Below, piece after piece: positions 1-64,000 of a DNA stretch of 64,000 nucleotides. The number at the start of each line of letters is the position of its first letter. Position 1 is the first letter of the stretch. The position numbers were made by a program, and so were the translations under genes. Source of the DNA: Candidatus Multivoradales bacterium (GTDB lineage: Bacteria; Acidobacteriota; Thermoanaerobaculia; Multivoradales; JAHEKO01). The stretch is from NCBI GenBank assembly GCA_965223855.1, contig CBDCXM010000002.1, positions 1-64,000 of the forward strand, read 5' to 3'. The notes beneath the pieces were generated by a model. The model made no database searches. It had not been told where the DNA came from and was given only the letters and a program-made list of their open reading frames with translations.

Positions 1-132
1 GCCTTGCTGGGCTCATGGAAATCCGGACTCGGGAGCGGCGGAACGCCGTGCCGACGAGCGGGGACTGTAACACGCCGTGCGCTCTCTTCCAGTTGGGCAG
101 GAATGGTCGAGAGCCCTGCTACCATCGGCCTT

Positions 133-708
133 GTGAGCGAACTCGTCGGAGCCGTTCTGGTGGGTGGCCGCAGCGGCCGGATGGGGCGCGACAAGGCTGG
201 ATTCGAGCTCGGAGGCGAGTCTCTCGCCGGGCGTGCTCAGCGGGTACTGGCGCCGCTGGTGGGTGAGCTGCTGGTGGTCGGTGAGGGAGCCGATCTTCAT
301 CGGAGGCAAGGCTCCCGGGCAGTCGGCGATCGAGTCGCCGGAGGCGGGCCGCTGGCCGGTCTCGACGCGGCTCTGGCCGCGGCAGACGGGCGTCCGGTGC
401 TGCTGCTTGCCTGCGACCTGCCGGCCGTGCAGCCGGCACATCTGACGAGACTCCTGGAGGCGAGGCAGGGTCGTGAGGCACCATGTGCCGCGGTGGTAGC
501 GGTCGAGCCTCGAGGGCCTCAGCCGCTGCTGGCGATCTACGAGCCGCGCTGTTCCGCCGTCGTCGAGAGCCGGTTGCGGGGAGAGGATCGTTCGATGGTG
601 GGGCTGCTGGAGGCGCTCGAGTGGCAGCCGGCGCCTCTGCCCCGGGAGGCTTTCTGCAACGTCAACTCGCCGGCCGATCTCGGCGCCTTCGCGGCGATCT
701 CCGGATGA
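133..708 (+). CDS. mobA: Molybdenum cofactor guanylyltransferase
   Basis: VLVGGRSGRMGRDKA, GGPLAGL, ACDLP, QPLLAIY and NVNSPAD motifs; GTG start at 133 chosen; stop overlaps the fdhD ATG (ATGA). Confidence 0.9.
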   Translation: MSELVGAVLVGGRSGRMGRDKAGFELGGESLAGRAQRVLAPLVGELLVVGEGADLHRRQGSRAVGDRVAGGGPLAGLDAALAAADGRPVLLLACDLPAVQPAHLTRLLEARQGREAPCAAVVAVEPRGPQPLLAIYEPRCSAVVESRLRGEDRSMVGLLEALEWQPAPLPREAFCNVNSPADLGAFAAISG

Positions 709-1565
709 GCGGTGAGCGACCGGTTCCCGGCAGCACCCGGGATCTCGCAGCGTGGTCGCTCGAAGGTGACGCCCGCACGGCGGTCATCGAAACGGTCGCC
801 GTCGAGGAGCCGCTGGGCATTCGTGTCGTCGTCGAGCGAGGCGGCCGGGTCGAGCGCCACGATCTCGCGGTGACGATGCGCACCCCCGGCCACGATCGTG
901 AGCTCGCACTCGGCTTCCTGGTCAGCGAGGGGGTCGTGACCGGCGGCGGGGAGGTCGCCAGAGTGCTCGAGTGCGACGACGCCGAGCCGCCCGGCGCGGT
1001 CGTCGAGGTGACGCTGGCGCCCGGCAGCGGCTACGATCCCGAGCGCTTCCGGCGCAACGTCTACACGACCTCGAGTTGCGGCATCTGCGGCCGGGCGGCG
1101 GTCGACCGGGTCCGCCTCGAGTGTGAGGCACTCGATCCCTCCCGGCCGTCGCTCCCTACCGGCTCCCTGTGGAGCCTCTCCGAGACGTTGCGGCAGGCGC
1201 AGGCGGTTTTCGATCGTACCGGCGGCCTCCACGCCGCCGGCTGGTTCGCTCCCGACGGCTCCCTGCGCCTGCTGCGCGAGGACGTCGGTCGTCACAACGC
1301 CGTCGACAAGGTCGTCGGCGCTCTGCTCGAGAAGGGAGCACTCCCGGCGGACGACGGCCTGCTGATGGTGAGCGGCCGGGCGAGTTTCGAGCTCGTCCAG
1401 AAGGCCGCCCTCGCCGGCATGCCGATTCTGGCTGCAGTCGGCGCTCCCAGCTCGCTGGCGGTCGATCTCGCGCGTGAGGTAGGGATGACCCTCGTCGGTT
1501 TTCTGCGAGGGCTCCGGGCCAACGTCTACTGCGGAGAGAGCCGGCTGTCGTTGCCCGAGCCCTGA
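705..1565 (+). CDS. fdhD: Formate dehydrogenase accessory sulfurtransferase FdhD
   Basis: VEEPL, TMRTPG, SSCGICG, TGGLHAA, EDVGRHNAVDK and SGRASFELVQKA motifs; ATG at 705. Confidence 0.95.
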   Translation: MSGERPVPGSTRDLAAWSLEGDARTAVIETVAVEEPLGIRVVVERGGRVERHDLAVTMRTPGHDRELALGFLVSEGVVTGGGEVARVLECDDAEPPGAVVEVTLAPGSGYDPERFRRNVYTTSSCGICGRAAVDRVRLECEALDPSRPSLPTGSLWSLSETLRQAQAVFDRTGGLHAAGWFAPDGSLRLLREDVGRHNAVDKVVGALLEKGALPADDGLLMVSGRASFELVQKAALAGMPILAAVGAPSSLAVDLAREVGMTLVGFLRGLRANVYCGESRLSLPEP

Positions 1566-3805
1566 TCTGCACCAACAGCTCCGATCGCGAGCGTCTCGCT
1601 GGCGGCGACCATGGTCGAGTGCGACCACCAGCTCGGGGTGACGATGGTGCCCGTCGGGAGTCGGGCAGCGCCGGCCGGGAGGCCCCAGGACTGGTCGAGC
1701 AGCTCGACATCGAGGACGGTCGCGGCGGCGACCTCGAGCGTGACGAGGAAGCCGGTTTCGTCGGCACCCACGTGCAGCAGCCGGAGCTCGCCCTCCGGAG
1801 CGACCTCGCATCCGGCGCCGTCGATGTCGCAGGTCGTGATCTCGCCGTCGGAGCGGAGCACCGCCCTCATCAGTTCGGCGCCCCGCGGTGATGCGAGTCG
1901 CACGCTCAGCCGGCGCCCGCCGGCCACGGCTTCGTCCGCCTCGAGGGTTGCCATGGGGGACGGCAGTCCGAGATCGGGCGCTTCCCCATTGCGGAGGATC
2001 GGCCGTGCGCCGAGCGCCTCGGGCGAAGTGGCGTCGGCCCAGGATTCTCCAACTCCAACCCGTCCGTCGAAGCTGTCCCAGCTCGCTTTGCCGGCCGAGT
2101 CCGTCAGGTGCCACAGGGTGGCGGAGCGCGGCCGCTCGGCGCTGCCCGCCGAGAAGACGACTGCCGTCAGGGCGACGCCGCCGCACAGCAGCAGGCCCAC
2201 TGCCCACACCAGCCGCCGCGTCCCCTGGAAAACCGCCAGAAGGGGCGAAAGTGCCAGCGCGAAGAGCACCGCGACGGCGGCGGCGAGGTGGACGGTCAGA
2301 GCCGACAGGACGAGCCCCAGGATCGGCGTCCAGAAGGCGCCGAGGATTCCGAGGGCGGCGGCGAGCCCGAAGCTTCCTGCGCGCGGTCCGAGCCGGCAGG
2401 CCACGGCCGCTGCGGTCAGGACCATCGCCGGTACGAGAGTCAGGAAGGTGGCCCCCGGGGCGACGCTGCCCACCACCACCGACAGCAGCGACCAGAAGAG
2501 CCCCAGTGCCGCCAGCGAGGGGCGCTCGTCGGGAGTGCTACCGGCCATCAGCGCAACGGCCGCGGCCGCGACGAGCGCGAAGCCGAGCGTCGTCAGCCCC
2601 TCCAGGTGCGGGACTCCGTGAGGCGTCGGGAGCGCGCCGCCGGAGAACAACGTGACGAGGCGCCAGATCAGGTAGCTGGCGCCGGCAGCGAGGACGATGG
2701 CGAGGAGCAGCCTTCCCCAGAGGAGGACCGCTCTTCCAGCAGTGGTTTCCCCGGCGCGGAGCTCGATTCCGACGACGACGAGTCCGGCCAGCAGCAGCAG
2801 CCAGGCGAGCCGTCCGGCTGACCTCTCGTGCCAGACGACGAGCCACCGGATGCCGATCGGATTGAAGTAGACGCCGTTCGCGGCAGAGACCCCCGGCAGT
2901 TCGCCGCGGTCGAAGGCCGTGAGGAGAGCGAGGGCGTTGGCTCCCTCCTGCTGCACGGTGCGACGATCGAGGAGATCGGGGTGGTCGAGGGCGCTGTGGT
3001 AGGCGGTGTGTCCGCCGATGAAGGCGAAGTTGAGCCCGCGGCCGCCGGCGCGCTTGACGATCGAGAAGTCGGTGTCGTTCGGCATCCGGCGGTACACCTC
3101 CCAGGCGAGGGAGTTGGCGGTCGGATAGGGGGCCAGGCGGCCGAAGGCGTCGATCAGGTCGAGCGATCCGGCAGTCGTCTCGAACAGGATCGCCACACCA
3201 CGCCGGCCTCTCGCTTCGAAGTTGAGAACGAGATCGGCACCGCGGTACCAGCGGTGGCGTTCGACGAAGGCGCGCGCGCCGACGAGACCGATCTCCTCGG
3301 CATCGGTGATCGCGACCACCAGGTCCTGCTCGAGCGGCCCGGCGGCGAGCCGTGCGCGGACCGCTTCGAGGATGACCGCGACGCCCGAGGCGTCGTCGCC
3401 GGCGCCGAAGGTCTGAGGCTGGGAGTCGTAGTGCGCCATCAGGAGGAGGGCCCGTTCTCCCGACGAGCCAGCGAGCCGTGCGACGACGTTCTCGACCCGG
3501 ATCACCCGTTGCGACGAGCCGCGGTCGACGCGCCACGGCAGTCGCTGGATCTCCACCTCGAAGCCGAGCTGCTCGAGCTCCGAGACGACAAAGTCCCGCG
3601 CGCGGTCATGAGCGGCCGAACCGACCGGGCGGCTCTCCCGGGCGAGCGCTTCGACCACTCTCATCGCCCGCTCGGCGGAGAACGTCGTGGCCGGCGCATC
3701 GGCGGACGCAACCGGCGGCGGGCGGTGCAACAGCGCGCCGAGGGCGACGCCGGCGACGAGCGTCGCCAGCCACAGGACGAGCGGGCTGCGGACGGAGGGC
3801 CTCAT
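1526..3805 (-). CDS. Membrane-bound M28 family metallopeptidase (ERMP1/PFF1-like)
   Basis: AHYDS, GAGDDASG, DAEEIGL, NFEARG, PNDTDF and YHS metal-ligand motifs, followed by a multi-TM region and a C-terminal soluble domain. Confidence 0.88.
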   Translation of the reverse strand: MRPSVRSPLVLWLATLVAGVALGALLHRPPPVASADAPATTFSAERAMRVVEALARESRPVGSAAHDRARDFVVSELEQLGFEVEIQRLPWRVDRGSSQRVIRVENVVARLAGSSGERALLLMAHYDSQPQTFGAGDDASGVAVILEAVRARLAAGPLEQDLVVAITDAEEIGLVGARAFVERHRWYRGADLVLNFEARGRRGVAILFETTAGSLDLIDAFGRLAPYPTANSLAWEVYRRMPNDTDFSIVKRAGGRGLNFAFIGGHTAYHSALDHPDLLDRRTVQQEGANALALLTAFDRGELPGVSAANGVYFNPIGIRWLVVWHERSAGRLAWLLLLAGLVVVGIELRAGETTAGRAVLLWGRLLLAIVLAAGASYLIWRLVTLFSGGALPTPHGVPHLEGLTTLGFALVAAAAVALMAGSTPDERPSLAALGLFWSLLSVVVGSVAPGATFLTLVPAMVLTAAAVACRLGPRAGSFGLAAALGILGAFWTPILGLVLSALTVHLAAAVAVLFALALSPLLAVFQGTRRLVWAVGLLLCGGVALTAVVFSAGSAERPRSATLWHLTDSAGKASWDSFDGRVGVGESWADATSPEALGARPILRNGEAPDLGLPSPMATLEADEAVAGGRRLSVRLASPRGAELMRAVLRSDGEITTCDIDGAGCEVAPEGELRLLHVGADETGFLVTLEVAAATVLDVELLDQSWGLPAGAARLPTGTIVTPSWWSHSTMVAASETLAIGAVGADQGSGNDSRLSPQ

Positions 3806-3885
3806 GAGGGTCGGGCGGTCCGCTCGGCGTCCGCTACGCTGCCCGCGAATCCGGCGGACACGCTCGACCTCTTCATTGAGACGAG

Positions 3886-4311
3886 TTACACCAGACGGGC
3901 GTCGAGCTCGATCTCGACTCCGGCCAGCGCCTTCGACACCGGGCAGTTGGCCTTCGCCCCGGCCGCCTGTTCCTGGAAGTCGGCCTCGTCGATACCCGCG
4001 ACCGAGGCTTCACACGCGAGCTCGATGCGGGTGATCGTCGGACCGGCGTCGGTGATCTCGAGATGGGCCCTGGCTGACGTCGAGACCGAGTGCGAGTCGT
4101 AGCCCGCGCGGCCGAGTGCCGCCGTCAGGGCCATCGAGAAGCAGCCGGCGTGCGCCGCCGCGATCAGCTCCTCAGGATTGGTGCCGGGGTTGTCTTCGAA
4201 GCGCGAGCCGAACGAGTACTTGCCCTCGTAGGCCCCGCTCCCGAGCTTCATCGTTCCTCCGCCGCCCTTGAGGTCGCCCTCCCAGACGGCACTGGCACTG
4301 CGTACGGGCAT
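3886..4311 (-). CDS. osmC: OsmC family peroxiredoxin
   Basis: WEGDLKGGGG, GTNPEELIAAAHAGCFSMAL and AKANCPVSKAL motifs; GGAGG RBS upstream. Confidence 0.95.
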   Translation of the reverse strand: MPVRSASAVWEGDLKGGGGTMKLGSGAYEGKYSFGSRFEDNPGTNPEELIAAAHAGCFSMALTAALGRAGYDSHSVSTSARAHLEITDAGPTITRIELACEASVAGIDEADFQEQAAGAKANCPVSKALAGVEIELDARLV

Positions 4312-4425
4312 GTCTTGATTCCTCCTGTTCGAGTCGGATGGCGGTCGCGCCGCGGCGACCGGAGCGCGACCCTACCATCGAGCTTCGGTGAGAGATCGGC
4401 GATCTTGCGGCGGTAACATCCCGTC

Positions 4426-7215
<2,790 letters not shown>

Positions 7216-7247
7216 GGCAGGGCACTGCCCGGCAACCGGGGGTCGGG

Positions 7248-8471
7248 TCAGGCGACCGAAAGGGCGCGTTCGATCCTCTCGATCGCCCAGTCGAGTTCTT
7301 CGCGGCTGATGACGAGGGGTGGTGCGACCCGGATGACGTGCTCGTGGGTCTCCTTGCACAAGACCCCCATCCCCTGGAGCGCCTCGCAGAAGCGTCGCGC
7401 GCCTCCGGCCTCGGGCCGAAGCTCGATGCCGATCCACAGACCGCGTCCTCGCACCTCGGCGACGTGCGGCGAATCGAGGTTGCGCAGCCGGTCGAGGGCG
7501 TAGGCGCCGAGCGCGGCGGAGTTGTCGACCAGATCCTCGTCGACGAGCACGGCCAGCGCGGTGCGCGCGACAGCCGCCGCGACCGGGTTGCCGCCGTAGG
7601 TCGAACCGTGGTCACCGGGGTGGAACACTCCCATCACGTCGTCGTCGGCGACGACCGCCGACACCGGATAGAGGCCACCCGAGAGCGCCTTGCCCATGAT
7701 GATCATGTCTGGGCGGACTCCCTCGTGCTCGTAGGCCCACATGCGACCGGTGCGGCCGAGCCCTGACTGAATCTCGTCCGCCAAGAGCAGGCAGTCGGCC
7801 TTGTCGCAGATCTCACGGAGCCGTCGCAGGAAGCCGTCCGGCGGGATGATGATCCCCGCTTCTCCCTGGATCGGCTCGACGAGGATCGCCGCCGTGTTCG
7901 GCCCGACCGCGGCCGCCACCGCATCGGAGTCGCCGTATGGCACGACCCTGAAGCCCGGGGTGAACGGGCCGAAGCCGTCCTTGTACTGGTCGTCTGTCGA
8001 GAAGCCGACGATGGTCGTCGTGCGACCGTGGAAGTTGTCGCTGAAGACGACGATCTCCGCCTCTCCCTCGCTCACACCCTTGACCTTGTAGGCCCACTTC
8101 CGGGCCGCCTTGATGGCGGTTTCCACCGCCTCGGCGCCGGTGTTCATCGGCAGCACCTTGTCGAAGCCGGTGAGCTCGGCGAGCTCCTGGTAGAACGGTC
8201 CGAGCTGGTCGTTGCGGAAGGCGCGCGAGGTCAGCGCGACCTTGCGGCTCTGCTCGACCAGCGCCTCGACGATCCGCGGGTGGCAGTGGCCCTGATTGAC
8301 CGCGGAGTAGGCGGCGAGGCAATCCATATATCGGTTGCCGTCGACATCCCAGACCCAGACCCCCTCTGCACGCTCGATGACGACGTCGAGGGGGTGATAG
8401 TTGTGGGCGCCGGAGGCGTCCTCGAGCGCGACGAAGGCGGCGGTTTTCGACAGCTCGGCGGTGTTGTCCAT
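7248..8471 (-). CDS. rocD: Ornithine--oxo-acid aminotransferase
   Basis: AHNYHPL, YSAVNQGHCHP, MNTGAEAVETA, EPIQGEAG, DEIQSGLGRTG, GKALSGG and HGSTYGGNP motifs. Confidence 0.95.
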   Translation of the reverse strand: MDNTAELSKTAAFVALEDASGAHNYHPLDVVIERAEGVWVWDVDGNRYMDCLAAYSAVNQGHCHPRIVEALVEQSRKVALTSRAFRNDQLGPFYQELAELTGFDKVLPMNTGAEAVETAIKAARKWAYKVKGVSEGEAEIVVFSDNFHGRTTTIVGFSTDDQYKDGFGPFTPGFRVVPYGDSDAVAAAVGPNTAAILVEPIQGEAGIIIPPDGFLRRLREICDKADCLLLADEIQSGLGRTGRMWAYEHEGVRPDMIIMGKALSGGLYPVSAVVADDDVMGVFHPGDHGSTYGGNPVAAAVARTALAVLVDEDLVDNSAALGAYALDRLRNLDSPHVAEVRGRGLWIGIELRPEAGGARRFCEALQGMGVLCKETHEHVIRVAPPLVISREELDWAIERIERALSVA

Positions 8472-8534
8472 GGCGCGGATTCTGCCACAGCGCCAAGACG
8501 CCCGGAACCCTCCCGGGGAGGCTCGTCGGGGGTG

Positions 8535-9305
8535 TCAGGAGGGGTTGGCGGACCGCTCGGAGGCGGCCGCTGCGAGGTCCGCTTCGGACGGCTGCCGCGT
8601 GGTCTCCGGGGTCCAGGGTGACAGCTCGTCACGACGCCGATCGAGATCCTTCTTGACGGCGTTCTTGAAGCCCCCGTCGCCCCCTTCGGCGAGCGCCGTC
8701 ATCTGCTCGCGATAGGTCGCGATGTCGAGCAGCTCGAAGCGCATTCGCAGCCGGCGAAAGACCCGCGGCAGGCGCTGACCGGGAATCTGAACGTGGTGCA
8801 GGCCGCCGCTGTAGGCCATCAGCATCTTGCCGTCGTCGATCGTTCTCAGGATGTCGGCGACGCCGCCGCGTGCCGTCATCGGCTTGCCGGCGAGGTCCAG
8901 GCCGGTGGCGCGTCGCATGCGGCCCTCCGGCAGGATGATCACCAGCGAGTCGGCGTCGATGCTGTTGAGCACCGCTTCCCAGGTGTGGTCGGGTGCCCGC
9001 GAGATCGAGACCGGGTGCGGAATGAGCAGCTTGAAGAAGAAGCCGACGAGCGGGCGTTCCAGCGTCTTGGCGGCCACCGGCACGACCGCCCGCGAGGCGA
9101 TCTCCCACAGGAATCGGAACGGCACCACCGCGGCGAAGATCGGCTCGTAGAGGCTGGTGTGGTTGAGGAAGCAGATCAGCCGCACCTGACGCCACGGCCT
9201 TCCCGGGATCGGCCCGCCGTCGACGCCGCCACCGTCGAGCCGGTAGAAGAACATCGACAGCAGCTTGATGGCGACGAGGATCGGGAAGCTCAGATAGCGG
9301 CCCAA
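8535..9305 (-). CDS. PlsC-like phospholipid/glycerol acyltransferase
   Basis: NHTSLYE (HX4D/E-like) and ILPEGRM blocks; TTG start uncertain. Confidence 0.7.
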   Translation of the reverse strand: MGRYLSFPILVAIKLLSMFFYRLDGGGVDGGPIPGRPWRQVRLICFLNHTSLYEPIFAAVVPFRFLWEIASRAVVPVAAKTLERPLVGFFFKLLIPHPVSISRAPDHTWEAVLNSIDADSLVIILPEGRMRRATGLDLAGKPMTARGGVADILRTIDDGKMLMAYSGGLHHVQIPGQRLPRVFRRLRMRFELLDIATYREQMTALAEGGDGGFKNAVKKDLDRRRDELSPWTPETTRQPSEADLAAAASERSANPS

Positions 9306-9397
9306 GGAGCAGCCTCCGGTGACGGTCGGCGATTCCGGCGAAAGAGTCGTGCCGGGTGGACTGGTTTTCGCGAAGCCGCGCAGTAGGATAGCGCGTC

Positions 9398-10189
9398 ATG
9401 GTTGAGTTCGACATGTCGGGCAAGCGCGTCCTGGTGATGGGCGTGACGAACAAGTTCAGTCTCGGCTGGGCGATCGCCGAGCGGCTGCATGCCGCCGGAG
9501 CGACTCTCGCCTTCAGCTACCAGGGGGAGCGCCTCCGCGACTCGGTCGAGAAGTTGACGGCCGACATGGAGGGCGTCCGGCTCTTCGAGGTCGACGTCAC
9601 GGTCGAGGAGGATCTCGATCGGATGTTCGGCGCCCTCGCCACCGAGTGGGGGAGCCTCGACGGTGTCGTTCACGCGATCGCCTTCGCGCCGCGCGAGGCG
9701 ATGCTGGGGCGATACATCGACACCAGTCGCGACGATTGGCGCACCGCGCTCGACATCTCCGCCTTCTCCCTGGTCGCCGTCGCCCGGCACGCCGAGCCGT
9801 TGCTGACGCCAGGCGCGGGCATCGTCACGCTCACCTACTACGCCGCCGAGAAGGTGGTGCCGAAGTACAACGTCATGGGCATCGCGAAGAGCGCTCTCGA
9901 GGCGAGCGTGCGCTACCTCGCCTACGATCTGGGGAAGGTGGGGGTCCGGGTCAACGGTGTGTCGGCAGGCCCGGTGAAGACGGTCGCCGCGCGCTCGATC
10001 CCGGGCTTCATGAGCATGTACAAGGAGTTCAGCGAGACGGCGCCGCTGGGTCGCAACGTCGAGCAGGAGGACGTCGGCAACCTCGGCTTGTTCCTTCTGT
10101 CCCCGCTGGCGGCCGGGATCACCGGCGAAGTGGTCTATGTCGACTCCGGCTACCACGTCATGGGGATGAAGCTCCCCGACGAAGCCTGA
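9398..10189 (+). CDS. fabI: Enoyl-ACP reductase (NADH)
   Basis: GVTNKFSLGWAIA, HAIAFAP, YNVMGIAKSALEASVRYLA and SAGPVKT motifs. Confidence 0.95.
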   Translation: MVEFDMSGKRVLVMGVTNKFSLGWAIAERLHAAGATLAFSYQGERLRDSVEKLTADMEGVRLFEVDVTVEEDLDRMFGALATEWGSLDGVVHAIAFAPREAMLGRYIDTSRDDWRTALDISAFSLVAVARHAEPLLTPGAGIVTLTYYAAEKVVPKYNVMGIAKSALEASVRYLAYDLGKVGVRVNGVSAGPVKTVAARSIPGFMSMYKEFSETAPLGRNVEQEDVGNLGLFLLSPLAAGITGEVVYVDSGYHVMGMKLPDEA

Positions 10190-10199
10190 GCTTCGAGTC

Positions 10200-10925
10200 G
10201 TGACCGCGACCGGCAGCGGAGTCTCGGTGGTGGTTCCCACCTACCGGGAGGCGCAGAACCTGCCGCTGCTCGTCGAGCGGCTGGCGTCGGTCCGGGATCG
10301 GGCTCTCCCGGATCTGGAGCTGTGGGTCATGGACGACGACAGCCGCGACGGAACGGTCGAGTGGGCGCGCGACGCTCCCGAGTGGGTCGAGCTGGTCGTG
10401 CGCACCTCGGACCGCGGCCTGTCACCTGCCGTGATCGACGGGATCGCCAACGCGCGTGGATCGATGATCGTCGTCATGGACGCCGACCTGAGCCACCCTC
10501 CGGAGAGTGTGCCCGACCTCGTGGCGGCGCTCGAGCACCACGACTTCGTGATCGGCTCGCGCTACGTCGAAGGAGGTTCGACCGACGAGGACTGGGGTGC
10601 TCTGCGCGCCTTCAACAGTTGGGTCGCCACCGTCCTCGCCCGGCCGCTCACCGATGCCCGCGATCCGATGGCGGGCTTCATCGCTTTCCGGGCCTCGCTG
10701 CTCGACGGAGCGGCGCCGCTCGACCCGATCGGCTTCAAGATCGGCCTCGAGTTGATGGTCAAGTGCCGGGTGCGTTCGGTCGGGGAAGTGCCGATCCGTT
10801 TCGCCAACCGGCACGCCGGGAGGAGCAAGCTCAACCTGGGAGAGCAGTGGCGCTATCTGCGTCACCTCGTCCGTCTTTACCGCTTCCGCTGGTCGGCGGC
10901 GGGGCGACGTCGCCCCGCGGGATGA
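10200..10925 (+). CDS. Polyprenol monophosphomannose synthase-like GT2 glycosyltransferase
   Basis: VVPTYRE, DDDSRDGT, MDADLSHPP, GSRYVEGG, DPMAGF and GFKIGLEL motifs. Confidence 0.88.
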   Translation: MTATGSGVSVVVPTYREAQNLPLLVERLASVRDRALPDLELWVMDDDSRDGTVEWARDAPEWVELVVRTSDRGLSPAVIDGIANARGSMIVVMDADLSHPPESVPDLVAALEHHDFVIGSRYVEGGSTDEDWGALRAFNSWVATVLARPLTDARDPMAGFIAFRASLLDGAAPLDPIGFKIGLELMVKCRVRSVGEVPIRFANRHAGRSKLNLGEQWRYLRHLVRLYRFRWSAAGRRRPAG

Positions 10926-12642
10926 GCCGGCCTCGGGCGTCGCGCTCGGCGACGCCGATCACCACCTGAACGCTCGGCGGGCTCTCGAAGCGTTTGCCGC
11001 TGACGTTGACGCGACCGACTTCACGCCAGCGGAACGGCAGGACCCCCGAGGTGTGCCACATCTTCATGCCGCGCCAGTTCTCCCGCGCCTCCGCCGTGTC
11101 TGTGGGACGGACGTCGAAGGCGAAGACGGCGAGTTCGGCGGGTACGTCTTCGACCGACCCGGGCCAGGGCAACTCCGGAACGAAGTCACGGTAGGGATAG
11201 GTGAAGCGGGAGTCGATGGGACCGAAGCTGACGAGCCGTTGCGGCTGGTCGAGCCGCTCGCGCAGCGCGAGGACTTCGGGACCGACGTCATAGCGCGCGT
11301 GGCCGAACGAGGCCATCCACAGTGTCGTGTGGGTCAGGCCGAGGACGGCTGCGAGCGCCAGCACGATCGCCGGCATCGGAGCGGACTCACCGCCGAGCAG
11401 AGCCGTACGGCCGCCCCGGAAGGTTGTCCAGGCCAACCATCCGACGACGAGGCCGGCGACGATCCACGGCCAGGGGACGTCGAGCTGCGGAATGGGCAGG
11501 ACCGTCTTTCCGGCGACCATGGCGGTAACGGCGAAGACGGCCAGCCATAGCGGCGCGTGGAGGACGGTGGTCCGGACTCGCGCCGCGAGCCGGCCGGCTG
11601 GTGTCGCGGTGAGAGCGCCGAGGGTCAGCGCGATCAGCAGTGCGACGAGCGGGTAGAGCGGCATGTAGTAGCGCCCCTTGGCGCCGACCGACCACCAGAC
11701 CGACGGATAAGTGACCAGCACGCAGCAGACGGCGAAGGCGAAGGCGGGCTGCCGCTCCAGGAGCGAGCGCCGGAGGTCGCGATCGAAGAGCGCCACCAGG
11801 AAGAGCGACCACGGGGCGAGGCAGCCGAGTGTTTCGAGCGGGAAGTTGACGAGGTGCTCGACGAGGCCGCCGAATCCCAGGCGTGGCCCGATCACCCCGA
11901 ACCAGGTCTCGACGACACTCTCCCGGTCGGTGGCCAGGGCATAGGGGAACTGCCACGCCCCTACGACGGCTGCGAAGGTTGCGAGGCCGGCGAGGTGGGC
12001 ACGGCCGAAGAGCCAGTGCCAGTCGCGCTTCCACAGCAGATAGAGGACCGTCGGGGCGGCGAAGTAGACCGGCGCCTGCAGCCCCTTGACCAGAGCACCG
12101 AGCGCTGCGAGGGCATATCCCGGGATCCAACCCCAGGCGGGCGCACGGCCGCTCGCGAAGGCCCGATACCAGACCAGCAGCGAGCCGCCGACGAAGAGAG
12201 TGAACACCGCTTCGGACTCGCCGAACCTGCCGAGCTGCATCACCTGGGCGAGCGTCGGGAAGATGGCGCCCGCCATCAGGCCGACACCGCGATTCGCTAC
12301 CCGCGAGCCGACCCAGTAGAGCAGCAGCGTCGTCGCCAGCACCGCCAGCACGCTCGGCAGCCGGATCGCGATCGCGTCCGCTTCCCCTCGCACCATCGTT
12401 CCCAGTGCGATCAGCCAGTTGGTCATCGGCGGACGATCGGGAAATACCAGCCCCTGCTGTTTGAGCACCGCCCAGTCGCCGCGCTCGAGCATGTTGATCG
12501 CTCCCCGGGCGCGGCGACCCTCCTCGCCCATCACCGGCAGCTCGGTCAGGCGGAGGAAGTAGATGCCGACGACGAGTGCCGTCAGGATCAGGACGTGCCA
12601 GCGCCACGAGCGGCCGGCCTCGCCGGCGGGGGCGTCGAGCAT
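10831..12642 (-). CDS. ArnT/PMT-like (GT-C fold) membrane glycosyltransferase
   Basis: EEGRRA, DRPPMTNW, RLPS, LVKG and RYYMPLYP motifs with many TM segments. Confidence 0.8.
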   Translation of the reverse strand: MLDAPAGEAGRSWRWHVLILTALVVGIYFLRLTELPVMGEEGRRARGAINMLERGDWAVLKQQGLVFPDRPPMTNWLIALGTMVRGEADAIAIRLPSVLAVLATTLLLYWVGSRVANRGVGLMAGAIFPTLAQVMQLGRFGESEAVFTLFVGGSLLVWYRAFASGRAPAWGWIPGYALAALGALVKGLQAPVYFAAPTVLYLLWKRDWHWLFGRAHLAGLATFAAVVGAWQFPYALATDRESVVETWFGVIGPRLGFGGLVEHLVNFPLETLGCLAPWSLFLVALFDRDLRRSLLERQPAFAFAVCCVLVTYPSVWWSVGAKGRYYMPLYPLVALLIALTLGALTATPAGRLAARVRTTVLHAPLWLAVFAVTAMVAGKTVLPIPQLDVPWPWIVAGLVVGWLAWTTFRGGRTALLGGESAPMPAIVLALAAVLGLTHTTLWMASFGHARYDVGPEVLALRERLDQPQRLVSFGPIDSRFTYPYRDFVPELPWPGSVEDVPAELAVFAFDVRPTDTAEARENWRGMKMWHTSGVLPFRWREVGRVNVSGKRFESPPSVQVVIGVAERDARGRLIPRGDVAPPPTSGSGKDGRGDADSATALPG

Positions 12643-12675
12643 CCGCTCGAGAGTGGGGGGGCGAAGCAGGGTGAG

Positions 12676-14883
12676 CTACCCGCGAGGTCCGGCCGATTCG
12701 ACTCGAGGCTCTTCTTCGGTTGAACCCGGGGGTGCGAGGTGACGGTCGAAGAACTCCGTCATCCGCTCGTAGAAGTGCCTCGAGTCGTCACCGCGGAAGC
12801 CGTGCTTCTGGCCGGGGTGGATCGCCTGCTCGAACGGCCTGCCGGCGGCGATCAGGGCGGCGGACATGGCGAAGGTGTTGTGGGGATGAACGTTGTCGTC
12901 GGCGGTGCCGTGGACGATCAGAAGGGCGTCCTCGAGGTCGGCGGCCGCATCGACGGCTGACGAGCTGTCGTATCCGTCCGGGTTCGATTGCGGCGTGTCC
13001 ATGTAGCGCTCGGTCCAGATCGCGTCGTAGTAGTGCCAGTCGGAGACCGGCGCCCCGGCGACGCCGGCCGCCCAGGTGCCGGGAGCGTGCGTCAGGGCGT
13101 AGAGGGTGTTGTAGCCGCCCCCCGACCATCCCCACAGGCCGATCCTTTCGGCGTCGACCCATGGCAGGCTCCTCAGGTAGTCCACTCCGGCCACCTGCGC
13201 GGCCACGTTGCCGGGGCCGAACGAGCGATGGGCGCGGTCTTCGCCGTGCTTGCCGAAGAAGGTCGAGCCGAGGTTGTCGACCATCAGCACCGCGTAGCCG
13301 CGCTCGGCCATCATCTTGTGCCACAGGCCGCGGCCGCGACTGCCCCATGCGTTTCGCACCACCTGGGAGGCGGGGCAGCCGTAGTGGTACATCACGACCG
13401 GGTAGCGCCGTGTCGGATCCAGGTCTCTCGGCTCGAGCAACGCCGCCGGCAGACGAGTGCCGTCGGGGCCCGGAATCGTCAGGAACCGCCAGGAGGGGAG
13501 CCCGGCGGCGTCGAACTCCGGGGGCGCGGTCGACGGCAGCTCGGCGACGACCTCTCCTTCGAGGTCGCGGATCGCGACTCGTCGCGGCGTGTCGATGTCG
13601 CTCCAGGTGTGCACCCACAGCCCGCCGTCGCCACCCCGCGCCGTGTGGGTGCCGCTCGGCTCGGTCAGCCGAACCGGGAGGGATCCGTCGAGGGCCTGGC
13701 GGTAGACGTGTCGGTCGACAGCCCCGAGCTCGCCGGTGTCGAAGGCATCGAAGAGCACGGTGCCCCGCTCCTCGGAGAAGGCGCGGACCGCGCCGACCGA
13801 CAGCCCTTCGGGCGTCAGACGAAGTCGCTCGCTGCCGTCGGAGCCGTACAGATAGAGGGCGCGGAAGCCGCTCTTCTCGGAGCTCCACAGGAAACCGCCG
13901 TCCGCCAGCCAGCGGAAGTCGTCGTGCAGGTTGATCCAGGTCGGCCACTCCTCGCTCATCCAGGGGGTACATCCTCCCGTCGCCGGGTCGCACCGAAGGA
14001 GGTCGAGTCGCGTCTGCTCGCGGTTGAGCTGTTGGACGACGACGGCGTCTCCCGCCGGCGTCCATTCCACGCGTGCGAAGTAATGGTCCTCGGGAGCTGC
14101 GAGGGCGAGCCAGCGGGTCGCTCCGCTCGCGAGATCGAGCACCCCGACCGACACGATCGGCAACGGATCACCCGCCTTGGGGTAGCGCTGGTCGGTGACC
14201 GTTGGAGCCGGGTCGGAGTAGTCGACCATCGGGTAGGTCGGCACCGGCGTCTCGTCGAAGCGGTAGTAGGCGATCCGGGTGCCGTCGGGCGACCACCAGA
14301 AACCGGTCGAATCGCGCCCCCAGAGCTCTTCCCAGTAGACCCAGTCGGTCTTGCCGTGAAGGATCGTGCCGTCTCCGCCGCCGTGGGTGAGCCGGCGCTC
14401 GACGCCGCTCGCGAGATCGACGACGTGGAGATCGTCGTCGCGGACGAACGCGACCCGGCTGCCGTCCGGGGAGAACTTGGGGTCTTCGACGTCGCCCATC
14501 TCCGTCAGGTCGGTCGGAGAGGCCTCCTCCTCCATGACTCGCGCCAGGTATCGCCAACCTTCTTCCAACTCGACGAGGAGCGAGCGGCCGTCGGGCGACC
14601 AGCGATGCTCGGACACCTCGAGGCCGGCCAGCGCCGGTGGGGTCCGGGCCTCGCCGCTGCCGGCGTCCCACACGGTGAACGCCTCGCCGTCGCCGCCGTC
14701 CCAGGTGTAGCTGAGTTGAGAACCGTCCTCGGACCAGGTGAGCTGACCGGGCACGGAACCGCCCGCGCCGTCGGCGAACAGGACGTCGAAGGTGAGCTCG
14801 GAGGGCTGTGCTGCGAGCTGTGCCGGCAGCGCGACGGCGAGGCTGCACAGGAGGGCGAACCGGAAGGCTACGGGGACTCTCAT
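12676..14883 (-). CDS. S9B dipeptidyl peptidase IV family protein
   Basis: Signal peptide, DPPIV_N propeller (DWVYWEE, YPKAG), GWSGGG nucleophile, HGTADDNVH, C-terminal His. Confidence 0.92.
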   Translation of the reverse strand: MRVPVAFRFALLCSLAVALPAQLAAQPSELTFDVLFADGAGGSVPGQLTWSEDGSQLSYTWDGGDGEAFTVWDAGSGEARTPPALAGLEVSEHRWSPDGRSLLVELEEGWRYLARVMEEEASPTDLTEMGDVEDPKFSPDGSRVAFVRDDDLHVVDLASGVERRLTHGGGDGTILHGKTDWVYWEELWGRDSTGFWWSPDGTRIAYYRFDETPVPTYPMVDYSDPAPTVTDQRYPKAGDPLPIVSVGVLDLASGATRWLALAAPEDHYFARVEWTPAGDAVVVQQLNREQTRLDLLRCDPATGGCTPWMSEEWPTWINLHDDFRWLADGGFLWSSEKSGFRALYLYGSDGSERLRLTPEGLSVGAVRAFSEERGTVLFDAFDTGELGAVDRHVYRQALDGSLPVRLTEPSGTHTARGGDGGLWVHTWSDIDTPRRVAIRDLEGEVVAELPSTAPPEFDAAGLPSWRFLTIPGPDGTRLPAALLEPRDLDPTRRYPVVMYHYGCPASQVVRNAWGSRGRGLWHKMMAERGYAVLMVDNLGSTFFGKHGEDRAHRSFGPGNVAAQVAGVDYLRSLPWVDAERIGLWGWSGGGYNTLYALTHAPGTWAAGVAGAPVSDWHYYDAIWTERYMDTPQSNPDGYDSSSAVDAAADLEDALLIVHGTADDNVHPHNTFAMSAALIAAGRPFEQAIHPGQKHGFRGDDSRHFYERMTEFFDRHLAPPGSTEEEPRVESAGPRG

Positions 14884-14908
14884 GGGCGCATGCTAGCTCG
14901 ATCGCCTG

Positions 14909-16285
14909 TCACGGATCGCTCTCGTCCGGAGCGTAGCGTGAGACGTCCAGCCACGAGGCGACGGCGGAAGGCTCGAGCCGGATGACCTCGAACAGCGAGG
15001 CGATCAACTCGTCGCTCTCGCCGGCGCGGTTGGGTGTGAGGTACTCCCAGACGATCTCGCCGGTCGTCGTGACTTCGAACGCCCGTCCGTAGTCGGTTTC
15101 GGTGATCAGAGTGTTGCCGTTGGCGAGCCGCTGCGCGGCGCCGCAGGTGCGCGAATAGAAGCCGCCGTCGGGTTGCTCGTAGCTCCAATGGACCTGCTGG
15201 GTGTTCGGGTCGATCTCGAGGACCCTCGAGGTCTCCTCGGGCCCCGGGTTGTTGTCGAAGACGAGCATCCGCCCGTCGTCGAGGATCTTCGGGTCGTGCT
15301 GCCTGGCGGTCAGCCCGGTGAGCGCCCAGACGATCGCCTCGCGCTCGACGTCGAGCACGGCGATGGTGTGGATCCGGTGCATCGACAACAGCACGTTGCC
15401 CTTCCGGAACGCCGGGAGCGTGGTGCCGAGGCGACCGTCCAGCACTTCGAGGGTGTTGTTGTGAAGCAGATCGCCGTGCGGCGGCATCAGCACCTCGAGT
15501 CGCCGGAAGTCGGACCGCCGGATCGCGTCGAGAATCGGGATCTCGCGCAGCAGCTCGCCGTCCGGGGAGAGGACGGTCACCGCGTCGAGCAGGACCGGCT
15601 TCGTCTCGTGGACCCTCGGGTCGAGCGCCACCTCGCGTGTCAGGACGAAGAGCCGGCCGTCGGGTTGGATCTCGAGGTCGTGATGGGCGCGCGGGTACTT
15701 CCAGAGGAGCTTCGAGCCCCGATCGATCTTGATGACCCCCTGCCCCTCGTAGATCGCGAACAGGCTGCCGTCCCCGGCGAGCGCCACCCGCCGCCACATG
15801 TGAACCTCCGGCTTCGTGATCGAGCGCTCGCTGCGGTCGATCTCGCCGAAAGCGCGCTCGAACGGATAGCGCCAGGTGTGGAGGACGGTACCCGCCATGT
15901 CGATCAGCCGCGCCTCGGGAGCGTGTCCGTCGACGACGAGGTTGAGGCCGTCCCAGGCGCGCTTCGGATCCCACGCCGTGACGCCGACGAGTTCGGGAGC
16001 CTCGTTCGATCCGGCCAGATAGCCGAGGTTGCGCAGTTCTTCGGCGGCGGCTTCGAAGTCGAAGGCGCCCTCCTCGCTTCCGTCGCGTCGGGCTGATCGG
16101 AAGCGACCTCGCTGCCGTTGGCCTCGCGGATCGCTGACGGGAGCGCCGCCCCGACCAATCTCCGGGTTTGAACTGTCCCCGGTCGGACGGTGCCCGGGGC
16201 TCCTGGGAGAGTCGCGGGCGAAGAGCCCGAGTACGAAGGCGGCCGCGCCGACAGCGGTGAGAAGAACGAGAAAGCGGAGTTTCAT
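14909..16285 (-). CDS. Arylsulfotransferase (ASST-like) beta-propeller protein
   Basis: N-terminal anchor, AHHD, DLLHNN, QHDP, VFDN and GAAQRLANGNTLITE motifs. Confidence 0.75.
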   Translation of the reverse strand: MKLRFLVLLTAVGAAAFVLGLFARDSPRSPGHRPTGDSSNPEIGRGGAPVSDPRGQRQRGRFRSARRDGSEEGAFDFEAAAEELRNLGYLAGSNEAPELVGVTAWDPKRAWDGLNLVVDGHAPEARLIDMAGTVLHTWRYPFERAFGEIDRSERSITKPEVHMWRRVALAGDGSLFAIYEGQGVIKIDRGSKLLWKYPRAHHDLEIQPDGRLFVLTREVALDPRVHETKPVLLDAVTVLSPDGELLREIPILDAIRRSDFRRLEVLMPPHGDLLHNNTLEVLDGRLGTTLPAFRKGNVLLSMHRIHTIAVLDVEREAIVWALTGLTARQHDPKILDDGRMLVFDNNPGPEETSRVLEIDPNTQQVHWSYEQPDGGFYSRTCGAAQRLANGNTLITETDYGRAFEVTTTGEIVWEYLTPNRAGESDELIASLFEVIRLEPSAVASWLDVSRYAPDESDP

Positions 16286-16507
16286 CGGCCGATTCCTCTC
16301 CGCTTCGAGGGGGCGTCGTCATCCCTCGAGCGGGGGCGGGGTCCGGGCCTTCGGCGATCGTCTCTCACGGAGCTGGGTTGGTCGTTCGGCGGCCGATAGG
16401 AGGTCCGACCGGCAGCAGGTCTCGGCTACGGCTGCGAGGCGTCAATCCTAGCCGCCATCGCGGCAGGTGCTCATGGGGGCTCGGCGGCTCGGGATTTCGA
16501 TCGGACC

Positions 16508-16536
16508 GGTTTCGGTTTCCCGGTGAAGTGTGTCTA
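16508..16536 (+). promoter_or_regulatory. Putative ECF-type autoregulatory promoter
   Basis: GGTTTC-N17-TGTCTA ending 8 nt before the ECF sigma ATG at 16545. Confidence 0.4.
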
Positions 16537-16544
16537 ACTGGTAC

Positions 16545-17141
16545 ATGGAGAGCGCAACCGCCTTGCCGTCCCCAACGACAGACGCCCCAGCGGCCATGAG
16601 CCCCGATCGTGCCGAAGCTCTCTGGCCGCGGGCGGCGCAGGGCGACCGAAACGCCGCAGAAGAGCTGGCAGCGTGCACCTACCGGCTCGTCTACGCCTCC
16701 CTCGTCAAATTGAGCGGGGATCCGGACCTCGCCACCGACCTGACGCAGGAGACCTATCGCAAGGCCTGGGCCGCCCTACCGGACTTCCGCGGCAGGAGCG
16801 CCTTCGCGAGCTGGCTCTACCGGATCGCCTACACGACCTATCTCAACCATGTCCGGCGGCCGCAGCGGATGACGCCGCTCGACGAGAGGCAGGCGGAGCG
16901 ACTCTCCGATCCGCACGAACCCCCCGAAGACACGCTACGCCGCCGCGAGGAGGAAGCCGCCGTGCGCCGTGCCCTCACCACGCTGCCGGAGGAACTCGCC
17001 TTCGCCGTCACCGCCCGTTACTGGGGCGAGGTGCCGGTGCGCGAGATCGCCCGGGTACAGGACGTGAGCGAGGTGGCGGTGCGCAAGCGCCTGAAGAAGG
17101 CGCTCGGATTGCTCACCGTGGCGCTGGAGGATCAGAGATGA
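16545..17141 (+). CDS. ECF RNA polymerase sigma factor
   Basis: DLTQETYRKAW and FASWLYRIAY (region 2), plus HTH region 4 (VREIARVQDVSEVAVRKRL). Confidence 0.93.
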   Translation: MESATALPSPTTDAPAAMSPDRAEALWPRAAQGDRNAAEELAACTYRLVYASLVKLSGDPDLATDLTQETYRKAWAALPDFRGRSAFASWLYRIAYTTYLNHVRRPQRMTPLDERQAERLSDPHEPPEDTLRRREEEAAVRRALTTLPEELAFAVTARYWGEVPVREIARVQDVSEVAVRKRLKKALGLLTVALEDQR

Positions 17142-19582
17142 CCCGTATGGAAGACAACGTGCCGGACGAGCGCCGGACACAGGAGATGGAAGAGCGGCTC
17201 GAGCGCTTCACTGCGCCGGAGCCACCGGAAGGGCTGCTGGAGGCGATCCGGCAGGAAATCGACGATCACCTGCCGGAGCCCGTGAACGAGAATGGCGACG
17301 GTGGTGGTTTCCGCCATTGGAGACTGCTGGCGGCGTCGCTGGCGATCGCCGCCGTGGGAGCGTCGATCGCCTACCGGGTGAAGGTCGAGGGGCCGGCGTT
17401 GGACCAGCCGGCGGTCCCGGAGGCCGAGCTGGGAGCTGCGACGGTGCCGGAAGCGAGCGGGCAGGGTGAGAGGACGTCAGGTGAGAGGGAGTCGGGTGCT
17501 GCGACGTCCGTCGAGCTCGGCGATCCGTCTCAGGGCCGCGAGGTTTCTCTTCCGGGTAGGGAAGAGGCGAAGCCGCCGGAACCGGTGGTCTCGGATCACC
17601 AACTCAGGTCCGAGCTCCAGAGTCTCGGCTATCTCTCTCCGGACCCCCCTCCTTCGGCTGCGGCTCAGGTTGCCCCGGCCCCGCAGGAAGAGGCTGCGCG
17701 CGGCTCGCTCGAGATGAGGGTGCGCTCGCAGGACGGCTCGCCGCTGCCGGGAGCGACGGTAGTCCTCGACGCCGACGGCGAAACCCGTGTCGAGGTCTCC
17801 GATGCCGAGGGCAGGGTCGAGTTCGATGACGTACAGGCGGGTGAGCACAGCGTCTCGGCCGAACTCGGAGGCATGTCGAAGGTCGAGTACCCGAAGGTCA
17901 AGGTGGCCGAGGAACGCAAGACGAGGCTCGACGCGTCGATGCCTCCGGAGGTCGAGGAGACGATCACGGTGACTTCGGAGAGTCCGTTGCTTGACGAGAG
18001 GAACTCCTCGACCGTGGAGCCGCCCAAGCCCAAGCGAGTCGCACCGCTCACGGCGAACGACGGCATTGCTCGCAGGCTGCGCGAGGAGCCGTCGGCGGAT
18101 CTGGTCGCACCGCCGGTAGCACACATGGTTGCTCCCTCCACCGGCGGCACCGCCGAGCCCAACGAACAGCCCTACGGCGACATGTTCTTCGAGGGCTACG
18201 GCACCAACCCGTTCATCGATACCGAGGACGACGCGCTTTCGACCTTCGCTCTCGACGTCGACACCGGCTCCTACACCGTCGCCCGCAGCTATCTCGAGCG
18301 CGGTGAGCTGCCGCCTGCCGATGCGATCCGGGTCGAGGAGTTCGTCAACTACTTCGACTACGGCGACCCGGCGCCGGCGCGGCGCGATTTCGCCGCGGTC
18401 GTCGAGGGTGCGCCGTCTCCGTTCGCCTCGACCGCTCGCACCTGGCTGCTGCGCTTCGCTCTCAAGGGACGTGAGATTGACGTCTCGCGGCGCGCGCCGG
18501 CGGTGCTGACGTTCGTCGTCGACGTTTCTGGCTCGATGAACCGCGAGAACCGACTCGGACTCGTCAAGCGGGCGTTGCGGCTGCTGGTCGGTCAGCTCGA
18601 TCGTGGTGACGCCGTCGGACTGGTAGTCTACGGCAGCAGCGGGCAGGTGCTGCTGTCGCCGACCAACCACCACGAGCGGGTGCTGGCAGCGATCGACCGC
18701 CTCGTGCCGACCGGTGCCACCAACGCTGAGGAGGGGCTGGTGCTCGGCTACCGGGAGGCGCGGCGCGCCTTCGTGCCGGGGGCGATCAACCGCGTGATTC
18801 TGTGCTCGGACGGAGTCGCCAACGTCGGCGCCACCGGGCCGGACTCGATCCTCGAGCGGATCGGCCGCGAGGCGGATGAGGGGATCGAGCTCACCACGGT
18901 CGGTTTCGGCATGGGCAACTACAACGACGTGCTGATGGAGCAGCTCGCCGACAGAGGCGACGGCAACTACGCCTACGTCGACGATCTCGACGAGGCGCGC
19001 CGGGTGTTCGTCGAGAACCTCACCGGCACGCTCCAGACGATCGCCGGCGACGCCAAGGTGCAGGTCGAGTTCGAGCCGGGGATGGTGCAGAGCTACCGGC
19101 TGCTCGGCTACGAGAACCGCGACGTCGCCGATCGCGACTTCCGCAACGACGCCGTCGACGCGGGCGAGATCGGCGCCGGGCATCAGGTGACGGCGCTCTA
19201 CGAGGTCAAGCTGCGAGACGACGCGCCTCGTCGCGGCCGGCTGGCGACGATGCGGCTTCGCTACCGGTCGAAGGCGACCGGCAGCGTGGTCGAGGACTCG
19301 GTGGAGCTGGGTCGCGACGATCTGGTGCGACGGCCCGCCGCGGCTTCCGGAGGTTGGCGGCTCGCAGCAGTCGTCGCCGAGTTCGCCGAGGTGCTGCGCG
19401 GTTCCTACTGGGCTCGCGAGAGCGATCTCGGGTTGCTGGCGGCGACGGCGCGTGAGCTGAGTGCCGCCTCCGGGAGTCCGGAGACGCGTGAGTTGGCACG
19501 GTTGATCGAAACCGCTTCCCGGCTGCGCGCCGGTCGGCTGCGCGACGGCGGCGGGGGCGGAGCACCCGGGATCGAGCGCTGA
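17138..19582 (+). CDS. YfbK-like vWA protein with N-terminal anti-sigma-like segment, TM helix, carboxypeptidase-regulatory-like domain, vWF_A, VWA and DUF3520-like domains
   Basis: ATGA overlap with the sigma gene; STFALDVDTGSY, RVEEFVNYF, DVSGSM (MIDAS), SDGVANVG, GYENR and DAGEIGAGHQVTALYE motifs. Confidence 0.88.
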   Translation: MTRMEDNVPDERRTQEMEERLERFTAPEPPEGLLEAIRQEIDDHLPEPVNENGDGGGFRHWRLLAASLAIAAVGASIAYRVKVEGPALDQPAVPEAELGAATVPEASGQGERTSGERESGAATSVELGDPSQGREVSLPGREEAKPPEPVVSDHQLRSELQSLGYLSPDPPPSAAAQVAPAPQEEAARGSLEMRVRSQDGSPLPGATVVLDADGETRVEVSDAEGRVEFDDVQAGEHSVSAELGGMSKVEYPKVKVAEERKTRLDASMPPEVEETITVTSESPLLDERNSSTVEPPKPKRVAPLTANDGIARRLREEPSADLVAPPVAHMVAPSTGGTAEPNEQPYGDMFFEGYGTNPFIDTEDDALSTFALDVDTGSYTVARSYLERGELPPADAIRVEEFVNYFDYGDPAPARRDFAAVVEGAPSPFASTARTWLLRFALKGREIDVSRRAPAVLTFVVDVSGSMNRENRLGLVKRALRLLVGQLDRGDAVGLVVYGSSGQVLLSPTNHHERVLAAIDRLVPTGATNAEEGLVLGYREARRAFVPGAINRVILCSDGVANVGATGPDSILERIGREADEGIELTTVGFGMGNYNDVLMEQLADRGDGNYAYVDDLDEARRVFVENLTGTLQTIAGDAKVQVEFEPGMVQSYRLLGYENRDVADRDFRNDAVDAGEIGAGHQVTALYEVKLRDDAPRRGRLATMRLRYRSKATGSVVEDSVELGRDDLVRRPAAASGGWRLAAVVAEFAEVLRGSYWARESDLGLLAATARELSAASGSPETRELARLIETASRLRAGRLRDGGGGGAPGIER

Positions 19583-19610
19583 CCCGAGCGGGTCAAAGGA
19601 CGATCCCGCA

Positions 19611-19639
19611 GCCGGTCCTTCCCCTCGGGGAGGACCGGC
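19611..19639 (+). terminator. Stem-loop, probable intrinsic terminator of the sigma-vWA operon
   Basis: GCCGGTCCT/AGGACCGGC 9-bp stem extended by CCC/GGG, followed only by GTTCT (weak U tract). Confidence 0.55.
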
Positions 19640-19647
19640 GTTCTCCG

Positions 19648-19656
19648 TGCTAGCCT
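19648..19656 (+). promoter_or_regulatory. Extended -10 promoter element (TGnTAGCCT)
   Basis: TG-C-TAGCCT; the same hexamer occurs in the TTGACA-N17-TAGCCT promoter at 48102-48130. Confidence 0.5.
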
Positions 19657-19661
19657 GAACC

Positions 19662-19838
19662 TCTCGCGCCGGTGTGTCCTGGCAGGCCGCAGGTTGCTCG
19701 AGATACGAGGCTTCCGGTCGCGAGGACCGGAGAGATAGCCGCAGCTACGTCGAGGAGCGCAGTGGCCGGAAAACGCAGTAGATTCAGTGACATACGGCCG
19801 TCCTGGTGCAGTTGAACGAACCGTGCAGCGGTGTGAGA
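19662..19838 (+). ncRNA. Candidate rod-shaped structured RNA (6S RNA-like architecture)
   Basis: Hand folding: 19662-19677 pairs with 19823-19838; 19685-19698 pairs with 19786-19799; 13/14-nt central bubble; 19712-19721 pairs with 19762-19771; many G-U pairs favour the + strand. Confidence 0.45.
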
Positions 19839-19864
19839 AGCTCAGGCTGACCTGCCCGCGGGCC

Positions 19865-21292
19865 ATGCGGGCGGCTTTCAGCGGCGGGGTCCTGGCCGTC
19901 GCGCTCCCGCTCCTTGCGGCGGGGGAGCCCGCCGCGACCGGCGACGCTTCGATCCGCCTCCTCGAGCCGCCGATCGGCCTCCAGACGGGATCGCTCCGGG
20001 TCGGCGCCGTCGTCGAGGGGGCCGGCGTCGCGAGGGTCGAGTTCCTTCTCGACGGCAAGGTGGCGATGAGCAAGCTGCAGCCGCCCTACAGCGTGGTGTT
20101 GCAGCTCGGCGAGGCGCTGCGCCCGCGGAGGGTCACGGCGATCGCGCTCGATCACGAGCGCAACGAGCTGGCGCGGGACTCTCTCGAGATCAATCTCGGG
20201 CCGTTCCGTTTCGCCGTGCGGCTGATCGAGCCACAACCGACGACAACCTACGACGATACGGTACCGGTGCGCGCCGAGGTGACGCTGCCGGTCGGCGACG
20301 AGCTCGAGCGTGTCGACTTCCTGCTCGAAGAGGAGGTGGTCGCCTCGGTCGAGGGGCTCCGTCTGCGCGCCGAGATCGAGCTGCCCGAGTTCCGGCAGTC
20401 CACGTACGTCAGGGCGATCGCCTACCTGAAGGACGGTCGGTCTTCGGAAGATCTGGTGTTCGTCAATTCGCGTCTCGGGACGGAGAATCTGAAGGTCTCC
20501 TTCGTCGAGCTCTACACCACGGTGCTCGATCGCAAGCGCAAGCCGGTCGAGGGGGTGGCGCGCGAGGAGTTCGTCGTCGTCGAGGACGGTCAGCCGGTGA
20601 CGCTGCGTCGTTTCGAGCGGGTACTCGACCGCCAGGTCCATCTCGGCCTGCTGCTCGACACCTCGCTGTCGATGATCGAGGAGCTGCGCGAGACCCGCAA
20701 GGTGGCGGCCGGCTTCCTCGAGCGCCTGCTGCGGCCGCAGGACCGCGCGACGGTGATCGTCTTCTCCGACGAGCCGGAAGTGCGGGTGCCGTTCTCGAAC
20801 GACGCTGCGGCACTCTCCGAGGGGCTCGAGGGTCTCGAGGCTGTCGGGGAGACGACGTTGTGGGACAGCCTCGCCTTCAGCCTCTACTACTTCGGCGGCC
20901 TCAAGGGGAAGCGGGCGATCGTCGTCCTCACAGACGGCCAGGACTCGCGTAGCCACTTCGGCATCAGCGAGGTGATCGAGTACGCCCAGAGACTCGGGGT
21001 CGCCGTCTACCCGATCGCGGTCACCAGCTCAGGATCCTCGATCGATCGCCACGCCAAGGAGAGCGAGCGCCATCTGCGCAAACTGGCCACCGCGACCGGT
21101 GGCAGCGCCTTCTTCATCCAGCGGGCAAGCGGCATCGAGAAAGCCTACGAGCGCATCGAAGCCGAACTGCGGGCGCAGTACCTCCTCGGCTACCAGTCAC
21201 CCAACACCAGACCCGAAGGATTCCGCGAGGTCGAGGTGGAGCTGGTGACGAAGGGCCTTCAGGCAAGGACCATCCCGGGGTACCACCCGTAG
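19865..21292 (+). CDS. Secreted Ig-like + VWA domain protein (acidobacterial VWFA-related family)
   Basis: Signal-like N-terminus, two Ig-like repeats (RVEFLLDG, RVDFLLEE), VELYTTV, DTSLSM MIDAS, TDGQD and ELRAQYLLGY motifs. Confidence 0.85.
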   Translation: MRAAFSGGVLAVALPLLAAGEPAATGDASIRLLEPPIGLQTGSLRVGAVVEGAGVARVEFLLDGKVAMSKLQPPYSVVLQLGEALRPRRVTAIALDHERNELARDSLEINLGPFRFAVRLIEPQPTTTYDDTVPVRAEVTLPVGDELERVDFLLEEEVVASVEGLRLRAEIELPEFRQSTYVRAIAYLKDGRSSEDLVFVNSRLGTENLKVSFVELYTTVLDRKRKPVEGVAREEFVVVEDGQPVTLRRFERVLDRQVHLGLLLDTSLSMIEELRETRKVAAGFLERLLRPQDRATVIVFSDEPEVRVPFSNDAAALSEGLEGLEAVGETTLWDSLAFSLYYFGGLKGKRAIVVLTDGQDSRSHFGISEVIEYAQRLGVAVYPIAVTSSGSSIDRHAKESERHLRKLATATGGSAFFIQRASGIEKAYERIEAELRAQYLLGYQSPNTRPEGFREVEVELVTKGLQARTIPGYHP

Positions 21293-21574
21293 CATGGTTC
21301 CAGGCGAGTAGTTCGAAGAACTCCGGGAGAGATGGCTCAGAGTCCGGAAAGTAGGGCTTTGAAGTCCGCCGGCCTTCTCTGAACCCGTTCTAGAGGTGCG
21401 GCTCCCTGCGCGAGAGGCGGAAGGCACTGGAGAGAGTGGTCCTGGCTTGGGTTTCGGGTCCGACGGCATGCCGCAGCCCATGCCGCGCCTGCCACTCGGG
21501 GGAGACGGCGAGCCTTGGCATCGAGATGCCGGATTCTCGGGGATCCTCGTGGGCGTGCTGCCCGGTGGGTCGGA

Positions 21575-22489
21575 CTATCCCGCTCTCGCCGTCGCCGGCT
21601 GATAGCTCATTGGGCGGAAGCACCCCTCGGGGAACTGGACCGTGAGGCCCCGTCGAAAGTCTCTTGAAGCTTGCCGGTATTCGAGGACGAACCACCGGTA
21701 CGCCTCCTCGAGAGTGCGCCGCATCCTTGCGTCAATCGCGTGGAAACGGGGTGCAGACGATCGCTCGAAGACCTCAGGTCTATCGTGTGGATGCTGCGCG
21801 AGGATCGCCCTGCGACCGAGAACGGACCTTCCTGTGGCCTCGTGCGCTTCCTCGATGGCTCTGACCATCTCGCGTACCCGTTCACAGCGCTCATGCTTGT
21901 CGAGGTGATCCCAGGACGGGATCGGCGTCAGTTCGAGGCGATGCCTCGAGGAGAAGCGAGCGGAGGAATCGCTTCTGCCACGTCGACGGGCGCGGTACTG
22001 CTCAGAGCGGTCGATCCACTCGCCTTCTATAGGCTCGCCTGACAGCAGAGCGTGAGTGCTCGTGGCCCCAGGCCAGTGACGAGGCGAAGCGACCAGCCGC
22101 TCCTTGACGCCCTGTCCGAGAAGGTAGCGCAGCCGACGCTCTTCGTCCTCAACGCCTTGGTGAACGGTGATGCCGGCATATCGACGGCCCCAGAAGCGTT
22201 CGCTCCAGTCATGCAGCCTCCCCAGCTCGCGGGCGATGTTCGAGTTCACGTAGCCCATGAAGGCGGCCATCTGCTGGACGTCGGTAGGCCTCAACAACAG
22301 GTGGGCGTGGTTGGATAGATAGACGAAACCGCACACCCGCATTCCGTACATCGCCTGGGCGCGAGCGAGCACACCGATGGTGCGATCGCGCGCCTTGGCC
22401 GAGGGTCGCAGGAGGTAGCGGCCCTGCAGCGTGCGAACGGTGATCTCTACGAGAGCTTCTTCGGGTAGGTAGCGCAGCTTCCTTGACAT
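21575..22489 (-). mobile_element. REP-associated tyrosine transposase (RAYT, Y1/HUH family)
   Basis: T-x-R-T motif, YLSNHAHLL (HUH), FWGRRY, Y and W-P-G-x-T-S motifs; codon usage visibly less GC3-biased than neighbours. Confidence 0.85.
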
Positions 22490-22534
22490 CCACAGAAGGA
22501 GACGGCGAGCGACGACCGAATCCTTGCACCAAAG

Positions 22535-22626
22535 AGCCGACTACTCGGCTGGCACTCCGTGCCTGCACTCCATCCCGCACCAACTAGCCGCACCACTCGG
22601 CTGGCACTACGTACCCACTACGTACC
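22535..22626. repeat. REP-like hairpin direct repeats plus an 11-bp tandem duplication upstream of the RAYT
   Basis: AGCCGACTACTCGGCTGGCACT (22535-22556) and AGCCGCACCACTCGGCTGGCACT (22586-22608); CACTACGTACC x2 (22605-22626). Confidence 0.7.
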
Positions 22627-22688
22627 TGGCGCCGGCTGTACCTCGAACGCCTCGCGGTCCAGCTGGCGAGCGGCGCCGCGATGCCCTG

Positions 22689-24377
22689 CTACATCTTCGA
22701 GTAGTTGGGACCCCCGCCTCCTTCGGGCGTGACCCAGTCGATCACCTGGTAGGGGTCCATGATGTCGCAGGTCTTGCAGTGGACGCAGTTCGAGAAGTTG
22801 ATCTGCAGCCGCCGGCCGGTGGGGGATTCCTTGTCATCCACCATTTCGTAGACGTTGGCGGGGCAGAAGCGCTCGCACGGATTGCCGTACTGCGTCGCGC
22901 ACTGGTAGAGGCAGAGGTCGGTGTCGTGCACGACCAGGTGTGCCGGCTGGTCTTCGTCGTGGGCAGCGCCGGAGTTGTAGACGTTGGCCAGCTTGTCGAA
23001 CGTCAACTCGCCGTCGAAAGTGACCGGCTCAGGGCGCTCCACCCGGCTGCCCGGGTCGTCGAGGCGCACCATCCGCTCGTGGCCCGGGTGACTGGGCAGG
23101 CGGTCGAAGATCCCCCAGCCGCGGCCGTTGGTGAGCATGCCCAGACCCGCCTGGAGCATGCCGCCCAAGATTCCCTTGTCGAACGCCTGGTGGAAGTTGC
23201 GCACCGGCCACATCTCTTCGCGGATCCACGAACGGTCGATACGCTCGCGGTAGCCGGCGAGGTGCTCCTTCGTCACCTCCCCCTCCTTGAGACCGTCGAA
23301 GATCGTCTCCGCGGCGAGCATGCCGCTCTTCATCGCCAGGTGGATTCCCTTGAGGCGCTGGGAGTTGAGGAAGCCGCCCGAGTCGCCGGTCAGCAGAAAG
23401 CCGTCGCCGTGAAGGCGTGGCATCGACCACCATCCGCCCTCGGGAATCGCCTTGGCGCCGTAGTAGGCCATCTTCCCGCCTTCGAGCATCCCCGCGATCC
23501 GCGGGTTGGTCTTGAAGCGCTGGAACTCGGCATGCGGATCCAGCCACGGGTTGCGGTAGTCGAGCCCGACGACCAGGCCGACGATCAGCAGGTCGGCCTC
23601 CATGCCGTAGACGAAGCCGCCACCGAAGGTCGAACGGTCGAGCGGCCAGCCCATGGTGTGGATCACGCTGCCGGGCGTGACCCGACCGGCAGGGAGCTCC
23701 CACACCTCCTTGATACCGATGGCATAGACCTGAGGGTTGCTCTCTTCGGCGAGACCGAGCTGCCCCTCGAGCTGCTTGGCGAGGGTGCCGCGCGGGCCCT
23801 CGCCGAGGACCGTGACCGGAGCGTGAATGTCGACCCCCGGCTCGAAGTTCGCCTTCCGGTTGCCGTCGTGGTCGATGCCGCGGTCTCCGGTACGGACCCC
23901 GATCACCCTTTCGCCCGCGGTGAGCACCTTCGCGGCCGGGAACTCACAAAAGATGTCGACCCCCACGTCCTCGACCTGCGGCGCCATCCATTTGAGCAGT
24001 CGGCCGAGCGAAGCGACGTACTTGCCGTCGTTCTCGAGCATCGGCGGGATCGGCATGTTGAAGGCGCGCTCCGGCGTGAACCACAGGAGCTCCTCTTCAG
24101 TGACCGCCCCCTCGAACGGCGCCTCCCGCCAGTTGCGGGGCATCAGCTCGCGAAAGGCCCGAGGATCGACGACGGCGCCGGAGATGGCGTGACTGCCGAT
24201 CTCCTTGCCCTTTTCGAGCACCGCGATCGCCGGCTCGAGTCGTCCGTTGCCGGCCTGCACGGACGAGTTGTGCGCCTCGATCAGCTTGCCGAGATGGTAG
24301 GCGCCGGCGAGGCTCGCCGGCCCCGCTCCCACGAACACGACGTCGAGGTCGAGGACCTCGCGCTCTACGTCACTCAT
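22689..24377 (-). CDS. Electron transfer flavoprotein-ubiquinone/menaquinone oxidoreductase
   Basis: VGAGPASL, EKGKEIGSHAISGA, AKAIPEGG, KGIHLAMKSG, CERFCPANVYE and NCVHCKTCDIMDP motifs. Confidence 0.93.
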   Translation of the reverse strand: MSDVEREVLDLDVVFVGAGPASLAGAYHLGKLIEAHNSSVQAGNGRLEPAIAVLEKGKEIGSHAISGAVVDPRAFRELMPRNWREAPFEGAVTEEELLWFTPERAFNMPIPPMLENDGKYVASLGRLLKWMAPQVEDVGVDIFCEFPAAKVLTAGERVIGVRTGDRGIDHDGNRKANFEPGVDIHAPVTVLGEGPRGTLAKQLEGQLGLAEESNPQVYAIGIKEVWELPAGRVTPGSVIHTMGWPLDRSTFGGGFVYGMEADLLIVGLVVGLDYRNPWLDPHAEFQRFKTNPRIAGMLEGGKMAYYGAKAIPEGGWWSMPRLHGDGFLLTGDSGGFLNSQRLKGIHLAMKSGMLAAETIFDGLKEGEVTKEHLAGYRERIDRSWIREEMWPVRNFHQAFDKGILGGMLQAGLGMLTNGRGWGIFDRLPSHPGHERMVRLDDPGSRVERPEPVTFDGELTFDKLANVYNSGAAHDEDQPAHLVVHDTDLCLYQCATQYGNPCERFCPANVYEMVDDKESPTGRRLQINFSNCVHCKTCDIMDPYQVIDWVTPEGGGGPNYSKM

Positions 24378-24512
24378 GGTGTGCCGCTCCCTCCGTTCCG
24401 GCCGCTGGTCGGCTCATTCCACGGTCAGGCCGCCTTCAGGTCGGCGGGATGGTAGCACGCGGTTCCGGCAGCGACCGGGCCGGAAGTGGTTGCCCGTTCC
24501 CTTCGGCCCGGC

Positions 24513-24998
24513 TCAGCTGTCGTTGCAGGTCTCGGCGGTCAGGTTGTTGAACGTCACCTGGTCGGCCCGCGCCACCGTCACAGCCTGGGCCGGACTCGTC
24601 GTCACCTGTGCGCAGGAGCAGACGATCGTCGGTCCGGTCTCGGTCACGGTGACGACGATGTCACTGCCGTCGCTGGTCACCGAATCGACCGCGATCTCGT
24701 AGCAGTCGTCCGGCTGCTCGCCGGAGCCCACGACCAGCACCATGGTGTTGTCGAAATTGACCGTCGGCGGGTCGGGGGGCTCGTCGTCCAGACTGTAGAG
24801 CTCGTCCCAGACGGCGTTGAGAGCGTCGTTGGTTCGCACCACCTGGCGGGTCTGCGACTCGAGCCCGGACATGGGCAGGTAGGCGATCTCGGTGAAGGAG
24901 AGCTGACCCTGGGGCAGAGTCGGGCTCTCGGGCGGATCGCCGTCGCAGCCGGGGCTTGCCAGGACCAGCAGCAGGGGAAGCAGGAAGAGTCGGCGCAT
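24513..24998 (-). CDS. Lipoprotein with PrcB C-terminal-like domain
   Basis: Lipobox-like SPG-C; PTVNF..MVLVV..GEQP...Y.I and CAQVTTSP patterns. Confidence 0.6.
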   Translation of the reverse strand: MRRLFLLPLLLVLASPGCDGDPPESPTLPQGQLSFTEIAYLPMSGLESQTRQVVRTNDALNAVWDELYSLDDEPPDPPTVNFDNTMVLVVGSGEQPDDCYEIAVDSVTSDGSDIVVTVTETGPTIVCSCAQVTTSPAQAVTVARADQVTFNNLTAETCNDS

Positions 24999-25117
24999 GA
25001 GAAGTCTCCTGGCCAGCAGTATACGAGAGGGGAGAGGTCCGAAGCGGCGAAGCCCGGCACGACGTTGCTCCTCTCACGTCCTCAGCAGTCTCGGCCCGGG
25101 AGGTAGTCGCCGTTGGC

Positions 25118-27025
25118 CTACCCTGAATGGCAGGCCTCGCAGGCGATCGGTGTGCCCGCGAAACGCCTGGCACCTGACGAGGACTCGGCGTGGCAGGCGG
25201 CGCACTCGGCTCTGCCGTGAGCGCCGGTGAGCGGGAACCTCGTGACGGCGTGGTCGAAGCTCACTTCGCCCCAGCCGTCGCTTCGATGGCACGAGGCGCA
25301 CCCGGCCTCGCGTCCGGCGAACTGGCCGTCGTGCGGGTCGTCGTGGCAACTCTCGCAGGCCGGGTCGACCGATAGCGCGAGGCGCAGGTCCGCGCTGCCC
25401 GCCGGCCTCGGACCGCGCGTTTCGAGGTGGCAATCGAGGCAGGCGGCTTCGGCATGCATCCCTTCCAGGGGGAAGCGGGTCGAGCCGTGGTCGAACGTGA
25501 GGAGTTCCCAGCCGTCGTTACCGTGGCACGAGGCGCAGCCACGCTCCGCCACGCGAGCCGTGCCGTCGTGGGGGTCCTCGTGGCAGCTCTCACACGAGAG
25601 ATCCTCGAACTGGAAGCGGCGGGTCGAGGCGAGGGCGCCGGCATTGGAGCGGAAGGTCGTCTCCCGGTGGCAGTCGGCGCAGGCGACCGCCTGATGGCGA
25701 CCCTCGAGTGCGAAGCCGGTCTGCTGGTGGTCGGCGAGCTCGAAGAGCGACGGGACGAATCCCTCGACGGTGTGGCACGAGGCACAGCTTCCGCCGTCGG
25801 CCCGTCGCCGGAACTGTCCGAGGTGCTCGTCCTCGTGGCAGGTCTCGCACCGCTCGGCGCCGGGGATGCGAAGCGGCTGACCGGGCCGGTGACACGACTC
25901 ACAGTCGACGGTTGCGTGAGCCCCGTCCAGCGGAAAGTCGGTCTGCGCGTGATCGAAGCGGTCGGCGGCGACGCGGTTCCAGCCGCGGGTGTCGTGGCAG
26001 TCGGCGCAGGCGGCCCCGAGCCGGCCTTCGTGGGGATCGCCGTGACAGTCGCTGCAGGCGGCGAAGACGACACCGCGGAACCGCTGCGGGTCTCCGCCGC
26101 TCGTGGCGGCCGCGGCGCCGTGGCACTCTGCGCAGCCGACCTGCCGGTGGCGGCCGGTGAGGGGGAAGCGAGTCCGGGCGTGATCGAAGCCCGGTGTCGA
26201 CTGCCAGGAATCGGTCGAGTGGCAGTCGGAGCAGGAGGGGCCCAGACCGCCTCGATGAGGGTCGGAGTGACAGGCGGCGCACTGCGCATGCTCCACCGGC
26301 CGGAAGCGCGTCACCGGTCCGCCTGCCGTCTCTTCGACCGCGTGACAGCGATCGCACTCGACGCGGGTGTGGGCCCCCGTCAAGGCGAAGGCCGCGCCCG
26401 AGTGGTCGAACGAGTCGGCGCCGGCGAAGGAGTCCATGCCGTGACAGGAGCTGCAGACGCGGCCCTCGAACTGCCCACGGTGCTCGTCCTCGTGGCAGGA
26501 AGCGCAACTCGCCGAGAGACCCAGCAGGGTCTTCTCGAGGGAGCGTCCGACGGCTCGCAGCGCGTCGGCGTCGGCGATGTTTTCCGGCCGATGGCAGGTC
26601 TGGCACTCGAGCGAGCCGTGGGCCCCCTCGAGCGGCCAGCCGGCCCGCGCATGATCGAAGGCATCTCTGCCCTCCGGCCCCCACCAGATGAGCTCGTACT
26701 CGCGCCCGTGGTGCTCGATGTGGCAGGTTCGGCACTCCTGGAAGCCGGGGTTGGCGTGGAGGCCACGGCCCGCCTCGATCCGCGCTTCGAGTACCTGGTG
26801 GCAGCTCAGACAGCGGTCCGCGTCGACTCCCTCTTCACGCGAATGACACTGCAGGCAGTTGCGACTGCCCTCGAGCTGCTCGTGGACGGCGCTGAGTTTG
26901 CCGGGCGAGATCTGTGCCTTGCTCGGCGAAGCGGCGGAAATGAGGGAGACGAGGAGCAGCGTCGCCGCGGCGAGAAGACTGGCTGCCGCCGGACGGGCTC
27001 TCCCCGGCGCGTCAGCCGAAGCCAT
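25118..27025 (-). CDS. Periplasmic multiheme cytochrome c (23 CxxCH)
   Basis: Signal peptide (SKA-QISPGKLS); 23 CxxCH counted by hand; repeated FDHxxxxFPLxGxH units. Confidence 0.93.
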   Translation of the reverse strand: MASADAPGRARPAAASLLAAATLLLVSLISAASPSKAQISPGKLSAVHEQLEGSRNCLQCHSREEGVDADRCLSCHQVLEARIEAGRGLHANPGFQECRTCHIEHHGREYELIWWGPEGRDAFDHARAGWPLEGAHGSLECQTCHRPENIADADALRAVGRSLEKTLLGLSASCASCHEDEHRGQFEGRVCSSCHGMDSFAGADSFDHSGAAFALTGAHTRVECDRCHAVEETAGGPVTRFRPVEHAQCAACHSDPHRGGLGPSCSDCHSTDSWQSTPGFDHARTRFPLTGRHRQVGCAECHGAAAATSGGDPQRFRGVVFAACSDCHGDPHEGRLGAACADCHDTRGWNRVAADRFDHAQTDFPLDGAHATVDCESCHRPGQPLRIPGAERCETCHEDEHLGQFRRRADGGSCASCHTVEGFVPSLFELADHQQTGFALEGRHQAVACADCHRETTFRSNAGALASTRRFQFEDLSCESCHEDPHDGTARVAERGCASCHGNDGWELLTFDHGSTRFPLEGMHAEAACLDCHLETRGPRPAGSADLRLALSVDPACESCHDDPHDGQFAGREAGCASCHRSDGWGEVSFDHAVTRFPLTGAHGRAECAACHAESSSGARRFAGTPIACEACHSG

Positions 27026-27920
27026 ACCCGGTCAGGGTGGCCACCGCGATGTGGATGGTGGCGAACAGGTACATCAGGATCGCGAACGGCTTGTGCAGCA
27101 CGTGCCAGTAGTGAAAGAGCTCCTGGAGCTTCGACCACAGGCGGATCCGTCGCTGGAGCATCGCGCTCTCCTCCAGCAGCCGGCTCAGGTGGCGTCGATG
27201 CTCGGCCGGCACTTCGGCTACCAGCGCCCGCACCTGCCGGCGGAGCCGGATACTGCCGAACGGCAAAGACAGGAGCGTGGAGAGCAGGGAGCGCCCGCCG
27301 GAGGCGGAGTCCTTCGCCAGCTTGTCGATCCGCTCGACCACGCCTACCGGAACGGCGCGCTCGGACGACAGTTCCTCCCTGAGTCGGTCGCGATAGCTCT
27401 CGACCTCGGAGAGGGAGAGCTGATCGCCCGACTGACGGCGTGGGAATTGAAGGTAGAGATAGCGACCGAGGATGCCGCTCGTGGCGACGATCACCATCGA
27501 CCAGAAACTCAGCGCCACGATGCCGGTGACCTTGAACGAACTGTGCAGCACGATCAGGAGCGGTCCCACGACTCCACACCAGATGTGAAAGTCGAGCCAA
27601 TGGCGGAGGGTGCCGAGTTTCGACAGCAGCTTCCAACGCTTGCGCAGCGAGTAGGAAAGCATGAGCGTCATCAGCCCCATGCCGATCATCCCGTAGGTCC
27701 GGCCCAGCGAACCGCCCGGCTTGAGCTGCCAGTAGAGTTCGTGGTGGGGCCGTTCGAGGAGCGGTGTGAGGTAGTAGTCCCACCCGTAGACGGTCAGGGC
27801 GGCGAACGCCATCAGGGAAGGGACGTAGAGCGCAGCCGGCCACAGGCCCCAACGTCGGGACGCCGGGCGAACGTCTCCGTCGGGCTTGGTGGACGGGATC
27901 TGTCGGGCGATTGACTCCAT
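27012..27920 (-). CDS. His-rich integral membrane protein, ferric-reductase-like/heme b-binding candidate
   Basis: About 6 TM helices; WLDFHIWCG, IVLHSSF, FHYWHVLHKPF and IHI motifs; overlaps the start of the cytochrome gene. Confidence 0.72.
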   Translation of the reverse strand: MESIARQIPSTKPDGDVRPASRRWGLWPAALYVPSLMAFAALTVYGWDYYLTPLLERPHHELYWQLKPGGSLGRTYGMIGMGLMTLMLSYSLRKRWKLLSKLGTLRHWLDFHIWCGVVGPLLIVLHSSFKVTGIVALSFWSMVIVATSGILGRYLYLQFPRRQSGDQLSLSEVESYRDRLREELSSERAVPVGVVERIDKLAKDSASGGRSLLSTLLSLPFGSIRLRRQVRALVAEVPAEHRRHLSRLLEESAMLQRRIRLWSKLQELFHYWHVLHKPFAILMYLFATIHIAVATLTGYGFG

Positions 27921-28035
27921 TTCGACGACTCGGGCGTTGACTATCATGCGCCGAATGAACGCCACATTACCGAAGGCAGGATCCTGTCGACGCAGTCATC
28001 CCCTTGTAACCCTGCGCAGGGCACGATTCGCCGCG

Positions 28036-29964
28036 ATGAGGGGAAGGCTCGACAGATCGGCTCTGCCGGAGGTGGTGGCGAAAGCGGGAGCGCTCGTGCT
28101 CCTCGCCCTGTGTCCTCTGCAGCCCTCGTCCGCTCAGGAGGCGCCCGCCTTCGACAATCCGCACGGCGACCTCTCCGTCTCCTGCGACGAGTGCCATACG
28201 ACCGACGGCTGGAAGCCGCTCGTCGAGCCGCTCGTGTTCGATCACGCTTCGACCGGCTTCGAGCTCGACTTCGGTCATCGCACCGTCGAGTGCCTCAGCT
28301 GTCACACCGAGCTGGTGTTCGCCAACGTCGGTACCGCCTGCGCCGACTGCCACCTCGATCCTCATCAGGGGGAGTTGGGCTTCGCCTGCGAGGATTGCCA
28401 CGAGTCCTCGAGCTGGGATCCGAGAGTCGACTTCGAGCTGTTCCACGACGCCACGCTCTTCCCTCTGACCGGCGCCCACGAAGTGATCGACTGCATCGCC
28501 TGTCATTCGGAAGCGTCGCCGTTCGAGTTCCAGTTGACCCCGACGGAGTGCTTCCTCTGCCACATCGACGACTACCAGAGCGCCGAGCTCGACCATGTGG
28601 AGCTCGGCTTTCCGACGAGCTGCGAGGACTGCCACCGAACCGATGCGTGGCAGCCGGCGATGATCGACGGCGGCAACTTCGACCACGATCTGTTCTTCCC
28701 GCTGCGGGGCGCGCACGAGGTTCTCGACTGCTCCGATTGCCACATCGGAGGTTTCGGCGACACGCCCAACGAGTGCATCGGCTGCCATCTTGCCGACTAC
28801 GAGGGGGTCGACGATCCCGACCACGTGGCGCTCGGCTTTCCGACGATGTGCGAGAACTGCCACAGCACGACGACCTGGGAGGGAGCGATCGAGGTCGATC
28901 ACGAGGAGTTCTTCCCGCTCAGAGGCGTCCACGCGGTGCTCGACTGCCAGGAGTGTCACGCCGACGGTTTCGAGGGCACTCCGACCGATTGCGTCGACTG
29001 TCATCTGGACGACTACCAGGCGACCAACGACCCGAATCACGTCGAGGCCGGCTTCAGCCGCATGTGCGAGGACTGCCACAACGAGTCGAGCTGGGAAGAC
29101 GCGACCATCGACCACGACGCGTTCTTCCCGCTGACCGGCGCTCACCGTCCGCTCGACTGCGAGGCGTGCCATGCCGAGGGCTTCTCGGGTACGCCGACCG
29201 ACTGCGTCTCCTGTCACCTGGACGACTACAACGCCACCGAAGATCCCGACCATCGCGCCTCCGGCTTCCCGACGATGTGTGAGGACTGTCACTCGACCTC
29301 GAACTGGGAAGACGCGATCTTCGACCACGACTCGGTCTTCCGTCTGACGGGCGCCCACCGCGCTCTCGACTGCGAGGAGTGCCATGCCGACGGCTTCGAC
29401 GGCACGCCGCGCGACTGCGCCGGATGTCACCTCGACGACTACAACGCGACCGACGACCCCGATCATCAGGCGTCCGGTTTCCCGACGATGTGCGAGGAGT
29501 GCCACAACACCACCGACTGGGAAGACGCGGACTTCGACCACGACGCCGTCTTCCAGCTCACCGGCGCTCACCGGGCTCTCGACTGCGAGGCATGCCACGC
29601 CGAGGGCTTCGACGGCACGCCGCGTGACTGCGTCGGCTGTCACCTGGACGACTACAACCAGACCGACGATCCGGATCACGACGCCGCCGGCTTCCCGACG
29701 ATGTGCGAGGACTGCCACAACACGTCGGATTGGGACGACGCCGACTTCGACCACGACAGCCTCTTCTTCCCGATCTTCAGCGGTTCGCACGCCGGCGAGT
29801 GGGACGACTGCACCGACTGTCACGTCGATCCCGGCAATTTCGCCGTGTTCGACTGCACCGTCTGTCACGACCAGGCGGACATGGACGACGAGCACGACGA
29901 CGTCGACGACTACGTCTACAGCAGCCCCGCCTGCCTGAGCTGCCACCCGGATGGCGAGGAGTGA
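28036..29964 (+). CDS. Exported, highly acidic multiheme cytochrome c (25 CxxCH)
   Basis: Signal peptide (SSA-QEA); 25 CxxCH counted by hand; tandem 71-aa 3-heme repeats. Confidence 0.93.
   Translation: MRGRLDRSALPEVVAKAGALVLLALCPLQPSSAQEAPAFDNPHGDLSVSCDECHTTDGWKPLVEPLVFDHASTGFELDFGHRTVECLSCHTELVFANVGTACADCHLDPHQGELGFACEDCHESSSWDPRVDFELFHDATLFPLTGAHEVIDCIACHSEASPFEFQLTPTECFLCHIDDYQSAELDHVELGFPTSCEDCHRTDAWQPAMIDGGNFDHDLFFPLRGAHEVLDCSDCHIGGFGDTPNECIGCHLADYEGVDDPDHVALGFPTMCENCHSTTTWEGAIEVDHEEFFPLRGVHAVLDCQECHADGFEGTPTDCVDCHLDDYQATNDPNHVEAGFSRMCEDCHNESSWEDATIDHDAFFPLTGAHRPLDCEACHAEGFSGTPTDCVSCHLDDYNATEDPDHRASGFPTMCEDCHSTSNWEDAIFDHDSVFRLTGAHRALDCEECHADGFDGTPRDCAGCHLDDYNATDDPDHQASGFPTMCEECHNTTDWEDADFDHDAVFQLTGAHRALDCEACHAEGFDGTPRDCVGCHLDDYNQTDDPDHDAAGFPTMCEDCHNTSDWDDADFDHDSLFFPIFSGSHAGEWDDCTDCHVDPGNFAVFDCTVCHDQADMDDEHDDVDDYVYSSPACLSCHPDGEE
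28678..29760 (+). repeat. Intragenic tandem repeat, 213-bp period (about 5 units)
   Basis: Unit starts (F/V/I-D-H codons) at 28678, 28894, 29107, 29320, 29533 and 29746. Confidence 0.9.
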
Positions 29965-29968
29965 CGAC

Positions 29969-31639
29969 ATGAGCTTCCCGATCGGACGCGTCTCACTCCG
30001 CCGTGGCGTGCACGGGTTCGGATGGGCGTTGTGCGTCTTCCTGGTCGCCGCCGGCGCGCAGGCGGCGGAGTTGACCGTCGAGTACCTGAGTGCGGATCGG
30101 GTCTACGTCGATGGTGGTGCGGCGGTCGGTCTGCGCACCGGTCAGCGTCTCGAAGTCGAGCGCGACGGCCGCACCGTGGCGGTGCTCGAGGTCGCCTACG
30201 TGGCGAGGCACTCCGCCTCGTGCCGCGTCGTCGAGGCCTACGACACGGTGGTGTCGGGGGATCGGATCGAGTTCGAGCCACGGCTCGTCGCACCGCGCCC
30301 TTCGGAGGGCGACGGACGGCACCAGGGAGGCGGCGAGGTCAGCTCGACGACGGTCCCCTCGTCGAGTGCCGCGACCTCGCTCGCTGCCGCGCCGGAATAC
30401 TCGCGATCGGCTCCGGAGCCGAGGCTCACCACCTCGGTGAACGGCAGCCTGTCGGTCGACTTCGAGCAGTTCACCGACGGCAGCGAGCTCGAGCGCGACT
30501 TCGACCGGACGGCGGCTCGGGTGCGGTTGCGGGGGCGCAATCTCGGCGGCACGGCGCTGCAGCTCCGCGTCCGCGGCTCGACCCGCAGTCTCGATCGGGT
30601 CGTCAACGCCGACGGCAGGACGGAGACCTCGACGCGCGACCGTCTCTACGAGTTGACCCTGGCCTGGGAGCCGCCGGAGGGGCGCTTCTCACTGCGCCTC
30701 GGCAGGCTTCGTCTCGGCCGCTACGCCGGGGTCGGGACGCTCGACGGCGCCTATGTCGAAGGGCGCGTCGCCGGAGGATTCCACCTCGGAGCCTTCGGCG
30801 GTTCGCGCTCGGATCTCTCCGAGTTCGGCTTCGACTCGGATCGCACCAGCGTCGGCGTCACCGCCCGCTGGGCGGCCCGGCGTGAGGGCCCCCGGAAGGA
30901 GTTCCTGATCGCTGGAGTCCGGGAAGAGGGGGCGATCGACGTCTCGCGCGAGTACGTGGCGCTGCAGTCGCGCGTGGGCGGGCCGCGCTGGACCTTTTAT
31001 CAGCGTGCCGAGCTCGACCTCAACAACGGGTGGCGTGAGGAGACAGCCGCGAGCGCGACCCAGCTGTCGACGCTCTTCGTCAACCTCGTCGGTCGGATCT
31101 CGTCGCGACACCGTGTCTCCCTCTCGTACAGCCGCTTCGAGCGCTACCGGACGGAGGAGACCCGTTTCATCCCGGAGGAGCTCTTCGACGAGAACCTGCG
31201 GCAGGGTTTGCGGCTGCGCTGGACCGTCGGTGAGTCGGGCGGTTGGCAGCTCTCGCTGTCTGCCGGGACGCGCGAGCGTGACGGAGACTCCGAGAATGCG
31301 ACCTCCGCCGGCGTGGGTGTGTCGCATGCCAACCTCTTCGGGCGGCGCTGGAGCGTTGCGGTCAACGCGCTCACCTTCTCGAACGCCTTCGGCGACGGCA
31401 CGACCGGCCGCCTGAGCGTCGGCAAGCGCCTCGAGGGCGGTCATCGGCTCCGGCTCACCGCCGGCAGCCGGCTCTTCGACGATCTGCTGCTCGGTGACGA
31501 GCGGCAGACGATCTGGGTGCGCCTCGGTGCCTGGTTCGAGCTTCCCGGTGCGCTCTACGGCCGCTGCGAGCTCGAGGCCACCGAGGGCGACGAGATCGAA
31601 GGCCAGCGGGTCCTCGTCGGGTTCGGCTACCGGCTGTAG
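29969..31639 (+). CDS. Outer-membrane beta-barrel (porin) with N-terminal small beta domain
   Basis: Signal peptide (AQA-AE), alternating amphipathic beta strands, C-terminal VGFGYRL barrel signature; directly follows the cytochrome gene. Confidence 0.75.
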   Translation: MSFPIGRVSLRRGVHGFGWALCVFLVAAGAQAAELTVEYLSADRVYVDGGAAVGLRTGQRLEVERDGRTVAVLEVAYVARHSASCRVVEAYDTVVSGDRIEFEPRLVAPRPSEGDGRHQGGGEVSSTTVPSSSAATSLAAAPEYSRSAPEPRLTTSVNGSLSVDFEQFTDGSELERDFDRTAARVRLRGRNLGGTALQLRVRGSTRSLDRVVNADGRTETSTRDRLYELTLAWEPPEGRFSLRLGRLRLGRYAGVGTLDGAYVEGRVAGGFHLGAFGGSRSDLSEFGFDSDRTSVGVTARWAARREGPRKEFLIAGVREEGAIDVSREYVALQSRVGGPRWTFYQRAELDLNNGWREETAASATQLSTLFVNLVGRISSRHRVSLSYSRFERYRTEETRFIPEELFDENLRQGLRLRWTVGESGGWQLSLSAGTRERDGDSENATSAGVGVSHANLFGRRWSVAVNALTFSNAFGDGTTGRLSVGKRLEGGHRLRLTAGSRLFDDLLLGDERQTIWVRLGAWFELPGALYGRCELEATEGDEIEGQRVLVGFGYRL

Positions 31640-31641
31640 CG

Positions 31642-33018
31642 ATGCTCGGCGAATCGATGATCTGGTGGGCTCTCGCCGCCCTCCTGGTGGTGCTGGTCGT
31701 CGCGCCGTACTGGATCGCCTTCGAAAGGCGCTCCCGTTCGGCACGGGAGCGGCGGGCGGAAGCGGTCGAGCTCGGGATCGACCGACCGACGGCACAGTAC
31801 CCGTTTATCGACGCCCTCCAGTGCATCGGCTGCGGCGCCTGCGTCGACGCCTGCCCGGAGGGCGATCCGCTGGGGGTGGTCGCCGGCACCGCCGTCGTGA
31901 TCAACGGCCTGCGCTGCGTCGGCCACGGCGAGTGCGCCACGGCGTGTCCTGTCGGCGCGATCGAGATCGGTCTCGGCGACCTCGAGGGCCGCAAGGACAT
32001 CCCTCGGCTGAGCCCGAACCAGGAGACGAGCGTTCCGGGGATCTACATCGCCGGCGAGCTCGGCGGGTTGGCGCTGGTCCGCAACGCCTGCCGTCAGGGG
32101 CGCGACGCCGTGCGGTCGATCGCCGCCGCTCGGGTCGCCGGGCCGCGTTCCTCCGAGGTTCTCGACCTGGTGATCGTCGGTGCAGGGCCGTCGGGCCTGA
32201 GTGCCGCCCTCGAGGCGGAGTCTCTCGGCCTCAGGTACCGGCTGCTCGAGCGTGAGGCGAACCTGGGCGGCACCCTGCTGCACTACCCCCGGCGCAAGAT
32301 GGTGCTCACGCAGACGGTCGATCTCGGGGAGTGGGGGAGCCTCGACGGCGTCGAGTACTCGAAGGAAGACCTTCTCGACTTCTTCCAGGGAATGATCGAC
32401 CGGGCGGAGGTGGCGGTCGAGTTCAGCAGCCCGGTCGATCGGATCGAACGCCAGGGGGCCAACTTCGAAATCGCTTCGGGCGAGCGCTCCTGGCGGTCGG
32501 AGGCGGTCCTCCTGTGCCTCGGCAGGCGCGGCACGCCTCGCAAGCTCGGAGTTCCGGGCGAGGAGCGCTCGAAGGTGATGTACCGCCTCATCGACGCCGC
32601 CTCGTACCAGGGGGAGCGGATCCTCATCGTCGGTGGCGGAGACAGCGCGGTCGAGGCGGCTCTCGGCCTCGCGGAGGCCGGCGGCAACACAGTGACCCTC
32701 TCCTACCGCAAGCCGAAGCTCTTCAGGATCAAGAAGAAGAACCAGGACCGTATCGACCGTGCGATCGCCGACGGATCGGTGCGCGCGGTATTCGACTCGA
32801 ATGTCGAGAGCATCGGCGAGACGACGGTCACCCTCGCCACGCAGGAGGGCTCGGAGACGATCGACAACGACTTCGTCTTCGTCTTCGCCGGAGGCATCCC
32901 GCCGTTCGGCTTCCTCAAGGAGATCGGTGTGAGGTTCGGTGGCGAGTCGATGACCGACCGCTCGATCGCCCCGACCCCGGCCTCGAATTCGTCTTCGGCA
33001 GGTGAGGGGGCGTCCTGA
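31642..33018 (+). CDS. Membrane-anchored 4Fe-4S dicluster / TrxR-like FAD-NAD(P)H oxidoreductase
   Basis: N-terminal TM; CIGCGACVDACP and CVGHGECATACP; GAGPSG and GGGDSAVE dinucleotide motifs. Confidence 0.9.
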   Translation: MLGESMIWWALAALLVVLVVAPYWIAFERRSRSARERRAEAVELGIDRPTAQYPFIDALQCIGCGACVDACPEGDPLGVVAGTAVVINGLRCVGHGECATACPVGAIEIGLGDLEGRKDIPRLSPNQETSVPGIYIAGELGGLALVRNACRQGRDAVRSIAAARVAGPRSSEVLDLVIVGAGPSGLSAALEAESLGLRYRLLEREANLGGTLLHYPRRKMVLTQTVDLGEWGSLDGVEYSKEDLLDFFQGMIDRAEVAVEFSSPVDRIERQGANFEIASGERSWRSEAVLLCLGRRGTPRKLGVPGEERSKVMYRLIDAASYQGERILIVGGGDSAVEAALGLAEAGGNTVTLSYRKPKLFRIKKKNQDRIDRAIADGSVRAVFDSNVESIGETTVTLATQEGSETIDNDFVFVFAGGIPPFGFLKEIGVRFGGESMTDRSIAPTPASNSSSAGEGAS

Positions 33019-33080
33019 TGGGGTGGAGCGGCATGGACAGGACCGGAGCGGGTCGCCATGGAGCGGCGAGAGAGAGGGGG

Positions 33081-33719
33081 ATGGGGCGACTCGCCTTCGT
33101 CCTCGGGCTCGTGTTCGGCGTCGCCGCTCTCGCCTTCGGATGGTGGCTTGCAGGGCGCGAGGCGGCTACGCGGGACGTGACGAACGAAGTCCCGGTGAGC
33201 GCACGTCACCCGGCGGTCGGGACGACTTCGCCCGCAACCCCGGGAGGTGGCGGAGTCGGCCGGGGCGTCGATCCGGCGACGCGGCAGCGGGAGGCGGAAC
33301 GTGCCCACCGGGCCGCCGGTCTGTCCGCCGACGCGCGGCGGCAGATCGAGGCGTGGCGCGCCGCGGGTGGCGGCGACGCCGCTCCCGTGGAACTGGCTCT
33401 TTCGCTGCTGGAGGACGAGAACTACTACCAGGCGTTCGAGATCGCGAACTCGATTCTCGCCGAGGATCCCGAGCACGTCGACGCCCGGTACGTCGTCGCC
33501 GCCGTGCGGGTGCGCATGGGGCAGCCGAGTCAGGCGTTGCCGCTCCTCGATGCGGTCCTCGAGGCGGCCCCCGACCATCTGGAGGCCGGCATCATGCGCG
33601 GCAAGGCGCTGCGCAAGGCGGGCCACGAGGATCTCGCCGCTGCGCAATGGCGCTCCGCTCTGCTCCTCGCCGGTGGGAGTCACCCCGAGATCGAGGCGCT
33701 CCTGCGCGGCGAGCTGTAG
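33081..33719 (+). CDS. Membrane-anchored tetratricopeptide repeat protein
   Basis: N-terminal TM; TPR-like helices (ILAEDPEHVDA, VLEAAPDHLEA); purine-rich RBS before ATG 33081. Confidence 0.7.
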   Translation: MGRLAFVLGLVFGVAALAFGWWLAGREAATRDVTNEVPVSARHPAVGTTSPATPGGGGVGRGVDPATRQREAERAHRAAGLSADARRQIEAWRAAGGGDAAPVELALSLLEDENYYQAFEIANSILAEDPEHVDARYVVAAVRVRMGQPSQALPLLDAVLEAAPDHLEAGIMRGKALRKAGHEDLAAAQWRSALLLAGGSHPEIEALLRGEL

Positions 33720-33743
33720 CTCCCAGGGTTCTTCAGCAAGCCC

Positions 33744-34424
33744 CTAGTCCGCGGCTTCCGCCGTGAGGCGGTAGCCGACCCCCTTGACGGTCTCGATCGT
33801 CGCCTCTCCGCGTCCGGCCTCGAGCTTCTTTCGGAGCCTGTGCACGGTGACGTCGATCACGTTGCTCAGCGGGTCGAACGAGTCGTCCCAGACGTGCTCG
33901 GCGATCGCCGCTCGCGACAACGCCGAGTCGGGATGGTGAAGGAAGTACTCGAGCAGGGCGAACTCCTTCGGTGAGAGCTCGAGCGGTGCGTCGAGGACCG
34001 TCACCCGGTGGGCCGCACGATCCATCACGATCCCGCCGACCTCGAGCTTGTGCGCCAGCTCGCGCGGTCGACGGCGGATGAGGCTGCGCACCCGGGCCAG
34101 CAGCTCCTCGATCGAGAACGGCTTGGTGAGGTAGTCGTCGGCTCCGCTGTCGAGGCCGTCGACACGGTCGGCGACCTCGGACCTACCCGTGAGCATCAGG
34201 ACCGGGGTCTGGATCTCGGCGTCGCGCCAGTTTCGCAGGAGCTCCAGCCCGGAGCCTCCCGGCAGCCCCCAGTCGAGGACGATGAGGTCGTAGTCGTTGA
34301 CGCTCGCCAGTTCGTCCGCCCGATCGACTTCGGCTGCCAGATCGACGGCATAGCTCGCCGCCTCGAGCGCCTCGCCGACGGCGGCGGCGATGATCGCCTC
34401 GTCCTCGACGACCAGCACCCTCAT
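33744..34424 (-). CDS. OmpR-family response regulator (CusR/CzcR-like)
   Basis: VEDE, LDWGLPG, GADDYLTKPF, NVIDVTVHRLRKK and TVKGVGY motifs. Confidence 0.95.
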   Translation of the reverse strand: MRVLVVEDEAIIAAAVGEALEAASYAVDLAAEVDRADELASVNDYDLIVLDWGLPGGSGLELLRNWRDAEIQTPVLMLTGRSEVADRVDGLDSGADDYLTKPFSIEELLARVRSLIRRRPRELAHKLEVGGIVMDRAAHRVTVLDAPLELSPKEFALLEYFLHHPDSALSRAAIAEHVWDDSFDPLSNVIDVTVHRLRKKLEAGRGEATIETVKGVGYRLTAEAAD

Positions 34425-36211
34425 CGCGGCCCTCGAGCCTCCGGCCGCGGGGCCAGAACTCTTGCGATCGCGCTTTCGAGCGCGTCGGCGGAGTAGGGCT
34501 TCGGCAGGAAGTTGATCGCCGATTCGTCGATGCCGCTGCGCAGGATCACGCTGTCAGTGTAGCCGGAGGCGAAGAGCACCGGCATCGAGGGAGAGATCTC
34601 GCGCACCCGATCGGCGAGTTCCCTGCCGTTGAGGCCTGGAAGGATCACGTCCGTCAACAACAGATCGAAGCGGCCGGAAGATTTCTCGAAGATGCTCAGG
34701 GCACTGCCGCCGTCGGCGGCCGCCTCGACCTCGTAGCCCATCGTTTCGAGCAGCTCGCGAGTCGATCCGCGAAGGGTCTCGTTGTCCTCGACGAGCAGGA
34801 TCGTACCCTCGTGCACCAGCGGCACCGCGGTCGCGTCCACTTCCTCGGCGGTGGTCGGGGCCACGGTGGAGCGCGGCACCAGCAGCTCGAACGTCGCTCC
34901 CTCGGCGCCTTCGACCAGTCGGACGGTGCCGCCGTGCTGGCGGGCGACCGCGTAGACCGTCGAGAGCCCGAGACCGCTGTGCCGGCTCTTGCCGCGAGTG
35001 GTGAAGAACGGCTCGAAGATCTTGTCGGCGACTTCGGCGGAGACGCCTTCTCCCGTGTCCGAGACCCGCAGTCGGACGAAGTCGCCGGCGGGAGCGCCGT
35101 CGACCGAGCTGTCGCCGGCGTTCCGCGTCTCGATCCGGATGCGACCCCCGTCGGCCATCGCGTCTCGGGCGTTGACGATCAGATTGACCAGCGCCTGCTC
35201 GATCTGGCTGACCGAGACCTCCACCGGCCAGATGCCGGGCTCCAGATCGAGCTCCATGTCGATGGTCTCGCCCACCAGCCGGTGGCTCATCTCCGAGATG
35301 CCGTGGACGATCCGGTTGAGGTCGACGACCTGCTCGACCTCCGCCTTGCCCCGGCTGAAGGCGAGCAACCGGTCGAGGAGGCTCGAGGCGCGCTTGCAGG
35401 TATCGAGGACGAGGGTCATCTTCCCGGCGAGAACCTCGTCCTCACTTTTCATCCGCACGACCTCACACTGGGCGCTGATCGCCGCGAGATAGTTGTTGAT
35501 GTCGTGCGCGAGGCCGCCGGCAAGGCTGCCGACCGCCTCCATCTTCTGAGCCTGGAGGAGCGCCGCCTCGCTGGCACGCAGTGCCGCCTCGGCCTCCTCG
35601 CGGCGTCGCTCGAATCTCCAGATCGCCGCGATCGACAGCGCGAGCAACCCGATCCACGCCAGCAGGGTGGCGGTGAAGAGGGTACGGGAGCGCTGGTGCG
35701 CCGCGTCGAGCCGCGAGAGGACGAGGTCGTCGAGGACGCGCAGTTCGTTGAGCAGAGCGTAGAAGACGCCGTCGTAGCGCACATCGATGGCGGAACCGAC
35801 ACCCACCGGTTCGCCACGGTCGAATCCGTCCAGCCGCTCCCGGGAAAGGCCCACGAACTCGTCGACCAGGGGGCGCACTCGAGCCAGTACGCCGATCGCC
35901 TCTTCATCTCCCGCGAGCGAAAAGGCGGCGCCCCCCTCTCCCTCGTCGCTCAACGCGGTCAGGATCTCGCGCGAGCGCTGCTTGTGGGTCGCGACTTCGT
36001 CGAGGTCCACGGTGTCGCCCGACACGTACTCTTCGACCCAGAGATGGAGGGTGGCGAGTCGGGTCCGCACCTCGGCGACCTGGCGGGCTGCCTCGGCATG
36101 GCGCACCACCACGCGCTCCCGCAACGAGTTGTTGACGGCGAGGAGCGCGACGCCGAGCAGTCCGAAGGCGGCCAGAAGTCCCGGCGTCCGGAAGCGGGAC
36201 AGCGGCTTCAC
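34421..36211 (-). CDS. Hybrid sensor histidine kinase with receiver domain
   Basis: Two TM helices around a helical periplasmic domain; QKMEAVGSLAGGLAHDINN, NARDAM, DTGEG, GLGLS and a REC domain; GTG start uncertain (36211-36223). Confidence 0.9.
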   Translation of the reverse strand: MKPLSRFRTPGLLAAFGLLGVALLAVNNSLRERVVVRHAEAARQVAEVRTRLATLHLWVEEYVSGDTVDLDEVATHKQRSREILTALSDEGEGGAAFSLAGDEEAIGVLARVRPLVDEFVGLSRERLDGFDRGEPVGVGSAIDVRYDGVFYALLNELRVLDDLVLSRLDAAHQRSRTLFTATLLAWIGLLALSIAAIWRFERRREEAEAALRASEAALLQAQKMEAVGSLAGGLAHDINNYLAAISAQCEVVRMKSEDEVLAGKMTLVLDTCKRASSLLDRLLAFSRGKAEVEQVVDLNRIVHGISEMSHRLVGETIDMELDLEPGIWPVEVSVSQIEQALVNLIVNARDAMADGGRIRIETRNAGDSSVDGAPAGDFVRLRVSDTGEGVSAEVADKIFEPFFTTRGKSRHSGLGLSTVYAVARQHGGTVRLVEGAEGATFELLVPRSTVAPTTAEEVDATAVPLVHEGTILLVEDNETLRGSTRELLETMGYEVEAAADGGSALSIFEKSSGRFDLLLTDVILPGLNGRELADRVREISPSMPVLFASGYTDSVILRSGIDESAINFLPKPYSADALESAIARVLAPRPEARGPR

Positions 36212-36334
36212 GAGCTGCACCACGGGAACAGAGAGGCCGCCGCGATGGCGCCGGGCTTGCACACGGTCGGTCGCATGAGAGCGCAAAGTCGATTCGAGAA
36301 CACGGAACCTGCAACAGGCTACCGGGTGCGACCG

Positions 36335-37330
36335 GTGGCGACAAGTTCGCTGCTGGGCGGCGCGGCACTCTCGATGGTCCTGGCGCTCGGGGGAATCGGG
36401 GCGCGTGCCGAAGCGGCCGACCCGGTGCCGGATCGGCTCCTGTGGCAGGAAGCGCAGAGAATGGCGATCGATCTGACGCCTGCGATCTGGCCCGGCTGGG
36501 AGGTCCCTCTGGAGACCCTGATCGTCGGAGCCGACAACGAGTACCTCGTCGCCAGTAGGCGTCGACCCGACGGCTTCGAGCCGATCGGCATCGAGGGCGG
36601 AGAGATCGCCCACGTCCGCGAGAGGGTCTTTCCTCGCGGTATGGAGGCGACGATGGCCCTCTTCGGTCCGCCGGCGACGATCGTCATCGGAACGTCGGAG
36701 GGGACGGGCCGAGAGCCGACGAGCTGGTTGCTGACCCTGCTGCACGAGCACTTCCACCAGTGGCAGATGCGCGACGGCGCGTACTTCGCCGCCGTCGAGG
36801 CGCTCGAGCTTTCGGGCGGCGACACCTCGGGGATGTGGATGCTCGAGTACCCCTTCCCTTACGGGGATCCGGAGGTGTCGAGCGCCTACGACGAGCTCTC
36901 CCGGACTCTGGCGGGCCTGGTCGATGACTCGGGGCCGGCGCCAGCCGAGCGGGTTCGCGAGTTTCTCGACGGCTACGCCGACTGGCTCGGGTCGCTCGAT
37001 GCGGCGGATCGTCGCTACGTCCGCTTCCAGCTCTGGCAGGAGGGGGTGGCTCGCTACGTCGAGCTGGCTCTGGCGCGGGAGGCGGCCGCGCGGCGGCAGC
37101 CGTCGCCGGAGGTCGCGGTACTCGACGGTTTCGAAGACTTCGCCGGTGCGGCCAGTCGCCTCGAGCAGCGGCTGTTCGAAGAGCTCGAGACTGCCGATCT
37201 GGCGGAGCATCGCAGGGGGGCCTTCTACGCCTTCGGCGCCGGGCTGGCGTTGCTGCTCGATCGGACCGAACCGCGATGGAAAGAGCGCTACGAGGAGAGT
37301 CGCTTCCGTCTCTATCCGAGCCTTCCGTGA
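36335..37330 (+). CDS. Secreted protein with gluzincin-like metallopeptidase motifs
   Basis: Signal-like N-terminus; LLHEHFHQWQ (HExxH) and downstream EGVARYVE; start uncertain (36275/36335/36374). Confidence 0.65.
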   Translation: MATSSLLGGAALSMVLALGGIGARAEAADPVPDRLLWQEAQRMAIDLTPAIWPGWEVPLETLIVGADNEYLVASRRRPDGFEPIGIEGGEIAHVRERVFPRGMEATMALFGPPATIVIGTSEGTGREPTSWLLTLLHEHFHQWQMRDGAYFAAVEALELSGGDTSGMWMLEYPFPYGDPEVSSAYDELSRTLAGLVDDSGPAPAERVREFLDGYADWLGSLDAADRRYVRFQLWQEGVARYVELALAREAAARRQPSPEVAVLDGFEDFAGAASRLEQRLFEELETADLAEHRRGAFYAFGAGLALLLDRTEPRWKERYEESRFRLYPSLP

Positions 37331-37428
37331 GGGGCCGCGATGAGGGCGTTTGACTCTCCGCGAGGGCGCTGCTCTACTGCCTGAAGGCGCGCCGTGCCGC
37401 CCCGGTCCTGCGAAGAGCCGGGCTCTCG

Positions 37429-38940
37429 GTGCGGAAGGAAACAGCAGAGTCGAGCCCAGCCGTGCCGCCCACGACCGAACTCATCGCTTCCCTCACCGCG
37501 GTCCCAGACGGGAAGGTGTTGCAGCGCCTCTCCGATCAGGTCGATTGGCTGGAGGTGCGTGCCGACCTGGTGGAGGGGATCGATCCGGCGTGGCTGCGGC
37601 AGAGCTTCCAGGGGCGCCTTCTCTACACCTATCGCAGCCGCGTGGATGGCGGCGAGGGCGCGGTGGGAGGCGAAGAGCGCCGGCGGCGGTTGGTCAGCGC
37701 CGTCGAGTCGTACGACCTCGTCGATCTCGAACTGCGGGATCTCGAGCCGGCGACTCTCGGTGCGATCCCTGCGGCGAAGCGTCTCATCTCCTGGCATGGC
37801 TCGGCCGATAGTGTCGAGGAGCTCGGCGGCCACCTGGAAAGGCTGCGCGAGCATCAGGCTCACTGGTACAAGCTGGTGCCGTGGGTCGACAACAGCGGTC
37901 CGGACCGCTGGCCGCTCATCCTGCTCAAGCAGCGAGGGCGCGGCGATCTCATCTCGTTCGCGGCCGGCACCGGAGCCACCTGGACCCGACTGCTGTCGGC
38001 ACACCTCGGGGCTCCAGCGATGTTCGTGGCCGCGGGGGAGGAGCTGGCGGCTCCCGGTCAGCTTCCGGTCGATCGGCTGATCCGGGAGTACGGCTGGCCG
38101 CTGCCCGAAAGGCTGACGGCGCTCTTCGGCGTCGTCGGCAATCCCGTCGGGCAGAGCCTTTCGCCCTGCATTCACAATCGGGCACTGCGCCGGGAGGGTC
38201 TGCCGGGCCTGTACCTGCCGTTTCATGTCGAGCACTTCGGAGACTTCTGGCTCGAGGTGGTCGAGGAGGGTGGATTCAGCGAAGCGGGCTGCGTCCTGCG
38301 GGGCCTCAGCATCACTGCGCCGGCAAAGAAGATCGCGATGGCGGTTGCGGGAGCCACCAGCCCGCTGGCGGAACGCATTGCGAGCGCCAACACGATGCTC
38401 TTCCGCGACGGAGTCTGGGAGGCCGATTCCACCGATCCGGAGGGGGTGCTCGGTCCGCTGCGTCGCCGCCGGATCGGGGTGCGCGACCGCGCCTGTGCGG
38501 TGCTGGGTGCAGGTGGTGCCGGGCGGGCAGCGGCCTTTGCTCTCTCGGAGGTCGGCGGCCGGGTCACGATCTTCAACCGTGGGGAGGGTCGCGGTCGCAG
38601 GGCCGCGGAGCTACTGAAGCTCCCCTGGGCTCTCTACGACGAGTTCGATCCGGCTGACTTCGACGTCGTCGTGCAGGCGACTTCGCTGGGTCGAAGCGAT
38701 GCCGATCCGTTGCCGTCCGACCCGACTCGCCTGCCCGAGGGTGCCGTCGGGATCGACCTCGTCTACCGGCGCGGCCGACCGACTCCGTGGGTTCACGCCC
38801 TCCGGGAGTGCGGGCATACGGCGATCGATGGCCGTGAGGTCCTGCTGCACCAGGCGGTGCCCCAGTTTGCGGCGATGACCGGTCGCGAGATGCCCTCGGA
38901 GCTGGTGGCCGAGCTGCTCGAAGAGATGAACTCGCTGTGA
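37429..38940 (+). CDS. Bifunctional type I 3-dehydroquinate dehydratase / shikimate dehydrogenase (AroD-AroE fusion)
   Basis: LEVRAD, TYRS..DGG, ISWH and YKLV (DHQase I); SLSP, ITAPAK, ANT, TD, GAGGAGRA and DGREVLLHQA (SDH). Confidence 0.85.
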   Translation: MRKETAESSPAVPPTTELIASLTAVPDGKVLQRLSDQVDWLEVRADLVEGIDPAWLRQSFQGRLLYTYRSRVDGGEGAVGGEERRRRLVSAVESYDLVDLELRDLEPATLGAIPAAKRLISWHGSADSVEELGGHLERLREHQAHWYKLVPWVDNSGPDRWPLILLKQRGRGDLISFAAGTGATWTRLLSAHLGAPAMFVAAGEELAAPGQLPVDRLIREYGWPLPERLTALFGVVGNPVGQSLSPCIHNRALRREGLPGLYLPFHVEHFGDFWLEVVEEGGFSEAGCVLRGLSITAPAKKIAMAVAGATSPLAERIASANTMLFRDGVWEADSTDPEGVLGPLRRRRIGVRDRACAVLGAGGAGRAAAFALSEVGGRVTIFNRGEGRGRRAAELLKLPWALYDEFDPADFDVVVQATSLGRSDADPLPSDPTRLPEGAVGIDLVYRRGRPTPWVHALRECGHTAIDGREVLLHQAVPQFAAMTGREMPSELVAELLEEMNSL

Positions 38941-40364
38941 AGCGGCGTCGGGCGACGCCCCGCGTCCGGGAGTTCGTGGCCGACGGTCTCACCCCGCTCG
39001 CCGCCTACGGCCGCCTGGCCGCGGATCAGCCGCGCTTCCTGTTCGAGAGCGTGACCGGAGGCGAGCAGGTGTCGCGCTACAGCTTCCTCGGCGTCGCGAC
39101 CGGCCCGGTCGTTCGAGTCTCCAGCGAGGGGATCGAGATCTCGCAGAACGGTGAGACCGAGTTTCACGAGGGAGACACGTTGGCTCACCTGCGTCGGCAA
39201 CTCGGCTCGGTCGTGGCCGAGCCCGGGTCGATCCCGTTCCTGGGCGGCTATGTCGGTTACTTCGGCTACGACATGGTGCGCCTCGCCGAGCCGAGCCTCG
39301 GTGCCCCACCTTCCGACGACTTCGGGTTGCCGCTCGCCGTTCTGGCGAGGGTCGACTCTCTGCTCGTCTTCGATCACGCCCGGCAACGCCTTCTCGCGGT
39401 CGCGAACGAGATCGAAGGGGAGGTCGATGCGGCGAGTGCGGGGCGTCGGCTCGACGATCTGACCCGGCTGCTCGAGCGGCCCGTGTCGGCGCGTGCCTCG
39501 CGCCTGCCGGAGGCTCCCGCGATCGAGACGCTCCCCGAGGCGAGCCTGTCGCGTTCCGACTACCGATCGGGCGTCGGCGAGATTCAGGAGGCGATCGCGG
39601 CGGGGGAGATCTTCCAGGCGGTGCTCGCCCGGCGCTTCGATCTCGGGAAGGCCGAAGACCCGGTTCGTCTCTACCGGGCGCTGCGAGTCGTCAATCCGAG
39701 CCCCTACATGGTGCTGCTCGAGCTGCCCGAGCTCGCTCTGGTCGGGGCGAGCCCCGAGGCTCTGGTGCGCAAGAGCGGAAGTCGGATCGAGACCCGTCCG
39801 ATCGCCGGAACGAGGCCGCGCGGTGCGACGCCCGAGCAGGACGAGGCTCTGGCCCTTGAACTGTTGGCCGACCGCAAGGAGAGGGCCGAGCACGTGATGC
39901 TCGTCGATCTGGGTCGCAACGACCTCGGGCGGGTCGCCGTGCCCGGAAGTGTCGAAGTGCGGGGTCTCATGGAGGTCGAGCGCTACAGCCACGTCATGCA
40001 TCTGTGCACCAGCGTGGTGGGGGAGCTGTCGGCGGAACACGACGCTCTCGACCTCCTCCTGGCCTGCTTTCCCGCGGGCACGGTCTCGGGCGCACCCAAG
40101 CTGAGGGCGATCGAGATTCTGGATCGACTCGAGCCCGAAGCTCGCGGCCCGTACGCAGGAGCGATCGGCTATCTCTCCTTCGCCGGCGACCTCGATGCCT
40201 GCATTACGATTCGCACGCTGGTGTCGCATCGTGGCCGGCTGTCGGTGACGGCAGGGGCGGGCATCGTCGCCGACTCTGTTGCCGAGAGCGAGGTCGCAGA
40301 GACCGAGAGCAAGGCCGCCGCCCTCCTGGCCGCCGTCCGGACGGCGCGAAGGTTCCCGACATGA
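38937..40364 (+). CDS. trpE: Anthranilate synthase component I
   Basis: FESV..RYSF, NPSPYM, GASPE, PIAGTRPRG, KERAEHVMLVDLGRND and PAGTVSGAPK motifs. Confidence 0.95.
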   Translation: MKRRRATPRVREFVADGLTPLAAYGRLAADQPRFLFESVTGGEQVSRYSFLGVATGPVVRVSSEGIEISQNGETEFHEGDTLAHLRRQLGSVVAEPGSIPFLGGYVGYFGYDMVRLAEPSLGAPPSDDFGLPLAVLARVDSLLVFDHARQRLLAVANEIEGEVDAASAGRRLDDLTRLLERPVSARASRLPEAPAIETLPEASLSRSDYRSGVGEIQEAIAAGEIFQAVLARRFDLGKAEDPVRLYRALRVVNPSPYMVLLELPELALVGASPEALVRKSGSRIETRPIAGTRPRGATPEQDEALALELLADRKERAEHVMLVDLGRNDLGRVAVPGSVEVRGLMEVERYSHVMHLCTSVVGELSAEHDALDLLLACFPAGTVSGAPKLRAIEILDRLEPEARGPYAGAIGYLSFAGDLDACITIRTLVSHRGRLSVTAGAGIVADSVAESEVAETESKAAALLAAVRTARRFPT

Positions 40365-40933
40365 TCCTGATGATCGACAACTACGACTCCTTCACCTACA
40401 ACCTGGTGCAGGAGTTCCTCAAGGCCGGGGCCGCCGTCGAGGTTGTGCGCAACGACGAGGCCTCGGTCGCCGAGCTACTGGCGCTGGAGCCCGCCGGCAT
40501 CGTGCTGTCGCCCGGTCCCGGCCGCCCGGAGGACGCCGGGATCTGTCTCGAGTTGATTCATGCGCGGCCTCGCGGGCCGCTGCTGGGAGTGTGCCTAGGT
40601 CATCAGGCGCTCGGCGAGGCGTTCGGTGGTCGCGTGGAACAGGCGCCTCAGCTCGTACACGGCAAGACCTCGAGGGTGCTTCATGAGGGGGAGGGGATCT
40701 TCCGTGGCCTGGAGGTGCCCTTCGAGGCGACCCGGTACCACAGCCTCACGGTGGCACCGGAGTCGCTGCCGGCCCAGCTCGAACCGCTGGCGTGGACCGA
40801 AGAGCGCGTGCTGATGGGGATGCGGCATCGGAGCCTCCCGTACTGGGGCGTGCAGTTCCACCCCGAGTCGGTGCTGACTCTGGAGGGTCCGAAGCTTCTG
40901 CACAACTTCCTCGAGGAGTGCCGCGGTGGGTGA
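40361..40933 (+). CDS. trpG: Anthranilate synthase component II (glutamine amidotransferase)
   Basis: IDNYDSFTYNL, SPGPG, GVCLGHQ, RYHSL and QFHPES motifs. Confidence 0.95.
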   Translation: MILMIDNYDSFTYNLVQEFLKAGAAVEVVRNDEASVAELLALEPAGIVLSPGPGRPEDAGICLELIHARPRGPLLGVCLGHQALGEAFGGRVEQAPQLVHGKTSRVLHEGEGIFRGLEVPFEATRYHSLTVAPESLPAQLEPLAWTEERVLMGMRHRSLPYWGVQFHPESVLTLEGPKLLHNFLEECRGG

Positions 40934-41972
40934 GGGCGCCACGGGGCTCTCGAGCCGCGAGATGCTCCATCGGCTGATCGCGCGGCAGGACCTCTCGCGA
41001 ACCGAGGTCGAGGAACTGTTCGGCCGGCTCATGGACGGAGAGTTCGACGAGCCGACGAAGGCGGCGCTGTTGATGGGGTTGGCCGTCAAGGGGGAGACCG
41101 CCGAGGAGATCGCCGGTGCGGCCGCCGCGATGCGCCGCCGGGTGATCGCCATCGAGCACGATCGGACCGATGCCATCGACACCTGCGGTACCGGGGGTGA
41201 CGGAAAGGGGACCTTCAACATCTCGACGGCGGCAGCCCTGGTTGCGGCCGCCGCCGGTGCGCCGGTCGCCAAGCACGGTAACCGTTCTGTTTCGAGCCGC
41301 TCCGGCAGTGCCGACGTACTGGCGGCGCTCGGTGTCGACGTTGCGGCTCCGCCCGAAACGGCCGGCAGGGCGCTGGACGAGATCGGCCTCGCTTTTCTGT
41401 TCGCGCCGACCCTCCATCCGGCGATGCGCGAGGTGATGCCGGTGCGGCAGGCGCTCGGCGTGCGGACGGTGTTCAATCTGCTCGGACCGCTGACGAACCC
41501 CGCCGGCGCGGGGAGGCAGCTGCTGGGGGTGTTCGCGCGCGAGCGGGTGAGGACCCTGGCGGAGGTGCTGCTGGCGCTCGGCAGCACGCGCGCGATGGTG
41601 GTTCACGGCGCCGACGGCCTCGACGAGATCACGCTGACCGGAGAGACCTACGTCGCCGAAGTGGTCGACGGCACGGTGCGGGAATCGGTCCTCTCTCCGT
41701 CCCGGTTCGGTCTCGATCCCGTGGCGCCGGAGTCGTTGGCGGGTGGGACTCCAGACGAGAACGCCGCCTCGCTGCAGCGAGTCCTCGAGGGTGAGGCCGG
41801 AGCGCGGCGTGACATCACGGTTGCCAACGCCGCCGCCGCTCTGGTCGTCGCAGGGATCGCTGGCGACCTCCTCGACGGTGTCGAGCGGGCGCGACGAGCG
41901 CTCGATGGCGGCGCGGCCCTGGCGAAGCTCGAGGCGCTCCGCGACCTCTACGCCCGCGCTTCTCCGGACTGA
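40926..41972 (+). CDS. trpD: Anthranilate phosphoribosyltransferase
   Basis: DTCGTGGDG, NIST, KHGNRSVSSRSGSAD, RTVFNLLGPL and GLDE motifs. Confidence 0.96.
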   Translation: MGEGATGLSSREMLHRLIARQDLSRTEVEELFGRLMDGEFDEPTKAALLMGLAVKGETAEEIAGAAAAMRRRVIAIEHDRTDAIDTCGTGGDGKGTFNISTAAALVAAAAGAPVAKHGNRSVSSRSGSADVLAALGVDVAAPPETAGRALDEIGLAFLFAPTLHPAMREVMPVRQALGVRTVFNLLGPLTNPAGAGRQLLGVFARERVRTLAEVLLALGSTRAMVVHGADGLDEITLTGETYVAEVVDGTVRESVLSPSRFGLDPVAPESLAGGTPDENAASLQRVLEGEAGARRDITVANAAAALVVAGIAGDLLDGVERARRALDGGAALAKLEALRDLYARASPD

Positions 41973-41977
41973 GACCG

Positions 41978-42751
41978 ATGAGCGAGCTTCCCGACATCCT
42001 CGCCCGGATCGTCGAACGGCGGCGCCTGCGGCTCACCGAGGCCGACCGGGCGCCCGAGACCGGCCGACCGGACGCCTACCGACACCGCCCTTTCGCCGCC
42101 GCTCTGTCGGCGGGAGGACGCCGCATCATTGCCGAGGTCAAGATGGGGTCTCCCCGGTTGGGGTCCCTCGTCGGCGTGATCGATCCCGACTCCCAGGCAC
42201 GCGTGTACGCCCAGGAGGGTGCAGCGGCGCTGTCGGTGGTGGTCGAACCGGACTTCTTCCACGGCAGCTACGACCTGCTCGAGAGGTGTCGAGAGGTGTC
42301 CGGCCTGCCGACGATCGCCAAGGACTTCGTCGTCGATCGCCGCCAACTCCTCTGGGCCCGCGACGCCGGTGCCGACGCGGTGCTGCTGATCGCGGCGCTC
42401 CTCGATCGGGAACGACTGACTGAGCTGTCCGCCGAGGCCCGCGAACTCGGCCTCGAGTTCCTGATCGAGACCCACGACCGAGCCGATCTCGAGGTGTTGG
42501 GGGCCGAGCCTTGGCCGCTCGTCGGAGTGAACAACCGGGATCTGAGGACGTTCGACGTCGATCTGGAGAACTCCGAGGCGATGGTGACCGAACTGCCGGC
42601 TTCGGCGGTCAAGGTGGCGGAGAGCGGATTGCGAAGCGCCGCCGACCTCGACCGTCTGGAAGCGGCCGGTTTCGACGCCTTCCTCATCGGCGAGTCGTTG
42701 CTCACTGCGGACGATCCGAGGGCGCTCCTGCGCTCCCTCCTGGGCTGCTAG
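41978..42751 (+). CDS. trpC: Indole-3-glycerol phosphate synthase
   Basis: IIAEVK.GSP, KDF, GADAVLLI, GVNNRDL, AESG and LIGESL motifs. Confidence 0.95.
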   Translation: MSELPDILARIVERRRLRLTEADRAPETGRPDAYRHRPFAAALSAGGRRIIAEVKMGSPRLGSLVGVIDPDSQARVYAQEGAAALSVVVEPDFFHGSYDLLERCREVSGLPTIAKDFVVDRRQLLWARDAGADAVLLIAALLDRERLTELSAEARELGLEFLIETHDRADLEVLGAEPWPLVGVNNRDLRTFDVDLENSEAMVTELPASAVKVAESGLRSAADLDRLEAAGFDAFLIGESLLTADDPRALLRSLLGC

Positions 42752-42761
42752 ATTGCGCGGC

Positions 42762-43457
42762 ATGGCGAATCGGATCACTCCGGCCGGTCGGGTCAAAGTC
42801 TGCGGCGTGACGCGGGCCGAGGACGCAGTTAGTTGCATGGAGCTGGGTGTCGACTGGCTGGGTCTCAACTTCTGGCCGGGGAGCGTTCGCGCGGTGCCGG
42901 TCGAAAGGGCGAGGGCGATCGCCGATGCGGTGCGGGGTCGCATGGGGCTCGTCGGCGTCTTCGTCGATCACTCGCGCGACGAGGTCGAGTCGATCGCCCG
43001 TGATGTGGGGCTCGACTGGCTGCAGTTCCACGGCGACGAGCCGGACGACTACGTGCGCGCGTTCGGCGACCGGGCTCTCAAGGCGGTCCGGTTGACCGCC
43101 GAGTTGTCCGGGGAACACGCTTCGAGCGGGCAGATCGACTGGGACGCGAGATTCCCGGAGGCGTGGGGCTTCCTGTTCGAGAGCGCGACGGCGGGCGGCT
43201 ATGGCGGCCTCGGGAAGTCGTGGGACTACGGCGCTCTGGCGGGGAGGCGCCCGGCGCGCCCGACCCTGATCGCCGGAGGAATCACTCCCGCTACGGCGGC
43301 GGCAGCGCTCGAATCGAGCGGCGCCGACGGCGTCGACGTGGCGAGCGGCGTCGAGAGCGAGCCGGGGATCAAGGATCCGGCTGCCGTCGCCGAACTGGTC
43401 GCGGCCGTCAGGGCGGTCGCCGGTCCCGGCACGAGTCATCGGAGGGCGGCGAGGTGA
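42762..43457 (+). CDS. trpF: Phosphoribosylanthranilate isomerase
   Basis: VKVCGVT, VGVFVD, QFHGDE, AGGI and DVASGVE motifs. Confidence 0.93.
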
Positions 43458-44662
43458 GCGAGGAACGGGTCGGCTACTTCGACGGCTTCGGCGGACGCTA
43501 CGTCCCCGAGACGTTGATGGCGCCGTTGGCCGAGCTGACGACGGCCTACGACCGGTTGTCGCGCAAGCGCGCCTTCCGCCGGCGCCTGGACTCCCTGCTG
43601 ACCCACTATGCCGGCCGACCGACGCCGCTCTATGAGGCGACCCGCCTGAGCGAGCACCTGGGTGGCGCGCGAATCTTCCTCAAGCGCGAGGACCTTCTCC
43701 ACACCGGCGCGCACAAGTTGAACAACGCCCTCGGACAGGCGCTGCTGGCGAAGGAGATGGGCAAGGCGCGGGTGATCGCGGAGACCGGCGCCGGGCAGCA
43801 CGGCGTGGCGACGGCGACCGCGGCGGCGCTCTTGGGGCTCGACTGCACGGTCTACATGGGCGAAGAGGACATGGATCGCCAGCGACCGAACGTCTACCGG
43901 ATGCGTCTGCTGGGAGCGCGGGTGGAGGGGGTGTCGGCGGGCAGCCGCACCCTCAAGGACGCCATCAACGAAGCGCTGCGCGACTGGGTCACCCATGTCG
44001 AAGGGACCCACTACGTCCTCGGTTCGGTCCTCGGACCGGATCCCTACCCGCGCATGGTTCGTGACTTCCACCGGGTGATCGGCCTCGAAGCGAGGAAGCA
44101 GCTCAAGAAGCAGGCGAAAAGGAGCACGCCCGATCTGGCGATCGCCTGCGTCGGCGGTGGCAGCAATGCCATCGGACTCTTCTCGGCGTTCCTGGAGGAT
44201 CCGGCGGTGCGGCTGATCGGCGTCGAGGCCGGCGGCGTCGGCGACGGCGAGGGTGAGCACGCGGCGCGCTTCCACGACGGGCGGGTCGGCGTGCTGCACG
44301 GGACCCGCACCCTGCTGCTGCAGGACGAGGACGGACAGATCCGGTCGACCCACTCGGTTTCGGCGGGACTCGACTACCCGGCGGTCGGTCCCGAGCACGC
44401 CAGCCTCGAACAGCAGGGGAGGGTGTCCTATACGGTGGCGCGCGACGAAGAGGCCGTAGCCGCCTTCCACCTGCTGGCGGAGTACGAGGGGATTCTGCCG
44501 GCGCTGGAGAGCGCGCATGCGCTGGCCGAGGCGGCGAAGCGGGCCCCGGACCTGTCGGACGATCGGATCATTCTCGTCAACCTGTCGGGGCGCGGAGACA
44601 AGGACCTCGAGTCGGTGAGAGCGTGGGATCGAGAGCGGTCGGAGGCGGGCGGCGATGAGTGA
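43454..44662 (+). CDS. trpB: Tryptophan synthase beta chain
   Basis: [44 protein letters not shown] and NLSGRGDKD motifs. Confidence 0.97.
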
Positions 44663-45497
44663 GTTCGAACGTGTCTTCGAGCGCTGTGCACGGGAGAAGA
44701 GAGCGGCATTCATCCCTTACCTGACGGCGGGAGATCCCGACCTCGAGACCAGCGTCGGGCTCATCGACGCCGTCGTCGAGGCGGGGGCCGACATCCTCGA
44801 GCTCGGTGTGCCCTTCAGCGACCCGATCGCCGACGGGCCGGTGAACCAGCGCTCCGCGGTTCGGGCGCTCCGGAGCGGCACGACCGTCGCCGGCGTGCTC
44901 GAGCTGGTGGCGAAGGTGCGGGAGCGTCACGATCTGCCGATCGTGCTCTTCTCCTACCTCAACCCCCTGCTCGCACGGGGGATCGACACCTTCGCCCGGA
45001 GGGCGGCCGCCTCGGGCGTCGATGGGGTGCTCTGTCTCGACCTGCCGCCGGAGGAGGCCGCGTCAGGCAGCTCTGGCAGCTCAGGCGGCTATCTCGAGGC
45101 GATGCGCGCCGCCGGGGTGGCCACGGTCTTTCTCCTGGCACCGACCAGTACGAGGGAACGCATCCGACGGGTGAACGAGGTCAGCGAGGGCTTCGTCTAC
45201 TACGTCGCCCGAACCGGAGTGACCGGCGATCGCAGCGAGCTGCCCCCGGGCCTAGTGAAGGAGGTCAGGAGGCTGCGGCGCCGACTCGATCTGCCGCTGG
45301 CGGTGGGATTCGGCCTCTCGACCCCGGAGCACATGGCGGCCGTTGGTTCGGTGGCGCAGGGGGTGGTCGTCGGCAGCGCGCTGGTCAGGCTGGTCGAGCA
45401 GCACGGGCGCCAGGCCGCGCAACCGCTGAGGGAGGCGGCCGGTGCGTTGCGAGCGGGCCTCGAAGCGCGCGGGCGCAGGGGAAGGTCGGCCCGATGA
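44655..45497 (+). CDS. trpA: Tryptophan synthase alpha chain
   Basis: [32 protein letters not shown] and VGSA motifs. Confidence 0.96.
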
Positions 45498-46144
45498 GCG
45501 ACTTCGAGCTCGGGCATGTCGCCAGCCGGGTCCGTGGCCGCTACCTGCTGCGGCGGGCCGATGCCGCAGAGGCGCCGCTCCTGATCGCCTTTCACGGCTA
45601 CGGCGAGGACGCCGCTTCGATCCTCGAGGCGGCGCTCGAGATCCGCGGCGTCGATCGCTGGCATCTGGCCGCGATCCAGGCGTTGAGTCGCTTCTACCGG
45701 CGCAACGGCGACGTCGTCGCGAGCTGGATGACGAAGCAGGATCGTGAGCTGGCGATCGAGGACAACCTCGCCTATGTTCGCGCCTCGCGGCAGGCGATCG
45801 GCGAGGCGATCGGCAGCGACGCCCCGGCGGTCTTTCTCGGCTTCTCGCAGGGTACGGCCATGACCTACCGGGCGGCGCTCGATGCCGGCTCGGCCTGCCG
45901 GGGGATCGTCGCTCTGGCCGGCGACGTCCCGGCCGAGCTGGCCGAGGCGAAGGGCTGGACGGCCCCTCCGGTCCTCATCGGCCGCGGGACCGAGGACGAG
46001 TGGTACAACGAGGCGAAGTGCGAGCGCGATCAGTCGCTGCTCGAGGGGCTCGGGTCGGCCGTCGAGACCTGCGTCTTCGACGGCGGGCACGTCTGGACCG
46101 ACGTCTTCCGGCGCCGGGTGACGGCGTTTCTCTCAGGCCTCTGA
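45494..46144 (+). CDS. Phospholipase/carboxylesterase (alpha/beta hydrolase)
   Basis: FHGYG, GFSQG nucleophile elbow, G..D and GGH motifs; ATGA-coupled to trpA. Confidence 0.85.
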   Translation: MSDFELGHVASRVRGRYLLRRADAAEAPLLIAFHGYGEDAASILEAALEIRGVDRWHLAAIQALSRFYRRNGDVVASWMTKQDRELAIEDNLAYVRASRQAIGEAIGSDAPAVFLGFSQGTAMTYRAALDAGSACRGIVALAGDVPAELAEAKGWTAPPVLIGRGTEDEWYNEAKCERDQSLLEGLGSAVETCVFDGGHVWTDVFRRRVTAFLSGL

Positions 46145-46148
46145 CTTC

Positions 46149-46337
46149 CTGTCGGTAGTCTGGCCTCGAGGTTGCCGACAGTACTTGCGGGGCACTACCT
46201 GAGAAGACCGCGAAGGGCCTGCCCGAAAGGCTCCGGGTAAGGAGGCGGCAGCCCGACCAGCTAGGTTGCTGAAGCGGAGGTCAGCCTGCTGCGCCCTCGT
46301 GAAACCCACGCTTTTGGGCGTGGAAGGGGAGGGCGTA
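46149..46337 (+). ncRNA. Candidate multi-hairpin structured RNA between convergent genes
   Basis: Five consecutive stems found by hand (46149-46181; 46185-46213; 46215-46254; 46258-46291; 46292-46335); possible TAGTCT -10 at 46156-46161. Confidence 0.35.
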
Positions 46338-46362
46338 CGTTCTCTTGCGATCCTGCGCCGCT

Positions 46363-46473
46363 TCAGTCGTCGGAGGGCGGCGGCGCCTTGAGGGTCCGTG
46401 CGAGACAGTAGCCGGCCAGCGCAGTCACGCTGCCCATGCTGACGATCATGAAGAGCTTGGCGAAAGGTTCCAT
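46363..46473 (-). CDS. 36-aa single-TM microprotein, putative small subunit of the NSS transporter (MetS-like)
   Basis: MEPFAKLFMIVSMGSVTALAGYCLARTLKAPPPSDD*; GGAG RBS upstream; host-like codons; starts 35 nt after the transporter stop. Confidence 0.75.
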   Translation of the reverse strand: MEPFAKLFMIVSMGSVTALAGYCLARTLKAPPPSDD

Positions 46474-46508
46474 CTCGATCTCCAGTCGGCGGGTTCAGGG
46501 CCGGGCTA

Positions 46509-48047
46509 TCAGGAAAGGCCTTTGCGGTCCCAGGAACGCTTGATGAGGTACATCCCGATGGCGGCCATCGCCAGCATCAGGACACGTGCGGTCCAGAGGT
46601 AGGGGACATTCTCCGGATCGACCCCCTCCATCTGGAGCTTGGGGATCGCCTCCGTGTATCCCCACCAGCCGAGAAGGCCGAACAGGAAGACCGGGGTCAC
46701 CCACTTCATCACCGGCTTGTAGAAGGCCGGGATCCGCAGGTCGGCTCCCTTGTGGAGCTCGTCCCAGCCGCGGTTGATGCCGAAGATCCAGGCGAAGAGG
46801 ACGATCTCGATGGCCGCAAAGACGACGAGACCGAAGGTGCCGGCCCAGTAGTCCCACTCGTCGAGCACTCCCCGCTGCAGGAAGACCACGTGGAAGAGGC
46901 CGAGGCCGATGCCGAGCGCGGTGACCGCTCCGGCCGCCTTCTTGCGGGTGAAGCCGACCTCCTCCTGGAGGAACGAGATGGTGGGGCTCGCCAGGGCGAC
47001 GCAGGAGGTGATGCCGGCGATGAACAGGAGGAAGAACCAGAGGAACCCCCAGATCTCGGCGCCCGGGAAGCCCTGGAAGACGGATGCCATGGCGACGATG
47101 CCGAGATCGAAGCTGCCCGCCTGGGCGATCGCGGTCGCACCGGCGACGCCGAAGAAGGTGACCGCTGCCGGGATGGCGATCGTGCCGCCGAGGACGACCT
47201 CGGCGAACTCGTTGGTCGCCGCGGTCGAGAGGCCGGTCAGGGTGACGTCGTCCTTTGCCCGCAGGTACGAGGAGTAGGTCTGGATCGAGCCCATGCCGAT
47301 CGACAGGGTGAAGAACATCTGACCCGCCGCGGCGATCCAGACCCTGGACTGGCCGAGACTCGACCAGTCGGGGTTCCAGATGAAGTTGAGTCCGTCCGTG
47401 GGCGAGGCCGCCTGCGGCTCCATCGTCAGGATGCGCGCGACGAGGACGATCGCCAGCACGAAGAGGAGCGGCACGCCGTAGAGCGCCAACTTTTCGATGC
47501 CGCCGCTGATGCCGCGGGCGAGGATCCAGCCGAGGAACACCATCGTGATGGCGAAGAAGAGCACCGGCAGGTAACTGGCGACCGGCGAATCGCCGATGTT
47601 CTGGTAGTCGGAGAGGAAGGCGCGCACCTGCTCGGCCTTCGACTGCGGATCGCCGGTGCCGAAGTACTTGCCGGTCAGCGAGAAGACGCTGAAGCCGAGC
47701 ATCCAGGAGGCGATGTAGGTGTAGTAGATGAAGACGATCAGGGGCATGATCACGCCGAGAATGCCGAGGTACTTGGCCCACTTCTTCTTGCGGTCGGTGA
47801 GGATGTCGAACATCCCGGGCACCGTGCCGTGGCCGTGCTGGCCGCCGTATCGACCCACCCCCCACTCGATCCACATCATCGGGATCCCGAGCAGCAGGAA
47901 CGAGATGAAGTACGGGATCATGAAGGTCCCGCCGCCGTTCTGTGCCGCCTGCACCGGAAAGCGCAGGAAGTTGCCCAGACCCACGGCGTTGCCCGCCATG
48001 GCCAGGACCAGGCCGATACGCGTACCCCACTGCTCCTTTTGGCTCAT
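46509..48047 (-). CDS. Sodium-dependent amino acid transporter, NSS/SNF family (LeuT-like)
   Basis: AMAGNAVGLGNFLRFPVQAAQNGGG, GQMFFTLS, TNEFAEVVLGG and AGITS motifs; about 12 TM. Confidence 0.95.
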   Translation of the reverse strand: MSQKEQWGTRIGLVLAMAGNAVGLGNFLRFPVQAAQNGGGTFMIPYFISFLLLGIPMMWIEWGVGRYGGQHGHGTVPGMFDILTDRKKKWAKYLGILGVIMPLIVFIYYTYIASWMLGFSVFSLTGKYFGTGDPQSKAEQVRAFLSDYQNIGDSPVASYLPVLFFAITMVFLGWILARGISGGIEKLALYGVPLLFVLAIVLVARILTMEPQAASPTDGLNFIWNPDWSSLGQSRVWIAAAGQMFFTLSIGMGSIQTYSSYLRAKDDVTLTGLSTAATNEFAEVVLGGTIAIPAAVTFFGVAGATAIAQAGSFDLGIVAMASVFQGFPGAEIWGFLWFFLLFIAGITSCVALASPTISFLQEEVGFTRKKAAGAVTALGIGLGLFHVVFLQRGVLDEWDYWAGTFGLVVFAAIEIVLFAWIFGINRGWDELHKGADLRIPAFYKPVMKWVTPVFLFGLLGWWGYTEAIPKLQMEGVDPENVPYLWTARVLMLAMAAIGMYLIKRSWDRKGLS

Positions 48048-48101
48048 CTCCAAAGGTCTCCTCGGTCGATCCCCTGAATGTGCTGGGTGGAAGCTGGCGG
48101 C

Positions 48102-48130
48102 AGGCTACCGGCGCGGTTCGGGGGTGTCAA
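48102..48130 (-). promoter_or_regulatory. Sigma70-type promoter of the NSS transporter
   Basis: Minus strand TTGACA (48130-48125), 17-nt spacer, TAGCCT (48107-48102). Confidence 0.75.
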
Positions 48131-48307
48131 GAAATCCCCGGCGACAGCTCCTCGAAGGCCTTGTCTTCCCGGTCTGGACGGGCGGCGTCGGGGTCGAGTG
48201 CCCGAGTCTGCAACCATGCCGGTCATTCCGACGTTAGAAACCTCGGAGAGGAGGCGAGCCGGCTGCGCCTCGACCGGTACGCGAACGAACGCGACAGGAG
48301 CTTCACG

Positions 48308-49666
48308 ATGGGCAGGATGTTTCAAGCGTCTCTGGTGGTCGTTACGGGGCTCACGCTCCTCGGCGGCTGCAACGGAGCGGATCGACCGCCGGCTGCCCCC
48401 GGCCACTCTTCGCCGGCTCCCGACGGCCTCTCGGCTCGGATCGACGCCTTCGTGGAGCCGTTCGTCGATCTGGCCATGTTCGATGGGACGATCCTCATCG
48501 AACAGGCCGGTGAGACGTTGTTCAAGAAGTCCTACGGCTTCTCCAACCACGAACTAGGGGTGCGCCACGATGCCGACACGCGGTTTCGCATCGCCTCGGT
48601 GTCGAAGACGGTGACGGATGTCGCCGTCGCCCGCCTGGTGCAGGAGGGGCGGCTCGAGCTCGATGCGCCACTCGCTCGCTTTCTGCCCGACTTTCCTGCA
48701 GCCGAGACCATCCGCGTTCGCCAGCTCCTCGACTACACGTCGGGCATTGCGCACACCAACAGTCAGCCGTGGGGCGACGGCAGCCGGTCGCTGACGCTCG
48801 ACGAAATCGTCGCGCGTCTCGCCAAGCTGCCGCTCGACTTCGAACCGGGGAGCGACCGCCGCTACAGCAACGGCGGCTACGCGGTCGCCGCCAGGGTCGT
48901 GGAGGTCGTCTCCGGGAGCAGCTACGGCGAGGCGATGGAGGAGCTGGTCTTCGCCCCTCTCGGCATGACGACGAGCGGTCATCTGGACGATGCGCGCCGG
49001 GTGATTCCCGGGATGGCGACCGGCTACGAACCCGGGCCGGCCGTCGGCGAACGTCGCCACGCCCGCTTCTACGCCGCCGAGACCCGCCCCGGAGGAGGAT
49101 CCCTCTACTCGACGGCGCGGGATCTCCTGCGCTTCGCACGCGGCGTCTTCCGCGACGGTTTCGTGCGCGACGACCTCCTCGCTTCGGTCCTCGGCCACGA
49201 CGAGCCGGTCTTCCTGGGGCAGGGACGATCGCCCGGGTTCGTCTGCAAGCTGATGTACGACTCCGAACACGATCGGATCGTCGTCAGCGTCGCCAACAGC
49301 TACGCGGTGCCCGACGGCTGGGCGGCCACACTCGCCGACCTCGCTGCCGAGGGAGGCGGTACCGCCTCGTGGCTCGATTTCGAAGTGAGTCGCTCCGGCG
49401 CGTTGGACCGGTCGCTGGAGGGCCGCTACGAGAACTCTTTCGGCGGTGAGCTGGTGGTCGAGAGGTCGGATGACGGCACGCTGGTCGTGCTGGACTCGGA
49501 TCGCTCCTCTGCGACCGCGCTCGTCCCGCTGACCGACGGCGGATTTCTGATGCCGCTCTACTTTCAGCGGTGCGAGCAGGCGGCAGGAGGCGAGGTGAAC
49601 TGCCGGATCCTGTCGGGCAACCCGCGCTACGACAGCAGCTGGACGCCGCTGCCGAGCCGAGGATGA
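48308..49666 (+). CDS. Serine hydrolase, beta-lactamase/PBP-like family lipoprotein
   Basis: AGGAG RBS; lipobox LGG-C; FRIASVSK (SxxK), YSN and GGGSLYSTARDL motifs. Confidence 0.88.
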   Translation: MGRMFQASLVVVTGLTLLGGCNGADRPPAAPGHSSPAPDGLSARIDAFVEPFVDLAMFDGTILIEQAGETLFKKSYGFSNHELGVRHDADTRFRIASVSKTVTDVAVARLVQEGRLELDAPLARFLPDFPAAETIRVRQLLDYTSGIAHTNSQPWGDGSRSLTLDEIVARLAKLPLDFEPGSDRRYSNGGYAVAARVVEVVSGSSYGEAMEELVFAPLGMTTSGHLDDARRVIPGMATGYEPGPAVGERRHARFYAAETRPGGGSLYSTARDLLRFARGVFRDGFVRDDLLASVLGHDEPVFLGQGRSPGFVCKLMYDSEHDRIVVSVANSYAVPDGWAATLADLAAEGGGTASWLDFEVSRSGALDRSLEGRYENSFGGELVVERSDDGTLVVLDSDRSSATALVPLTDGGFLMPLYFQRCEQAAGGEVNCRILSGNPRYDSSWTPLPSRG

Positions 49667-50265
49667 CGGCTCCCGATCTCCTGAGCCTCTTCGGGCGGCC
49701 CGATCGCGTTCGTCAGCTGGAGCGCGGCGAGTACCTCTTCCGCCGTGACGACCCCGCCTCGGGCTGTTTTCGCCTGGAGGCTGGGCGGGCGAGGCTCGTC
49801 AGGGCTCATGCCTCCGGCCATGAGCTCACTCTGCACGAGCTCTACGAGGGCTCGACCTTCGCCGAAGCGGCGGTCTTCGGCCGTCGCTTTCATTGCGACT
49901 GCCGTGCCGACAGGGCGAGTCGCGTCGCCGTCTTCGATCGCCGGCGGGTGCGATCGGCGCTCGAGAGCACCCCGGGACTGGCGCTCGAGTGGGCCCGGCA
50001 TCTGGCCCGACAGGTGAGAGACCAACGGGCGCTGCTCGAGATCCGCGCGATCCCGTCGGCTCGCGAGAGGGTGCTGAGCTATCTGGAGTGGCGAAGCGGA
50101 GGGACGCCGGCCGAGGTCGAGCTGACCTCCCTGCGCGCACTCGCGACGGCTCTCGGGCTTGCCGACGAGACCGTCTATCGGACGGTGCGGAGGCTCGTCG
50201 AAGACCGCCTGATCGAGCGCGACAGGAGTCGACTGCGGCTCGTCGGTACGTCCCCGGCAGGCTGA
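49663..50265 (+). CDS. Crp/Fnr family transcriptional regulator
   Basis: cNMP-binding fold (GEYLFR, FAEAAVF, HCDC) and HTH (LATALGLADETVYR). Confidence 0.88.
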   Translation: MTAPDLLSLFGRPDRVRQLERGEYLFRRDDPASGCFRLEAGRARLVRAHASGHELTLHELYEGSTFAEAAVFGRRFHCDCRADRASRVAVFDRRRVRSALESTPGLALEWARHLARQVRDQRALLEIRAIPSARERVLSYLEWRSGGTPAEVELTSLRALATALGLADETVYRTVRRLVEDRLIERDRSRLRLVGTSPAG

Positions 50266-50422
50266 GACCCTGCTCGCGGCGGCCGCGAGCGGGCGGCTGA
50301 GTGGTCTCCGACGCCGGCACATGCGATCCTGATCGAGGTCATAGGTGCTGCGCGGAGCTGCTGGCATCGTCCCCGGTGCCGGCGCGAGGGTCGCGCAGGC
50401 GTTCTCAGAGAGGAGCGAGTCG

Positions 50423-50941
50423 ATGCGGAGAAAGGTACTGGCGGGATGGATCGGAGTCGTGGGGTTGCTGTCGGCGGGGGTAGCTCGCTCCGAGGGCAGA
50501 GCGGAAGTGGGGCAGAGTGCCTTCGCTGCGATCGCAGAGGCGGTCGCGAGCCTCGACGCCGAGCCGGCGACCGACTGGGAGGCGGTCAGCGTCCTCTCGC
50601 TCCGTGAGCACCTGATCGACATGGAGCAGGTCGTCCTCCGAACGGCCGTCGAGGAGGCGCCGATTCCGGGCGGCGTGAAAGTGACGGTGCGTGGGGAGGG
50701 GCGGGCGCTCGAGGCGCTTCGCAGGATGGTCCCGATGCACGTCCACATGATGCGTGGCGAGGGCGCCCCCGCCGTCGACGTCGAGCCGCTGGCGGACGGC
50801 TTCGTGCTCGAACTGACAACCGAGGGGGAGCGGGAGATCGCTCGCCTGCGCGGTCTCGGATTCTTCGGCTTCCTGGCCGCGGGCCACCATCACCGTCGTC
50901 ACCATTGGGCGCTGGTCTCCGGAGCGCCGATGCACCACTGA
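50423..50941 (+). CDS. Exported His/Met-rich hypothetical protein
   Basis: GAGGAG RBS, signal peptide, LREHLIDM, MVPMHVHMM, GHHHRRHHW and terminal MHH. Confidence 0.7.
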   Translation: MRRKVLAGWIGVVGLLSAGVARSEGRAEVGQSAFAAIAEAVASLDAEPATDWEAVSVLSLREHLIDMEQVVLRTAVEEAPIPGGVKVTVRGEGRALEALRRMVPMHVHMMRGEGAPAVDVEPLADGFVLELTTEGEREIARLRGLGFFGFLAAGHHHRRHHWALVSGAPMHH

Positions 50942-50957
50942 GCGGACCGCAGCTCTC

Positions 50958-51692
50958 TCAGCCCTGTCGTGCAACCGTGTCGGGGGTCGCTCCCGCCATC
51001 GCGGGCAGGGCCCCGAATCGCCGTTGGCGAGCGTGGAACTGCGCGAGAGCTGCGTCCAGATCCGCGAGAGCCAGGTCCGGCCACAGGGCCGGGAGGAAGA
51101 CGAGTTCCGCGTAGGCCGACTCCCACAGGAGGAAGTCGCTCAGTCTCATCTCGCCCGAAGTCCTGATCACGAGATCGACCGGAGGCGTCGCCGAGCGACC
51201 GTGAATCGCGGTCGCGAGCGCCGCCTCGAACGAAGGCCGATGCGCTCCCCGGTGCGTGAGGCGAGCGGCGCGGCGCAGAGCCTGCCGAGCCGAGTAGTCG
51301 ACGGCCAGTCTCAGGTCGAGCCGGGTGCCCGAGGCGGTGCTGCGCTCGGCCTCTTCGATCCTGCGCACGAGGCGGCCGGCGAGGCGATCCCGCCGGCCGA
51401 TGACCTCGAGTCGAACCCCCTGTTCGCGGCAGCTCACCACCTCGGTGCGGAGGAAGCGCTCGAGCAGAGCCATGAGCGCGGCGACCTCCGCTGCCGGCCG
51501 CTGCCAGTTGTCGGCGGAGAATGCGTAGACCGTCAGGGTGCGAATGCCGCGCTCGGGAGCCGCCTCGACGATCCGGCGCAGGACCTCGACCCCCCGCTCG
51601 TGGCCGGCGCTGCGGCACAGTCCGCGGTGCTCGGCCCACCGGCCGTTGCCGTCGGGTATCACGGCGACATGGAGTATAGAAGTACTTGTCAT
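50958..51692 (-). CDS. uppS: Undecaprenyl/polyprenyl diphosphate synthase
   Basis: HVAVIPDGNGRWA, YAFSADNWQRP, IRTSGEMRLSDFLLWE and RRFG motifs. Confidence 0.93.
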   Translation of the reverse strand: MTSTSILHVAVIPDGNGRWAEHRGLCRSAGHERGVEVLRRIVEAAPERGIRTLTVYAFSADNWQRPAAEVAALMALLERFLRTEVVSCREQGVRLEVIGRRDRLAGRLVRRIEEAERSTASGTRLDLRLAVDYSARQALRRAARLTHRGAHRPSFEAALATAIHGRSATPPVDLVIRTSGEMRLSDFLLWESAYAELVFLPALWPDLALADLDAALAQFHARQRRFGALPAMAGATPDTVARQG

Positions 51693-51701
51693 TGCAAAGT
51701 A
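51683..51701. promoter_or_regulatory. Palindromic operator candidate overlapping the uppS start
   Basis: TACTT-N9-AAGTA (minus strand TACTTTGCAATGACAAGTA), an AT-rich patch in a GC-rich background. Confidence 0.6.
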
Positions 51702-51720
51702 TATCTCCAAAAAAGGGGGA

Positions 51721-52119
51721 TCAGCGTGGACGGGTCGCCTCGATCAGCGACTCCATGTGGCTGAGGTAGCGGTCGAGGGCGAGCCGCCCGGCGTCCGTCA
51801 GTGAGTACTCGGTCCGGGGTTGACGCCCCTCGAAGCGCTTCTCGCAGCGTACGTAGCCGGCCTCTTCGAGCTTCCGCGCATGAACGCTCAGATTGCCGTC
51901 GCTGGTGTCGAGCAGGCGGCGCAGCTCGGTGAACGCCATCACCGGTTGTACCGCCAGTGCGCTGAGCATGCCGATGCGGATCCGACCTGAGACCAGCCGA
52001 TCGAACGACGCCGTCTCGGCGTCGGCGAGATAGCCGGAGATCGCCTCGAGCGAACGGTCGCTCGCCGGTGCCTCGCGCGGCTGGGCGCTGGCGCTGTCCG
52101 CCCGCTTCGCCTCACCCAC
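51721..52119 (-). CDS. Winged helix-turn-helix transcriptional regulator (HTH_34-like)
   Basis: RIRIGMLSAL, FTELR, SDGNLSVHARKLEEAGYV and PRTEYSLT motifs. Confidence 0.9.
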   Translation of the reverse strand: MGEAKRADSASAQPREAPASDRSLEAISGYLADAETASFDRLVSGRIRIGMLSALAVQPVMAFTELRRLLDTSDGNLSVHARKLEEAGYVRCEKRFEGRQPRTEYSLTDAGRLALDRYLSHMESLIEATRPR

Positions 52120-52732
52120 CGTGCTGCCTCGCGATGTAGGCGCCGAAGCCGAGGTGCAGTCCGCCGAAGCCGAATCCGAGAAGGGGGTCGGCGAACGAGG
52201 GGGGGAGTGCCAGAGCGAGGGCGCCGCACCCCAGGAAGGCGCCTCCGAGCACCTGTACGGAGGCTACCGAGAAGGCACCGCCGGCCATGATCGCGGCGCC
52301 GTAGAGCAGCAGCCAGAGGCCGGCGAGGATCGCGGGATCGGTACTTCCGAGTGCGAAGGTGAGGACACAGGCTGCGAATCCGGCCGGCAGAAGGCTCGAG
52401 ACGAAGCGACGTCCGACTCCATCCGAGAGCGGCTCGTCGCGCCCGCGCGCCTTGGTCACCATCGAGACGACGCCGATCGCTCCGGCGACGATCGCGGCGA
52501 GGAGCCAGACGGTGAGCCAGGCGTCGGCCGTCGCCTGCCGGGAGGCCAGGTAGGAGCCGAGGATGCCGACGGCGCCCATCGCCATCAACCCCTTGCCCGG
52601 CACCGAGGTGAACTGGCGAGCCGAGTCGATGGTCTCGCGGATGTAGCGCAGGTTGGCCGCGGCATGCTCGTGGAGCGCCGGGGTCCTGCCAGCGTCGACT
52701 GGCGCCCGAGGAGCTGGACTCGCGGTAGGCAT
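52112..52732 (-). CDS. Conserved-type 6-TM membrane protein coupled to the wHTH regulator
   Basis: LHEHAAANLRYIRETI N-terminus, WLLLYG and GFGGLH motifs; ATG at 52732; overlaps the regulator start. Confidence 0.8.
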   Translation of the reverse strand: MPTASPAPRAPVDAGRTPALHEHAAANLRYIRETIDSARQFTSVPGKGLMAMGAVGILGSYLASRQATADAWLTVWLLAAIVAGAIGVVSMVTKARGRDEPLSDGVGRRFVSSLLPAGFAACVLTFALGSTDPAILAGLWLLLYGAAIMAGGAFSVASVQVLGGAFLGCGALALALPPSFADPLLGFGFGGLHLGFGAYIARQHGG

Positions 52733-52769
52733 CTCGGAGACCCTAACCGATCTCTGTCGGTTCAACAAG

Positions 52770-52788
52770 TACTTTGCTTCTGAAAGAG
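52770..52788. promoter_or_regulatory. Second operator candidate upstream of the membrane protein-wHTH-uppS operon
   Basis: TACTTTGCTTCTGAAAGAG shares TACTTTGC...AAG with the 51683-51701 site. Confidence 0.55.
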
Positions 52789-52824
52789 GAGCTCTAAGCA
52801 CGAGCCGGTGGGTCGGCCGCGCGA

Positions 52825-53967
52825 TCAGCCGCCTGGAGTCGCCTCGTCGGCGGTCCGACGGGCGAGGCCCCGCAGCAGATCGTCCAGGGTCAGGGTGCCG
52901 ACGAGGGTTCCGGAATCGACCACCAGAAGGCGGGCCAGTCCGGATCGTCTCATCCTGCCGAGGGCGTCGAGGGCGTCGGTTCGGGGATCCACGGTGTTGG
53001 CGTCGGAACACGGCTCGGTCAGGGTGCCGACGCTCTGACGGTCCCACTCGGTGCGCGAGAGGCGGTAGGCGCTCTGTGCCGACACCAGCCCGACGAGCCT
53101 CTGATCGTCGACCACCGGGAAGCTCGCCGACTGCTGGCCCTGCGCGTAGACCGACATCATCTCGGAGATCGAGATGTGCCGCGGCACGACGACCGGATCG
53201 GGCCGCATGAAGCTGCCGACTCTCTCGCCGGCGAGCACCTGCCGCCACACGGTCTGCTGATACGAGGAGCGCGCGGCGTTGCGGACGAAGAAGCCGATGA
53301 GCACGTACCAGATGCCGGCGGCAATCGATCCGGTGGAGACGATCCTCAGGACGCCGATGCCGATCAGACCGTACGCGAACCCCTGGCCGATCACGCTGCT
53401 GACGCGGGTTGCCGAGAGCAGGTCCTTGCGCCACCACCACAGGACCGATCGCAGCATCCGTCCGCCGTCGAGCGGGAAGGCCGGCAGCAGGTTGAAAATC
53501 GCCAGTACGAGGTTCATCCTGCAGACCCACGAGATCGCCATCGACAGTTCGACTCCGCCGCCGATTGCGATGACAGCACCGGCCAGCACCCCCGCGGCCA
53601 GAGCGACCATCAGGCTGGCGACGGGCCCGGCGGCGGCGATCACGAACTCGGCGGCGGGCGTGGGCGGTTCGTCTTCGAGCTCTGCGATTCCACCGAAGAT
53701 GAAGAGCGTGATGCGGCGGGTTGCGACTCCGTACTGGCGGGCGACCAGTGCGTGAGCGAGTTCGTGGAGAAGCACCGAGGCGAAGAGGCCGAACGCCGAT
53801 ACGGCGGCCATCGCCCAGGCCGTGCGGGTCGAGATCCCAGACATCACCCGCGGGAACTCTCCCTCGGCGAGCGCGAAGGTAAGCACCGCCGCGACGATCA
53901 GCCAGCTCAGATCGAAACCGATCGAGATGCCGAACCACCGGAACAGGTGGACCCGCCCGGTTCTCAT
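52825..53967 (-). CDS. Site-2 protease (M50) with C-terminal CBS pair
   Basis: HELAH, AGP and NLLPAFPLDGGR motifs, two CBS domains; AGGAGG RBS before ATG 53967. Confidence 0.93.
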   Translation of the reverse strand: MRTGRVHLFRWFGISIGFDLSWLIVAAVLTFALAEGEFPRVMSGISTRTAWAMAAVSAFGLFASVLLHELAHALVARQYGVATRRITLFIFGGIAELEDEPPTPAAEFVIAAAGPVASLMVALAAGVLAGAVIAIGGGVELSMAISWVCRMNLVLAIFNLLPAFPLDGGRMLRSVLWWWRKDLLSATRVSSVIGQGFAYGLIGIGVLRIVSTGSIAAGIWYVLIGFFVRNAARSSYQQTVWRQVLAGERVGSFMRPDPVVVPRHISISEMMSVYAQGQQSASFPVVDDQRLVGLVSAQSAYRLSRTEWDRQSVGTLTEPCSDANTVDPRTDALDALGRMRRSGLARLLVVDSGTLVGTLTLDDLLRGLARRTADEATPGG

Positions 53968-54008
53968 GCGCCTCCTGCCCTCACTCCGTTGGCCGTTCCC
54001 GGATCGAC

Positions 54009-54227
54009 TCAGACGTCGAAGACCCGTTCCCTCTGGGAGGGCATGACGAGCCAGAGGATGAGGTAGACGAGAATGCCCGGAAAGGCGGCGGAGAGCACCG
54101 AGCCGACGACGTAGAGCACTCGCACGGTGGTCGGCCTCCAGCCCAGGAAATCGGCCAGTCCGCCGCAGACACCGGCGAGAATGCGGTGGTCGGCAGAGCG
54201 GGTGAGTCCGTTGCGTCGCATGGTCAT
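54009..54227 (-). CDS. PspC domain protein
   Basis: LTRS..RILAGVCGGLA, VR and YLILWLVMP motifs; GGAGG RBS. Confidence 0.9.
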   Translation of the reverse strand: MTMRRNGLTRSADHRILAGVCGGLADFLGWRPTTVRVLYVVGSVLSAAFPGILVYLILWLVMPSQRERVFDV

Positions 54228-54585
54228 GGAGTTCCTCCCTGGAAGCATCCGCCATGATGGCGGAGTCCTCAGAAGAAGTACGCACCAGCGGGCGTTTTAG
54301 TTCCTGTGTGCGGCTGCGATCCGGCGATCGGCCGGGTCGACGAAAAAAGGCGAGAGGCCGTCGACCTCTCGCCTGCTTCGGGGGGAAATGAAGGAGGGTT
54401 CTGAAGCTGTTGGAGCATAGCGACAACTGCATGATCTCTCCTGTGAAGCGAGTCACAACTCCCGATCGCACCCGGCGATGCCACAGGGCCGGCGAGGGAC
54501 GGTTTGCTATGGTGCGCATGAGTTCACGCCGCCGGATGGTCCGTCCGAGAGGAGCCGGCGTTGCAGGTCCCGACGGAGGTCCCAG

Positions 54586-56250
54586 ATGACGAAGACGCTA
54601 GCGCTAGCCGCCCTGACCGTCCTGCTCCCGATGGGAGGGATCGCCGCCGACGATGCCGCCGACGATCCTGGAGACGGCTTCTCTCGCGCCCGAAGGCCTT
54701 CCTCGACGCTCGCACTGAGACCGACGGCCGGCAGCCTGCCGTTCGACGGTGACTGGGGGAGCCCCTCGCCCGTGCCGACGGAGCGTCGCCACTACCGGTG
54801 GGACCCCGACGAGCTGGCCGCAGCCCGCGCGGAGGCCTACGTGAACGGCGAGATCCCCGAGGGGACGCTCCCGGGCGCGCACTCGGCGGGCGCGTCGTTC
54901 GGCAGCCGCGCTCCGGCGCGAGGCCGGACGTTCGACGGCCTCAACCGGCTCAACTCCGGTCACCTCGGTTTCACCGCCTTCCCGCCGGACCCCAACGTCT
55001 CGGTGAGCGAGACGAAGATCATCCAGGCGACCAACGTCGCTCTGCGGATGACCGACCGCCGGGGCGTCGAGATCGATCTCGTCCCCCTCAACGTCTTCTT
55101 CGGCTTCGATCGCCTGAGTCTGCTGTTCGATCCCAAGGTCTTCTACGACCGCCAGTCGGGCCGCTTCTTCATCGTGGCTCTCGAGCAGGAGGAGAACCCG
55201 CGTCGGTCCGGCATCTGGATCGCCGTATCGAGGGACTCCGACCCGGCAGCTCTCCAGGCGCCCGCCAATTTCTGCACCTATCGGATGTCGGGCAACCGCG
55301 GCGGCAGCTGGGCCGACTACCCGACGATCGGGATCAACGAGGAGTGGTTCGCGATCGCGGTCAACAACTTCCGCTTCAACGACGGCGGCTTCAAGCGGGC
55401 GCATGTCTATGTGATGCCGGTCGATCGCATCACGAACAACTCGCAGGGTTGCCCGACGCTCGGGGTGAGGCGCTTCTCGCCGCCGAGAACCTCGAACGGC
55501 GACCCGATCTTCGGCTTCCACCCGGTGCAGCACTATTCGAGTGACGTCGCCAACGGCTCGCCGCTCTACCTCGTGAGCACCGCCTTCTTCCTGCCTTCCC
55601 CCGACTACACGCTGTGGCGGATCCGCAGCGGCGGCAACGGGCTGCCGATGCTGTCGCATCAGATCGTGACCGGCGACTTCTCCTACACGTTCGCCCCGAC
55701 CGCTCCCCAGCGCGGGGGAGACCTGCTCGATACCGGGGATCCGAGGATTACTCAGGCGGCCTACCGCAACGGCAAGGTGTGGTTCGCCCACGGGACCGCC
55801 TGCTCGATCGGCGCGTTGCCCAACGAGGCCTGTATCCGGGCCGTGGAAATCGATCCGTCGGCAGGCGGTGCCGCGTCGATCGGCTTCAGCGAGACCTTCG
55901 GCCAGGCCAACGCCTTTCTGTTCTGGCCCGGTATCGCGATCAATCGCAACGGTGACGTGCTCGTCGTGTCACAGCGTTCGACCGCGGGGCAGTACCTCCG
56001 GACGGTCTTCAACGGCCGCCAGGCGGGAGCCCCCGGCTTCGACTTCCTCCGAACACTCGGCAACGGCACCTGCCCGCTCGAGAACATGGCGACCGGCGCT
56101 ACCGTCAACCGGACCGGCGACTATGTCGGCCTGCAGACCGACCCTCTCGACGACGAGGGGTTCTGGTTCACCGGGGAAGCGCCCGGCAACATCGGCTCCG
56201 GCTTCGGTTGCGACTGGAAGACCAGGATCGCGCGAGCGGAGTACCAGTAG
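54586..56250 (+). CDS. Secreted uncharacterised protein (PPD/DP..YD/DYP/RxGDY family), paralog 1
   Basis: GGAGG RBS, signal peptide; FPPDP, FDPKVFYD, WADYP and RTGDY motifs. Confidence 0.75.
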   Translation: MTKTLALAALTVLLPMGGIAADDAADDPGDGFSRARRPSSTLALRPTAGSLPFDGDWGSPSPVPTERRHYRWDPDELAAARAEAYVNGEIPEGTLPGAHSAGASFGSRAPARGRTFDGLNRLNSGHLGFTAFPPDPNVSVSETKIIQATNVALRMTDRRGVEIDLVPLNVFFGFDRLSLLFDPKVFYDRQSGRFFIVALEQEENPRRSGIWIAVSRDSDPAALQAPANFCTYRMSGNRGGSWADYPTIGINEEWFAIAVNNFRFNDGGFKRAHVYVMPVDRITNNSQGCPTLGVRRFSPPRTSNGDPIFGFHPVQHYSSDVANGSPLYLVSTAFFLPSPDYTLWRIRSGGNGLPMLSHQIVTGDFSYTFAPTAPQRGGDLLDTGDPRITQAAYRNGKVWFAHGTACSIGALPNEACIRAVEIDPSAGGAASIGFSETFGQANAFLFWPGIAINRNGDVLVVSQRSTAGQYLRTVFNGRQAGAPGFDFLRTLGNGTCPLENMATGATVNRTGDYVGLQTDPLDDEGFWFTGEAPGNIGSGFGCDWKTRIARAEYQ

Positions 56251-56358
56251 CGCAGCCGGAGCCCTGGAGCGGCTCGATCAGAGTCGCACCGGCACCGCAC
56301 CGACACGCCATTTCAGCAAGGCTTCACCAGGAAAGCTCCCACGGAAAGGACAGCTCTC

Positions 56359-58002
56359 ATGCGACGCACCCTCTGGATTCTCGCCCTGTCGATTGCAGGC
56401 ACCTCTCTCCCGGCCGTCGCCGAGGAGGACGGATTCGATCGCCCGCGACGCCCCGAAGGCTCGATGTATGTGCGCGCCTCCGAGGGAAGTCTGCCGGCCG
56501 ACGGAACCGAGTGGGATCTCGCCGACACCGCCGAGGAGCGCAAGCACTACCCCTGGAATCCCGAGCAGCTCGCAGCCGATCGCCTGAACGCATACTTCGA
56601 CCCCGACCTGCCCGAAGGCCGGATCGCCGGCACCGGAGGTACAGCCGGAGGCTCGGTGGCGACCAGTCGGGCGCCGGCCCGGGGAGTCACCTTCGAGGGG
56701 CTCAACGTCGAGACCGCGTCCTATCAGGGGCGGCTCGCCTTTCCTCCCGACGCGACGCTCGGAGCGAGCAGGGCGAGGGTTCTGCAGGGGTCGAACGTCG
56801 CGCTGCGACTGACGGACCGCAATGGCGTGGAGATCGATCGACAGCCGCTCAACAGCTTCTTCGGCTTCACCGGGCCCTCGCTGCTGTTCGACCCGAAGGT
56901 CTATTTCGACCGCATGTCGGAGCGCTTCTACGTCGTGGCGCTCGAGCAGGACGATTCTCCGCGCGCCTCGGGCATCTGGCTGGCGGTGTCGAAGGAGGCG
57001 AACCCGAACGCGCTGAGCGCCCCGTCGGACTTCTGCACCTATCGCATCCCGGCCAAGCGCGGCGCTTCGTGGGCCGACTATCCACTGATCGGAATGAACG
57101 AGGACTATTTCGTCGTCTCGGTCAACAACTTCCGCTTCAACGGCACCTTCCGCAAGGCGTTCATGTATGTCATGGAGGTCGAGGAACTCGTCGACAACGC
57201 GACGACCTGCCCCGGTCTGAGGATCCGCCGGTTCGGCCCGCCGACCGGCGCCAACGGAGAGCCGGCGTTCTCCATTCACCCGGCTCAGCACTACTCCGAG
57301 TGGACCGGCACCGGGCCGGCGCCCCTCTACGGCATCAGCGTCGCCTTCTTTCTCCCCTCGCCGGAGTACACGCTGTGGAAGATCGCGAAGATGAACGGTC
57401 AGCCGCGACTGACGAAGCAGTTGCTGACCGGCGACTTCGCCTACACTTTCGCACCTACGGCGCCGCAGAGGAACGGCTTCACCGACCTCGACGCCGGTGA
57501 TCCCAGGATCACCCAGGTGGCCTATCGCGACGGCAAGCTGTGGGCGGTGCACGGGACCGCCTGTTCGATCGGCGGATTGCCCAACGAGGCCTGCATCCGT
57601 GCCATCGAAGTCACGCCGGACGGTGGACCGCCGGCGATCACCTTCAGCGAGACGTTCGGGCGGCCCAACACCTTCCTCTTCTGGCCGGGGATCGCGATCA
57701 ACAAGCGGGGCGACGTCGCAATGGTCTTCCAGCGCTCGAAGCCGAACGGCTTCCTGGGCGTGGTCTTCAACGGCAAGCGGGCGAACGCCGGCGCCTTCGA
57801 CACGATGAGGAACCTGAGGATCGGCAACTGTGCGCTCACTCACGATCCGACAGCCGACGTCACACGGACGGGGGACTACGTCGGGATCCAGACCGATCCG
57901 CTCGACGACCTCGGCTTCTGGATGACGGGGGAGTACCCGGGACCGGTCCGGTCGCCGGCGATCTGCGACTGGAAGTCGTACATCGGTATCGCCAGGTACT
58001 GA
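56359..58002 (+). CDS. Secreted uncharacterised protein, paralog 2
   Basis: Signal peptide; colinear, long identical blocks shared with 54586-56250. Confidence 0.78.
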   Translation: MRRTLWILALSIAGTSLPAVAEEDGFDRPRRPEGSMYVRASEGSLPADGTEWDLADTAEERKHYPWNPEQLAADRLNAYFDPDLPEGRIAGTGGTAGGSVATSRAPARGVTFEGLNVETASYQGRLAFPPDATLGASRARVLQGSNVALRLTDRNGVEIDRQPLNSFFGFTGPSLLFDPKVYFDRMSERFYVVALEQDDSPRASGIWLAVSKEANPNALSAPSDFCTYRIPAKRGASWADYPLIGMNEDYFVVSVNNFRFNGTFRKAFMYVMEVEELVDNATTCPGLRIRRFGPPTGANGEPAFSIHPAQHYSEWTGTGPAPLYGISVAFFLPSPEYTLWKIAKMNGQPRLTKQLLTGDFAYTFAPTAPQRNGFTDLDAGDPRITQVAYRDGKLWAVHGTACSIGGLPNEACIRAIEVTPDGGPPAITFSETFGRPNTFLFWPGIAINKRGDVAMVFQRSKPNGFLGVVFNGKRANAGAFDTMRNLRIGNCALTHDPTADVTRTGDYVGIQTDPLDDLGFWMTGEYPGPVRSPAICDWKSYIGIARY

Positions 58003-58062
58003 GTCCGTCGCCTCCCGCCGGAGTACGGTCGGGTGGGAGGCACCGATGGTGGTTCCGAAGAC

Positions 58063-59409
58063 TCAGTCGATGTAGCCGAGGTCTCTGAGCTCTTGCACCA
58101 GCTTGGCGCTCGGGTTGACCTCGGTGCCGGTCGGGGTCTCGCGAGTGGCGAGGAGCTCCTCGAAGAGGCGGAGCAGGCGGCCGACTTCGTCCGGGTGGTT
58201 GGACGAGTCGTCCCACAGCTCTCCGGGATCTTCGTCGAGGTCGAAGAGGTGCTGCTTTCGGGAGAAGGGTCTCAGGAGCTTGAAGCTGCCCTCCCGGATC
58301 GCCGACACGCGCGCCTTGTCGACCCGGTCGAGTCTGCTGAGAACCGGCAGCGTCGGCACCTGTCGGTCGCTCCACAGAGCCGCGAGGTCGATCCCCGAGA
58401 ACTGTGACGGCGAGCGCAGCCCGAGCGCCTTGAGCACCGTCGGCGCGATGTCGATGCTGCGGACGACGGCGTCGACCCGCCTTCCCGCCTCGGCGCCGGC
58501 GGGGAACTTCACGACCAGCGGCACCGACAGAAGCTCCTCGTAGAGCGAGTGCGAGTGCCAGCCGACGAAACCGTGCTCCCCGAACTCCTCTCCATGGTCG
58601 CTCGTGAAGACGACGAGGGCTTCGTCCCACAGGCCTCGAGCCTCGAGCTCTGCGACGAGCCTGCCCACGGCGACGTCGACCTCGCGGATTTCGGCGTCGT
58701 AGGTGGCGATGATGTGAGCGAGCTCTTCCTCGCCCAGCTCCTCTTCGGAGGCGTTGATCGCCTTGATGGTCTCGACGCTGATCGCGTTCGACAGCGGTCC
58801 GTCGTACTCGTGTCCGAGTTCCGCGAGTCTCTCCGGAGCGGGGTCGTAGGGGTGGTGGACCTGATAGGTGTGCAGGAAGAGGAAGAACGGCTCCTTCCCG
58901 CCTTCGTCGAGCCACTCGAGCGTGCGGTCGACCGTCGCCTCGAAGTCGTCGGCCGCCAGCACTTCGTATGCGTCGAAGCCCTGCGTCAGTCCGAAGAGGG
59001 GGTCGAGCTGGCCTCCACCGGTGAAGGCGGCCGTCGAATAGCCTGCTTCGGCGAGCACCTCCGACAGGGTGGTCGAAGCGTCGGGTAGCGCCCGCTTGTT
59101 CTCCCATGAGGCGCCATGGTGGTGCGGAACCAGGGAGGTGAGGATCGAGGCGTGGGAAGGCAGTGTCGACGGGGCGTGAGCGAACGCCTTCTCGAAGACG
59201 ACGGACTCCCGGCAGAAGGCATCGACGTTGGGGCTCGTCGCCCTCTCGTAGCCGTAGCAGCCGAGGTGGTCGGCTCGCAGGGTGTCGATCGAGATGAGCA
59301 CGACGTTGGCGCGCGCATCCGCCTCCGGCGCCCGGGTCGAGCAGCCGATGGAGAGCACGCAAAGGAGCGGCGCAAGGAGCCGGGCTGTCGAGCGCACGCT
59401 GTTCGCCAT
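58063..59409 (-). CDS. Sulfatase-like / alkaline phosphatase superfamily lipoprotein
   Basis: Lipobox SIG-C; IDTLRADH, TLPSHAS, HHPY, SDHGEEF and C-terminal LRDLGY motifs. Confidence 0.88.
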   Translation of the reverse strand: MANSVRSTARLLAPLLCVLSIGCSTRAPEADARANVVLISIDTLRADHLGCYGYERATSPNVDAFCRESVVFEKAFAHAPSTLPSHASILTSLVPHHHGASWENKRALPDASTTLSEVLAEAGYSTAAFTGGGQLDPLFGLTQGFDAYEVLAADDFEATVDRTLEWLDEGGKEPFFLFLHTYQVHHPYDPAPERLAELGHEYDGPLSNAISVETIKAINASEEELGEEELAHIIATYDAEIREVDVAVGRLVAELEARGLWDEALVVFTSDHGEEFGEHGFVGWHSHSLYEELLSVPLVVKFPAGAEAGRRVDAVVRSIDIAPTVLKALGLRSPSQFSGIDLAALWSDRQVPTLPVLSRLDRVDKARVSAIREGSFKLLRPFSRKQHLFDLDEDPGELWDDSSNHPDEVGRLLRLFEELLATRETPTGTEVNPSAKLVQELRDLGYID

Positions 59410-59639
59410 CCGGGTCCTGTGTCGGTGCGGGTCGTCGGTGAAGCCGGGTAAGGAGGGCTCCGGGTTCCGGCACGGGTCGGTGCGGGTTCTCCGGTGCGGG
59501 TGGTGCCGGCTCGGCCGCGAGAAGCAGCGCCGAGCCGATGGCGCGCGCAGGCTAGCACAGCCTTCCCCGTCTCCCGGCGCTGGTTGCGGAGCCCTTGCTG
59601 GCGAGAGTCCCGGTGGGTTGCTACCATCGACGGCCATCG

Positions 59640-61439
59640 ATGGAGAGCGCTCTCAAGGTTCCTGAAGTCGGTCGCTATCGCATCCTTCGACCGCTGGGTC
59701 GCGGTGCAATGGGGACCGTCTACCTCGCGGACGACCCGATCATCGGTCGACGGGTCGCGCTCAAGGTTCTCAAGCTCGATCTGCCGGGTGCCGAGAACTC
59801 GTCCGAGAAGCTGCGGTCCCGCTTCCAGACCGAGGTCAAGAGCGCGGGGATCCTCTCGCACCCGAACATCGTCACCGTCTACGACGCGATCGAAGAGACC
59901 GACGACGGTGCGTTGTGCATCGCGATGGAGTACGTGGAAGGGACCACGCTCAGCGAGATCCTGCGCCGTCCGGAGCCGATCGGTACCGACACCGCTCTGG
60001 AGATCGGCGCGCAGATCTCGGAGGCGCTCGCCTACGCCCACGAGAAGGGGGTGATCCATCGAGACATCAAGCCGGCCAACGTGATCGTCACGGAGAGCGG
60101 TCGGGCGAAGATCACCGACTTCGGCATCGCTCATCTGATCGATGCGGCACTGAGCGACGACCTGCGGTTCCTCGGCACGCCGAGCTACATGGCTCCGGAA
60201 CGGATCGAGGGGCGGGAGATCGATCAGCGGGCCGACCTCTTCTCGTTGGGGGTCGTGCTCTACCAACTCGTGACCCGCCACATGCCGTTCCAGGGGGCGA
60301 GCGTCGCCGACCTCACTCGCAGCATCGCGCGCGACGAACCGACGCCGCCGGAGCGCTACGTCAGCGACCTGCGAGAGGACCTCGCGTCGATCCTCACGCG
60401 CTGTCTCGAAAAGTCCCCCAAGCGTCGCTATCAGGATGCGGGGACGCTGGCGATGGATCTGCGGGGAGTTCTGACGACACTCGCCGCTCAGCACAGCACC
60501 CAGCCCGTACCTCCGTCGGGGCCGACCGAGGCAGCGCCCGCCCGCGGCGACGGCCCCTGGTGGCGGAAGCTGGCAGTCGCAGGCCTGCTTGCGGTCGTGA
60601 CCGCGGGCGGACTGCTGCTGTGGCAGTCCGGCGACGGCGACGGCGAAACCCGGATGCCGGTGGCCGCTGCGACCGCGACACGAGCCCCGTACGTGGAGGC
60701 TCTCCTCCAGGGGATGGCTCGACTCGAGGAAGGCAACACCCCGGAGGCGCTCGACCTTCTTCGCTCGGCAGAGCTTCTGGGCCCCGACTCGGAGCGTGCA
60801 CGGCTGTGGCGAAGACTCGCTGAAGTCAGGCTCGAGCAGGACCGGATCGCTCTTCGCGAGATCGAGGTCCTCGATCTGGTCGAGCAGGGTCGGACGGAAC
60901 TCGCCGCAGGACGGCTGCAGTCCGCGCGGCGATTCCTGGCGGAAGCGAGGGATCTCGAGCCCGAGCACCTGGCGGTCGCCGATCTGCGCAACCGTGTCTG
61001 GCTGGCGCAGCAGCGCGTCGCCGAGCGGCAGGAGGAGGTCGCCGTTCCGGTGCCCACGCCTCCGCCCCCGGTCGAGATCACGCCTCAGGTCGTCTCGGTG
61101 GAGCCGCTACCGGTCCCGACCTCAGGCACTCTCGAGCTGGACTTCTTCAGTCAGATGTCGCGCGGTGTCCTCACGATCTATCAGGACGATCGGCAGATCT
61201 ATCGCGAGGCGTTCCGCTTCTCCGAGAGACGGAGGTTTCTGCCGGCGCGTCCAGCGAGCGGATCGCTGAGCGCGAGCTTCGAAATGCCGGCCGGCGCGGT
61301 GGAGCTGAGGCTCTATCTCGCCCTCCCGGACCGGGAGACGCAGGTCATCCCGGTCGAGGGCGAGATCGTCGGAGGGGAGCGGACGGTGCTGCGTCTGCGG
61401 GTGGGTGACGAGGGCGTTTTCACCGCGTTCTTCCGCTGA
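59640..61439 (+). CDS. Transmembrane Ser/Thr protein kinase with TPR-like and beta-rich extracytoplasmic domains
   Basis: GRGAMG, VALK, HRDIKPAN, DFG and GTPSYMAPE motifs, TM helix. Confidence 0.93.
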   Translation: MESALKVPEVGRYRILRPLGRGAMGTVYLADDPIIGRRVALKVLKLDLPGAENSSEKLRSRFQTEVKSAGILSHPNIVTVYDAIEETDDGALCIAMEYVEGTTLSEILRRPEPIGTDTALEIGAQISEALAYAHEKGVIHRDIKPANVIVTESGRAKITDFGIAHLIDAALSDDLRFLGTPSYMAPERIEGREIDQRADLFSLGVVLYQLVTRHMPFQGASVADLTRSIARDEPTPPERYVSDLREDLASILTRCLEKSPKRRYQDAGTLAMDLRGVLTTLAAQHSTQPVPPSGPTEAAPARGDGPWWRKLAVAGLLAVVTAGGLLLWQSGDGDGETRMPVAAATATRAPYVEALLQGMARLEEGNTPEALDLLRSAELLGPDSERARLWRRLAEVRLEQDRIALREIEVLDLVEQGRTELAAGRLQSARRFLAEARDLEPEHLAVADLRNRVWLAQQRVAERQEEVAVPVPTPPPPVEITPQVVSVEPLPVPTSGTLELDFFSQMSRGVLTIYQDDRQIYREAFRFSERRRFLPARPASGSLSASFEMPAGAVELRLYLALPDRETQVIPVEGEIVGGERTVLRLRVGDEGVFTAFFR

Positions 61440-61472
61440 TCCGTTTCCTGATTGGATTCCTTGACGACGGCT

Positions 61473-62249
61473 GTGCACCCGCCGATCTTCGACACCCACG
61501 CCCACCTGTGCGCGGCCGAGTTCGCCGACGACCTCGAGCAGGTTCTCGGGAGAGCCCGTGAGACCGGCGTCGCCGGCGTTCTCGCGGTCGGCGAGAGCCT
61601 CGAAGACGCCCGGTCGAACCTCGAGATCCGGCGGCGCAGCGACGGCTTCGTCGCCATGGCGGCCGGTCTTTTCCCGACCCTCCTCGACCTCGACCAGGCG
61701 GAATCGGTGGAGGGCTTCCTGCGGGAGAACCGCAACGAGATCGCGGCCGTCGGCGAGGTCGGGCTCGACTACTGGAAGGTGGCCGAGGGTCCCGATCGCG
61801 ACCTCCAGCGCGAGCTCTTCGGCCGATTCGTCGATCTGGCGATCGAGTTGGACCTGCCGCTCAACGTCCATTCGCGTTCGGCGGGTCGCGCCACCATCGA
61901 GTTTCTTCTCGAGCGAGGTGCCACCCGAGTGCAGATGCACGCCTTCGACGGACGCGCCGCCAACGCCTGGGCCGGGGTCGAGGCAGGGTTCTTCTTCTCC
62001 GTTCCGCCCTCGATCGTTCGTTCGCCGCAGAAGCAGAAGCTGGTGCGCCGGTTGCCGATCGAGTCGCTCCTGCTCGAGACCGACAGTCCGGTGCTCGGGC
62101 CTGAGAAATCGGCTCGGAACGAGCCCGCCAATGCGAGAGTGGCGTTGGAGGCGATCTCGGCGCTCAAGCAGGCCGAGCCGGCCGCCGTCGCCGAGGCGAT
62201 CCGCGCCAACACCCGGCGCCTCTACGGGCCGATCTGGCCCGATCTTTGA
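61473..62249 (+). CDS. tatD: TatD family DNase
   Basis: DTHAH, GEVGLDY, NVHSR, MHAF and LETDSP motifs; start uncertain. Confidence 0.9.
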   Translation: MHPPIFDTHAHLCAAEFADDLEQVLGRARETGVAGVLAVGESLEDARSNLEIRRRSDGFVAMAAGLFPTLLDLDQAESVEGFLRENRNEIAAVGEVGLDYWKVAEGPDRDLQRELFGRFVDLAIELDLPLNVHSRSAGRATIEFLLERGATRVQMHAFDGRAANAWAGVEAGFFFSVPPSIVRSPQKQKLVRRLPIESLLLETDSPVLGPEKSARNEPANARVALEAISALKQAEPAAVAEAIRANTRRLYGPIWPDL

Positions 62250-62288
62250 GAGCCCGCGTCGAGAATCCAGCTCCGGAGCAGGAGCGGC

Positions 62289-63476
62289 CTAGGGGGTCGA
62301 GCGTTCCGAGATGATGCGCCACGCCCCGTCGATGCGCTCCCAGGTGAGCGATTTTGTCACCTGGTCCTGGAAGGTGTTGGAGCGGTAGCGTTGAGAGAAG
62401 ACGGTCGTCGGTCGGTCGCTGTCGGCGTCGATGACCTCGAGATCGGAGAGCACGACTTCGATGAACTCCGGGCCCGTCAGCCGGTCCCGGCGCTGGGCGC
62501 GCCACGCCTGATTCGACAGGCCTTCCGCAGGCTGGAAGCCTTCGGAATAGAAGCTCAGATAGGCGTCCGGATCCTGGCTCGACCAGGCGCCCGCCCAGTC
62601 GCGCGCTCGCTGTCGCAGGGTTTCGGCCAGAGCTTCGGACGGCGGGACGGATGGACTCGTATCAGCGGCGCTGTCCGCTGGAGAGGATCCGGTCTCGATG
62701 TCCGCCTCGGGCGACTCGGTGGCCGACTGAGTCGGATCCGGATCCGGCGCCGCCACGCCCGGCTCGTCGATCGGTGCAGGGGTGAGCGCCCCCTCACCAA
62801 CTTCCTCGTCCACATCCAGCGGCTGGTTCGACGCCGGCGTCGGAATCTGCGCGGCTTCGGGAGTGACGCTATCGGGGGAAGGGCCTCCGACCTGGGCGGA
62901 GGTTACCGGCCCGGCAGCGTCGTCGGCGGGGAAGAAGGTGCGCCAGCCGAACCAGCCCAGCAGGAGCGCGATCGCCAGCGCCGCCAACGGAATCGTCCAG
63001 CCGATTCCGGAGCGGTTTTCCTCGGCGAGCGGTGGAATCTCCTGCGTGGCGAGCAGGTCTGCGGCCTCGGGTAGCGGCTGCGAGCGGGCGAACTGCTCGG
63101 GCACGGTCCAGGTGTCGAACGGGCGGGACTCGTCCTCCTGATGAGTCTCGATCACCCATCGGATCGCCCGTCGCGCGCGCTCCTCGAGTTCGACGAACTG
63201 GACGCCCATGCCGGTCGGTTCGTCCTGTTCGGGGATCTGCCGTGCCCACACGACACGGCCCCGCCCCTTGAGAAGCCGCCAGTTCTCGGCCGGCCGCAGC
63301 TCGAAGTGCATCAGGGTTCCCGGCGGCATCGGGGAGTCGCAGTGGACGAACATTCCCGACATACCGAGGTTGCCGGTCACCTCCTCGAAGACGTCCTCCA
63401 CTCCCGGGTAGCGCACCTTCACGCCTGCCCTGATCGGCAGCCGCGCCGATCCCCGTCGCGCCACGTACTCGTTCAT
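62289..63476 (-). CDS. PilZ-domain (TIGR02266-like) / TM / NTF2-like protein
   Basis: RRGSARLP, NLGMSGMF and GMGVQF (PilZ); TM; Pro-rich linker; WAGAWSSQD..AYLSFY...WRIISE (NTF2-like). Confidence 0.8.
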   Translation of the reverse strand: MNEYVARRGSARLPIRAGVKVRYPGVEDVFEEVTGNLGMSGMFVHCDSPMPPGTLMHFELRPAENWRLLKGRGRVVWARQIPEQDEPTGMGVQFVELEERARRAIRWVIETHQEDESRPFDTWTVPEQFARSQPLPEAADLLATQEIPPLAEENRSGIGWTIPLAALAIALLLGWFGWRTFFPADDAAGPVTSAQVGGPSPDSVTPEAAQIPTPASNQPLDVDEEVGEGALTPAPIDEPGVAAPDPDPTQSATESPEADIETGSSPADSAADTSPSVPPSEALAETLRQRARDWAGAWSSQDPDAYLSFYSEGFQPAEGLSNQAWRAQRRDRLTGPEFIEVVLSDLEVIDADSDRPTTVFSQRYRSNTFQDQVTKSLTWERIDGAWRIISERSTP

Positions 63477-63515
63477 GCGACGCGGATTATACCGCCGGAC
63501 TCCGTGGGAGGGGGG

Positions 63516-64000
63516 TCAGCGAACGCGAGCGATCTGGCGCGTAAGCCAGCGTCGAAAACTGTCCGAGAGCTCCGCGGGAGTCGTTCCCATCGCGTCCGCC
63601 AGATCTTCTGCGTTCGATGGCGAACCGTTGGCCGTTCCTTCGACAAAGCGCAGAAAGCTCTCTCTCGAGTCCGGCCCTGAGTGGTCGAGCAGGAATCGCA
63701 CGAAGAAGGTGGCGGTGGAGTAGTGCATCGATCGGCGATCGCGATCGACGAAGTCGACCCACGGAAGGTCGAGCAGTTCCTCGAGGCGCGGTACGCGGTT
63801 TCGATCTCGCTTCCACGCCTGGAGGAGCTGCAGGAAGACCACGCGCCCACCGGTCGTCGAAACGAAGATCGACGTCCGGTTGCGGGGGGTGCGGCGGGTC
63901 GTCATCGTCTGCTCGCCCCCGAGGGTGGCCGTGACTACCCGGCCCTCTTCGTCGACACGGGAGAGGGAGAGATCGTTGGCCATCCCCTCTTCGAGCCAGG
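63516..64000 (-). CDS. Partial CDS (5' end outside window), peptidase MA/gluzincin-like C-terminal part
   Basis: Frame open to the window edge, reading WLEEGMA...HYSTATFFVRFLL. Confidence 0.6.
   Translation of the reverse strand, partial: WLEEGMANDLSLSRVDEEGRVVTATLGGEQTMTTRRTPRNRTSIFVSTTGGRVVFLQLLQAWKRDRNRVPRLEELLDLPWVDFVDRDRRSMHYSTATFFVRFLLDHSGPDSRESFLRFVEGTANGSPSNAEDLADAMGTTPAELSDSFRRWLTRQIARVR

Follow-up and report, generated by a model that had tools for sequence, protein, structure and literature searches.

In the 64,000-nucleotide stretch of DNA analyzed here, which is referred to as the window, a gene for an ECF-type sigma factor is followed on the same strand by an 814-aa gene that overlaps its stop codon, by a noncoding spacer, and by a VWA-domain gene (Table 1). 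The sigma factor gene matched the NCBIfam model TIGR02937 with 86.5 bits (cutoff, 42.9), and the VWA gene, whose product begins at ATG 19865-19867 with a signal-peptide-like segment, matched TIGR03436 with 163 bits (cutoff, 81). Those relatives of the VWA gene that carried names belonged to Acidobacteriota or Thermoanaerobaculia. The window is GC-rich, and the nearest named relatives of its proteins lie in the class Thermoanaerobaculia of the Acidobacteriota. By its position, the 814-aa gene (17138-19582, plus strand) could encode an anti-sigma-like partner of the ECF sigma factor; no anti-sigma domain was detected in it. An earlier note on this DNA, made from the sequence alone, had described a rod-shaped RNA in the spacer (here called the rod), lying behind a promoter of its own and possibly related to 6S RNA. 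The 814-aa gene is the upstream neighbor of the rod.

Downstream of the VWA gene, on the opposite strand and 1.7 kb from the rod, lies a Y1_Tnp/RAYT-like gene, homologues of which were found at none of the 80 VWA-relative loci described below (the best 80 of 97). Two copies of ACTCGGCTGGCACT, ~51 nt apart at 22543-22607 and upstream of the Y1_Tnp-like gene, may be REP-like. The window also contains two large multihaem cytochrome c genes with Cytochrome_C7, c3, and MtrC/MtrF-like domains (25118-27025, minus strand, and 27886-29964, plus strand), which enclose a 317-aa membrane-protein-like open reading frame (ORF) without a Pfam match. A plus-strand run of aromatic amino acid genes at 37354-45497, including those for dehydroquinase/shikimate dehydrogenase, anthranilate synthase I, anthranilate phosphoribosyltransferase, a tryptophan synthase beta-like protein, and tryptophan synthase alpha, indicates that the window is ordinary chromosome.

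Table 1. Genes and sequence features at and around the spacer, in window coordinates
Feature	Position	Strand	Basis or properties
ECF-type sigma factor gene	16530..17141	+	Pfam Sigma70_r2, r4_2; NCBIfam sigma70-ECF TIGR02937
814-aa gene, CarboxypepD_reg + vWF_A + VWA + YfbK_C	17138..19582	+	Pfam
Spacer, 814-aa gene to VWA gene	19583-19864		282 nt
GC-rich hairpin, terminator-like without a U tract	19611..19639	+	Inverted repeat; dG -27.8, z -4.6
Conserved box CGTGCTAGCCTG, resembling an extended -10 (TGn + TAGCCT)	19646..19657	+	Invariant core in relatives
Left terminal inverted repeat	19652..19674	+	Inverted-repeat search, 23-nt arm
Rod core as first drawn	19662..19838	+	MFE -74.8 kcal/mol, 58 pairs (9 G-U), z -2.12, 5/200 shuffles as good
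Right terminal inverted repeat	19826..19848	+	Inverted-repeat search, 23-nt arm
Decayed direct box copy CAGGCTGACCTG	19843..19854	+	MAFFT sets it under the box of L001-L003
Hairpin enclosing VWA start codon	19846..19882	+	dG -24.6, z -2.49, 4/200 shuffles as good
VWA-domain gene, 475 aa, acidobacterial VWFA family	19865..21292	+	Pfam VWA, VWA_2, Big_7; TIGR03436
Y1_Tnp/RAYT-like gene, 304 aa	21575-22489	-	Pfam 25 bits; NCBIfam 39 bits, cutoff 80

The first feature of the spacer is a GC-rich hairpin, which sits 3' of the 814-aa gene and has 13-nt arms with 92% complementarity. It had been taken for a terminator ahead of the rod's promoter; the hairpin is indeed strong, but it has no U tract, and a terminator scan returned no site. 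A sigma-70 promoter scan returned no site either; because the scanning tool looks for a pair of hexamers and a T run, it is unable to judge an extended -10 element.

Comparison with related loci

An alignment of 17 VWA proteins was used as the query of a genome contig collection, which yielded 97 confirmed relatives; the best 80 loci were kept. A homologue of the YfbK-like 814-aa gene, with 73 to 78% identity, was found upstream of the VWA gene in only 3 of these 80 loci (L001, L002, and L003; best 80 of 97), in which the VWA proteins were 72, 62, and 60% identical, respectively, to that of the window. With author-chosen start codons, the spacers of L001, L002, and L003 were 79, 61, and 113 nt long versus 282 nt in the window. 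Each of the three spacers had its own, different GC-rich hairpin at the place of 19611-19639, and the hairpin was followed by CGTGCTAGCCT, the core of a box that is present once in each relative. The rod was absent from the site in all three. From TAGCCT to the first suitable in-frame ATG, the distance was 11 nt in L001, 12 nt in L002, and 11 nt in L003 versus 208 nt in the window; the window therefore holds ~197 extra nt, which are placed exactly between the box and the VWA ATG.

Conserved homologues, which had been anticipated for a functional RNA, were absent from the three syntenic loci as well as from all 80 loci (best 80 of 97), and the window spacer had no match in these 80 by blastn or nhmmer. 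The search for the rod in relatives covered these loci (822 kb). Recombination between the repeats that flank the extra DNA may instead have caused a loss in the three relatives, in place of a gain in the window.

The box shared with the relatives

The box that the earlier note read as an extended -10 element (TGcTAGCCT) was confirmed as TGCTAGCCT at 19648-19656, and its CGTGCTAGCCT core was invariant in all three relatives that share the gene order, that is, at four sites when the window is included. A slightly different stretch, GTGCTAGCCT, is common to five sites in four genomes, namely, these four and positions 59548-59558 of the window (minus strand). No TGCTAGCCT occurred in the other 77 loci (of the best 80 of 97), and near-matches to the 9-mer box showed no enrichment (5 found versus 6.7 expected). 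In the relatives, the box may be read as an extended -10 element from which the VWA mRNA would start almost without a leader. An equally possible role is that of a site recognized for integration. The GTGCTAGCCT box can be used to map promoters or sites of integration in the clade.

The minus-strand copy at 59548-59558, a second exact occurrence of GTGCTAGCCTG, lies ~140 nt upstream of a sulfatase gene (minus strand, starting near 59408), in the divergent spacer between that gene and a Ser/Thr kinase gene, and is followed by three CCCGCACCG repeats. No rod was detected downstream of this second box (z -0.51).

Anatomy of the extra DNA

The extra segment is an imperfect palindrome, and its ends are 23-nt terminal inverted repeats, 18/23 (78%) complementary and 151 nt apart. 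The decayed copy of the box, CAGGCTGACCTG, is in direct orientation; the intact box lies 197 nt upstream of it and the VWA ATG 10 nt downstream. Compared without gaps, CGTGCTAGCCTG and CAGGCTGACCTG are identical at 8 of 12 positions; a gapped option, 19649-19662 against 19840-19853, agrees in 12 of 15 columns with 2 gaps in the author's reading by eye. The boundaries of the segment are ambiguous by ~10 nt. Of the two box copies, the left is better kept and could still serve as a promoter. G+C content was 0.59 to 0.66 inside the segment and at least 0.70 in the flanks.

The ~197 bp carried no coding signal and contained only stop-to-stop frames of up to 67 aa, whose translations had no relatives except one protein, P0076, that is itself a read-through (see below). 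No GGAGG-like or other Shine-Dalgarno-like sequence was found before the VWA ATG, and the decayed box copy on the right contributes part of the hairpin that encloses the AUG (-24.6 kcal/mol).

Folding of the rod

The minimum free energy (MFE) fold of 19662-19838 was the rod as the earlier note had drawn it, with the listed pairings and the 10-bp terminal helix. Its helices include GGCCG/CGGCC, GGUUGC/GUGACA, the 10-bp UUCCGGUCGC/GUGGCCGGAA, and an apical UAGC/GCUA hairpin, and the right arm carries a side hairpin. A central bubble of 13 and 14 nt had also been proposed (19699-19711 and 19772-19785); it was open in the centroid but partly paired in the MFE fold. The suggested alternative local fold was recovered as a CCGGUC/GACCGG hairpin at 19712-19732 (dG -13.8), and GGCAGG at 19681-86 can pair with CCUGCC at 19851-56.

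Two properties given in the earlier note changed when the full palindrome was considered. Pairing does not begin at the expected +1 but runs outward to 19651-19849 (AGCCUGA/UCAGGCU), which places most of the proposed -10 hexamer inside a helix; a transcript begun near 19662 would lack this outer helix. The plus-strand preference, attributed to selection on the RNA, was present in the 177-nt cut (z -2.12 versus -0.28 on the minus strand) but was lost in the full 201-nt palindrome, which folds equally on both strands (z -2.98 on the plus strand and -2.97 on the minus strand). Arm against arm, the full palindrome has 60 Watson-Crick columns, 7 G.U columns on the plus strand, and 5 columns that are A.C on the plus strand and G.U on the minus strand.

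The fold of the rod, which in the 177-nt cut was better than most shuffles (z -2.12, 5/200 as good), was ordinary against the background of the window itself. This background comprised 3192 subwindows of 200 nt (both strands, step 40), with MFE regressed on base composition. The best-phased rod subwindow ranked 82/3192 in folding energy (z -2.09 on the plus strand and -2.15 on the minus strand), and the rod's chain of 62 nested pairs was reached by 1.3% of the 200-nt subwindows. The fold of the rod is only weakly above chance. A control stretch covered by long ORFs, 63690-63970, gave a shuffle z of -2.76 and a regressed z of approximately -3.5. On both strands, few folds in the window are more stable than that of 63690-63970.

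No Rfam family was matched at the gathering score in the whole 64-kb window. At E<=10, the region 19500-19950 gave three unrelated weak matches and no 6S family. In shape, the rod with its internal loops was compatible with 6S RNA but unspecific, as 1.3% of windows were equally rod-like.

Search for further copies

Comparison of the spacer with the 64-kb window (blastn-short and blastn) returned the self match and chance words of up to 18 nt, and no further copies were found in the 64-kb window or in the 822 kb of related loci. Against plasmids (blastn, 'distant'), the segment gave one 37-nt chance match, in Natrinema (E 0.01); against phages, it gave none. A single-sequence covariance model, R1, for which the same window stretch was entered twice as an alignment, was run over the window and the 80 loci (886 kb) and detected no second rod. 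The best non-self match of R1, L007 928-1054 on the minus strand (27.5 bits, E 0.009), was rejected as a copy on the grounds that it had no sequence similarity to the rod (score 40 versus 30 +/- 5.4 for shuffles, with a maximum of 54). This L007 feature is a near-perfect 127-nt hairpin between convergent ORFs on a Thermoanaerobaculia chromosome (dG -82.6); it may act as a terminator in both directions or represent a palindromic element of recent origin. Its z of -7.5 illustrates a strong palindrome.

One minus-strand frame is open through the segment, and its translation, P0073, was searched against 1.84 billion representative proteins. Two proteins, P0075 and P0076, were matched. P0075, a 326-aa ORF of about five tandem 65-aa (195-nt) repeats on a 115-kb ENA contig, was judged a chance match; its score was the sum over the five tandem repeat copies, and the best single stretch reached 29 bits. 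P0076 is a 293-aa singleton on a 3319-nt ENA contig; its first part is MutS domain V, beyond which the frame continues into nongenic sequence. P0073 and P0076 were identical at 29 of 54 residues without a gap (library-wide E 8e-5; author's BLAST-type whole-library estimate, ~0.03) and at 38 of 76 when the window flanks were added, and the score of 128 compares with 32.7 +/- 5.5 for composition-matched shuffles. The translation of a second minus-strand frame, P0074, had no matches, and P0076 residues 190-293, used as a query, found only P0076 itself.

The read-through of P0076 is probably a second copy of the segment in another context, inferred from a protein translation at borderline significance; given the whole-library estimate, the match is less than certain. 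If the match is real, then the segment is present in another genome beside a convergent mutS, with a different right-hand context. P0076 carries RLAR and RLAP where two box positions would fall, 180 nt apart, and these residues would fit a box on both sides of the mutS-adjacent copy. The point is a weak one because RLA occurs four times in P0076 (flank match, roughly p 0.02).

P0076 was back-translated under minimal change, and 67 rod pairs were compared, 27 of which were without data. The 40 judged pairs comprised 26 without any change, 6 preserved despite a one-sided change, 5 broken, and 3 ambiguous; 3 of the 6 one-sided pairs are G.U in the window and inferred Watson-Crick pairs in the P0076 copy. 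Covariation, which a selected RNA structure had been expected to leave, amounted to no compensatory pair change in these 40 pairs against the one putative copy. Nor were the inferred changes significantly depleted in stems (17/72 paired versus 11/32 unpaired positions, p 0.34).

Discussion

The rod-shaped "RNA" is most likely a piece of inserted hairpin-forming DNA, probably a mobile-element relic that is read as a long leader. Its absence from the relatives and its position, wedged between the conserved box and the VWA gene, argue for such a relic and not for a 6S-type regulator, and inverted ends, a flanking direct repeat, a lack of coding capacity, and filled and empty sites are together the marks of an insertion like that of a miniature inverted-repeat element (MITE) or of a small integrated element. 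Three MITE features were found, namely, a small noncoding size (~197 bp), terminal inverted repeats, and filled versus empty sites. The candidate target-site duplication, formed by the left-hand CGTGCTAGCCTG and the right-hand CAGGCTGACCTG, is imperfect (8/12). In the search for a parent insertion sequence with the same ends, none of the 38 window ORFs scanned with Pfam encoded a DDE transposase; the sole transposase-like gene among these ORFs, the Y1_Tnp-like gene, shares no sequence with the rod. The reading that the rod is a MITE-like or site-specifically integrated foldback element, now cotranscribed with the VWA gene as a structured leader at the 5' end of its mRNA, is given a probability of roughly 0.47.

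If the rod is such a foldback element, then ~185 to 197 bp (roughly 19652/58 to 19842/48) would have entered the lineage between CGTGCTAGCCTG and the VWA start codon, moved by an enzyme encoded elsewhere (in trans) and landing at the box. In the window, the intact left box would then direct a transcription start near 19663 and read-through of the segment into the VWA gene. The VWA mRNA would carry a ~200-nt leader folding as a long imperfect duplex, and its AUG, without a Shine-Dalgarno-like sequence, would lie inside the -24.6 kcal/mol hairpin. VWA expression would be expected to be altered, probably lowered or made processing dependent, an effect for which the RNase III-bound Correia hairpins are a precedent. 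The second option of the earlier note, a leader of the VWA gene, is retained as to position, where the rod is a 5' leader. An insertion of this kind would be a case of a small foldback element separating a nearly leaderless start codon from its promoter in a barely studied, uncultured acidobacterial lineage, and it would offer a natural experiment on how nearly leaderless genes tolerate a long structured leader.

The extra DNA may alternatively be lineage-specific spacer of no particular origin, with the fold, the inverted ends, and the flanking repeat all due to chance in DNA of 63 to 70% G+C and with P0076 a false positive. This origin is unlikely, if the least so of the alternatives. The rank of the rod (82/3192), the frequency of equally long nested chains (~1.3% of windows), the z of -2.76 in ORF-covered DNA, the 8/12 direct repeat, the borderline significance of P0076, and the lack of a further copy in the window, the 80 loci, plasmids, and phages all fit it. 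Under chance, however, three features would have to coincide: a 23-nt inverted repeat, a flanking copy of the box whose distance from the ATG is the ancestral one, and a stretch of 54 residues that match collinearly without a gap. The presence of 197 extra nt at precisely this point, downstream of the box and upstream of the ATG, would still need some event to explain it.

That the rod is a separate small RNA gene driven by an extended -10 element of its own (6S-like, Ms1-like, or of another class) is quite improbable. Transcription of such an RNA would start at about 19663, and its 3' end would be set by processing or by the hairpin at 19846-19882. The intact box lies directly upstream, the inner helix begins at approximately the expected +1, the 177-nt cut folds better on the plus strand, and the overall shape would suit a small RNA, with a closing stem that leads through internal loops to a 10-bp inner stem and a small apex. 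The putative mutS-adjacent copy, which may also adjoin a box, is unable to be a VWA leader because mutS is convergent. Moreover, 6S-type RNAs can escape the 6S model, as in the case of Ms1, which is described as structurally related to 6S RNA yet distinct (PMC9130861). Against a small RNA gene stand the lack of any relevant Rfam match, 6S or other, at E<=10; the absence of the rod from 3/3 relatives, in which the box serves the VWA gene; pairing that reaches into the -10 element itself; equal stability of the two strands; the lack of a U-tract terminator; 0 compensatory and 5 broken pairs among the 40 judged against P0076; and a fold that is unexceptional for the window. In particular, the paralog of 6S RNA with its own promoter that had been proposed is not supported, given that no Rfam family matched, that the rod is missing from all three relatives, and that the box there is the VWA gene's.

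A mobile, promoter-seeking module is a comparably doubtful extension of the insertion idea. In that case, a ~185-nt foldback element would integrate site specifically into GTGCTAGCCT, leaving a box on both sides, and would add a leader to genes or spread a small RNA. As part of the same proposal, it would either turn nearly leaderless genes into genes with long structured leaders or spread a box-driven structured small RNA in Thermoanaerobaculia-like genomes.

A cis-regulatory VWA leader that evolved within the lineage (a thermosensor or a ligand- or protein-binding switch), alternating between the rod and local hairpins and so freeing or hiding the start codon, would account for the rod's place between promoter box and ATG, for the alternative hairpins (19712-19732 and GGCAGG/CCUGCC), and for the AUG inside a stable hairpin, but it is the least probable of these readings, as the relatives' VWA gene has an 11- to 12-nt spacing and no leader, no Rfam riboswitch or leader family was matched, the putative second copy adjoins a convergent mutS and not a VWA gene, no covariation was found, and the inverted and direct repeats indicate insertion, not gradual evolution of a leader.

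Resemblance to known RNAs and elements

The rod resembles 6S RNA (RF00013) and Ms1 in its size of ~180 nt, its predicted rod shape with internal loops, and the -10-like box upstream. It differs from 6S RNA in having no covariance-model match, no conservation at the locus, and no clean bubble, and in being flanked by inverted and direct repeats within a full palindrome that has no strand preference. The retrieved portions of the literature on miniature inverted-repeat elements or 6S RNA in Acidobacteria contained nothing on this element. For RNA discovery in GC-rich genomes, the case suggests caution: what looks like a convincing 6S-type rod downstream of a real promoter may prove to be inserted DNA that folds no better than the local background.

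Among mobile elements, REPIN/REP doublets (RAYT) are similar as long hairpin-forming intergenic repeats, and a Y1_Tnp/RAYT-like gene lies 1.7 kb away. The rod has about twice the usual REPIN length, and HUH enzymes leave no target duplication. A link to REPIN/RAYT was rejected, since the rod and the flanks of the Y1 gene have no sequence in common. The match of that gene to the RAYT model, at 39 bits, falls short of the cutoff of 80.

The ERIC/IRU sequences of enterobacteria are many-copy families of imperfect palindromes of ~127 bp in transcribed intergenic regions; they form long RNA hairpins that affect mRNA stability and can be present or absent at one locus among related species. The window element shares with them the transcribed intergenic palindrome and the presence or absence at a locus and differs from them in size, sequence, and hosts.

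The Correia elements (CREE) of Neisseria duplicate TA on insertion, are 100 to 155 bp long, and occur in hundreds of copies. Like the window element, they are small and noncoding, have inverted-repeat ends, and lie between promoters and genes; their presence varies among related genomes, and they are cotranscribed as hairpins and can change the expression of the adjacent gene. The window element differs in having one known copy, or perhaps two, in having a ~12-nt flanking repeat that contains the conserved box, and in its host, a Thermoanaerobaculia-like acidobacterium; no sequence kinship is expected. According to one report, either end of a CREE can give rise to a promoter, and the elements can bind IHF as well as RNase III, with cleavage or protection as the outcome (PMC2649163).

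Follow-up and report, generated by a model that had tools for sequence, protein, structure and literature searches.

Within the porin-cytochrome systems, PCC3 was defined by He et al. 2017 as a porin, a variable and very large 'extracellular' multiheme cytochrome (MHC), a periplasmic MHC of ~21–27 hemes and an inner-membrane protein (IMP) with five transmembrane (TM) helices (PMC5566968). In the IMP, of ~300 aa, TM3 and TM5 bear WX3HX13H and TM4 bears SGXXG; the cytochromes have an aa:heme ratio of 22–39, and the class is known from genomes only and is uncharacterised (PMC5566968). As described, it comprises four genes from Alpha-, Beta- and Gammaproteobacteria, its porins having up to 42 predicted strands, and it is modelled as quinone-linked, Fe(II) oxidation being usually assumed (PMC5566968; PMC9900912; 10.1101/2025.02.27.639646). 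He et al. 2017 (Supplementary Table 6) also covered PCC4 subgroup II and triads of 'MHC + IMP + other redox protein', with redox proteins of 412–425 aa listed next to the IMPs of Dechloromonas, Gallionella ES-2 and Leptothrix (PMC5566968).

The window, i.e., the whole stretch of 64,000 nucleotides that was analysed, is ~69% G-C and contained all six open reading frames at the positions stated for them (Table 1), their GC3 of 0.83–0.89 being of coding type. An initial annotation of this DNA had described two divergent, tightly coupled units. Tight coupling was evident in a 14-nt overlap between the stop of the TM protein gene and the start of cyt23, in gaps of 4 nt (cyt25 to barrel) and 2 nt (barrel to flavoprotein) on the forward strand, and in the TPR start codon, which overlaps the flavoprotein stop such that the two genes are translationally coupled here. 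The divergent layout, however, was particular to the window; most relatives carry the five genes on one strand. A simple scan of the intergenic region found no sigma-70-like or terminator-like site.

Table 1. Features of the conduit locus, numbered from the first nucleotide of the window
Feature	Position	Strand	Description
cyt23, 23-heme c-type cytochrome	25118..27025	-	635 aa; Sec signal peptide
TM protein, predicted inner-membrane	27012..27920	-	302 aa; ORF open to 27965, 27920 being the probable start
Divergent intergenic region	27921..28035	.	~115 bp; separates both transcription units; bounds are the start codons as placed
cyt25, 25-heme c-type cytochrome	28036..29964	+	Signal peptide; mechanical ORF from 27886, 28036 being the probable start
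Outer-membrane beta-barrel	29969..31639	+	556 aa; signal peptide
Flavoprotein, membrane-anchored FeS/FAD/NAD(P)	31642..33018	+	Pfam domains; N-terminal TM helix
TPR protein	33018..33719	+	Pfam TPR_19 and others; hydrophobic segment at N-terminus

Four components of the window matched the published description of PCC3, down to the exact motif signature of the inner-membrane protein. Cyt23 contained 23 CxxCH motifs, at 27.6 aa per heme, and 25 His beyond those in the motifs, and matched Cytochrome_C7, c3_2 and CIII in Pfam; 20 or 23 hemes are present in relatives whose genes adjoin that of the TM protein. Cyt25 contained 25 CxxCH motifs, at 25.7 aa per heme, and likewise 25 His beyond those in the motifs; its sequence consists of tri-heme repeats of 71 residues, seen as an autocorrelation peak at that lag, and it matched the MtrC/MtrF domain II/IV of Pfam (55.8 bits, cut-off 30). 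Its orthologs ranged from 10 to 40 hemes. Both counts agreed with the heme numbers in the initial annotation, and a search of the PDB returned no sequence relative for either cytochrome. Cyt23 is probably a periplasm-spanning wire, the counterpart of the 'periplasmic MHC' of PCC3, and cyt25 is, by analogy, the counterpart of the variable 'extracellular MHC'. The open reading frame between cyt25 and the flavoprotein, annotated as a barrel, was modelled as one by AF2 (~22 strands, residues 156–555, pLDDT 83.6), preceded by a small beta domain (35–101) and a disordered linker (105–149). Its Foldseek matches were outer-membrane barrels only, the best being the usher pores PapC and FimD, AlgE and Occ porins; there was no match in Pfam or NCBIfam, no sequence match of its profile in the PDB, and no name attached to any of 108 relatives.

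The locus differed from PCC3 in this barrel of ~22 strands with an N-terminal domain, in its type of host (Acidobacteriota and Bacteroidota) and in a fifth, strictly co-occurring FeS-FAD-NAD(P) flavoprotein. The flavoprotein is the sole addition relative to PCC3, and no mention of such a partner was found in the texts consulted. The claim that no characterised system has this composition calls for a qualification: four of the components had already been defined, by bioinformatics, as the uncharacterised PCC3 (PMC5566968).

MtrCAB of Shewanella and Pcc of Geobacter also join an MHC in the periplasm to one at the surface by way of an outer-membrane barrel, and the MtrC/MtrF domain of cyt25 is a further likeness. 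However, the barrel did not match MtrB_PioB in Pfam, MtrB was absent among the Foldseek matches listed, the DmsE/MtrA model, whose cut-off is 192 bits, scored 33.9, and the 23 and 25 hemes of the window contrast with 10 or 8–12 in those systems. Their input is through the quinol dehydrogenases CymA, ImcH and CbcL, whereas family searches with the six proteins gave no match to CymA/NapC-, ImcH- or CbcL-type families, just as the initial annotation had recognised no quinol dehydrogenase. The Hmc and Tmc complexes of sulfate reducers connect a many-heme periplasmic cytochrome with an FeS protein of the cytoplasm by way of b-type membrane subunits, with no obligatory quinone chemistry. These belong to other subunit families (the HmcA model reached 22.7 bits, cut-off 400) and, to our knowledge, have no outer-membrane module.

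The TM protein was modelled by AF2 with five TM helices (pLDDT 91.4, pTM 0.86) and a cytoplasmic helical insert of ~100 aa; a positive-inside pattern placed the N-terminus inside and the C-terminus outside. It belongs to a family of 2776 clusters at 50% identity, and among 63 diverse sequences H112, H126, H276, H290, G149, G152 and W272 were invariant, while W108 and S148 were nearly so. The protein had been called His-rich; it is a membrane protein with four invariant His, but with 11 His in all it is not truly rich in them. The Pfam Ferric_reduct model scored 20.9 bits (cut-off 28) and DUF4405 was also weak and below cut-off; across the 63 family members, sub-threshold matches were to DUF4405 in 19 and Ferric_reduct in 10, with weak matches to Ni_hydr_CYTB in 6. 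Neither a Foldseek search of the PDB with the model (E ≤ 0.001; NOX, STEAP and cytochrome b561 included) nor a profile search of PDB sequences produced any match, and so heme binding rests on the motifs and the sub-threshold Pfam matches. A DUF4405 protein has been shown to bind heme b (PMC11334425), and FRD has the same H-x13-H pairs, likewise on two helices (PMC5566968). At the level of motifs, the bis-His geometry fits the heme-b protein of the initial annotation, and the TM protein is probably a di-heme b cytochrome.

The flavoprotein is a membrane-anchored, cytoplasmic protein consisting of a TM helix (6–27), a dicluster ferredoxin domain (~55–110) and a TrxR/YpdA-like FAD/NAD(P)-binding region (175–440). 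It matched Pyr_redox_3 (1.4e-42) and Fer4 families in Pfam, and its best PDB matches were YpdA/Bdr (7a76, 2e-26) and TrxR-type FNRs; the GxGxxG and GGGDSA motifs were invariant. The initial annotation of a TM-2x[4Fe-4S]-FAD/NAD(P)H oxidoreductase was correct as to the domains, but a pair of [4Fe-4S] clusters is not established, because the first motif, CxxCxxCxxxCP, is followed by a non-canonical CxGHxxCxxxCP, in which the second Cys position is His (in the window and 22 of 24 relatives) or Ile (2 of 24).

Thirty-three loci, all from Acidobacteriota MAGs, were collected with the barrel profile. By tblastn, 29 contained the flavoprotein, in most cases directly 3' of the barrel gene, and 21 contained all five genes. 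Where the locus was informative (at least 3.5 kb upstream and at least 1.5 kb downstream of the barrel; n = 24), the TM protein and flavoprotein were both present in 20 and both absent from 4, with no discordant case; on eight short contigs starting at the barrel, the flavoprotein came next. Four of the 33 loci (L007, L024, L028 and L030) had cytochromes and barrel with neither TM protein nor flavoprotein, which indicates that the outer module can stand without this input, and one (L022) had an additional TM-cytochrome-flavoprotein module without a barrel. Pairwise distances of TM protein, flavoprotein, barrel and cyt23 were correlated (r = 0.83–0.94, 18 taxa; 0 of 999 permutations reached the observed r), although species relatedness also produces such a correlation. 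Outside the Acidobacteriota, plasmid pEMTOL02 of Emticicia oligotrophica (Bacteroidota), cultured from warm spring water, carries the series ccsA-TM-flavo-23-heme-40-heme-barrel, with the TM and flavoprotein genes adjacent; its cyt23 ortholog has 635 aa and 23 CxxCH (36% identity, E = 3e-139). Five of the six genes are thus a conserved set found in two phyla, and the proposed co-occurrence in other genomes was confirmed.

The TM protein and flavoprotein also occur as one polypeptide. Thirteen longer proteins contained the IMP domain: three were full flavoprotein-IMP fusions (P0378, P0382 and P0389), with 39–42% and 27–30% identity to the two proteins of the window and all motifs retained, while ten were fusions to an FeS domain (PF13247). 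The order fits the predicted topology, since the C-terminus of the flavoprotein and the N-terminus of the IMP are both cytoplasmic; the fusions derive from short metagenomic contigs, where read-through artefacts are possible, and a related entry (P0359) appears to be a chimera. PCC4 subgroup II and the triads are similar in that a 5-TM HX13H protein has as its partner, or as its annotated fusion, a redox protein of cytoplasmic type; as described, PCC4 differs in having periplasmic cytochromes of 4, 5 or 10 hemes and no extracellular MHC.

The split NOX/ferric-reductase-like module of the initial annotation was partly supported: the two proteins behave as a unit, given their concordance, adjacency in Emticicia and fusion, but kinship with NOX or ferric reductases failed in these comparisons on the Ferric_reduct score and the lack of a PDB match, and because the dehydrogenase is TrxR/YpdA-like and not of FNR type. 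The resemblance is purely functional. NOX/FRD and MsrQ-Fre, the latter a split version of such a system (PMC12525009), likewise lead from a cytoplasmic NAD(P)H flavoenzyme through a membrane bis-His heme b protein to an acceptor across the membrane; they differ in having six helices rather than five, in an FNR-like FAD/NADPH domain or free flavin reductase instead of a TrxR/YpdA-like dehydrogenase with FeS relay, and in the acceptor, which in the window is a multiheme wire.

We consider it somewhat probable that the locus encodes a five-protein cross-envelope conduit that adds a cytoplasmic input module to the PCC3 type, providing an outward path from NAD(P)H to the surface. The flavoprotein, held by its single TM helix at the cytoplasmic face, would take hydride from NAD(P)H on to FAD, and electrons would pass singly to its two FeS clusters, one a canonical [4Fe-4S] and the other [3Fe-4S] or His-ligated. 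The 5-TM protein would receive them at its heme b on the cytoplasmic side (H112/H276) and hand them to the one on the periplasmic side (H126/H290), from which they would run to the 23-heme periplasmic cytochrome and on to the 22-strand barrel with the surface 25-heme cytochrome, a placement of the two cytochromes about the barrel that is itself proposed. The final acceptor may be Fe(III) or Mn(IV) minerals, humics or possibly O2. From NAD(P)H (~ -320 mV), outward flow is downhill with respect to redox potential and membrane potential alike. What gives the locus its interest is that the input to a porin-cytochrome system seems here to come directly from an NAD(P)H-type flavoprotein.

The initial annotation proposed a quinone-independent system, but the same components can be read as a conventionally quinol-linked conduit, in which the 5-TM di-heme protein trades electrons with the quinone pool and the flavoprotein is an accessory, be it a second donor, a feeder of NAD(P)H:quinone type or a regulator of the b-heme redox state. 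Quinone coupling was proposed by He et al. 2017 for IMPs sharing these motifs (PMC5566968), proteobacterial PCC3 clusters are described without a flavoprotein (PMC5566968; 10.1101/2025.02.27.639646), and MsrQ binds quinone though Fre reduces it (PMC12525009). The absence of the flavoprotein from four loci points the same way, as do the Ni_hydr_CYTB matches, this being a family of quinone-reactive b cytochromes. Set against this are the concordance of TM protein and flavoprotein at all 24 informative loci, and the fact that every one of the 13 longer IMP relatives is fused to a cytoplasmic FeS or flavoprotein domain, as expected if the cytoplasmic partner were the main redox input; we regard quinone coupling as unlikely but credible.

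The favoured NAD(P)H-to-surface path would, by itself, conserve no energy; a respiratory role is questionable because such a path dissipates proton-motive force rather than building it. Instead of serving dissimilatory respiration of minerals, the same wiring could belong to a redox-balancing or assimilatory surface reductase, reducing Fe(III) for iron uptake or, in the manner of NOX, extracellular O2 to superoxide, and the complete set does reside on a plasmid of E. oligotrophica, an aerobic heterotroph. For assimilatory iron reduction, however, a barrel of its own and cytochromes with 23–40 hemes would be costly, and iron-uptake genes were neither beside the cluster in the window nor recurrent in the 33 loci; we regard a non-respiratory role as distinctly unlikely. 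Were electrons to flow inwards, from Fe(II), Mn(II) or a cathode, the flavoprotein would reduce NAD(P)+ for biosynthesis. TrxR-type ferredoxin-NADP reductases, its nearest solved relatives after YpdA, run both ways. PCC3 is discussed as a candidate Fe(II) oxidase (PMC5566968; PMC9900912); it is present in Fe(II) oxidisers, and its inner-membrane gene was upregulated in iron-oxidising cells of Sideroxydans CL21 (10.1101/2025.02.27.639646). However, the hosts here, Acidobacteriota MAGs and an aerobic heterotroph's plasmid, are not known lithotrophs, and no proton-coupled element was evident in the 5-TM bis-His protein. Inward electrons oppose the membrane potential, and NAD(P)+ lies strongly uphill of Fe(II) couples, so that uptake, which the initial annotation had allowed, is highly unlikely on bioenergetic grounds. 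It is very improbable, and the least probable of these readings, that the TM protein and flavoprotein stand outside the working path and supply the periplasm with reductant for assembly of the heme-rich cytochromes: ccsA lies directly 5' of the set in Emticicia and a thioredoxin-like gene is upstream of the TM gene in four loci, but ccsA was not recurrent among the 33 loci of Acidobacteriota, a 20–23-heme cytochrome gene is coupled in translation to the TM gene, TM-cytochrome-flavoprotein modules exist without a barrel, and known pathways of maturation reductant use thiol-disulfide carriers and no b hemes.

The TPR protein, which had been included in the system, lies outside the conserved five-gene set; its gene recurred in one of the 33 barrel loci (L020, 73 bits).

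The six open reading frames between 25118 and 33719 were all of coding type, with G-C at third codon positions (GC3) of 0.83–0.89 in a window of ~69% GC. They formed two divergent units, separated by an intergenic region of ~115 bp in which a scan for promoters and terminators found nothing; an Rfam scan of the whole window detected no family. On the minus strand, the stop of the gene for a 5-TM inner-membrane protein (IMP) overlapped the start of a 23-heme c-type cytochrome (cyt23) by 14 nt. On the plus strand, a 25-heme cytochrome (cyt25) was followed after 4 nt by a predicted outer-membrane beta-barrel and this, after 2 nt, by a membrane-anchored FeS/FAD/NAD(P) flavoprotein, the stop of which overlapped the start of a TPR protein. 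The heme counts and gene layout proposed in the initial annotation were thereby confirmed.

Features of the cluster and of its surroundings (nucleotide positions in the window)
Feature	Coordinates	Strand	Length	Remarks
ORF of lower GC3	21575-22489	-		GC3 0.73; REP-associated tyrosine transposase model, 39 bits (cut-off 80)
ETF-ubiquinone oxidoreductase	22689-24377	-		
PrcB_C-domain gene	24513-24998	-		
cyt23	25118-27025	-	635 aa	23 CxxCH
IMP (5-TM protein)	27012-27920	-	302 aa	ORF open to 27965
cyt25	28036-29964	+	642 aa	25 CxxCH; 28036 is the probable start
Barrel	29969-31639	+	556 aa	No family match
Flavoprotein	31642-33018	+	458 aa	
TPR protein	33018-33719	+		
OmpR-type response regulator	33744-34424	-		
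Hybrid histidine kinase	34421-37210	-		
aroD/aroE-like fusion, trpE, trpD, trpC, trpB, trpA	37429-45497	+		
Secreted protein	54478-56250	+	590 aa	No Pfam/NCBIfam match
Secreted protein	56359-58002	+	547 aa	No Pfam/NCBIfam match

A genome scan with the barrel profile, using one genome per species, produced 33 loci (numbered with the prefix L), of which 32 were labelled Acidobacteriota (Thermoanaerobaculia, Holophagales and Vicinamibacteria) and one Polyangiaceae. By tblastn, the flavoprotein was present at 29 of these, and the five core genes (IMP, cyt23, cyt25, barrel and flavoprotein) were complete at 21. When loci were considered informative only if they extended at least 3.5 kb upstream and at least 1.5 kb downstream of the barrel, 24 remained; IMP and flavoprotein genes occurred together in 20 of these, were both missing from four (L007, L024, L028 and L030) and never occurred singly. 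Since L024 shares a MAG with L016, at least one of these 'bare' loci is a second copy. Among the nine loci outside the filter, L008 had both genes, while the other eight started at the barrel, with the flavoprotein next in every case. Pairwise distances for the IMP, flavoprotein, barrel and cyt23 were strongly correlated (r = 0.83–0.94, 18 taxa; 0 of 999 permutations as high), which indicates joint inheritance but nothing beyond it, because species relatedness was tracked also. The TPR gene, which the initial annotation had listed in the rightward unit, was found again at a single locus of the 33 (L020) and is no member of the conserved set.

The commonest gene order was on a single strand: IMP, a 20–23-heme cytochrome, a variable cytochrome (10–34 hemes), barrel and flavoprotein. 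By this comparison of gene orders, the window owes its divergent layout to a local inversion. With the Bacteroidota set described below included, orthologs of cyt23 had 20 or 23 hemes and those of cyt25 had 10–40, counts that are approximate for any one ortholog because some mapped ORFs were over-extended or merged. Two loci departed from the common pattern. L022 carried an extra module of IMP, cytochrome (8–12 CxxCH) and flavoprotein without a barrel (3–4014), directly upstream of a complete five-gene cluster; this module was similar to the triads of multiheme cytochrome (MHC), IMP and redox protein listed in Table S6 of He et al. (PMC5566968). L008 (CAXMQZ010000012.1), the sole locus labelled Polyangiaceae (Myxococcota), was ordered cytochrome, barrel and flavoprotein, followed by the IMP and a 20-heme cytochrome.

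A tblastn search of 72,556 plasmids identified one record with the IMP, flavoprotein and cyt23, namely pEMTOL02 of Emticicia oligotrophica DSM 17448 (Bacteroidota, 34% GC). Its annotation read, in order, ccsA, a hypothetical protein of 281 aa, an NAD(P)-binding protein of 440 aa, two cytochrome c3 family proteins of 635 and 1001 aa and a hypothetical protein of 538 aa. The 281 aa and 440 aa products were orthologs of the IMP (36% identity) and flavoprotein (43%). The 635 aa product matched cyt23 (36%, E = 3e-139), having the same length and likewise 23 CxxCH, the 1001 aa product matched cyt25 (40%) with 40 CxxCH, and the 538 aa product matched the barrel (23%, E = 8e-11). Immediately before the five-gene set there was a fused, ccsA-type cytochrome c biogenesis gene of 1028 aa (8198–11284 of NC_018749.1, locus L034), which did not recur at the 33 scanned loci; the window itself had no ccm or ccs genes at Pfam E ≤ 1e-5. 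The initial annotation had made its proposal depend on the genes recurring elsewhere, and they do so at 21 of 33 loci and on this plasmid. By gene content and sequence similarity, the system extends over two phyla or more and includes one cultured strain.

The genes other than the flavoprotein correspond to a class already defined from genomes. Besides a porin and an IMP, PCC3 comprises two MHCs, one extracellular (median 34 hemes) and one periplasmic (median 21) (He et al. 2017, PMC5566968). According to the same account, its MHCs have 22–39 residues per heme, with about 21–27 hemes in the periplasmic and a variable number in the other, its IMP, of ~300 aa, has five helices and carries SGXXG on TM4 as well as WX3HX13H on both TM3 and TM5, and its hosts are Alpha-, Beta- and Gammaproteobacteria (PMC5566968). 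In the window, the barrel is clustered with the MHC genes, directly past cyt25; the cytochromes, the cellular locations of which are predicted, have 23 hemes at 27.6 and 25 hemes at 25.7 residues per heme; and the IMP, with 302 aa and five TM helices, bears W108-H112-H126, S148-G149-x-x-G152 and W272-H276-H290. Every descriptive feature of PCC3 is found here, the match being one of description and motifs rather than of sequence comparison with reference proteins.

The difference from PCC3 is the conserved NAD(P)H-flavo-FeS input module, which is additional. In later work PCC3 is still a set of four genes and is termed 'functionally unverified' (PMC9900912; 10.1101/2025.02.27.639646). The sections on PCC classes in He et al. 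2017 describe no flavoprotein partner, and the seven supplementary tables of that paper have no entry for FAD, ferredoxin, NAD, 4Fe-4S, pyridine nucleotide or thioredoxin reductase (PMC5566968). The same source does report that in PCC4 subgroup II the IMP gene is preceded by an FeS (pfam13247) gene, the two having once been annotated as one, and that triads of MHC, IMP and 'other redox protein' occur in three genomes, the redox proteins being 412–425 aa long (PMC5566968); these PCC4 and triad proteins may be related to the flavoprotein. A literature search returned no account of PCC3 in Acidobacteriota, or of multiheme cytochromes in Emticicia. The cluster is best placed among porin-cytochrome systems of the PCC3 type, as a variant that carries a conserved NAD(P)H-flavo-FeS module for input. 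The initial annotation knew of no system with such a composition; in the literature covered, this stands for the flavoprotein module, but not for the features of PCC3 type, which had been described.

Other known systems corresponded less well. In the thermoanaerobaculial clusters described by Flieder et al. (PMC8528874), MHCs are accompanied by hypothetical barrels and by proteins of NHL-repeat and PPIase-like type; their supplementary table lists no flavoprotein or 5-TM protein, and they are a different system. MtrCAB is resembled through an MtrC/MtrF-like domain in cyt25 (PF22113, pentaheme; 55.8 bits, cut-off 30), which is a domain-level match only; the window cluster differs in that its cytochromes have 23 and 25 hemes, not 10, and that its barrel matched no MtrB/PioB-family porin or any other Pfam or NCBIfam model. 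Similarly, cyt23 scored 33.9 bits with the DmsE/MtrA family model TIGR03508, under its cut-off of 192.2. Cyt25 was made up of 71-residue tri-heme repeats, and both cytochromes had one additional histidine per heme, which is consistent with all-bis-His wires; no specific relative of either was found among PDB sequences.

The reading of 29969–31639 as a beta-barrel was upheld by structural modelling. An AlphaFold2 model from a 40-sequence alignment was confident (pLDDT 83.6); in it, a signal peptide and a small beta domain at the N-terminus were followed by a disordered linker and then ~22 strands. Its Foldseek matches in the PDB were outer-membrane barrels exclusively, such as the usher pores PapC and FimD, AlgE and Occ porins, with TM-scores of 0.3–0.43; MtrB was absent from the best 49 ranks of matches listed. 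A search of PDB sequences with the barrel profile returned none at E ≤ 10. All 108 database relatives were annotated 'hypothetical', and those with organism names were Acidobacteriota.

The IMP belonged to a large family (1818 matches and, by a separate search, 2776 clusters at 50% identity). Among 63 diverse relatives, H112 and H126 on TM3, H276 and H290 on TM5, G149, G152 and W272 were invariant, while W108 and S148 were nearly so; all motif positions were at least 90% conserved. The model (pLDDT 91.4, pTM 0.86) showed five TM helices and, between TM4 and TM5, an insert of four helices and about 100 residues, 157–261; from the charge distribution, this insert, the N-terminus and the 89–104 loop are on the cytoplasmic side. 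The histidines form two pairs with 13-residue spacing (H112/H126 and H276/H290), one pair by each face of the membrane, as in transmembrane cytochromes with two b hemes, and on these motifs the protein is a putative di-heme cytochrome b.

With DUF4405 (PF14358), a family of heme b proteins, the IMP scored 25.7–25.9 bits at a cut-off of 26.7; the model matched 19 of the 63 members and was tagged on a few database relatives. The initial annotation had called the protein and its flavoprotein partner NOX/ferric-reductase-like. The likeness consists of two His pairs at this spacing on two TM helices, for two putative b hemes. The differences are that Ferric_reduct (PF01794) scored 20.9 bits, under its cut-off of 28, with weak matches in 10 of 63 members, that Foldseek gave 0 PDB matches to the model at E ≤ 0.001 (best 0.88), and hence no fold match to solved NOX, DUOX or STEAP membrane domains, that a profile search of PDB sequences found no relative, and that the dehydrogenase is TrxR/YpdA-like instead of FNR-type. 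Given these sub-threshold scores and the lack of a PDB match, the description applies to motif geometry and not to homology.

The flavoprotein consisted of an N-terminal TM helix, a strongly basic stretch, a ferredoxin-type domain and an FAD/NAD(P) domain with two dinucleotide folds; the position of the basic stretch after the TM helix predicts that the remainder is cytoplasmic. The FAD/NAD(P) domain was of the Pyr_redox_3 type, and its nearest solved relatives were YpdA/Bdr (7a76, 2e-26) and TrxR-type ferredoxin-NADP reductases; neither FAD_binding_8 nor NAD_binding_6, the FNR-type domains, was among the 25 matching families listed of 27. The GxGxxG and GGGDSA motifs, together with Y-R-[RK] past the second Rossmann strand, were invariant or almost so, the last hinting at the use of NADPH. 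Two better-known functions were rejected. Bacillithiol-disulfide reductase (YpdA/Bdr) was discounted by its score (TIGR04018, 165 bits, cut-off 339.9) and by the extra TM anchor and ferredoxin domain, while thioredoxin reductase was discounted by the missing redox-active CxxC. Seven of the nine cysteines lie within FeS motifs and the remainder form no CxxC, which rules out a disulfide reductase.

The first FeS motif was the canonical CxxCxxCxxxCP. In the second, the place of the second cysteine was taken by histidine, both in the window protein and in 22 of 24 relatives, or by isoleucine in two of 24; L008 was among the loci with isoleucine here. The two [4Fe-4S] clusters claimed initially were not supported, since with this replacement the second cluster is probably [3Fe-4S] or His-ligated. 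According to Atlas summaries, which are treated as leads, the flavoprotein architecture also occurs in Pseudomonadota, Myxococcota and Bacteroidota, and look-alikes of the IMP in Gemmatimonadota. A match to the flavoprotein on a Pseudoalteromonas plasmid was an unrelated protein of 784 aa amid glycosyltransferase genes.

The strongest evidence that flavoprotein and IMP operate as one unit came from 13 longer relatives of the IMP (717–907 aa), in all of which the IMP domain was C-terminal. Three of these (database proteins P0378, P0382 and P0389) were complete fusions, retaining the N-terminal anchor, both FeS motifs with the His variant, GAGPAG and both WX3HX13H motifs, with identities to the window proteins of 39–42% for the flavoprotein and 27–30% for the IMP. 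In the other 10, the IMP domain was preceded by an FeS region (PF13247/Fer4). The order of parts places the flavoprotein C-terminus and the IMP N-terminus on one side of the membrane, both being cytoplasmic by topology prediction, and suggests that the IMP exchanges electrons at its cytoplasmic face. The fusion sequences come from short metagenomic contigs. Another protein, P0359 (418 aa), was made up of an N-terminal half of the IMP, a stretch similar to cyt23 and the end of the flavoprotein (its C-terminal part), and is probably a chimera of assembly or gene-calling. The initial interpretation is thus supported in part: the proposed conduit and the flavoprotein/cytochrome b unit stand.

Electrons from NAD(P)H would enter at the FAD of the flavoprotein. 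The two FeS clusters would hand them on singly to the inner heme b, from which they would cross the membrane to the outer heme b and reach cyt23. At about 26 residues per heme, cyt23 could bridge the periplasm, as has been argued for the PCC3 cytochrome (PMC9900912), and would deliver electrons through or at the barrel to cyt25 and an external acceptor. There are precedents for the inner steps, in that the membrane heme protein MsrQ is reduced by Fre (PMC12525009) and binding of heme b has been reported for a DUF4405 protein (PMC11334425). Judged from the predicted components, outward flow from NAD(P)H to the surface is the most likely working. Electrons that start out at about -320 mV are favoured in this direction, and the membrane potential helps; inward transfer from Fe(II) to NAD(P)+ would be unfavourable in both respects. 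The outward path itself conserves no energy. For this reason mineral respiration and a role in redox balancing or as a non-respiratory surface reductase are equally plausible, the Emticicia host adding weight to the latter.

To our knowledge, all characterised porin-cytochrome systems draw electrons from the quinone pool. A quinone site may be present on the IMP here too, the IMP of PCC3 having been modelled as a quinone-active cytochrome b, with its function predicted only (PMC5566968). The reading that dispenses with quinones is tentative, with somewhat less than even confidence: the flavoprotein and 5-TM cytochrome b, which also occur as a fused chain, would constitute an unrecognised, NAD(P)H-oxidising and quinone-independent transmembrane exporter, a bacterial analogue of NOX, in function, assembled from unrelated parts, and would supply the missing inner-membrane input of PCC3-type systems.

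If this quinone-independent export is correct, a widespread class comprising Acidobacteriota, Bacteroidota and perhaps proteobacterial PCC3, PCC4 and triads sends cytoplasmic reducing power straight to the surface, and PCC3 is a reductive system and not an iron oxidase. A strictly co-inherited, cytoplasm-facing and sometimes IMP-fused flavoprotein offers a concrete, testable answer on the role of the PCC3/PCC4 IMP and the direction of flow, with NAD(P)H as input and electrons leaving the cell, and the whole set is available on a plasmid of a cultured, non-pathogenic host, E. oligotrophica DSM 17448. Confirmation would add a new route of extracellular electron transfer, alter the interpretation of PCC3 marker genes in environmental surveys of iron cycling, and give bioelectrochemistry a compact module that links NAD(P)H to electrodes.

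The ETF-ubiquinone oxidoreductase and PrcB_C-domain genes lie downstream of cyt23 on the same strand, and neither recurred at the 33 loci. The response regulator and histidine kinase are convergent with the TPR gene and had weak, scattered matches only (L015, L024, L032 and L033, of 33 loci); they are a possible local regulator. In one subclade, genes recurred directly upstream of the IMP gene (L002, 3017–4304, with equivalents in L003, L005, L006 and L009), encoding a Peptidase_M28 (7 loci) and a thioredoxin-like protein of 141 aa (4 loci). Within the window, an ORF of lower GC3 had a sub-threshold match to a transposase (table), and two adjacent, paralogous secreted proteins shared the C-terminal motif TGDYVG.QTDPLDD.GFW.TGE. 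The aro and trp genes that come after the cluster represent ordinary chromosomal context.
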